Part shown: one piece after another, positions 1-43,578 of the stretch
Layout of the letters: each line of letters begins with the position of its first letter
Position numbering within the stretch: the stretch's first letter is position 1
Origin: Dirinaria sp. TL-2023a
Lineage: Eukaryota
Length of the DNA stretch: 43,578 bases
Assembly: GCA_051941275.1 (NCBI GenBank)
Contig: JAVEBF010000032.1
Span: forward strand, 1 to 43,578
Direction: 5' to 3'
Made by a program: the position numbers and the translations under genes
Notes under the pieces: generated by a model
Told to the model about the DNA's origin: nothing
What the model saw: only the letters and a program-made list of their open reading frames with translations
Databases searched by the model: none

Positions 1-298
1 GGACGGAGTCAATAGGTGGAGCGGGGAGAGGGGCGGAGGTGTGGAAATGGGCGGGTGAGGACGTGCTGGTCGTGCTGGTGCTGGTAGTGTTGAAGCCTTG
101 CATGAGGCGTTTGGGTGCGGAGCTGGTGGTGGGTTTTGTTAGGTTGGTGGTTTGGAGGCTGGGGGCAAAGGGAGGTTACTGTTCTTTCAAGAGGCGGTGG
201 TAATTGCGGGCTTCGGCGTGATGGGCAAGGGGTGCTTTGGAGAGCGCTGCACGGCTCAACTGGTGGACGGCTCTTGCGCTGGGTTGGGCAGAGGCCAT
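1..298 (-). CDS. 5' part of a fungal hypothetical protein (runs off the window start); intron 123-179
   Basis: ATG at 298. MASAQPSARAVHQLSRAALSKAP...LLKE is followed by a GTAACC...CTAAC...CAG intron, then HSAPKRLMQGFNTTST...HFHTSAPLPAPPIDSV, open to the window edge. Confidence 0.6.
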
Positions 299-1318
299 GA
301 TGATGGGTTCTCGATTGATTGTTGGAAGAGATTGTTCTGGTCTTTGACCGATCAAATCAGGGTCAACTGAGAAGAACTACAGTAATGTAGGCAGAGTAGT
401 AGGTAGGATAGGAGGTAGGTAAATTGGAATGCTAAGCAATTGACCCCTCCTCGAGAAGGGAGAGAAGGGAGACGAGATGTACGAGTGAGTACCTTGGGTA
501 GAGCTTACACTTTTCGAGCTTACTGTACATTTGGCTCTTTCCAGATTACATGTACATTATGTACCTGTACCTCTATCTGGCGCAACCTTGTTTGACCCCG
601 AGCTTATCGAGGCGCATGACCGGTTTGGACGCTGACTTGACGGGGTTAATCCGCACAGCCATTCAGATTTGAGGCTAAACCCAGAACCAAGAAAAGTGGG
701 GCAGCAAAGGTGCTCAACACAATCGGAGGTGACGCCGACTCTTCCCTATCTTCGGGCTCCGCGACCCCGGCTATAGTTGCCCTATCAGAGAGAGTTACGC
801 GTACGCGGGCTTGCGGGATCTGAACTTCTGAAGGAACCTTATGGATTTCCGACTTCCCGTTGGTCCAAGCTTCATCGCTTAAATATTCCGCCGTGTTTCG
901 GGTGTCAAGTGGTCCAAAGGCTGTTGTCATCATGTCATGGCGGTGAAAAAGCGACGGTGATCCTGCTGCAGTCCCCGAACATGATGCCATCACCGACAAC
1001 CGTGTTTGGAGCGCGACAAATCCAGGTATCTGTCATGTGGCCGGGCAATTGGATGTTATTGGTAGAGCAAGAATGATGCGGAGGAACCGGAGTACCGAGT
1101 ACGGAGTCCTGCTGCGTATGTACATGGACATACCTTAGGTACTGTACCTTAGGTAAGGTGTCTGATAAGACGGATCGACTGGGTCTTGTCATGTACTCCG
1201 TACTCTTGTAGCCGAAGACTGCATACGATCTGCAGATCCATGCCTTCGCTCTTCCGAAAACACCCGTGAAACATTCTATCTTTATCTTGCAACCATGGAA
1301 ATGGAAATGGAATTCTGG

Positions 1319-3459
1319 TCAAGACGTGGGAAGAGTGACCTGTTGAACGCCGTCCGTAACTGCGTCCACGGGTTCCCTGCCCACCTCGGCCGGCTTGGCT
1401 CCGCTCGTCGCCGTGGACTCGACACTGTGCTTGCTCGCGTCTTGAGGCTCTCCGTCCGTTTTCGATTTATTAGCCGCCGCTTTCTTTAAAGCTTTCTTCG
1501 CAGCGGCGTCGGCCTTTTTAGCCGCTTTTTTCGCCGCTTCTTCATCTTTCTTCGCACGCTCCGCCTGAGTGCCGCCGAACATATCTCTCCACTCGTCTTC
1601 TTTCTTGGGGTCGATTTGGGTGAAGAGGTATTTCGCTTTGCCGATTCCGTGACCGGGTTTGATGTCGTCGGCCGTCCAATGATCGGGAATGAAAAGAAAG
1701 GGCATCTGCAGTTGCTCAAGGATCGATTTCGATGTCGCTGGCAAGTATGGCTCGAAGACGCTGGCGCAGAGGTAGATGAGATTGATGGCGATGCCAACGA
1801 CGGCAGCGGCTTTTTCAGGCTCATTCGCCGCCAGCTTGTTGTCGAATCGGTTGCTTTGAAGGAAGTTGTTGCCCGCTGCAGCTATGTGCATGGCACTGGT
1901 CAGCCCGTCTCGCAGATCCACTGCTTCCATCTTCTCTAGGTACTGCTTCAGGAATTGGTTGACCTCCGCTTTGACTCCATCAAACATCGGGTCGGAGTGC
2001 AACGCTGTGAAATCCGGGACGGTGGAATTGTAGATCTTGCTGTTGACCAGCTTGATTACGCGGTTGACGAAATTGCCCAAATTAGCCAAGAGTTCCGAAT
2101 TGTTTTGTACGACAAAGTACTTCCATTCGAATTGCGTATCTCCAGTTTCTGGTCTGTTCTTCAAAAGATAATAGCGCCACACATCCGGTGAGACTCCGGT
2201 ATCTTTTGCGCTGGTGCCGAAAACACCGATTCCCCGTGATTTGGAAAACTTCCCATTTTCGTAATTTAAATATTCCGTCGTCGATAGATGATGTAACATG
2301 GTCCATTTTTCATCCGTGCCGATCTGAGATCCAGGAAAGATGACCGAATGGAAGGGAACATTATCTGCAGGCGTGTAAGCGTCTCGCTCATCCGTAGAGG
2401 GCACCATAGCCTCTACCTTTGCCCATGAACTGATACAGCTGGACATTTTCTGGATCTCTCCACCACTTCTCCCAATCTTCAGCGTAATTCGCTGTTATGG
2501 ACACGTACCCAATGCAGGCATCAAACCACACATAGAAGACCTTGTCTTTGTATATTTCCTTATCTCTTTCGTCTGCAAAAACATCCAGAGGTATCGGGGT
2601 ACCCCATTTCAGGTCCCTGGTGATTCCTCTGTCACGGAGGCCCTGTTTCAGCCACGATTCCGTTATGATTTTACCGTTCCTAGACCAAGATCCCTCTTTG
2701 GAAGCCTTCTCAAACCATGCCTCGATTTGGGGCTGCAGTTTGTCCAATTTTAGGTGTATATGCCTTGTGTCACGCACAACAGGTGTCGTATCGGGGTCAA
2801 CTTTGCAACGAGGATTCTTCAGGTCCAAGGGTTCATAGTCTACGGACCCACACGAATCACATTGGTCGCCACGGGCATCATCATAGCCACACTTAGGGCA
2901 GGTACCTTCGATAAAACGGTCGGCAAGGAAAGCTTTGTGCTTTTCGCAATATGGCTGCCGTGAAGTCCTCTCTACGAGACAGTCATTCTCGTAGAGTCGT
3001 CTGAAGATGTTCTGGGTTATTTCCTTCTGTTGCTGGGTGGAGGTCCGGCCAAAAATGTCAAACCCGATCTCAAACCAGTCGTATATCTCGGCGTGTATTT
3101 TGTTGTATTTGTCACATAATTGTCTAGGTGTCACGCCTTCTTCCAAAGCCTTTGTCTCTGTCGCTGTGCCATATTCATCTGTACCACAAACGAAGAGTGT
3201 AGGATAGCCTCGAGCTTTGCAGTATCTAAAGCAATAGTCAGATAGCAGATAGCAAGGGTTCAGCGTAGAGCGACCTCGAGAAGCAATCGGCGGAGAGTAC
3301 TGAGCCCACTATGTTACCCAGGTGTGGAACGTTGTTTACCTACTGGCATTAGACATCGAGCTTCAGCAGCACGAGGAGAACGCTCACATAAGGTAAGGCA
3401 CTGGTGATCAGAATATTTCTTTTACCCTTTTCGGGCAATATTTTGCGCTCTGCTCCCAT
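1319..3459 (-). CDS. MES1: Cytoplasmic methionyl-tRNA synthetase, 4 exons (introns ~3340-3387, ~3226-3274, ~2365-2416)
   Basis: ILITSALPY|VNNVPHLGN (HIGH-type motif), CGTDEYGT, Zn-knuckle CPKC..CDSC, YVWFDACIGY, FMGKDNVPFH, KFSKS (KMSKS-type motif) and an anticodon-binding NNSELLANLGNFVNR. Confidence 0.96.
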
Positions 3460-3831
3460 GACTGAAGGCGCATTGAATCAGCGATCAGCTAGCCTGGAGG
3501 AGCAGCAGGGAATGAGCACTCAATGCAGGCTTTAGATGAATTTCCTATAGCTACATAAGGTACCTTAGGTAGGGAGAGAGAGTTTTGCATGAGTCATGCT
3601 GTTGCTAAAGTGCCCGGTGTTTGCATGCCCGATCTTAGTGTCGACGCCTACCTTACCTTACTCTAGGTACCTACCACCTTAAAGGGACCTTAATCTTATC
3701 ATATCTGTAAGATTCGTATCTTTCGAAACAACGCTAATGCAGTGGGCGAGCCAGAAGCTGGCCACTTCGAAGCTGCACAATGTACAATCACCCATGAAAT
3801 GAGTATATGAACGCCTCTGACCCCGCACATA

Positions 3832-4077
3832 ATGTCATCCGATGCCCAACCAGAAATACCAAAGAGCCCTACCACATGTACGCTGATGCTCTTTTCTCAC
3901 CTCCACAATCCCGCTCTAGTCATATGGATTTTAGCTAATCTGGTCGTTTGTAGCTGCCCCCAAGAATAAAAAGCAGAAAAAGAAGAAAAGCGGAGCCAAG
4001 AGTCGATTGAATGGCGATGAAGCAAAGCCAAATGGTATAAATGCCATGGATGGAGCGGACCACAACGACGGTACGAA

Positions 4078-4109
<32 letters not shown>

Positions 4110-5894
4110 TCGAGCCAGAGACTCCTGTGGTCACGACATATAATGGCGTCGAGGGCCACGAGTCGGGCACGGAGCCAAATGAACCATTGAACAATGGCAT
4201 CGATACAGGAATGATGCAGCTGGCTCTTTCTGAAGCAGCGGACGACCGTACCATCGAAGAATCTACCAAGGCTAGCCCAGCCAGTAACACAGCGCCAACG
4301 TCAAATCTGCAACAAAATGGTGCTACAAGCAAGTCAGTTATCTATGAGGCTTCAGCCAAAGATACCGATGTCAGGCTGGAAGCATTGGCGAAAGAGCGCG
4401 AAGCCTTACGCGACGAAGTGGCTGAGCTTCGAAAGTCGCTGGAGCGTTTGCAGGGAAAGCACGATGAAGAGATCACTGACATGAGAGGGCAGCTAGAAGA
4501 GACCCAGGGTGAGAAGGAGCATGCAGAGACCCAGTATCGTACGCTGCTTGGGAAAGTCAACACCATCAAGTCACAGCTTGGTGAGCGGTTGAAGGCAGAT
4601 GCCGTATGCGTTTATCCACTACGGCAGTATAGTCTCGTACTTATAAAGCAATAGGAAGATCTCGCTCAAACGAGGGGCCGAATCGACGAGTTAGAAGGGC
4701 AGTGCGAGACTCTACAGGAACAGAACGAAGCCCGCACAGCCGAGCTATCCGCAATGGCCGCAGAAGGCGAGCAACGGTCAAAAGAACTGTCGTCTCTTCG
4801 AAATCGGACCACTCTGTCGCAGCAGAATTGGTCAAGGGAAAGAGAAGACCTTGTACAAAGGGAAGCATATGCAAAGGAGGAGTTCGAGGCTGCCAAGCAA
4901 GCCATGCAGGATTGGGAGGTTTTGGCGATGGAGGAAAGATCCGTCCGAGAAAATCTGGCTGAGAAAGTTGCCGATCTTGAAGAACAGGTTTTGAGTCATC
5001 GGCAAGCTCACGACAAGGCGGCGTCGGAGCGAGACAGCCAGACTATTACAGTAGATGGCTTGCAAAGGGCTCTCCAAGAGATTCAAGAAGGTCTGTCACC
5101 TTCGAAAAGTTGTCGAGATTAGCTAATTGTGAACAGAGCGGCGGCGTGAACTTCGCGAAGTAGTTGAGAACTCGCAGAAACAAGTCGAAGACCTTCAAAA
5201 GCAACTGAAGGACTTTGAGGCTCAGAGTAGTGAAGCGACGACAGCACTGGAAACCACAAAGCGAGAACTCGAGCGAGCGCTGCCATTTGAAAAGGAAGTC
5301 AAGGAGAAGAATCTACTGATTGGCAAACTTCGGCACGAGGCTGTGATATTGAATGACCATCTCACCAAAGCGCTGAGATACCTGAAAAAGGGCAAGCCTG
5401 ACGAGAACATCGACAAGTGAGCATCTCCCATCTGTGTGACAGTAGCTTTTCCTAAGTGATTGCCGCAGGCAGCTTATCAGTAACCATTTCCTTCACTTCC
5501 TCGCGCTCGACCGTGCAGATCCCAAGAAGTTCCAAATACTGCAGATTATTGCAGCTCTGCTAGCTTGGTCAGATGGTATGGACTCCAAATCCCACGGCTG
5601 ATGGGCTTCATTCTGACATTTACAGACCAACGCGAGCAGGCAGGCCTCGCTCGTCCTGGAGCCTCGAATCCCAGTCTCAGGGTGCCGCTGTCTCCGTGGC
5701 ATCGAACACCGAGCACGCCTGCATTATCCACGGACTTCTTCCCCGAGAGCAGCAGCAGAAAGGAGTCACTTGCCGAGCTTTGGTCGGACTTCCTGGAGCA
5801 GGAAGCCCAAGAAGGCGTCAGATCTCCGAAACCATCAGACAGTGCCAAATCACCCAAATCGCCGAATACCCCAAGCGGATCGAAGCCACCATGA
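3832..5894 (+). CDS. RUD3: Golgin coiled-coil protein with C-terminal GRAB domain (Rud3/GMAP-210-like), multi-exon
   Basis: Long heptad-rich exons (4007-4654 and 4754-5122 ORFs). The spliced C-terminus reads KLRHEAVILNDHLTKALRYLKK...NIDK|QLISNHFLHFLALDRADPKKFQILQIIAALLAWSD|DQREQAGLARPG. GT..AG introns carry CTAAT/CTGAC branch sites. Confidence 0.82.
4081..4117 (+). repeat. Hexanucleotide tandem repeat (GAGCCC)n encoding EPEPEPEPELEPE
   Basis: Directly visible: cgagcccgagcccgagcccgagcccgagctcgagcc. Confidence 0.9.
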
Positions 5895-6396
5895 ACGCAT
5901 TCGAAACCGTAACCACACATCTACTGCTACTCATTTAAAGCACATTACCTTTTGTCAGCGGATCCAAGAGCGGCGGCATATTTTGCATCGGCGCTGGAAT
6001 GTCGCATTTACTAGCAACTCATCATCTTTTCCAAGGAGGTTCTAGAGGTAAAGAATTTGATAAGATATCATGGACAGTCGTGCATCGACGAGGTCTCCGG
6101 ATTTCTGGAGCTAGATTATTAGGTAATCAATATACGTGTACGATACCCTTTTGTACGAGTACGCGATGGTGTATCAAATCTGTCAAATGGACCCTGAACC
6201 TCACCACCCCCACGTCCCTGCAAGCTGCAGCTACAGTACATAATTCTGAACAGAGTCTCTGAGCTCCTTGAGATTTCCCTCTTTCACCCCCCATCTTATG
6301 CTTTTGTATAGAACAATCGCTTTCCATCGCTGCATTCATGCTCCGCACTTGGCTCAGAACCTCTTGAAACCCTCATCAATCGCTCATTTCATCGCA

Positions 6397-7280
6397 ATGG
6401 CTCCCACCGGTACCACCACCCTTCCCCCCTCCTCTCCTTCGCAAAGAATCATTCATTCACAGCTCAGCACAAAAAGCTAACACAACGGTCCTAGAAGCAA
6501 CGCAAAAACACCGCCCGATCGTAATCTCCGGTCCGTCCGGCTCAGGCAAATCCACCATCCTCAAGCGCCTCTTCGCAGACCACCCGAATACCTTTGGTTT
6601 CTCCGTTTCCCGTCCGTCAGAGCTTCCCCCCCTCCCTTACTCTCTTCAATTCCCCCATAAATCTCCTCTGACCAGCAGGAAACCTTACAGACACGACGCG
6701 CGCACCCCGGCCCGGCGAGCAAGACGGCCGCGAATACAATTTCACCACGAAAGAGGAATTCCTCGCGCTGGTGGAGCGGAAGGGATTCATTGAACACGCG
6801 CAGTTCGGGGGCAATCACTACGGCACCAGCGTCAAGGCCGTCGAGGACGTGGCCGAGAAAGGCAGTATTTGTATTCTGGATATCGAGATGGAGGTATATT
6901 GATTTCTTGGCTCTTTCTATCTAATTTCTCTCTCTACCCCTTCTTCCCCCCCCAACCTTTCCTCTCCGCTCAGCCCTGTCTTATAAGGGAAGGCTGAATC
7001 CGGTTCCATACAGGGAGTCAAACAAGTCAAACGCACGCATCTCAACGCCCGCTTCCTATTCCTGTCCCCGCCTTCCGTCGAAATTCTGGAGAAGAGATTG
7101 AGGGGGCGAGGCACCGATAGTGAAGACGCGATCCAGAAGCGCCTGAAGCAGGCCGATGCCGAGATGTCGTTTGCGAAGGAAGAGGGCGTACATGATAAGA
7201 TCGTGGTGAATGATGAGTTGGAGAAGGCGTACAGGGAGGTGGAGGAGTGGGTTATTGATGGTGGGCGGTATGGCAGCTGA
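6397..7280 (+). CDS. GUK1: Guanylate kinase, 4 exons
   Basis: [16 protein letters not shown]-loop, [70 protein letters not shown]. Confidence 0.95.
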
Positions 7281-7332
7281 GGAAAGAGAAGGGGAGGAAA
7301 ACTATTTGGGGGAACGGGGGGAGAAATACCGA

Positions 7333-7355
7333 AAAAAAAAAAAAAAAAAAAAAAA
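7333..7355 (+). repeat. Poly(A) tract of about 23 nt between the convergent GUK1 and septin genes
   Basis: Directly visible. Confidence 0.9.
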
Positions 7356-7673
7356 TTAAAGGAAAAAAGGCAGCTGCAACTGGATATAGAGGCATAGAGA
7401 TACCAGCATTCGTAGCATGCAAGCAAGCACATGTCGGGCATTTTCCCGGGGCATAGCAGATCCCTAATTGGGATCACCAGGAAGGCGTGCGAAAGGCATA
7501 TGACACGCACTCGAATATATATGGTTTCACTGATGATGTGAGAATTGACGCACGCTGTAAAGCTACCCATAATAGAGCTCACTTTTGAAAGAACACCAGG
7601 TATTATCCGGAAGAAAGTCCGCTCCTTCGTAACGCTCTTCCAATCTACTCCATGATCGGTCGGGGAAGACAAA

Positions 7674-8916
7674 CTAGTATCCGTTCATGGTCATCCTTTG
7701 CGATTGTCTGCTCAACTCCCTTTCAGCCGAAGGACTGATCGGCCGGCTCCCAGCATGTCCGCCAGCGCTGCTGTTCTCCTTCAGTGCCAGCAGCTGCTTG
7801 GCACGGAAGGTCTCGTAGTGAATCTGGCTCGTCGTCTCGATCAGGTCCTGCAGATGTGTCCTCGTCAGGAAATTCCGCAGCGAGACGAACTCGCAATGGT
7901 TCTCGTCCTCCACATTGATCACCCCCCACCGGTTCTGCCGGCCGCGTACAGATCGGCCGTTGACAACAATGGAGTTCTCTGACCCCACCACCGCGAAGGG
8001 GATCAAGTCTTTGATGTTGCTGTTCATGGCCCGCTCCTCCTCGTCTTGCTCCTCGTTGTCGTATGGATACATGCGAAGGTTGTGGAAGGCGAACTCCTCC
8101 TTGATGCGCTCTTTGAAGGCTTGGCGTTCTTCGAGGGTCAACGAGTCGGATTTGGCGATCACAGGGACCACATTGACAACGTCGGAGAGCTTCTTGAGGA
8201 CGACAATGTCGATGGGTTTGAGTCTGAAGATTGTCAGCAAGGGTTCCAGGGAAGAGCTAAAGGGGCGCATACGCATGGCCAGATGGCTGAATGAAGAAAA
8301 GACAGCAGTGAACGCGGGTATCTTGAATATAACGGTCTCTCTGCGCTGTGAGCTCTTTCCTCAAGTACGCCGAGTGCTGATCCTTGATGTATTTGACGAT
8401 TGGGTCCCAGCTAAGTATCATTAGCAACAATGGGTATTTTTGACAATTGATTGCTGTTACCATCTATCATTATTAACCTGGTCTCCATAGCCTGGAGTGT
8501 CCACAATATTGAGCCGTAAGCGCACGCCGCTTTCCTCAATCACTGCAATGTTCTTCAGTACCTGTCCGCCCAGTGAGGACTACTCTTTCTTACCGTGGGA
8601 CACCGCTTGTATCTCGGTCGTTGAGCGCACAGGGTCGTTGGGTGTAAGACGTCCCTTGGAATCTATCAAGTGGGATGCGAAGATCGTATTGATTAATGTC
8701 GATTTCCCCAGGCCGGTCTGACCTAGAAGAGGTTCAGCATTCAGCACCACGTGAGGTCAGCGCAATCTATTAGCACGTACCAACGCAGATCACATTGAAT
8801 TGAAACCCTCGTTTCAAGAGCTTGCGTTCAATCTGGCTCGTGATGCTGTCAAAGCCGACATGGCTCTTGGGCATCACAGGACTTTGTTGTGTAGACATGA
8901 CGTGTGGGGTCGCCAT
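7674..8916 (-). CDS. CDC10: Septin, Cdc10/AspD group, 5 exons
   Basis: [84 protein letters not shown]. There is no C-terminal coiled coil, as expected for Cdc10. Confidence 0.93.
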
Positions 8917-9259
8917 AGCGTCGCTGTCGTTGAAAGGATATGGTCAATTGAGGATTTGCAGTGAATACCCACCCACGAAATTTTTCAAGCCAGCACGAAG
9001 TTGACACTTCAGTGCGCTGTCTTCAGGAGCAGAAGAGGCTCGAGAGCTTCACGCCAAAGTTTGGAAAAGGGGCTAGCGTGGACTGGGGGAAGCAACGACG
9101 GGAGCCCGCTAGACTGGTCGCCCAATCAATTCACGCGGTTCCAAGACCTTTTGGTGGCAGCAGCTCTTGGCTCTTGGCTACGCAAGGTTCAGAATCGTCC
9201 GAGCAATATACCTACCTTACTGTACTCACTTCAATATTCTGTCTCACTGGAAATTTGGC

Positions 9260-9723
9260 ATGATGAGCAGTATGGCAATGCATCGAGCACTGAAATTTAC
9301 AAACATCCTGGGTCCATCCCTTCTTCCCCCTATCCAAATCATACAGCAATCCCCGACCGCAGCCCTACTCACTAGACCGCTTGTCGCTTCCACACTTTTC
9401 CAACTGCCCGCCGTGATTCCTCAAGCAATACAGTCCAGCATCTCGTCCATATTATCGAATATCTGGGATTCAATACTGCGGGCAGTACCCAAAAAGAGAA
9501 CATCATATCGAAAGAAACGTCAGAGGTTCTTAGCGGGCAAGGCACTGAAAGATGTTAAGGACTTGAATACATGTTCTGCTTGCGGGACCGTCAAGAGGGC
9601 GCATCTGCTGTGCCCGTTCTGTGTTTCACGTACGCAGCGGCGACGGTGCATTTTCTGGGGCATGGCTGACCGAGGACAGATGTACAAGCCCAATGGGGGA
9701 AGAATAGCACGGCTAAGGCGTAA
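9260..9723 (+). CDS. MRPL32: Mitochondrial ribosomal protein bL32m; intron ~9630-9679
   Basis: WDSILRAVPKKRTSYRKKRQR...CSACGTVKRAHLLCPFC zinc ribbon after a long presequence. The start could be ATG 9260 or 9272. Confidence 0.9.
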
Positions 9724-10269
9724 TCAATGATTATCGTCCTGTTAAGCTCCCTCTGCATAGCGCTGGGAATCGGGGCATGGCGACGGCGTACGTGTTGGCT
9801 GGGTTGGAAGCTCTTTCGGGAGGCGGGCTATAGTGCTTGATCAAGAGATCTTACTTGGGGGCCCCTAGACTTACTGATTAGCGCTGCAAAGGAAGTTCGG
9901 TCTGTTTCGTGAATCACATTGGTGTTATGAGAACTCTTAGTGTGTTTTCAGAGGATCTTATGCATCAAGCAGGAATTTCAATTTCGCAGTATAAGTTGGC
10001 GACTTGGGAATGTCAGGCTGCGGGCCTTTCACATGAACTTTTCCAATTTCAGTGTCAACAAACACAGACTACCACGTTCAGAAATTTCGTTAAAAATTTC
10101 CCAATGTGCAGCATTTTTGAACCATAACCTGATATCCTTTAATAAACTTGTAGATCAATGGGCTTCCGTGCAGTAGGCCAATCTGCGTGTAATATTTGAG
10201 ACTATCATATGAAGCTTTATTTGGAACTTCAAGCAAGCAACTCAAACTCAGAACCTTACCGCAGCTGTT

Positions 10270-11532
10270 ATGGTATGTTGCGGATCTCATTTCCACTGTA
10301 TCGAGGAACGCTCGCTCATTTTCGTAGTCGAAGCAATATCTGACTACACATACCATCGACAAGGGTACGTTCTGTGCGTGGAGCAAAACATCAATATAGT
10401 CTACTGAGTCTGTGAAGCGCACATTACAGATATTTTCGCGCTCGCCGTGACATCAAATCAAATCCTCTCAGCATCCGGATCATCTGCAATCAGGATTTAC
10501 TCCACAACTGAACCCGACTTCCCGCTTGCACAAGTCCTTGAAAAGGCGCACAAATTAGGATGCCATCATCTGGTGACGAGCAAGAATGGCCAAGTTGCCG
10601 CAAGCGTGGGCTTTGGCGGTGAAGTAAATGTATGGGGTATCAAGGATGGCCAGTGGGTGGCAGAAGGGATGATTGTGGGTGCGATTCTCTTCTCTACGAG
10701 CATGCTCTTACTTCCTTAGCCAAGGTTTTGATGTTTTTCTAGATGGCAATAAAGCCGGAGAGGTGTGGGCAATAGCGCTATCGGAAGATGGGCAGTACCT
10801 TGCAAGCACGTCTTTTGATGGCCGGGTCAATGTCTGGGACAATGTCGCCGGCCGGGCTAAAATCAGAGAGTTCGAAACGAAAGGTAGCTTTGGCATGGCA
10901 ATCGATCTTGTGGGTTCATACGATTTTTTTTGTGCCCTATCGAGCTAATACAGAGCGCAGTCAGTGGACGGGAGGTTCACGGCTTCGGGTCACGAGAACG
11001 GCAGCGTCTACATATTCAACAACGATACAGGCCGCCTGCTGCATTCATTACCGGGTTCGGGACACGACCCCTGGAATATATCAAAGTCCGCTAATAGACA
11101 GTAGGCCTTGTGAAGCCTGTCCGAGCCGTAGCCTTTTCTCCAGCCGGCAAGCTTTTAGCTGCCACTGGTGACTCAAGAGTGATTGCGCTTTACGATGTCT
11201 CTTCAGGGGAGCAGATAGCGAACTTGATGGGCCATGGGGCGTGGATGTTCTCCCTGGATTGGAGCCATACTGGCGAATATCTATTAAGCGGGTACTTGCT
11301 TCAACTTCGTCATGACTTTATCTCTGACATCAAAGCTGACCTTGTAAGGGCATTCGATGGCAAGGCTAAAGTATGGTCTGTCGACCAGCGCACATGCGTG
11401 GCAACGCATAAAGAAACCGAAAAGACCCTGTGGAGCGTGCGATGGCTACCGAAAGTCGGGAGGAACGAGGGTTTCGCAACTGCTGGGGCCAACCAAAGTA
11501 TATCATTCTATCGAGAAGCAACGGGCGGCTAG
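10270..11532 (+). CDS. SKI8: WD40 protein Ski8/Rec14, 7 exons; the first coding exon is only ATG
   Basis: ATG|gtatgt...tag|SKQYLTTHTIDK|AHITDIFALAVT..., KAHKLGCHHLVTS, FETKGSFGMAIDL, VRAVAFSPAGKLLAA, ending in SISFYREATGG. Confidence 0.9.
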
Positions 11533-12613
11533 AAATCGGACTTCCACCAGTAGCAATGACCACAGCACAGCACTCAGCATACTTAGAGCGTAGCCTCGTA
11601 GGCCAATCTGGATGCCAGGATCTGCTCTCGGCTTGTTTTCCACTTGATAATCGATGCAATCTAACTACTATAATGTAGTTGTGACATGTATCATCATTTG
11701 AAGGGGTTCTTTATCATCAATGATTCAAGATTTACAAATCTCTGACGGCAGCAACTCAGTCTTACTTCTCCTTTCGTCTACCCTTCTGTCTACACGGTGA
11801 AAGCTCAAGTCTTAAGGAATGAGATTCCCTTCAAATGCTAAGCTTATCAAAAGTTATCTGAGGCAATAAACAATGGCCAGAAACTACCCGCAGGTAGTTC
11901 TTACATCAGAATATCATAATCGACTTACACTGTATCGCGCACATTGCCTCGCCGCATCGACACAGTTGTCCCTTCGTGACACACCAAAGCCTGGTCAATA
12001 GCTGTACCTCCTTGGATGAATATCAAATCTTTGGGATTCTTGACGACTGTTCTTGACAGATTCGAAGAGGCAAGAACTATCTCTTTCTCCCGCCTCATAT
12101 CCTCCTCCTAGGAGGAATCCCGCACTTCCAAGTAAATCGATTCACGGGCGATGAATAATGCAAAATTGAAGTGACGCGCACGAAGAAGAAGATCGCGGGA
12201 TCTATACCACTGTATTCAAGCTAACGTTGGTATACAGGGGCCGGCAGGCCGTACACGTTGGCAGCAAAGAAGAAACCATCGGAAACGGAGGGTAAGGAAG
12301 CTCAGATGCAATTAAAGGGGGCCCCAGGCATTGCAAAATTCGTGTTGAACACCTTACACATTCGGAGCGGTTGCATTGCACAAAACCCAGGCTTACAAAG
12401 CAGTGAAAAAACGAGGTGTATGATGGGCAGCTCCGCAAAAACTGATGTGATCAGATCCGCTTGAGCTCGTTGTCTGTCTCATCAGGTAGCTGCAAATCAG
12501 ATCCGTGACACAATTTAGAATCCTTCGCTTCCCGACACTATTGCTTGCGCTCGAAGACTTGGGTAGTAAATCCCAAAATCTGTATAAAACCCAACATCGG
12601 ATAAAGGGAAAGG

Positions 12614-15600
12614 TCAGCATGGAAGAGACCTTTTCAACAGCTCGAGTATGACATCGTTCCCATTTTGTGCCGCCCACCACAGCGGCGTTCGACCCTCGCT
12701 ATCTTTCGAATTAACGTCGATTTTGTTCGTTTTGAGTAGCAGCTTCACCATCGTCACATTATTGAATTGTGTCGCCCATGATAACGGCGTTCGACCAGCA
12801 TTGTCTCTTGAATCGACGTTGATTTCATCTCTTTCGAGCAGCAGCTTGACTATCGTCTCGCATTCATACTCTACCGCCTTCGATAACGGCGTTCGACCCC
12901 AGCTATCTTTCGAATTAACGTCGATTTTGTTCGTTTCGAGTAACAGCGCCACTATCGTCTTATGTTCACGCAGTATCGCGCACAATAGCGGCGTTCGACC
13001 AATCTCGTCTCTTGAATCGACGTTGATTATATCTCTTTCGAGCAGCAACTTAACTATCGTCTCATGTCCACTCTGTACCGCCCACAATAGCGGCGTTTGA
13101 CCAAAATTGTCTCTCGAATTGACGTTTATTTCATCTCTTTCGAGCAGCAGCTTGACTATCGTCTCATGTCCACTGTGTACTGCCCACAATAGCGGCGTTC
13201 GACCTCGCTCGTCTCTTGAATCCACGTTGATTGTATCTCTTTCGAGCAGCAACTTAACTATGGTCTCATGTCCCTTCTCTGCCGCCCAAAATAGCGGCGT
13301 TTGACCAGCATTGTCTCTTGGATTGACGTTGATTCCATCTCTTTCGAGCAGCAACTTAACTATCGTCTCGTATCCATGCTCTGCCGCTTTTGATAGCGGC
13401 GTTTGACCAGCATTGTCTCTCGAATCGACCTTGATTTCATCTCTTTCGAGCAGCAGCTTGAATATGGCCTCATTTCCGCGCTCTGCCGCCCATGATAGCA
13501 GCGTTCGACCATCTTTATCCTTAGAGTCTGCTTTCAATATCCCTCTTAGAAGCACAATAGCAAATAGTTCCTCATCGCCAAACTCTGCTAGGTACGAAAG
13601 TACGGTCCTACGCTTCGAGAATACAAAATCACGTCCGATATTGGCCTTTCTCCTTCCTTCCTGGTCATATGCATTGTAAAGTTGGTGAGCCGGACTTCCT
13701 GGCGACCAACTCGCCGTACAAGCTTTCAGAAATGTTCGTACAGCGCTCTCGCTCCCAGTGGCAAGCGATGCGAAAAGGGGAGGCCCATAGCGTTCATCTT
13801 CTATTTCAAGAAACGATAGGATGGATGGGTGAATTTGGATGAGATTTGGCATGTTGTATTCCGCTAGTATATAGAGAAGACTTGCGTTTTGTGTATGCCT
13901 GCGGACTTGATGTTTCTCCAATATATTGTTGAGTCTGATCCAATCGGTAAGCGGGAAGCTCTGGATAAAATTTAGCTGTGCGATGTTGCAACCTTGTGCC
14001 ACGTCTGCATGGTAGAGCACATGGCGGACGGCATACTCTAGAAAGGGAAACGTATCAGTAAGCGAGTTGCGGTGGGCTGCAGCTTCCTCCGATGAGGCCT
14101 TGGGAGAATCCATCCTAAGCTGCAGAGGTGTGACACCGACCGTTTTCATATAGTTGATGCAACATTGCTTCAGTCGCTCATGACTATCACCCTGAAAGTT
14201 GGTTCCGAGCTCGGACCAAATTCTGCCGAGTCCGTTCTCATTTAGCAGGAAGTCTCTCACCGATTCGTGGATAAACTGAACTTTCGGTGCCTTAGACGTC
14301 GTAATTTCAGCGAGTCCTTTGGAAGAATTGAGTATGAATCTCTGGATGTCAAATATTGAAATCTCATCGGGATCCCATTGTGCCAGGGTTTGTGGTTCGG
14401 TACCAGAAAGAATAGCAAAGTATAATTGCTCCGGTCTCAATGGCTGCCGTGCAAAGAGGATCCATTGAAGGCATAAAATGAGTTCTTCTCGATGATGAGC
14501 ATCGCGTGTTAGGATGTCGCGAAATAATTCGTGCAGATCGTCGGGGAGATCGCGGAGTCTTCGTCGGAGTACGTGTATTCGACCACTGTCGTGCTCTTTG
14601 TTCAATATTTCCACCACCAGAACAACCCACATGAAAACCCCAGAAGCTTTTTCCATGATATCCGTTCGAATCTGCTCAGCAGTCTTACTGCGTCCAATCT
14701 TCAACTCGCTTTCGAGATAATTGATTATATCTTGTGTATGTCCTTCTTGTCCTTCTAACACTAAATCTAGTCCTTTTCCAATAGTGATGTGTGGGTAATG
14801 CCTGCTCGAAAAGCAGACTTGGAATCGAATACTAGCTGATACGGCAAGTTCGCCAATATGTTCAAAAAACGATATCATGTCCCGAATCTGGCGTTCGTCA
14901 CATTCATCCAAGGCATCAATGAAACAAACTACAGAAGAGTCCCCAAGGCTAAGTATGACTTGTTCTAACATTGCTTTCAATAGTTCAATACTCCATGGAC
15001 GATCTGCACTGTGGCTCCATGTTGAGGGTCTGAAAATGTCAAAGACAGACTCAAGCACTGGAAGTCTTTCAAGAAGTTGCAGTAGGAGTGATTGATATGT
15101 CCCGAGTGTAGACCTTTCCAAATCATCTCCCCGCGCGTTGAAGAAAAAGGAGACGACGATCTGATCCTTCATGCTTCTGGCATTGGCAAGAACAAATTTC
15201 ATCAGCGTCGACTTTCCTGTTCCTGGCTTTCCTTTAATCCATAGGAAACCGTGGTGTTCGCAAAACTTATTGAAATCAAGCCAGTCCACGTATTCGGACT
15301 TTTTCAACAGCCATCTACACGTCTTGGCGTGGGCCTTCTTAATACTCATCTGACGCGCATTGATTTGCTCGAACCTTAGAGATTCCAGCAGCAGCTTTTT
15401 TTCTTCCTCATTAAACAAGGGCACCTCTACTCCTCTAATCTCTCCAGAGACCGAACTTGTCATCCTGCGGAGAGCGGATGCAACTTTTCTGTATTCGACG
15501 TCGTCCGGTCCCGTAAACCGACACATATCCATATGATTACGTCCAATATGCTCCGTGATCTCGATGGCTGGGAGGCTCAAACAAGACGATGTGTCGTCGA

Positions 15601-16497
15601 CGACCTGCAAATTCATCAGCAGTGTAATTGGACATTCCGACGCACCTGCCTTGTTACCGCTAAGAAGCGTAATGCCTAACTGTTCCTGAAAGGAATGTAT
15701 AACCCAATTCTGTTGATGAGCTCTCGGACCGAAGCCGTCTCTTAGCTCCTTCAGACGTTCAGCCGACGGCAAGAGTGAGTTGACAACTTGCTCATCAACG
15801 GAGAAACCGGCAGCTTTGATAGCTTTCTCGGCAATACGCTGAAGAATACCACGAGGGTCTGCTCCACCATGAGGGGTGCCAAAAAACATGATACCGATTG
15901 TAAAATTGAAGATGTTTCGGAGATGGGTCTGATTTTGATAGACATCGCTCGATCTCCGTAACATCTCTTTGACAATGATTCCTCCAAGACTATGGACAAT
16001 GAAGACCAATGGTCTTGACGGCTTTACGCGGCGCTCGGCCTCTAGGGCGATTAGAAAATCCCACGCAATGTCGTAGATCGTGTTCTTATTGCCCGGAGGT
16101 CCCAACTTATGTCTTATGTGCGTGTCATATCCATACGTTAGTACTCGCGCACCCGGAACGGTGAGTGGAATCAAGCCGCGAGGCCAATATGTAGCAGTGT
16201 GCAAATCTTTCCATCGTGAGTTGGAGAAAGGGTTGAGCTTTTGGACCTTGGGAGGTGGTTCGGCCAATATATTGTCATCGTGAGTGGACTGCCTCATGTC
16301 TCCTTTTCTATGAGTCCAGGTCCGCTCAGGATGGCCTGTGAACCCATGAACAAATACGATACTTGTTGATCAGCAGACTATCAGTAGACAGTATTTGCAG
16401 AATCTTACTCTAGAGATGGATCTTCTGGATTGACAACAACTGTCAGACCAGATGCAGGTATGGACTGACTACAGCTTGGGCCACTCGATCTTTTCAT
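12614..16497 (-). CDS. Fungal NLR-like STAND protein: alpha/beta-hydrolase (SesB/lipase-like) + NACHT + ankyrin repeats; intron 16362-16408 and probable GC-AG intron 15605-15649
   Basis: IVFVHGFTG, ARVLTYGYD, FIVHSLGGIIVK (nucleophile elbow), FFGTPHGG, HMDMCRF; Walker A GKPGTGKST, Walker B CFIDALDEC, SSRHYP, VQFIHESVRDFL; nine 34-aa ankyrin repeats. Confidence 0.92.
12630..13532 (-). repeat. Tandem array of nine ~102-bp ankyrin-coding repeats with high internal DNA identity
   Basis: Repeated DS(R/K)D..G(R/Q)TPL..A...G.ETIVKLLLERD.INV units, with recurring DNA blocks such as catctctttcgagcagca.ctt.actatcgtctc. Confidence 0.92.
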
Positions 16498-17157
16498 GAT
16501 GTCTTGCTGATGGCGAAGGTGTCGAGTAATGGGTACAGTGCTTCTAATGGGCTATCACACCACCAATGTCGACAGTGCACGACAAGTGCACACCATCACT
16601 GAAAACTGTGAATGCCGCCAATGGAGTATATTTTTTGTGATCATAGCCTATCATGGGATTCTTTGAAAATACGAGAAGTGCAGGCAAAACCACGTACTCG
16701 TGCATGTATGTAGCCTTGTAGCCTCGCAGCCTCGCTCTTCGCCAGCTATAGATAGTATGTGTAGCCGCGCGCAGTGGGATGTTCCGCCAACAGTTTCCAG
16801 GAAAAGTTGCCATGGGCGTTTCGCAACAGACGTGCAACCGGGAAATGTGCGCCGGGGTCTCTTGAAGTTTACCTCGGGATGCAGCTCAATGGTCTAGAGT
16901 CGACTTTCATCAATTGATTAAGTATGATGGCCAGTTCAAAAAAAAAGTAATTAATATATCTTCTTATACCAAGCTCATATACGCTCGAATTAGATTTTTC
17001 AGGAAACCAATCGGATTGTTACCTTACCTAAAGTAGGGTTGAAATTGGAGTTGAGGTTGGGATCGTGGTTGTGGTTGTATACCTTAAGGTACCGAAAGCC
17101 TTTGAGCGTTCCTTAAGCAGATGACGAATTGACATTGAGTAGGTAGTCGCTTGCGTG

Positions 17158-19679
17158 ATGCACATGTTGGCATTACGGCGCAAAGCGTGTAGTCTCCTCA
17201 CGGTCTGTCCAGGTCCTTCACACTCCAAGTATAAGAGCGCTGACTTTGGCTGACCAAAAATATATAGAATACCGATCCCAAAGCAGCTCACAATGCCGTC
17301 CGCTCAAAACTATTTGCGACGGAAGCAACATCGAGACGTCTCGCAGGATCCGATTCTTCAATTAGAACGCCTCCGTATTCGAAGATCGTTAAGAATCTGC
17401 ACCGTATCCGAAGCCTTCTCGGGACCGAAGGGCGCTTGACTCTTGCCGAGAAGATATTGTATTCGCATCTTGATGATCCAGAGGAAGCGCTGTTTTCAAA
17501 TACCCAGAACGGCACTCGAATCAGAGGCAATGCCAACCTCAAGCTTAAGCCTGATAGGGTGGCAATGCAGGATGCTTCTGCGCAGATGGCCATTCTACAG
17601 TTCATGTCCTGCGGACTGCAGTCAACAGCGGTACCTACAAGCATACACTGCGACCACATGATTGTTGGCGAGCGAGGTACAGACGTCGATCTGCCTGCCT
17701 CAATCAAAGGCAACAAAGAGGTCTTCGACTTCCTGGAATCGGCTGCAAAGAAATATGGGATTGAGTTTTGGCCACCTGGTGCAGGAATCATCCACCAGAC
17801 GGTGCTGGAAAACTACGCAGCTCCCGGGCTGATGATGTTGGGCACCGATAGCCATACGCCGAATGCGGGTGGTCTAGGTGCTATTGCGATTGGCGTTGGA
17901 GGCGCGGATGCGGTCGATGCCATGGTTGATGCGCCTTGGGAATTGAAAGCACCCAAGATATTGGGAGTAAGGCTTCACGGAAAACTCAGTGGATGGGCTA
18001 CTCCAAAGGACGTGATCATGAAGCTGGCGGGCCTCTTGACAGTCAGAGGAGGTACTGGATTCATCATTGAGTACCATGGTCCCGGCGTAGAAACTCTCAG
18101 TTGTACTGGCATGGCTACAATATGCAATATGGGGGCTGAAGTTGGTGCTACGACCTCACTTTTCCCATTCTCTCCGAGCATGATCCCGTACTTGGAGTCG
18201 ACGCATAGGCAAGATGTCGCAAATGCTGCGGCTGCCATAGCTTCTTCTCCAAGCTCATCCAACCTTCTATGCGCTGACAATGGTGCTGAGTACGACGAGG
18301 TGATCACCATTGACCTCGCCACGCTGGAGCCTCATATCAGTGGGCCGTTTACTCCAGACTTGTCAACGCCGCTGTCCGCATTCAAGGAGGCTGTCAAAGT
18401 CAATCAATGGCCAGAGAGCTTTGGAGCAGGCCTTATCGGATCGTGCACCAATAGCTCCTACCAGGACATGACCAGAGCCGAAGATCTCGTGAAGCAAGCA
18501 TCGGCAGCGGGTCTTCAGCCCAAGGCAGACTTCTTCGTCACGCCTGGCAGCGAGCAGATCCGGGCCACACTGTCGCGCGATTCCACCCTCGAAACATTCT
18601 CCTCTGCCGGCGGCACTGTTCTTGCCAATGCCTGCGGGCCATGTATCGGACAATGGAAACGTACGGACGGCGTCTCGCGGGGCGAATCCAATGCAATCTT
18701 CACCTCCTACAACCGTAACTTCAAAGGCCGCAATGATGGCAACCCCGCCACGATGAATTTCCTCGCCTCCCCTGAACTTGTCACTGCAATGTCCTACGCC
18801 GGCTCCACGACGTTCAACCCCCTAACCGACTCCATCCCCACACCATCAGGCTCGCACTTCCGCTTCTCACCACCTCAAGGCTCCGACCTTCCTTCTGCTG
18901 GCTTCGCTCAAGGCAACCCGGAATTTCTCCCCACCCCCGGCGCTCCCTCTCCCGAACACCCAGTCATCGTCTCACCCACATCCGACCGCCTCGCAATACT
19001 CGAACCCTTCGCTCCCTTCCCAGATCACGATCTCCAAAATCTGCGCGTGCTCTACAAAGTGAAAGGCCAATGCACAACAGACACCATCTCCGCCGCGGGA
19101 CCCTGGCTCAAATACAAGGGCCACCTACCCAACATCAGCGCAAACACTCTGATCGGCGCCGTCAACGCAGCAACGGGCGAGACCAACGTCGCATACGACT
19201 ATTTCGAGCCCGGGAGCCCCAGCCCCCCCAAAAGCGGGATCCCCGAACTGGCCGCCAAATGGAAGCGCCAAGGCAAGGAATGGATAGTCGTGGCCGAGGA
19301 CAATTACGGGGAGGGCAGCGCCCGCGAGCACGCCGCGCTGCAGCCGAGGTACCTGGGGTGCAGGATCGTGCTGGCGAAGAGTTTCGCCCGGATCCACGAG
19401 ACGAATCTGAAGAAGCAGGGCGTTGTGCCGCTCACGTTTGCTGCGGAGAAGGGGACCGGGGGATATGACGAGATCGAGGCCGGGGATCAGGTGAGTACCG
19501 TAGGCTTGTGGGAGATGCTGAAGAACGGTGGAGAGGGGGATGTGAGTCTCAAAGTGGAGAAAAGGGGTGGTGGGACGAAGATGCTCGGCGTGAGGCATAC
19601 CATCAGTCGAGATCAGGCGGGATTTATATTGGCTGGCAGCGCGTTGAATTTGCTAGCTAAGAAAAGTAGAGGAGATTAG
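17158..19679 (+). CDS. ACO2: Mitochondrial aconitase-family protein, Aco2/AcoB type (homocitrate dehydratase); intron 17203-17267
   Basis: LTLAEKILYSH, PDRVAMQDASAQMA, HCDH, GTDSHT, Fe-S cysteines GSCTNSS and ACGPCIGQW, NYGEGSAREHAA, KYKGHL (K where Aco1 has R); basic N-terminal presequence MHMLALRRKACSLLT|NTDPK... Confidence 0.9.
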
Positions 19680-19911
19680 AACTTTCGAAAGGGAAAAACA
19701 AAAAGTTTGGGTTGAGGGATTCATGATTGTCACTGAAGCTTGGTCGTATATACGTATGTAGGCTGTTCAAAAGCATTCATTCGTCTTTACTGAAAAAATT
19801 TTTTAATCGGAAAATCATCAGATGCATTCTATCTATATCCATCGATTCGTTTGTGAACGAGTCATTCTGGAATCTTACTACGTCTTGATGCTTCCTAGCT
19901 CATTAAACCGA

Positions 19912-19947
19912 CTCTCTCTCTCTCTCTCCCTTCCCCCTCTCTCTCTC
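19912..19947 (+). repeat. (CT)n microsatellite
   Basis: Directly visible. A similar tract lies at ~25404-25422. Confidence 0.85.
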
Positions 19948-20329
19948 TTTTTCGACATTTTCTTCTGCACAGCCTTGAAAGTAAATGTCGATCCTGTGAC
20001 TTAGAAGAAGTCATCGCAAGAATTTTCTAACCATGATCCAGCCAGCCACTCCTGCTGGAGATCAACCTCTGAGTTATCCCATCTAAAAGCGGCGGGGAAA
20101 GGAGGTAAATGGATCTCTCGGGAGCCTTCTATTTCAATAGGCTCGAGGCTCTATCAAAGAACTTTCCACCGGATCATATAACGCCACAAAGTTTTTTTCT
20201 TTCCGTTTCCCCCCCCCGTCTCCCCACTAACATGTCAATTTCACTAGGAAGAAGTAACGCTTTAAGTGGTATCATCAAAGTAAAAATGCAAAAAAGCCCG
20301 CCTTGAAGTTAACATCAGACACCCAAAGA

Positions 20330-21478
20330 CTATCTCTTTGCAGCAACCTTGGGCCTCGGTTTGATCTCATCCAACTGCACGGGATGCAGCATGACTTTGT
20401 TCGCCATCTGCGGCGTATTGCTCTGAAACCCTTTACTCCAATCGTAGCTGACCGCGTAGGCGAAGATGTTGCCGGTGCGGGAAAAGTCGGTGGCGCTGAT
20501 GGTGCCGCCGACCTCGGGGAAGCCCTTGAGGCGGTGCTTGGCGTCCTTGTCCCAGAAATGGAAGCTGCCGTCGGAGCCGGCGGTGCTGAAGGTGCCGTGC
20601 TGCGGGTGGAAGGAGATGGCGTTGACGCTGTAGACGTTGCTGACGTCGCGCTGCGTGGGCGGGGTCGAGCGATGGCATTTGAAGGAGAAGTTCGAGGCGT
20701 TGTCTTTGTCCTCGACGTACTGGATCGCGCACCGCCCCTCAATGCTCCCCACCGCAAAGCCGGTGTGGTCGTTGAAGCACGAGACGACCCGCGTCTGCCA
20801 TTTCAGCGGCGACTGCATCGTCTTGTAGAAATCTGTCGGTTTGTTGAGGTCGATCACGTCGATGTATCGGTCGGCTGTGGCGACGATGAGCATGTTGTCT
20901 TTGGTGTCGATGCTGTAGACACGCTCCTGGCATTGCACTGAAGCGACAGGCGTGGCTTGTCGCAGGTCCCAGTATTTGATCGTCTTGTCCCAGGAGCCCG
21001 TGACGAGCACAGGGGTTGCTTGTCCTGGAACATCGACGAAGCGCACGCACCGGATGGGCTGGTCATGAGCGGCCACTTGGCTGGCAGTGGTTTGGTTGGC
21101 GGCGAGATCCATCATTCTGGCTGCTTTGTCCGCGCCCACGCCAACGACTTTGGTGCCGTCCTGGGGGGTGGATTTTTTAGCAGCTCATCGAGGATCTCGA
21201 AAGGCAAGGAGCACACTTACTTTCGACCAGCAACAGCCTAAAACCGGGCCCTCATGTTCAAATGCGGCTTTCCCTTCGCTTGAACCGTTTGCTGCGATTT
21301 CATAAATGCGGACTTTCTTATCCCAGGATGCCACTGCTAGATGCTCCGATTGGGTGGAGAACCTTAGGTCTGAAATGCCATCTTCTGGAGGTGAGGTGAG
21401 GGTGAAGTCGTTCGAAATGTCGCCGTTATTGTTGGTGGTAGCAGCAGTTGTATTTGGGGTCGTGCCAAAGAGCGCCAT
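20330..21478 (-). CDS. RAE1: mRNA export factor / nucleoporin Rae1 (Gle2), WD40; intron 21161-21220
   Basis: PPEDGISDLRFS, VASWDKKVRIYE, TGSWDKTIKYWDLR, SPLKWQTR, GSIEGRCAIQY, FSFKCHR, TAGSDG.FHFWDKDAKHRLK, FAYAVSYDWSKG. Confidence 0.96.
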
Positions 21479-22698
21479 GGCTGGGAGACCTGTTGTCGAC
21501 CTATGCTGTAGAAATTATTTTTCCTCCCTCTCCCGAAATATCTATAAAAGGGGGAATTGGGTATAATTGAAAAGAGGGTGCTGCCTACCTAGTGCCTAAG
21601 GTAAGGTAAGTAAAGTAGAGTATGTACTTCAGTTACCAACACACACAACAGGCACGACAGGCAGCTCCGATTTTACGCGCGCGTACCGAGGACACGCCAA
21701 GCCCCGCTAAGCCCGGATATCAAGATCTTTCAAGCCGCCCTCAATTGGTTTTTTCTCTGTACTCCTCGCTCGAAGAATCGCAATCGGAGCTCACATACAG
21801 AGAGCGCATCCAAGATGTCTCTCAACCATCTACCATGCTTCGGGAGAAAGTCCCCGGACAGCTCGTTCTTCCTCGGAAGTTCGAGAACGCCGAGAGGCGC
21901 CGCCATAAAAGCAAGCTTCGCGGCTGACCTCTCCTCCACCTCCCCTACCCTTCTATCCCTTTCCTTCACCGTCTGCACTCCCCAGGAACCGCTTCTTTGG
22001 GTCCCGCGTAGCAGGCCGCCTTAGCCTCTTTGTGTGGGTTTTGCTTTTGCGGTGTATCTACCGTTGCAGGGACTGGGGAGGAGGTGGGGATCGTGTAGGC
22101 AGGAGGAAGGGGGCTCATAGGTGCGTAGGGGAGGGTGCTTTCGTCGAGATGGATAGGCATGCGATTGCCTCGGATGGGTCTGCTTGGGTCGAAAGGCCTG
22201 GGCCGGGCTTGGAAGAGGTAACTCAATGGGGCTTATTCTTGAGGCGAGGAGTCCGTTTCGTTCTCCAATTCCAGGGTCTGTCCTTAGGTCTCCTGTTCGA
22301 CTTTCTGCTGAATTCTTTTCGGATGGAAGGAGGCGGAGATCAGGAGGAGTGCTTGGTCAGACAAGCCAGACCCATATACGTTCAGGTGATGAGATACCTA
22401 CATAGAGTCAAGCACCGAGGCGCCCTGCAGACCTACAGCGGTGTCAGAGTGCCCCTGACGATTACAATATGCGTTATGGTATCTGATGAACGTTTCCCGC
22501 CGCAATTTCTACGTCTCTTGGGCTGTGAGTGCGCCAGGTCGCGAATTCCTATTTACCGATAGTCAAGCAAGCATGTTCAAGCGATAGAAGCACATGGGCG
22601 GAGGCGCATAGATAAATGCGTAATAAATCTAAATGATACCAGCTGGTCCCTGTTTGTCCGACGCCACCCTCCCTTGTAGCAAATACAGCGCAAGCATT

Positions 22699-24698
22699 TC
22701 ACCCTTTCTCGGAGTCTTTGGCATGACCATTAGCGTTGCCAATGGCACGACCGTTGACTTGTTCGACTTTCTTCTCGTCTTCTTCGTCACTGCTGGCTCC
22801 TCCAAGGCTGTACCTTTCCTCTTCTGTGCCCTCATGAGGTTGCTCAACATGCAGGTCGTCAAGTTCGGCTTCATCAAAGTCTGCTGCCTCGACGTCTCTG
22901 CGGTGGCCATTGTTCCTAAGGCCACCCATGAGATTGCTGCTCGAGCCTCCGAAAAGTCCGTGATAGCCAGCCCGTTGCCTTCGACTTCGCCATATCCACC
23001 ATCCCCAGGCCGTTGCCGATATGACGACGATCACAAGGACCACTTCACCAGATCTGTAATAAGCATGCCACGTAGCCTTTTCCAGCTTATCTTCTTCGGC
23101 TTGTTCAGCGATCGTGCTGTTGGGGTGGCCACCAACACTAGTTTGGACACCTTTCTCTCCATCGAGGCGCGAATCGGTAGGCTTTCCACCGATGCTCGCT
23201 ATATCCACGTTCAAGAACCGGTCCAGCATGTCGCGTGATCTTCTGGGATAATCGAAGGGTACCATGTGCGAGGAATTATAGAACAAGACGTAAGTTAGGT
23301 TCCTGGCTTCTTGATAGATGCCAGCAGCCTCGCCCTCGAATGTCCAGTCTCTCCGCGGAGCCCATGTCCCTGGCGAGAGCTCAAACCCTTGACCACCATT
23401 CCATTTCATGTTGTGGATCATTTCTTCTGTACCGAGGTGGTTGCAAATGAGATCCTGATCCCCGGAGAACAAGACGATGGGCATGTGCTGAAGCAAATCC
23501 GGCAGTAGCTGGATTGAAGGCTTCGAACTTCGAACTTTGAAATTGGAGCCAACCGCACCAGAACATTCTGTCCAACCAGTGTGCTTGTCCTTGTTGACGT
23601 GGAGTGCTTCTATCACTTCTTTCCTTCGTAGGTATGGCGTCACTTGTTTCAGGTCCGGCGGCCAATTCATTCCGCAACTAGGGTAAGTGTCGTCGAGACG
23701 CACATCGTACATATTATGACAGCGTCCATCCTTTTGAGATAATCGGAGAATATCCATCAGGATCTGCTCGCAAATCGATATATCGACTTTATCAGTTCCC
23801 CCAGGCTGGTTAAGCTCGTTGTTACATTCTGCTTGCTTCGCTTCGATTTGTTTAGCCGCATCGGTTCCGCCCTGAATAAGACCTGCTTTGTAGGCGTAGT
23901 CGAGGTATGCATGATATTGTTCCGGGGGCGATATCCACCCATTTCCAATCAGAAGACCAGAGACATTCCAAGCGTCCTTCGCATCCTTCTTCCCGTTGCG
24001 ATCAAGAATAGCTTGTGCGATATATGGAATATGTTGCCCGGCGTAAGACTCTCCACTGATATATAACTGCTTTATGTCAGCACGAGACATATGATAGCTT
24101 GACCAGCCAACTTACATCATTGGTGGCGTATTCCGGGAAAATCGCAAAGAACTTCTCAAGAAACCGAACCATCTGATCCGCCATCTCCGTGAGTTCGTGA
24201 ACGTAGCTGTCCGTATCGACATAACTGAAGCCGGTTCCCACAGGGTTATCAACAAATAATACATTAGCGAACTCATCCCAGGCACCCTCATTATACACCA
24301 AGTGCGCGTCATCTTTCAGTCTGTATGGCCCAATCTCCATCAATGCACCGTCCATGGAGCTGCATCCCGGTCCGCCGTTGACCCACAGTACGGTCCGTTG
24401 CCGATTAGCGATATGGCGATTTTGGAAATGCCAAAAGAAGAGGTTGCCATGGTGTTCGGGAGTGACCTCGATATGACTTTGAGAGGATATCAGCGCTGGA
24501 ATAACCAAGGTTGATATGGGAAGCATCTTACCCGGCATGCATGTTGAGCAATGGGCCGGCTGGTTGCCCAGGCAAGGAAGAGACATAATAATCGGCCGCG
24601 GTCTTCTCTGCCACTGAGATCGCAGGGTAGCAGAGAAGCAGCAGTACATTGCATAAATGTAGGATGGGGACAGCACCAGGCAGCGGCCACCTGGACAT
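22699..24698 (-). CDS. KEX1: Pheromone-processing serine carboxypeptidase Kex1 (S10), 3 exons
   Basis: Signal peptide, [38 protein letters not shown] (catalytic Ser), [18 protein letters not shown]-terminal transmembrane segment and acidic tail. Confidence 0.95.
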
Positions 24699-25458
24699 TG
24701 TAGTCCCACGGACACGTCGCATTATTGTGTTCGTCAACCCTTCGTCAAGCTATTCCGGCAGCAGCCGTATCCTAATCGCTTTTCTGCCTTGGAAATGGGA
24801 CGTAGCGTCCAGGGCGATGGGTATACCACCAGCATCCGGCTTGACGAGGAGCGCAAGGTGTGCTATGTACTCAAGTTGCGCTGGCTGGCACGGGCTTAGA
24901 AGTACATTTGCATTGCGTCACCGTAGATTGGGTTTGCAATACCGGTAGGGACAGCTATTAGCGATTCGTAAGGCGTGTATGTGGCTGAGTTGGTGACTGG
25001 GCTCGCTAGCAGTGCCGGACGTGAAAAAGCACAGACGGAGTTCATCGACCAGTCGTCTATCAGATGCGAAATAATAATGGAAAATCCATCGGTATTACTG
25101 GATTCGTATTCCAAACTACCTTAGTGCCTTAATAATCTGCCGTGTCTGCCCCTGGGCTCCTACTCCTAGTCTCCTGGGGTTTCCTTTTGGACCGGACAAG
25201 GCTACTGCTCGCTAAGTGAGCGCTAGCTGAAACGGGATGGACCACTGCAAATGGAATTCGAAAGGAAGAGGGATGCGTATTAATATTGTGTATGTATGTA
25301 CACCATCAATCGCATTTGCGTGGCTACCTAATGTACTATGTGCCTAACGCGAACTGCTTTACATCTGATGACGACCTCAATATACAAGTGTTCCACTGCG
25401 GGCCTCTCTCTCTCTCTCTCTCTGACACCACACAACTTTTCAGGGAACTATCTTCAGC

Positions 25459-26334
25459 CTATAACAAATCCCCGAAGCCTTTCTCAGAATCTTGCTTGAT
25501 CAGATCAATCATGCCCTAAGTCAACGTGGTGCCTCACGTTAGATAGATCGACAAAATCGACAGCTTCCAAATTGGATCGGGTTTCGCACCTGTGGCATGA
25601 CTGGCGATCCGTCACTGTTCACCATGTATCGGAATGGCATCTCCGTGCTCTCGTGTTCATCAATGCGCAATTCGGGGTGGTCAGTATAAGGAATATCCTT
25701 CAGACGCACTTGATCGAACTTCAGCGAGTAGATAGTTAGTTGTTGAAGACCTGGGATTGCAATACCTCTTTGTTGTATAACTGTCCGCGTCACTCGAACC
25801 GCCGTATCTGTTGTCATCTGTATGGGTCCAAGTCGCCTTCCTTGAAAACCTTTCTTGCGCAATTCAGACGTCCGATCTGCGACTAGCTGAGCAAATTGAA
25901 CCCTTGCAATAGTACCCCCGTTTTCCTACCACGAGGCGGATCGTCACCTGCGTCTGCGTCAACTATCAAAAATAGCAGCGACTGCCTCGAGAGTGCTGAG
26001 TACCCAGTATCCCGCCAAAAAGGAAAACGTCGAAAAGTACGGAATCATCAGGACTGAGCTCGTCTGTGGCTGCAGGGTCCAGCAAGCACACGCGATCCTT
26101 CGAGTCTTGGTACAATTCTTCGACGCCTCGGCGTTCTACAGTCACGGCGGTGCTTCTAGTAATCTCCACAGGCACGCTTAGAGCCTCGGAGACTGATGAC
26201 AGGCAGAACGAGGCCCCGGATTCCCGTGACTCTTCTGCGATTGCTAGATACTCGAGTGTCGACCATGGCCCAAGTTCGGGGTCGAGATGCTCGACAACGT
26301 ACGTTTTGCTTTTGGCGGGGTTATGATGCGCCAT
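25459..26334 (-). CDS. SFM1: SPOUT methyltransferase Sfm1-like (DUF431), multi-exon
   Basis: YVVEHLDPELGPWSTLEY, VCLLDPAA..ELSP.D, FLFGGILG|DDPPR|DRTSELRKKGFQGRRLGPIQMTTDTAVRVT, ESTEMPFRY, MPQ|GMIDLIKQD. Confidence 0.88.
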
Positions 26335-27410
26335 CTTTCAGAGATTCATTCTTCGGTCGTTCATCCAATGAGCGAATGCGGACTAAAGACAATGGCTCCC
26401 CGACGGTGGTGTCAGAACCATGCAGATAGCTTAGCTAATACACAGTAGGTAGCTTTCAGCTCGTATCAAATGATCAATGATTAGCACCGATCTCATTGCA
26501 CATGGGGGATGATGATATCTGCAGAAGCGTGCATTGGCATTAGCTTTTCCAATACCTTCAGGAAGGTCGACGAGGTCGATTCTTGCTGGCTCCCTGCATC
26601 GGCTAGGGCGGGTTGAGCGGCCGCCTCGGCCGCTAGACTGCCCCACTTTTTCCGGAAAGGCGCATCCTTTGACCGATCGGATCGGCAGATGGGATTTGAT
26701 TGGCGATGACTGAGCGTGACTAGCCGACTTGGATTGCTGGCGCCAAACAACATTCAGAAGCTCGTCCTACTCTCATACCTTCCTTACCTTCCTTACCTTA
26801 CCTCACTCTGTACTACTGGCCTGCACAACCCACTTCCCCTCTCGTCAAAAGCTAGTCCTGTACTGTACATTAGCAACTCTCGGTACTGTACTGTACTCGT
26901 ACTCTACTCATTATTATCATCCTCATACCAACATCCCCCCCCCTTGGCCTTCATTCTGCTGACGAAACAACCTTGACTCCTCTTCCTGCCCGGACCCTTT
27001 TCACACCACATTCCACCTCCTCAGTGCCTCTCTTGCGACGCCCCCTAGTCAAGCGGGGTGCCTTAACAGTCCGAGTCACAAGACCGTCGGTGGGCATTCT
27101 TCATCGCTCTGCTCTTTATTCAATCTTTCATCCACTGGCCATTGCCCTACAAAGTCTTCAGGCCTCCCATATCCGCAACGCTCGCAACCTGTCCTTCAAA
27201 TTTCCGCTCTGCCGATCAACCCACGGTTCGATCACAGATCCTATAACCAACCAAATACGTCACACCAATCCTCGAAGTGGCCCCTTGCTCCAGACTAGGT
27301 CAATCAAAAGCGGCTCGAGTTTCAAAGGTGTCGAACTCTGTCCTAGCTTTTCCCCAAGCATTTCCCAACCTCAGCAATTGTTTCTACTGCCACTCGGTAG
27401 CCTAGATATC

Positions 27411-27979
27411 ATGAATCCTCTTCAGAAGAACAAAGTTGACATTAGCGTAAATCTACCCTCCATTCGCACCATTAGGGTCCAACGCTTACAATATCTGATA
27501 TCAGTCCCTCACCGAAGAAGAGCAGAAGCTGTTCCGCCTCTATGGCAAGCTTCCTAACAAGAAAGATCTTCTGCAGAACAAATTAAAGGTAGGCACTGAA
27601 ACATCGAAAGCTCCCATGATCAGACACGCATCAGCTGACGAGCGAGCAGGAACGTAAATATTTCGACTCCGGCGACTATGCGCTTTCCAAAGCCGGCAAA
27701 GCACCTGAAGGCGGCGTCACCAACATCGGCTCTCAGCATCCTCTCCCCGAGAATATCCCGCACTTGACCTCGCCCGGTCCCAATAGCACGGCCAATGGCA
27801 ATGGCAACACGAGCGCCGGGCCTATACCTGGCGGCCAGAGCGGTAGTCCCGTAAAGGAGAGCAGCTTCTTGCAACGCTCCGAGAGCATTGACGAAGGTAC
27901 TAGCCCGCAAAAGGATACCAAAGCAGCCAGCAACAGTCCGCCAGCGAAGGAGGGTGTGCCAATCCGATGGCAACACTGA
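27411..27979 (+). CDS. Endosulfine / Igo1-like cAMP-regulated phosphoprotein, 3 exons
   Basis: MNPLQKNKVDIS|SLTEEEQKLFRLYGKLPNKKDLLQNKLK|ERKYFDSGDYALSKAG; FDSGDY is the Greatwall/Rim15 target motif. Confidence 0.9.
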
Positions 27980-28283
27980 GGCCTCCTGGAGAGGCTTGTT
28001 TCGCGCGCAGTACATAGTCTATACTTTTCAGGCGTCAGGTAACGGATAAAGGCTGCGAGGTATGCTATGTCACGAGTCAAACGGAGGGTCTTCTCTGGAG
28101 TCTAGATAAGGTGGAACTGTACAACCCGGTGTCGGGGGGCTTTTGGCGTGCGGACCCCAAGAGTTGTTACGATCAACAGTGGATCAACCAAAAAAACAAA
28201 TCTTTAAAGCCATTGAGGACTCTTGACGACCCTGGTGATTACCCCCACTCCGGCGCTATGCATGATCAAATGCCAGCCTTGGT

Positions 28284-29375
28284 TCAAATCTCCAACGCTT
28301 GCTTCGCCATTGCTAAAGCCCCTCCCTTCGTCTTGTTCCCCCCAATGAAGCCACTGGCATGCACGAACACACCGCCTTCAATGCCGGACACCTTGTCCAG
28401 TTCGTCGTCCCTAACTCCTCTCCACGCCTCCGGCAACGCCTTCCTGCTCTCAAAGCTATCCTTGCTCACGGGTACAGCCTGGATCCGCCATTTACTCCCT
28501 TCGTGTTCCCCTTCCGGGTACAGCACATAAAGGACCTCTTCCTCACTCGAGTTTTCCGCCTCAAACGTATAGAGATGATCCTTCCACGGCATCCCCCGCT
28601 CAAAGACCATGATCCTGCCCCGCGAATCATTCTCTTTCCGCCTCGCATAGCACTCCCTCACCCCTTGTCTCGCCGGCCACCAATGCCGATGATAATACCT
28701 CAGCTTCCTCAAAAAAACCGAGCCCATCAACTCACTCGCCTGCAAAAACCGCGTATCCTCCGCCTCCTGGACTTGTTCAGGGTTCGACAACTCGCGGCGC
28801 TGCTCCTCCTCCTCGTCATCATCCCACGCATTCAAATCAGCGACCAGACTCCCAAGCCCGATCCCGCCATCGTTGAACCGTTTAGTGAGACGCCGCGTCT
28901 CGGCGGGATCGTAGACGGCGATCCCATTATCATGCGCATCCAACGCCTCGATGAACTCTTCATACACCTTCCTCCACAAGATCCCAACCTCGGGACTCGC
29001 CTCCGCCAACCCGGTCTGGCGCGCGATGATCGGTTTGCCGAAATGCAGGAACACCAAGCCCGCGGAACTCAGTTTCGTCGGTCGGGAGGGGAATGTTGTG
29101 TTGAAAGTGCGTTGGTGGTGGTCGTAGCGGTTGGCGGGCGGGTCGTATTCGCCCCCCACGTCCACCACGGTGTGGCATGTGGAGAGCAGGGCGGGATCGC
29201 GGGTGCGGATCAGCGCCGAGGGGGAATATGTGGGCAGCAGCCGCAGGAGGTAGACTGCGAGGGCTTCGTCGGCGTGGAATTGGCCCGAGTGCGTGCCGAT
29301 CAGGGGAGGGGAGGTTTTGATGCGCTTCGAGGTGGGCGAGGCGGACATGATTGTTCGGATGAGGGTGCGGAGCAT
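28284..29375 (-). CDS. MYG1: MYG1 family exonuclease (UPF0160), single exon
   Basis: IGTHSGQFHADEALA, VVDVGGEYD, RYDHHQR, KLSSAGLV, ALDAHDNG, SRKALPEAWRG.RD, FVHASGFIGGNKT. A second Met lies at ~29348. Confidence 0.95.
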   Translation of the reverse strand: MLRTLIRTIMSASPTSKRIKTSPPLIGTHSGQFHADEALAVYLLRLLPTYSPSALIRTRDPALLSTCHTVVDVGGEYDPPANRYDHHQRTFNTTFPSRPTKLSSAGLVFLHFGKPIIARQTGLAEASPEVGILWRKVYEEFIEALDAHDNGIAVYDPAETRRLTKRFNDGGIGLGSLVADLNAWDDDEEEEQRRELSNPEQVQEAEDTRFLQASELMGSVFLRKLRYYHRHWWPARQGVRECYARRKENDSRGRIMVFERGMPWKDHLYTFEAENSSEEEVLYVLYPEGEHEGSKWRIQAVPVSKDSFESRKALPEAWRGVRDDELDKVSGIEGGVFVHASGFIGGNKTKGGALAMAKQALEI

Positions 29376-30712
29376 GGACTGGTGGAGAGAGTGACTTCAA
29401 TACTACTGTGTGGTAAATAAGGTAGTGCATCAATATACAAGGGAGACTTTTTAATCCACTCGTTTATCTAGGGTATCGCCAGGGCCTGCTGCTGTGTACC
29501 CTAACTTAGGGTTATTCAAGGCTCCAGACTTCTTCCCTTTTTCCCTCTACCTTATTCCCACGTTACTGGTAGAGCCATTACACTTCTGAGTAGGGTTTAA
29601 GGCGACCTCGACCGAAAGAAGACTTTTCTGCATTTAAAAATGTCATCAATAAGCGCTGATCGACTGTCAGTGCACGCTTTGAAGAGCAGTCAAAGGATAG
29701 TCAATCATGAATCGACCACTCAGGATCATAGCTGTGTTTATTGAACAGGCAATCAGTGTGAAGTCGATTTTAGATTCTATATTCCAGAAACAGGAGCGAT
29801 TCCAAGCACGAACGGTATGAACGGTCTATACAGGCTTCTGTACAGTCATCTTCTCATAATTAAATGGTTCCACGACTCTTTGAAAGCACTGGCGGGAATT
29901 CGAGTAATAATTGATACATTCATATTCGCTTATCTATCGTTGTCTACTAGAATTATAGCACTTAAGAGCATAAGTAATGCTGTTTCATTGCGTGGCATGA
30001 ATGGGTGCTCGTCTTTAGACCTGCATAAAGCACGAGTGTATTCATTCCCTAATCTCATAATACCGACACAACTTGATGGTTTGACGGTGGCTCTTTGAAG
30101 GTGGACAAGTCCATCTTCATACATTGGTACTTCTTGTCATAGTCGCCGAAGCTTAAAGAATGCTAATTTAGCTAAATGATCAATCTACTAATGGAGGGCA
30201 TGGGACAGCTTTGTTGAGGGCGAGTGGTAATTTCGCCTCACTTTTCTTCAACTATTTGTTGGGCGTAGGTACTTGATTATAAAATTTTAGGAGGCAGAGA
30301 TACGAAATGGCGAGAAAATGAACAAACGATGACTAGAGATGATAATAAAAGACTGCCAGTGAAAGTGGATCTTAAAAACCTAGAGGGAGAGGAGGGAGGA
30401 AGGGAGATTAAGAGAAAGGAATAAGTTTGGGTACCGGTGGAGGTATAGACTTAGTAGAACGCAGGAGGTCTGTGCAGTTATTGGGTATAGGATGTCGTTC
30501 CTACGCCTTAAACGTAGATTGTGCAAACAATCCCACGTGGCCAAAGCCGGTAGACACAGAGTAAGTAGCAAGTGAATTTGGGCCAATAGACCGTCGCCTG
30601 TCCACTGGCGGTTTGTGGAGATGCTGTAGGAGCCTTTTTCAATATCAGACAAGATGCAGCCACTCGAAACTTTGTAACGTGATAGGTGATGCAGGTGGAC
30701 CAGCCGCTGATA

Positions 30713-31965
30713 CTAGGTACCAGCAACTTGATTGAGGACCCCTCCATCAACGGCGATAACCTGTCCATTGACATACATGTTTTTTGCTAAATAGATTACG
30801 GTCTGCGCCATTTCCTCGTCACTGCCGGGTCGCTGGGCCGGTACGTGCCCCTTTTCCTGAACCTTTTCGTGCGGCATCTCTGTCTTGTTGTCTTCTCTGC
30901 TATCTTTCATTGTCATCTCCGAAGGGAAGTATCCAGGCGCTATGCTGTTCACGCGGATCTCAGCCTTCTCAAATTCGGAGCTCATCAATTTGGAGAGGTG
31001 AACAGTGGCTCCTTTGGCAGCGTTGTAAGCAAAATGTCCTTGGGAATTGCGCATGAGACCGGCTGTATCGAAGTCTGGGGTCAGCGTTACTAGAATGGAA
31101 AAACGGAGATGCAATGTAGCTTACACATGCTCGAAATTACAATGACAGAAGGTGATCGGGGAGAGTGTCCATTCTTGAGTGCTGACTGCAAGAGTGGAAG
31201 GAAGGCAACCGTGGTGAAGTACACCGATGAGACGTTGGTGTTCATGACCGAATTCCAGTCTGAAAAAGATTCTGCGTTCCACAGCGACTTTTGTAGTTCA
31301 GGCGCTGAGGCAGAATCCGGAATACCTTTGGGCCCCGAGATGCCGGCATTCGTGACTGATTCGAACGATCAGCTCAGGGATTGTACAGACGACCAAGAAC
31401 TAACTGACTAAGAAGATTAATGAACTTCTCTTTCGAAGAGATGTCCTTGACTAGCTGATCGAGGTCCTCCTTTGAAGTGACATCGCAGGGGCCGACGCTG
31501 AGCGAGCTGTCAACCACATGACCAAGACTCTGACCTAGAATGAATCTCACGGTATGATCCGGCCCCCATCTTCTGGGGTATGGTGCTTTGCAGCATTATC
31601 AAGAACTTCTCTGCGTCGACCAGCGATATAGACCTTGGCCTAAGTACAAATAAGGAAAAGCATCCTAGGTACGTGTGATGCTCGCCACTCACACCGTTGG
31701 CGGCCAGCACTTGTGCTATGCGTTTCAGCAGTCAGCACAATTGATAGCGAACTGATGCCAGCCTTTGCTACCACAATTCAGAAGAATTAAAGCGCCTCAT
31801 GGCCCCATGCATAATTTTACGAACGAGACGAAGCGAACATAGACTTGACTGAAGATCTTACTTACTAGCCATCAGTCCAATTCCCGTTCCTCCACCAGTA
31901 ACCACACAGACAAAGCCTCTCACAGAGAACAGGTCCTGAGCTTTGAGTTGATGCGTAGCGGCCAT
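30713..31965 (-). CDS. Short-chain dehydrogenase/reductase, multi-exon
   Basis: DLFSVRGFVCVVTGGGTGIGLM (TGxxxGIG), AANG|AKVYIAGRR, CDVTSK, NAGISG, YNAAK (YxxxK), IRVNSIAPGYFPSEMT, VNGQVIAVDGG. Confidence 0.9.
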
Positions 31966-33002
31966 GATGGCGGTCCAGGATTTTGACGGTGAGGGTTTTG
32001 AAGTCTTAACCACGTCTCTGAGAGTGAGAAGGCTTCAGGTCGGTCCGATCATGAGACTTACAAGCCCGGTTGGAGATGAAACCAGAAGGGTGTTTATGGC
32101 TACCTACCTTAAAGGTACCCTGAGGTATGGTACCTGTCAAGTAAAGGTTACAGTGCCTTAAGGTGGGTAAGGTAAGATATAAGGTAAGGTATGTACTGTA
32201 GGTAGATTCTCGATAACTGAAAGTGGGGGTTTCTATTGCGAGCGACCCCACTCACTGCTACTGCTACTGCAGGAACATAAAGTACCTTAGGAATGGTCTG
32301 CTTCGTTACGTCACCTTCAATCTTTTCCAACCTTCCATCTTACCTCTCCCACTGGAGTAAGATACACTACCTTCCTAAGCTACCTTTATCTTCCCAGTTT
32401 CCCATTGCGGTAATGGTAAGCAATGAGGGCGTGGTGTGGCTTTAGTGGTTACCATGGTAAAAGGTCTCTTGCGAGACTATTAGAAGATCGACGCTCATAT
32501 TCGCCCATCGCCTCCCTCCCGTGAAACATCTCCGCCCAGCTGGACTGATGGCAAACATCTCGAGTGCGCTGACACGACTTAGGGGAAATGACTGCTCAAC
32601 ATTCCCCCTGTCGCTGGTCGCTTTATGAGGTGCGGTGGACCTAAGACATTGGAGAGAATCCTTACATTAACAAGTAACAATAATATGTACAGGGTGTCTT
32701 CAAGTATAATAACACCGTTCAGATCCTTGGGATGCTTGACAGATAATCAAGCGATCCTATGTGTCAAGCACTTGCGAAGTCTGCCGTAGGCCCTGCACAG
32801 TTCACGGTGACAGTTCCAGCGGTGAACAGGGGCCACGCGAATGCTGGCTCTGGTTTTGCCCGCGCCTGAAGCTCCACGACCGTAAATCGTTCGCTGCGCT
32901 TCTCATTTTCAATGATTCTTGAATCGTTCGGGGTGGCTCCCTAGCACTGTGTTTGCTTGATTCAAAGGTGCCCTTTTGAATGTTTCGAATTGCACAGCTT
33001 CC

Positions 33003-34373
33003 TCAATCAGCTTTCCAATGGCCTGTGAGTCCGCCATCAATATCCTCTTTTCCCAGGCATAGCTCCAGCGCGTACATAGCCATGAAACCGGCAACGTTGA
33101 TCCATCTCCAGAAATTTCCACCGGCATCACCGCCTTGACTTGTCCACCACTCCGCTGGACCGCCGTCACCACCGCTCGATGCGAAATGCTGCATCAGGAG
33201 GCTGGTGTAGACAGCAATCAAAATGCTTGGGCTGAACCAGCTGAGGAGTCCAAGAATTTGGCCAGCACCGTCCGAGTCCTCAAGGGATGCTTCTTGAGAC
33301 AATGCCCGAGCTCCCGATTCGCGAACGGCGGGAATGATACGGGTTGAGGCGTACAAGACGAATAAGCGATAAGAAAGCGATATGATAACGGAGGGGGTTA
33401 TGGTAGAAAGTGCAGCAGTTACAAAGTTGAAGGCCGCGTGAATCGTTGATGGCAGGACGGAAAGCGCGTGCATTAGAGTGGTATAAGAGGCCATGATAAT
33501 GGGGGGAAAAGGTGGGAAATCGGCAGGTTGAGGAGGAGGTGGTGGTGACTCCAGAGGATGGGAAGGTTGGTAATCCGTGAAGATTTGGTAGATGCAAAGG
33601 ACGATGTAGGCGAAAAGTAGGGAACTTTCGACCGGGTTCCCTTTGCCACTGCCAATCCCCAAAGCACCGAGGAAGATGGCACAAGTGATAGTGATCCCAA
33701 TCAATGTGGCGTCGACGTTGCTGATTTCCGGGAAATTTGCGATACGCCAGAGGAAATAGACCGAGCTTGAAATGATCGAAGCGGACATTACGAGCAATCC
33801 AATCTGTAAAATTGTTTAGCACTCATGCAGTTACCATGCTCAGTATCTTACCATCCAGGTGTCGGTCCTGCCTCCCCTGTTTACGAGCCATCTTGTGATC
33901 TGACCTGCGGCCTGGATGACTAACAGGCTACAAAAGCCTTCAACGAGCTGGAAAACGGGCGTAGACCATCTAAGCAGCTTGTCCCAGCTTCCCACTGTTG
34001 CGGTCTCAACCAGTCCATTGGGCCCGAAAACCCACTGTCCGACTGAAACGTCCTGCGCCCTTTTTCCACTGAATGTTCGCTCAACCCAGCTTGTATCGTT
34101 CTCCGTGTCAATCGAGAATCGGTTCAAGGACCAGATGAGTAATGTAGGAAGCCATATCCATTGCGTCCATCCGATGAGCTGAATCAAAATCCACCAGACC
34201 CGAGACTTAGATGGCGTTGACAAGCGGATGACGGAATAGATGAAGTATACCGAGGCTAGAGACAGTGAAAAAGCCAATCCACAAGCTCGTCCTCCGACAT
34301 CGAAAGCCAAGGGTATCGAGAGGATGATGGAGGCCAAGAAGACCACAGATGACCCGACTCTCAAGATCCACAT
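33003..34373 (-). CDS. ICE2: ICE2 family ER membrane protein; intron 33804-33851
   Basis: LSIPLAFDVGGR.CGLAFSL, STPVFQLVEGFCSLLVIQAAGQ, GIGSGKGNPVESSLLFAY, FSPSILIAVYTSLLMQH; multiple hydrophobic segments. Confidence 0.9.
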
Positions 34374-35773
34374 CGGCGCAGAGGCCGGGCACGCGTAAAA
34401 GCGCGCTCAGCCGAGAATCTTTGTGCTCGGCTTAATGGTGAAATGAGAGGGTTGAAAAAAGGATCTCTGGTCTTCTCAGGGAGTCACGAGCGTGCTATCG
34501 CGATGATTTTCCCGACTTGACTGAGCAAAGGGGAATCGCAACGTTGGTCATTTGCACCAGCGTTACAGATTCTTGATGGCTGCAGTGGGCTTTTCTAGCA
34601 AGTCCCTTGTCGTAAATTTTCCGTGTCGCGTGGAAACCTATGCCTGGAGCATTTTCAAGGCAAGGCTATCGATTGGACACTAAGGTACCTCAGAACTGTG
34701 TGCTAGCAAGCAGGTTCTCAAGTGTTTAGTTGCCGGTGGATGATGCAATAAGAGCAGGCGCGCAATCCCGGAAGGCAAACTAACCTGTGCCTGTTGAGAT
34801 ATGGATCGCACTTACCTCGCAATGACATTAAGATAAATTCAGATGTTACTTGGTACCGCCCTCTATCGCTCTGAGCATCGAGTATCTCATCATTATCCCA
34901 CCACGACGTGGAGCTGTACCTTGCCTACAGTAATGTACTTTACTGTAATTTCGAGTTCTTGGCGATTATCACATGCAAATTCATATTTAGTCAGGGTTAC
35001 TCTAGGACTATTGAACGGATGAGCTAAGGTAAGATACTTTAATGAGAATAAACTGATTTTCCTTCAATGTTCGCATCACGTCCTCAACATACCCATGCTG
35101 TAGAGCTTGCACCATCTCCGAAAGCAGATTCCTGAGTTGACGAAGAGGAATCCCAATTGCCTAATCTAATCCCCAACCGCTGTTTCACAAGGAGCAGATT
35201 GGGGTTCGCTTTCTGGGCATACATATGAGCGAGCGGATTTATACTCAAGCAGAGATCCTTGTTGAAGATGAACCAAACTTACCAACCAGTGAATGATTTA
35301 TAGTCGGTCGAACTTGATGACGATGATAAATACATATTGAAATGCTAGATATCAATTGTGATGTCGAAGAAAAATTAATTCGTCGCAGGCGTTTAGAGAA
35401 CCACACTAATCATCATGTATTCGCTCCGAAGTCTTTATTTACCCGGTGCCAGATCTATTTCGCAAACCTTTGTCCGAGTAGGTATTGCTGGACAGCAGTA
35501 ACGGACGCACAGACTTTATTCAGGACGCGCTTTTCTCGATTGCTCTTCCACTGTAGTGCTTCTTATGTCAGACCGCTTTGACTGTGTCAAAGATGTAGGG
35601 ATCATCATTCAGTTTTCCGTTATTCACGAAACCCTCGTCCGAACTCAGTCGAGTACCCCCCTAGACAATTGCAGCTAAAGAGGAAGCTCTGTGGTATACA
35701 TGCATACATGTATAAAGGCAGAAATTGAATGTACCATCCTTAGTCACATTCTGCGGTATCTTCGACTTGGGTT

Positions 35774-36403
35774 CTAATGTGTAATGTCTTCTATGCCCCG
35801 ATCGACTTTTTGAGCTCGACCATGGCCTATCTCGTCTGACATAGATGTGCTTGGCTTAGACTCTGCAATGGCCTTTTCTATGATCTTTTCTATGACCTTA
35901 ACCTTGCCTTCGGCCCTCTTGAGCCGGTCGTCAAAGTCAGATACAGCCTCCTCATCGTTGCCCGTAGAAAGGCTGCTTGGCTCAACCAGAGCATACAATG
36001 TGCGAATATGCTTCGCTAAGCGCTCCGCCTTGGGCAAATTGGGTAGCGAATCTGAAGCTACTCCACGTACTTCACTTTGCTGATGAGATTGATCTCCTTT
36101 GGATCCTTTTGCTTGTTGACGCGCCATTGTGTTGTTGTCTTGGGATGAAGCATGGGTCTGCCCGTATCTTTCTTTCAAGGGCAACCTATTGGCCCAAATG
36201 TTTACTTGTCCATGCATCTTACCACTCGAGACATATTTATCGAAACCTTTTTCAAGCCCGAAGAAACGGCCCTCAATGAGCCCTGCGCGACAACCGTCTT
36301 CGACGCCCAGATGGTACCCTTCTTTGTAAAATTGATTCTCAAGACTTAGCAAGTCGCCAAACACGTCATCATCCATCGTCGAAAGGTAAGATGCTGGACT
36401 CAT
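35774..36403 (-). CDS. LTO1: Lto1/ORAOV1-like Yae1_N (deca-GX3) domain protein
   Basis: DDVFGDLLSLENQFYKEGYHLGVEDGCRAGLIEGRFFGLEKGFDKY with GX3 spacing. The start may be the second Met. Confidence 0.8.
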   Translation of the reverse strand: MSPASYLSTMDDDVFGDLLSLENQFYKEGYHLGVEDGCRAGLIEGRFFGLEKGFDKYVSSGKMHGQVNIWANRLPLKERYGQTHASSQDNNTMARQQAKGSKGDQSHQQSEVRGVASDSLPNLPKAERLAKHIRTLYALVEPSSLSTGNDEEAVSDFDDRLKRAEGKVKVIEKIIEKAIAESKPSTSMSDEIGHGRAQKVDRGIEDITH

Positions 36404-37412
36404 GGAGCTATGTGATGGATTGAGCGCTGATGGATCATAATCTCTTAGTCTGGATCGTTTGTTGGCAGATATTGCTTTGCATGCCTTGAATCTTTAGATG
36501 ATCAACGGAATGAAACCTTACTTGATACGCACGATTTCCTGATGTTGCTTGTGCGGCATCCGTCCGTAACACGGAGGTCTACGGCATGAGTTCTGGCTCG
36601 AGGGAGGTAGCGTCGTGTACGCCAAGACTAGTCGTCCGAGTGACTACAGGTGGGCTTTGAAGAGCGTAGCTACACCCTAGGTCGCGAGTTGGCGAGTGCG
36701 GGTGACAAAATTGGGTGGTCCCGCGGTCAACTTCCAGTTGATCCCACCAGTGTGACACTGCCCACACTAGCTAGGACTTACGGCGTGGACTCTGTAGATG
36801 TCTATAATTCTGATTTTATAGGACTTATATTGTGCACTGCACACAGAGTATTTATGAAAAAGAGTGTCTCCAAGATACGCTTGTGAAGGTGCCAGCCAAA
36901 TGGCGTAACAAATGTACTTGGAACGATAATCAAGCTTCAATATCCTACCTCCCAAAATTTGAGAGGCAAAATACCTAGAACAATATTCTCACCTTGAGGC
37001 AGCTCGACAGGTACCTGCGCTAAGGTAAGGTAGGGGTACCTTACCTACCTTAGCTTGGTGCGAATTCTTTACCGAGGGTTAGGGCTGCTAGTCCCGATCG
37101 GGTAAAAACAGCTCCACCACTGCTAAAGTCTCTGCACACTGAGATACTGTTAGCAAGGTACTGTAGTTTCTCAACAACTTGTTGTTTGATGCTTTGGTAT
37201 TAGCTTAGTTTATTAAGCAGTTTTTCATAGTCAGATTCTTCAGGAGATAAGTAATTTACATGCCATTGATCTTCATAGCTAGGTGTAGATGGTAAGGATG
37301 ATGTATGCGCTTCTCCATGTGTTTGCTTAGCTCTATAATCCATTGATAGTCACAATTATTTCGCCGATTTGGCGAGCAAGAATATATTCTTGGTGTATGT
37401 ACAAAAATTACC

Positions 37413-37421
37413 AAAAAAAAA
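37413..37421 (-). terminator. RNA polymerase III T-run terminator (T9) downstream of tRNA-Pro
   Basis: Nine A on the + strand, 16 nt past the tRNA 3' end. Confidence 0.8.
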
Positions 37422-37437
37422 GGCATTTGCATCCTTC

Positions 37438-37578
37438 GGGTTTCGCCGTGGTTCGAACACGGGGCCTCTCGCAATTGTACCTAGGGTGCCCCCTAAGCGA
37501 GAATCATACCTGGAAATGCAATTAGCGGATGTTGCGAGTATATCAATGGCGGGCAATTTACCACTAGACCACGAAACC
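37438..37578 (-). tRNA. tRNA-Pro(AGG) with two intervening sequences: a 52-nt GT-AG intron in the D-loop (37510-37561) and a 17-nt canonical intron at 37/38 (37474-37490)
   Basis: Spliced sequence GGTTTCG TG GTCT AGTG|GTA TGAT T CTCGC TTAGGG|T GCGAG AGGCC CCGTG TTCGAAC CACGG CGAAACC C (72 nt). It has a perfect 7-bp acceptor stem, 5-bp anticodon and T stems, and the C73 discriminator typical of eukaryotic tRNA-Pro. Confidence 0.92.
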
Positions 37579-37602
37579 GTAGATATCTCCCTTCGCACAA
37601 AA

Positions 37603-37616
37603 TTTTTATATATATA
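37603..37616 (-). promoter_or_regulatory. TATA-like element about 25-38 nt upstream of tRNA-Pro
   Basis: TATATATATAAAAA on the minus strand, at the spacing expected for TFIIIB binding. Confidence 0.55.
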
Positions 37617-40600
37617 CAACAAAAGCTAACCTGCTCCCATCTATGTTGTTTCTCGCAAACAGGCGCAAGTTAAGAGTTTATTCTATTGCAAATCAAGGTA
37701 ACAATCACTGCTCCCGACGAAATCATCAAGTTTTCAGTATTCAAAGAATGAAACAATTTGAGAAGTCACTACTGCTACTATTAACAGCTTATCATGGATT
37801 AAGACAAAGCCATGTGAACCGGATTGCCGCAGAAATATTTGCCACAATTAGACACACATTCAGGAGTTTAGACTAGGGACAAGAGGAGCTCTTGATTGTA
37901 AGAATCTGTAGGTAGGTAAGGTATCTGCCGAGCAAGAGAAACTACTAATGTTGTTGCAGGACTATTGGGTAGACATCAAACACCAGGAAAACTGCATACA
38001 TCATCTTCATCATCTACTACTACCTACCTCAAGGAACGATATGTCAATTGGTTATGTTCTAAGAAATGTGGGTATTAAAAGAACTTCTGAATACATCAAG
38101 TCGATACAAGAGTACTCCTTCATCATTCTGTCTCAGATTAGATGCGTGGTAGGCATTCATGCGATATGCACAATATACATATATGATAATTAAGTTACGA
38201 AGGTACGAGGGTACTCGACAAAAGAAGAAAAAATTTGAAGAGTGTGAGAATCCCGAGTAGTCCGCCATGCGCTGTGGAAAGGTCAAACTGTCATTGTCAA
38301 AGTCAAAAGGTCAAGGCATAACCAACATCAGTAACATGGCTCTTGGCAGATCCTCAGACACGACCTCAGAATAACTACAGTATGTGATACTATCTTATCT
38401 TAGAGACTTCAGCTAACCGGCACGCTCTTTAGTGACATTCTTGGCATGTCTTTCACTAGTCAGAAATTGTGACAAACTTTCTGACAGCTCAGCTCGCTGG
38501 TCTTTCTTTATCCTCACGGTACAATCGATTTGATCTAATTCATGAATCATTATCAGAACATTCTCGACGCACCTCAATCAGACGGAATTTTCGAAGGGGT
38601 TGACAATGAGGGCAACATCGTGTTGAAGGAGAACATCAAGTGGCTCAGAGATTCAAGGGTCAAGATTCTTCTAGAAGATCTTTCAAGAATTGCGTTGGCA
38701 TTCATCGAGATCTGTCTCAAACAACGTATAGAAAATGCATGAACTGAGAGTCTCTATCTTCAGGCATAGAACTAATCTCACGTTTTCTCAGAGATCTACT
38801 ACTTATCTCTTCGTACAACCCCGATCCGAAATCGATTCTGACGAGCGCTCTGTTCAAGAGATCGCTACTTTGATATTTCGTCGTCTTTCTCAGCTCATAT
38901 ATCTGTCTTATGCGTGGGGTGATCAGGATGTTCAAGCTTATATGCTGAGATGAATCATGGTGAGCGTTTACACATTCTAAACGCTCGAGCCCGAGGGCTG
39001 AGTCGAAAGTACTCAGTGATATCTATCAAGCTTCACATCAAGGACCCGAACAGTGTAATGTGGCTCCTTTCTTTTCCTTCATGAACCGCTTCAAGCTGAG
39101 TCGAGTCTCCTCTTAGGCGTATATAAGTCTGATCCCGGGGAATTAGTTTCATGTGGCTGTCCCGGCTTAGATAGGATTAGAAACAGAGCAGTCGGTTGAT
39201 TTGCGGCGAGAAATACTGAGCATGTGCAATAGCTAAGCTTATCTCAAAGCAACTCTCTTAACTGTCTCTTGTCAGTCAGGCAATCGATGAGATATACAAC
39301 ACATCGAAAACTCGTTTATCAGTCTCTGATAATTAACTACTCATTCGTTGACACGCGATCCATGAACATATGAACTGCATTGATTGCGAGACCGGAATAC
39401 TCCCGGTCTTGAAGGTAACTCTTCGGAAGAAACAAAAACACCTTGGTCTACAGAGTTGACATCATATCTGATAAGTAAAACCAGCATTTTGGCCCTCTCT
39501 TTGATAGTAGGTAGGCAAGAAGCGCCGTGGCAAATCTAAGAGCCAAAGGGACTATCAAATTTATCCACTGAACGACGCATCAAGATTGCAGACTTCGTCG
39601 ACGATCTTGCAGAAGTGCTCCATCTGCTTCCCAAGTATCTGTAGTTGCTTGTCGATCTAGCAGCGATCAGTCTTAGGTTTGCAAATTTCCGGTTCAGATC
39701 ACAAGAGTCCAAAACGTACCGGGCCATTTTTCGCCAATCTCGGATCTTCGCTCTGGGGTTGTTCTGAAACTTCCATTCTGCCTCTTGCGAGATAGTATTC
39801 TTGCATGAGCCTTTGGGACTGGCGGTGAATCACTACCGCACCGCCTTGCTTCGGGATATTCTATGAGCTCTGATAAACACATGTTCATTTACTCTTGATT
39901 TATATATCTACGCTAAACGGTATCATCGGACTGAAGCTGCGGCATCAGCTCCGCCATTGAGAGAAGACTCATTGGATCTAGCGGTAGCAGAGGCACGTCG
40001 AGGAGCTGTCTCTGAAGCGACTTTCAGTACTGTCTGACCCGTCTCACTTGTGTTTTTCAGGAATCAGCTTTGATCATCATGAGACGTCGAGCTTTCTTCC
40101 TGATATATGATAAAGTTACGTATTTCTCGCTTGATCGTGCTTTGAGCGCTACTGTCGTTTGCTCTGAGGCCAGCCTGTTTCTTCTTGTATCGCTTTCTAA
40201 TGATCTCTGGCTGCAGCAAGAAGATTTAGCAAACTTCCAATTATAAACCTATATCACTTACCTGACGTTCCAAGTAATACTTGTGTGTCCCACACAAGCA
40301 GTTCTCAATCTTCTCTTTCTCGCTCTTCTGAGTGTCTATCTTGTAGACATGTAATTTCGAAGGATGTCCGCATTGGAATTCGATCTCGACATTTGCCAGA
40401 CATCGCGATTCCGACAAGACGGTCATTGTCGTAACAAGCAATTTGTCGAAAATCGAGGATGTGCGATAGATTCCGATGCTAAAATCAGAATAGAGTCATT
40501 AAAAAGAAGCTCAAAAACGGAGATTGTTACTATTGATGGACACTGCGAAAGAAGAGAGACAGTTCTGCTCTATAAATTGACTCTGAGCTCAGGTCGATCG

Positions 40601-40970
40601 AAAAACTTAAGATTTCAAAAGTGCTCAACAAAGAAATCACGTTTGTCAGCTGTTACGCTTCGTGTGTTTTGGAAATTCATCGCTGACTCTGAATCTAGAC
40701 CTGTTGAGCATTTTGAGGATCTAGCAACTGCCAGTCTATTGAAGTATGAGTGTCTCGGGTGTCTGCCGAATCAGAATCATCGGCTGAACGGGGGAATGAG
40801 GAACCGCGCAACATCTCTTCTCATGTCAGATCTCGAATGTGCTTTGAGCTCGGAAAGGCACCCAAATCTGTCGATAGGTTTGACTTTGACAGGGAATGAG
40901 CCCTCTATAGCAACAATGATTTTCCGTTCTTTGTTTTCAAAGGAGTTTCGCTGTTTGGTATTATCGACAT

Positions 40971-41642
40971 GTGAATATCTTTGCAGAGCCACTCCTCCGT
41001 CAGGTCAATGCCACTGGTACAGATACTCAGAGCGCATTGACGAACAGCACCTCGCAGAATCAGCTCGCTGAACAAAAGCTACTTCATGAGAAAATGTCAG
41101 TCATCATGACGATCTGGCAGAGGAGATTCGCTTTCCTCGAAGGCCCCGGAGTGCGCGTTATCAACAGAGTGCGAAAATCTCGTAACACGCTCGGCAGATT
41201 TCAGATCAAATTAGAAAGCGCCACAAGAGAGACTTCGAAAGCCAGGACGAATGTCATAAAGACATGGAGCCTCTTAAGACGTGTGAGTCGATTTATTGGC
41301 TTAGTCCGTGTCGAGCCAGAAGAGCTTTACTCGTACAATGATGCTATTGAGACTCTGGACGAATGTTACAAGGAGATGAAACATCTTGAACAGCTTTATA
41401 CCACAATCTGGAATAACATCACAGACATCAATGGAAAGATTCGTGATCTAGCAGCAAGTAAATTCTCAGCTGACATTCAATCTCAATTTGGGCAAGATGG
41501 GCTCGAAGAGCTATACTTTCTTTGGTTGGGCGTGGGGTCAGGGGCTCGAAGTCTTCAAAAGACCATTGATGGTGCTCTATTAATCAAGAAGGAAGCTGCT
41601 ACAGAAGATGACAAGTCAGAAATTGATACTGTGAATGGTTAG
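40971..41642 (+). CDS. Hypothetical helical/coiled-coil protein (223 aa), possibly the 3' part of a decayed larger gene
   Basis: Longest protein-like ORF in the accessory region, with amphipathic patterning. No family recognised. Confidence 0.4.
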   Translation: MNIFAEPLLRQVNATGTDTQSALTNSTSQNQLAEQKLLHEKMSVIMTIWQRRFAFLEGPGVRVINRVRKSRNTLGRFQIKLESATRETSKARTNVIKTWSLLRRVSRFIGLVRVEPEELYSYNDAIETLDECYKEMKHLEQLYTTIWNNITDINGKIRDLAASKFSADIQSQFGQDGLEELYFLWLGVGSGARSLQKTIDGALLIKKEAATEDDKSEIDTVNG

Positions 41643-41762
41643 TCTCAATAAGTGCCTAGATATTTGTTAGGAAAAGTAGAGAGATAGGCTGTCGTAGCGG
41701 ACGTCTTTTCAAGGGATTACGTGTCTTGAAACTTATCGGCAAGCCACATAGCACCTTCACCA

Positions 41763-42466
41763 ATACATTCTCTTTTCGACCTCGAGGGCATGCTCGCCGA
41801 AAGTAAGCAACCTCTGAAAGACACGATGGCGAGGCGCTGGCCGGCCTCTTAGCAGTTCCCAATGATGCGGCGATTTCAGGCGGTGACTGGCCGCAAGTCC
41901 AGAAGCAGGTTGCAAGCCGCTTGCCTGCACTCGCAGACAAGTCGAACCTCTCGCTCATGTTGATCACCGGAACTAAACTCTACACGCACAAAAACGCGGA
42001 TTGGTAGGCCGTTTACGCTAAGCTGTTCGGCGGTAAACATCCTGCAGGCATTCAACGCCTCGCTTGAGATGATCGGTTCCAAGCCGCAGAAGACTTGGAG
42101 AGATCAGATCGATGGTCGTGGGAGCCAAATCGCCTTCTCCACGCTCGACCAGAAAGCGCCGATTACAGAGAACAGACAGGGTCATTTTGGTAGATCTGTG
42201 CAGAGCGACTGCCGGAGCTGTCGGTCAGTATAAGCCGGACAAGCTCAAATGACATAACGCGTAAGGACATTGACAAAGCGTACGGTATCAACAGGGTTCC
42301 CGACTCCAGTAGGATCCTGCTCGAGCAGATGATGCTCATCGTGGATGCGACCCTGCCTGGAAGCAATGATTGTCCGGCAAAGGAGTCCGGCGTGAAATCG
42401 GTGCTTGTGAGGAATTAGAATGGTATGCTCGCCGCGATACCGGCAATCGTAGCTTGCCTCAAGTAA
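41763..42466 (+). pseudogene. Decayed bacterial-type HAD-IIB hydrolase (phosphomannomutase-like)
   Basis: Manual translation across frameshifts gives FDLEGMLAESKQPL..M/EALAGLL...AISGGDWPQVQKQVASRLP...TGTKLY...W*AVYAKLF/ILQAFNASLE...TWRDQIDGRGSQIAFSTLDQKAPI/RLPELSV...SNDITRKDIDKAYG...LEQMMLIVDATLPGSNDCPAKE...IVACLK*. Confidence 0.8.
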
Positions 42467-43210
42467 TGGAAGACGTCGCGTGAGCGATGTCCGTGACTTC
42501 AGCTTTGTCAAACGGTGACATTGACTTACTCGCATTAATGTGCTTAATCCTCTTAGAATTACGTAAATTGGATAAAAACCAGTGTACGTAGCCACAAAAT
42601 AGCTTCGGTTTGATGAGTGTTGTAAGAGTTGTATCTGAAGATTGCGCCTTGCAAGGACAGTAAGAGATAAGGACAACAAGCTGTAGAGACCCACCGCAAT
42701 CTGGGTACAGATATCTCGAATGCGCGTAGAATTTTTATCTATTCCTGGCAGATCAGAGTTTAAATCAAATTTCGAACTGGGTGTGCACTTACCGAAGCTC
42801 TTGGTGCACGGAATACATAATCTATTCAAAAGCCGTCCAAGGATGAAATGCGATCCTGCGGATGGCGAGAAGAGTCGGTGCTCTGGATATAGCGTTATTC
42901 GAGGATTCGACGTTCCAAGTACGCCTTGGGGGCCAGAGGTTAACGAAGAAACTTAGAGGAACGGTACTACATCGATTGATCATGAAATACGCTTTAGTTA
43001 GCCATCGGGTAAATACATGTCTCTCTTTAGGGTGTGTCGAAGAGAGCTCTTAGAGAACAAAAGAAGGCAGAATAGAAAATGTACAGGTTATGCCATATGG
43101 GGCTCCGCCAACCATAATCTAACAGTCTCCACCGGTGTTCCAAACGCTAGACACTGAGAAGCGACTTCTATGCAGACACTGCTCACTCCGGTATTACATT
43201 CTACAGATAC

Positions 43211-43578
43211 CTAACTCTTGAACTTCATGCCGGCGCCAACGGCAGGTATTGCTCCTAACACCAAAATTAGCCAATATGGTCATCCACGAGGGAGCCGAGA
43301 AAATTACCAGGAATCCCACCGCCCATAGCTCCTAGACCTTGCATAGGATTGGGAAAAGCAGCTGCTCCGCACAAGCAAGAGCAAGAGCACGCTTCTCCTG
43401 TGCCCGTTTGTCCACTGCCTTGAGCCATCAGTGCACCCATCGATCCGCCTTGATTTGATAACTGCCCAGCCCCAGCTCCCATGTTGACCATGCTAGAAGC
43501 GGCAGCAGCAGATGGAGCAGCAGCGGGAGGAGGAGGCGCGGCGGGGGCGGTAGCAGCAGAAGAAGCGGCAGCAGGAGG
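43211..43578 (-). CDS. 3' end of a probable extracellular Ala/Pro/Ser-rich protein (cupredoxin-associated type); intron 43255-43307
   Basis: Ala/Pro-rich linker, then GEACSCSCLCGAAAFPNPMQGLGAMGGGIPG|AIPAVGAGMKFKS*; GTAATT...GCTAAT...TAG intron. Confidence 0.65.

Follow-up and report, generated by a model that had tools for sequence, protein, structure and literature searches.

Can a nuclear tRNA gene carry an intron of the kind that the spliceosome removes from pre-mRNA, and can such a gene still yield a tRNA? This question is raised by a tRNA-Pro(AGG) gene located on the minus strand (37578-37438) of the window, i.e. the whole 43.6-kb stretch of DNA that was analysed. The gene is interrupted twice, by a 52-nt insert in the D-loop and by a 17-nt intron at the place that is usual for tRNA introns. 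According to section 8.1 of one review, tRNA splicing never uses the spliceosome (PMC13149111), and a 2018 review on U6 names U1, U2, U5, U6 and rRNA only as non-coding RNA hosts of spliceosomal introns (PMC5855946). No report of a spliceosomal intron in a tRNA gene was found in the literature searched, with subscription journals and bioRxiv supplements lying outside this search and an earlier report being possible.

Read along the minus strand, exon 1 (37578-37562, 17 nt) comprises the 5′ strand of the acceptor stem, U8, G9, the 5′ strand of the D stem and the positions from A14 to G18. Its acceptor strand of 7 nt pairs at all seven positions with 37445-37439. The 52-nt insert (37561-37510) follows between G18 and G19, a placement that was obtained by reading the sequence and from ARAGORN after in-silico removal. 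Exon 2 (37509-37491, 19 nt) extends from G19 to G37 and supplies the 3′ strand of the D stem, the 5′ strand of the anticodon stem and the anticodon AGG, while exon 3 (37473-37438, 36 nt) contributes the 3′ strand of the anticodon stem, the variable loop, the T arm, the 3′ strand of the acceptor stem and the discriminator C. The exons contain the invariant features U8, A14, G18, G19, U33, G37, the T-loop sequence GTTCGAA and the discriminator C. Between exons 2 and 3, after position 37, lies the 17-nt intron (37490-37474), which was identified by ARAGORN once the insert had been deleted in silico. This intron includes CCCTA, the complement of the anticodon region, and it conforms to the canonical description of a eukaryotic tRNA intron, being located at 37/38 and pairing with the anticodon region; the 52-nt insert, located at 18/19, does not. 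The locus is intergenic, with a Yae1-domain gene (35777-36493, identified by Pfam) downstream on the same strand, and no Pfam family was found in the small ORFs that neighbour it.

The raw locus is not recognised by the tRNA finders that were applied to it. ARAGORN reported no gene at its default settings, and Rfam returned no tRNA match at the gathering threshold, nor at E values up to 10 within 37300-37720. When introns were allowed, ARAGORN proposed a poor tRNA-Ile(gat) with a 65-nt intron. This reading was rejected, as it has a D stem of two pairs and one mismatch in the anticodon stem, and discards perfect tRNA-Pro arms as ‘intron’. A coding reading was rejected as well, since the 89-codon open frame across the locus lacks a Met and its translation is nonsense. 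Upon deletion of the insert in silico, ARAGORN called a tRNA-Pro(agg) of 72 bases with a 17-nt intron at 36-37 (ARAGORN numbering). The resulting cloverleaf has 7/7 pairs in the acceptor stem, 5/5 in the anticodon stem and 5/5 in the T stem, and both ARAGORN and our reading of the sequence found it to be canonical, with the invariant bases in place. These results bear out an earlier note on this DNA, which had described a minus-strand tRNA-Pro(AGG) gene with 52 nt interrupting its D-loop in addition to the normal intron, a description that is correct to the base. The same note had stated that exact removal of the insert gives a 72-nt cloverleaf, as was indeed called by ARAGORN on the in-silico spliced sequence, and that standard finders would miss or miscall the locus, which is what both programs did.

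Outside and inside the tRNA body, the locus has elements that are consistent with transcription by Pol III. An A-box-like 11-mer (37571-37561) extends from T8 to G18 and takes in the first base of the insert. It is unbroken because the insert starts with G, just as G19 would supply. A B-box-like motif in the T arm (37460-37450), found by reading the sequence, is whole. We take these two motifs to be the A and B boxes on the strength of the general consensus, in which case neither internal promoter box is disrupted by the insert, which is located immediately 3′ to the first of them. Further upstream, sequence reading revealed a TATA-like run of 14 A/T bases (37616-37603), which is located 25 to 38 nt before the first tRNA base; TATA elements near −30 are a feature of fungal Pol III genes. 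Termination by Pol III occurs at runs of T, and a nine-T run (37421-37413), 16 nt past the tRNA end, was read as the terminator. No run of four or more T was found within the 141-nt precursor, nor in the pre-tRNA of a second locus, L001, that is described below; Pol III should therefore read through the precursor of the window gene. In the reading that we favour, the insert apart, the host is an intact nuclear tRNA-Pro(AGG) gene of the Pol III type, in what is probably a lichen-forming ascomycete.

The insert carries the signals of an mRNA-type intron. It begins with the donor GTAAAT (37561-37556) and contains a branch motif CTAAT (37525-37521), the branch A of which (37522) precedes the end of the insert by 12 nt, and the 3′ part of the insert consists of a pyrimidine-rich stretch followed by a CAG acceptor (37512-37510). 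Position +5 of the donor is A and not G, which counts against splicing. Since the insert and exon 2 both begin with GTA, five cut registers (−1 to +3) would yield an identical product, and only one of them has GT..AG ends; exact removal in this register restores the host tRNA. The position between G18 and G19 given in the earlier note held, with the refinement that it is the single GT..AG register among five equivalent ones.

As a yardstick for introns in this genomic region, we used RNA contigs from four runs that belong to one sample of one study, labelled as a lichen metagenome, and that were aligned to 23579-43578. Identity between the contigs and the window is 90-99%, and short segments of the neighbouring genes are absent from the contigs, leaving joints. 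There are at least 23 such joints in all, of which 15 were listed, and the 12 with GT..AG or CT..AC ends were kept as introns. The joints left out were 25877>26002 (TG..GT, 15 letters between), 31353>31409 (GA..AC, 2 letters between) and 32412>32454 (AT..CC). Rather than introns, these three resemble replacements or indels by which the strain that was sequenced differs from the one that yielded the RNA. Among the 12 listed RNA-supported introns, a length of 48-74 nt is found in 11, the remaining one being 150 nt long; A or G is present at +3 in all 12; the donor GTAAAT is used by one, located at 27447-27504; and CTRAY occurs 6-27 nt from the end in eight. Their 3′ ends are CAG (seven), TAG (three) or AAG (two). 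With its length, its +3 base, its donor, its CTRAY motif and its CAG end, the insert is consistent with every local intron feature that was counted, and, like the local introns, it has an extended donor together with a branch motif that is spaced from the acceptor in the usual manner. This supports two further statements of the earlier note, namely that GTAAAT also serves as donor of another intron in the window, which is true of 27447-27504 in 4/4 runs of the one sample, and that the length of the insert, 52 nt, is typical of local introns. As to the branch motif, which the earlier note had also seen in two other introns (given there as those of Rud3 and Ski8), the agreement with the RNA-supported introns is one of the CTRAY class: CTAAT is absent from the eight local branch motifs, which are CTGAC, CTGAT and CTAAC, and GCTAAT does not occur as such among the 12 listed RNA-supported introns.

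The extent to which chance could produce this resemblance was estimated with a null model, in which 2,000,000 random segments of the window, each of 45-75 nt, were placed at the insert site with all tRNA-restoring registers allowed. GT..AG ends were obtained in 1.16% of the cases. This fraction decreased to 0.61% when R at +3 was also required, and to 0.043% (853/2,000,000) with the further requirement of CTRAY 6-30 nt from the end. For an insert located at the D-loop site, such an intron-like look is very unlikely to have arisen by chance. Judged by its sequence, the insert is very probably an mRNA-type (U2-type GT-AG) intron.

The splice signals could still be coincidental if the insert were a non-canonical tRNA intron that is removed by protein enzymes, be it a relaxed form of the endonuclease or another nuclease together with a ligase. 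D-arm introns that are processed free of the spliceosome exist in Cyanidioschyzon merolae and in nucleomorphs, with a mechanism that is obscure for some of them (PMC4090602), and as the five registers give the same product, the use of GT..AG is not forced. We nevertheless consider removal by such enzymes very improbable. The bulge-helix-bulge motif (two 3-nt bulges and a 4-bp helix) was absent from the window gene and from L001 in all registers. The best central helix had 2/4 pairs under strict conditions and 3/4 with relaxed cut positions. The earlier note had set the insert apart from introns that are built on this motif, and indeed none of the five registers contains it. Moreover, the insert has nearly no structure of its own, folding weakly when taken alone (−1.8 kcal/mol), and its combination of splice signals is one that the null model yields in only 0.043% of random inserts. 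The recurrence of GT..AG in L001, at a different register, likewise favours GT..AG and speaks against a fixed structural cut site.

A group I or group II self-splicing intron was also considered and ruled out on the basis of the length of 52 nt, the weak fold and the lack of an Rfam match; introns of these groups have a conserved catalytic core and are hundreds of bases long. In the local minimum-energy fold, the sequence TAGTGG at the end of exon 1 (37566-37561) pairs with CCGCTA of the insert (37528-37523, both on the minus strand), which overlaps the branch motif, and the pairing extends weakly into the D stem. In this model, the pairing could be due to chance, could mask the branch site or could hold the splice sites together.

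The L001 locus was detected in a metagenome scan for the two halves of a tRNA-Pro D arm separated by 38-68 unspecified bases, a pattern that did not require GT or AG. The scan gave this one further locus, on a 128-kb contig, and the same pattern had 0 matches in prokaryote genome contigs and viral contigs, which contain few or no fungi. L001 (1440-1600, minus strand) is tRNA-Pro(AGG)-like, and its D arm, anticodon arm and anticodon AGG are the same as those of the window gene. Its D-loop insert is 57 nt long (GTTAGT...AATAG). Its D-loop can be restored in two registers, of which the one with GT..AG ends is located at 19|20 (G19/U20), one base beyond that of the window gene; the chance of GT..AG at such a D-loop site is ∼1.2% in the null model. 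An intron of 23 nt at the canonical place includes CCCTA, matching the anticodon region, and a T7 run directly follows the 3′ end. The tRNA body of L001 is degenerate, with 5/7 pairs in the acceptor stem as we read it, a variable region and T arm that together are 3 nt shorter, and a non-canonical T loop. This decay is confined to the acceptor, variable and T-arm parts, and ARAGORN found no credible tRNA in L001 after removal of the insert. The insert has T instead of R at +3, and contains no strict CTRAY, only the near-match CCAAC.

A common descent of the two inserts was not supported by our comparisons. The global alignment score of the window insert and the L001 insert was −2 as compared to −4.5 ± 3.5 for 2000 shuffles (p = 0.28), and the last 20 nt alone gave p = 0.22. 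No synteny was found between the flanks of L001 and the window, and the surroundings of L001 gave 0 Pfam families in six ORFs and no usable match in the protein atlas. The search for split tRNA halves elsewhere, as suggested in the earlier note, was thus successful in that it uncovered one GT..AG D-loop insert, but this insert resides in a degenerate tRNA, has incomplete signals and shows no detectable homology to that of the window. What the two loci show is that GT..AG inserts recur at this part of the D-loop in tRNA-Pro(AGG) genes, which is distinct from conservation under selection. L001 itself is most simply read as a pseudogene, and the two insertions hint that the D-loop just after the A box may be a recurrent entry site for inserts.

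L001 lends weight to the view that the window gene is also a pseudogene, inactivated only recently. In this view, the D-loop of one among several tRNA-Pro(AGG) copies was invaded, either by an mRNA-type intron or by a mobile piece resembling one. The invader could have reverse-spliced into the abundant tRNA, the product then being reverse-transcribed and recombined into the genome, or it could have been inserted directly into the DNA. Transcripts made by Pol III would then remain unspliced and the gene would be dead, although not yet decayed. Such a course of events is the main alternative to a working, spliced gene and a serious possibility, even though we would not expect it to prove correct. 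Insertions in the D and T arms of eukaryotic tRNA genes are usually read in this manner (PMC4090602), and the window gene resembles those cases in having a D-loop insertion and in being, perhaps, one of several synonymous genes, as does the decayed L001. It differs from them in that it has no other defect and that its insert has the full set of splice signals. All 72 exon positions fit the cloverleaf, and the promoter-like elements, the terminator and the splice signals are intact. For a gene without other defects, neutral decay as a pseudogene would require a very recent event. In addition, at both loci the promoter boxes are whole and the insert contains no Pol III stop, neither of which a dead gene needs. 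Genes for tRNA-Pro(AGG) are usually present in multiple copies in fungi, which speaks for the pseudogene reading.

A mobile origin of the insert could be suspected from the 4-nt direct repeat GGTA by which it is flanked. However, any GTA...AG intron between G18 and G19-U20-A21 produces such a repeat, which follows from the splice consensus and the D-loop sequence and is therefore no independent evidence of transposition. An introner or a MITE would be marked by many similar copies in the genome, a target-site duplication and terminal repeats. Blastn-short searches of the 43.6-kb window and of L001 retrieved the insert itself and, beyond it, nothing but matches of 7 to 13 bases; the lack of a further copy in these sequences counts against the pseudogene reading.

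The RNA contigs, which show no splicing at the tRNA locus, might be counted in favour of an inactive gene as well. Their depth was 0 in all seven bins between 36919 and 41587 in 4/4 runs of the one sample from the one study, such that they are silent on the tRNA either way. This stretch of 4.6 kb, which lies around and upstream of the tRNA, is devoid of RNA contigs in the four runs, with the neighbouring genes being covered. Its long frames, two on the plus strand (40355-41068 and 40920-41639) and two on the minus strand (38720-39022 and 39539-39829), gave no Pfam family.

The same four RNA runs, none of which covers the site, were the only runs found for the organism, and no independent DNA run was found. 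This leaves some room for an assembly or sequencing artefact, which we group with a chance resemblance to an intron and with an RNA that functions unspliced, the 52 nt being looped out of the elbow. All of these are very improbable. A clean 52-nt insertion with splice signals inside a perfect tRNA is atypical of an assembly error, and a similar structure was found on the unrelated 128-kb metagenome contig. The elbow depends on contacts of the T loop with G18 and G19, and a working unspliced form is therefore unlikely.

The explanation that we favour is that the precursor has two introns, which would be removed by two splicing systems. Since neither intron has a run of four or more T, the Pol III transcript would start shortly after the TATA-like run and end at the T9 stretch, with a length of ∼170 nt. 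The nuclear spliceosome would remove the D-loop intron, forming a lariat at A37522, and the contacts of G18 and G19 with the T loop, i.e. the elbow, would thereby be restored. The restored elbow would be needed for export and for the measuring of the mature domain by the endonuclease. Subsequently, the tRNA splicing endonuclease would excise the 17-nt intron, leaving two halves to be ligated. Two circumstances count against spliceosomal removal in addition to the A at +5 and to the pairing of the branch motif with exon 1 in the local fold. Firstly, the 5′ exon is only 17 nt long plus the leader and, secondly, Pol III transcripts have neither the cap nor the Pol II tail through which the spliceosome is normally recruited. 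Whether the insert is truly spliced and the gene yields a working tRNA is, on the present sequence evidence, an almost balanced matter that tips slightly towards the negative. The broader idea that lichen-forming fungi carry mRNA-type introns in tRNA genes too, with a pre-tRNA-Pro that needs both the spliceosome and the endonuclease, is one that we put forward tentatively and with some doubt.

Precedents for mRNA-type introns in genes of this kind are found in fungi. According to PMC5855946, such introns are carried by the U6 genes, which are transcribed by Pol III, and by the U1, U2 and U5 genes. The U6 introns occur in Schizosaccharomyces pombe and others (Tani and Ohshima 1989, 1991, cited in PMC5855946), with a patchy distribution among fungi and reverse splicing as their proposed origin. 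Like the U6 introns, the insert in tRNA-Pro has the form of a short GT-AG intron with a branch site in the gene of a small structural Pol III RNA, with internal and TATA elements. The two cases differ in that U6 is located in the catalytic centre of the spliceosome, which is the reason why it would be hit by introns, and in that U6 is without a second intron of another kind. They differ also in their standing, as splicing is known from experiments for the S. pombe U6 and is predicted from the sequence for tRNA-Pro.

Lichen-forming ascomycetes furthermore have spliceosomal introns in their rDNA (Bhattacharya et al. 2000, cited in PMC8527467), and one of these, when moved into yeast, was removed from Pol I transcripts (PMC8527467). 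The insert resembles the lichen rDNA introns as an ectopic mRNA-type intron in a highly expressed structural RNA that is not made by Pol II, and the kind of organism is probably the same. Unlike in the rDNA, the host is a 72-nt Pol III tRNA with a 5′ exon of 17 nt plus leader, as opposed to a Pol I rRNA transcript with a length of kilobases, and the tRNA also needs a second, enzymatic splicing step. A further likeness exists with tRNA genes of archaea, C. merolae and nucleomorphs, which can have more than one intron, including one in the D arm, and are missed by standard finders (PMC4090602; PMC9602550). Those introns are cut by endonuclease at bulge-helix-bulge or related motifs, whereas the insert in the window gene has GT, branch and AG signals and no such motif. 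By analogy, the present case would extend the ectopic mRNA-type introns of the U6 and lichen rDNA kind to tRNA, and one precursor would be served by two unrelated splicing systems.

If the insert is spliced, the spliceosome would be able to process a short, ordinary Pol III product other than one of its own components, and the gene would represent a clean natural case of intron gain by reverse splicing into an abundant RNA. The supply of tRNA would be coupled to the capacity of the spliceosome. Such a coupling would fit the proposal that ectopic introns slow the growth of lichens (PMC8527467). The numbers of tRNA genes in these fungi would, moreover, be underestimated. A further kind of tRNA intron would have to be placed beside the endonuclease-cut and the self-splicing ones, and with it a class of genes that is hidden from every standard finder. 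If, on the other hand, the gene is a fresh pseudogene, it would still be one of the rare loci that capture the arrival of an mRNA-type intron in a tRNA gene.

Two other features of the window were recorded. An RNase MRP RNA gene is located at 21763-22249 on the plus strand (Rfam RF00030, 95.2 bits, E 1.8e-25), and its 487 nt far exceed the 266 positions of the model. It contains a large unaligned insert. A search of this gene (21763-22249) for GT..CTRAY..YAG intron candidates gave none. CT-rich and GA-rich runs within its insert look complementary, suggesting a long extra helix. Lastly, 12617-16369 on the minus strand is an uninterrupted frame of 1251 codons that encodes an NPHP3_N/NACHT-type NTPase domain followed by many ankyrin repeats, a fungal NLR-like architecture that is typical of filamentous ascomycetes.
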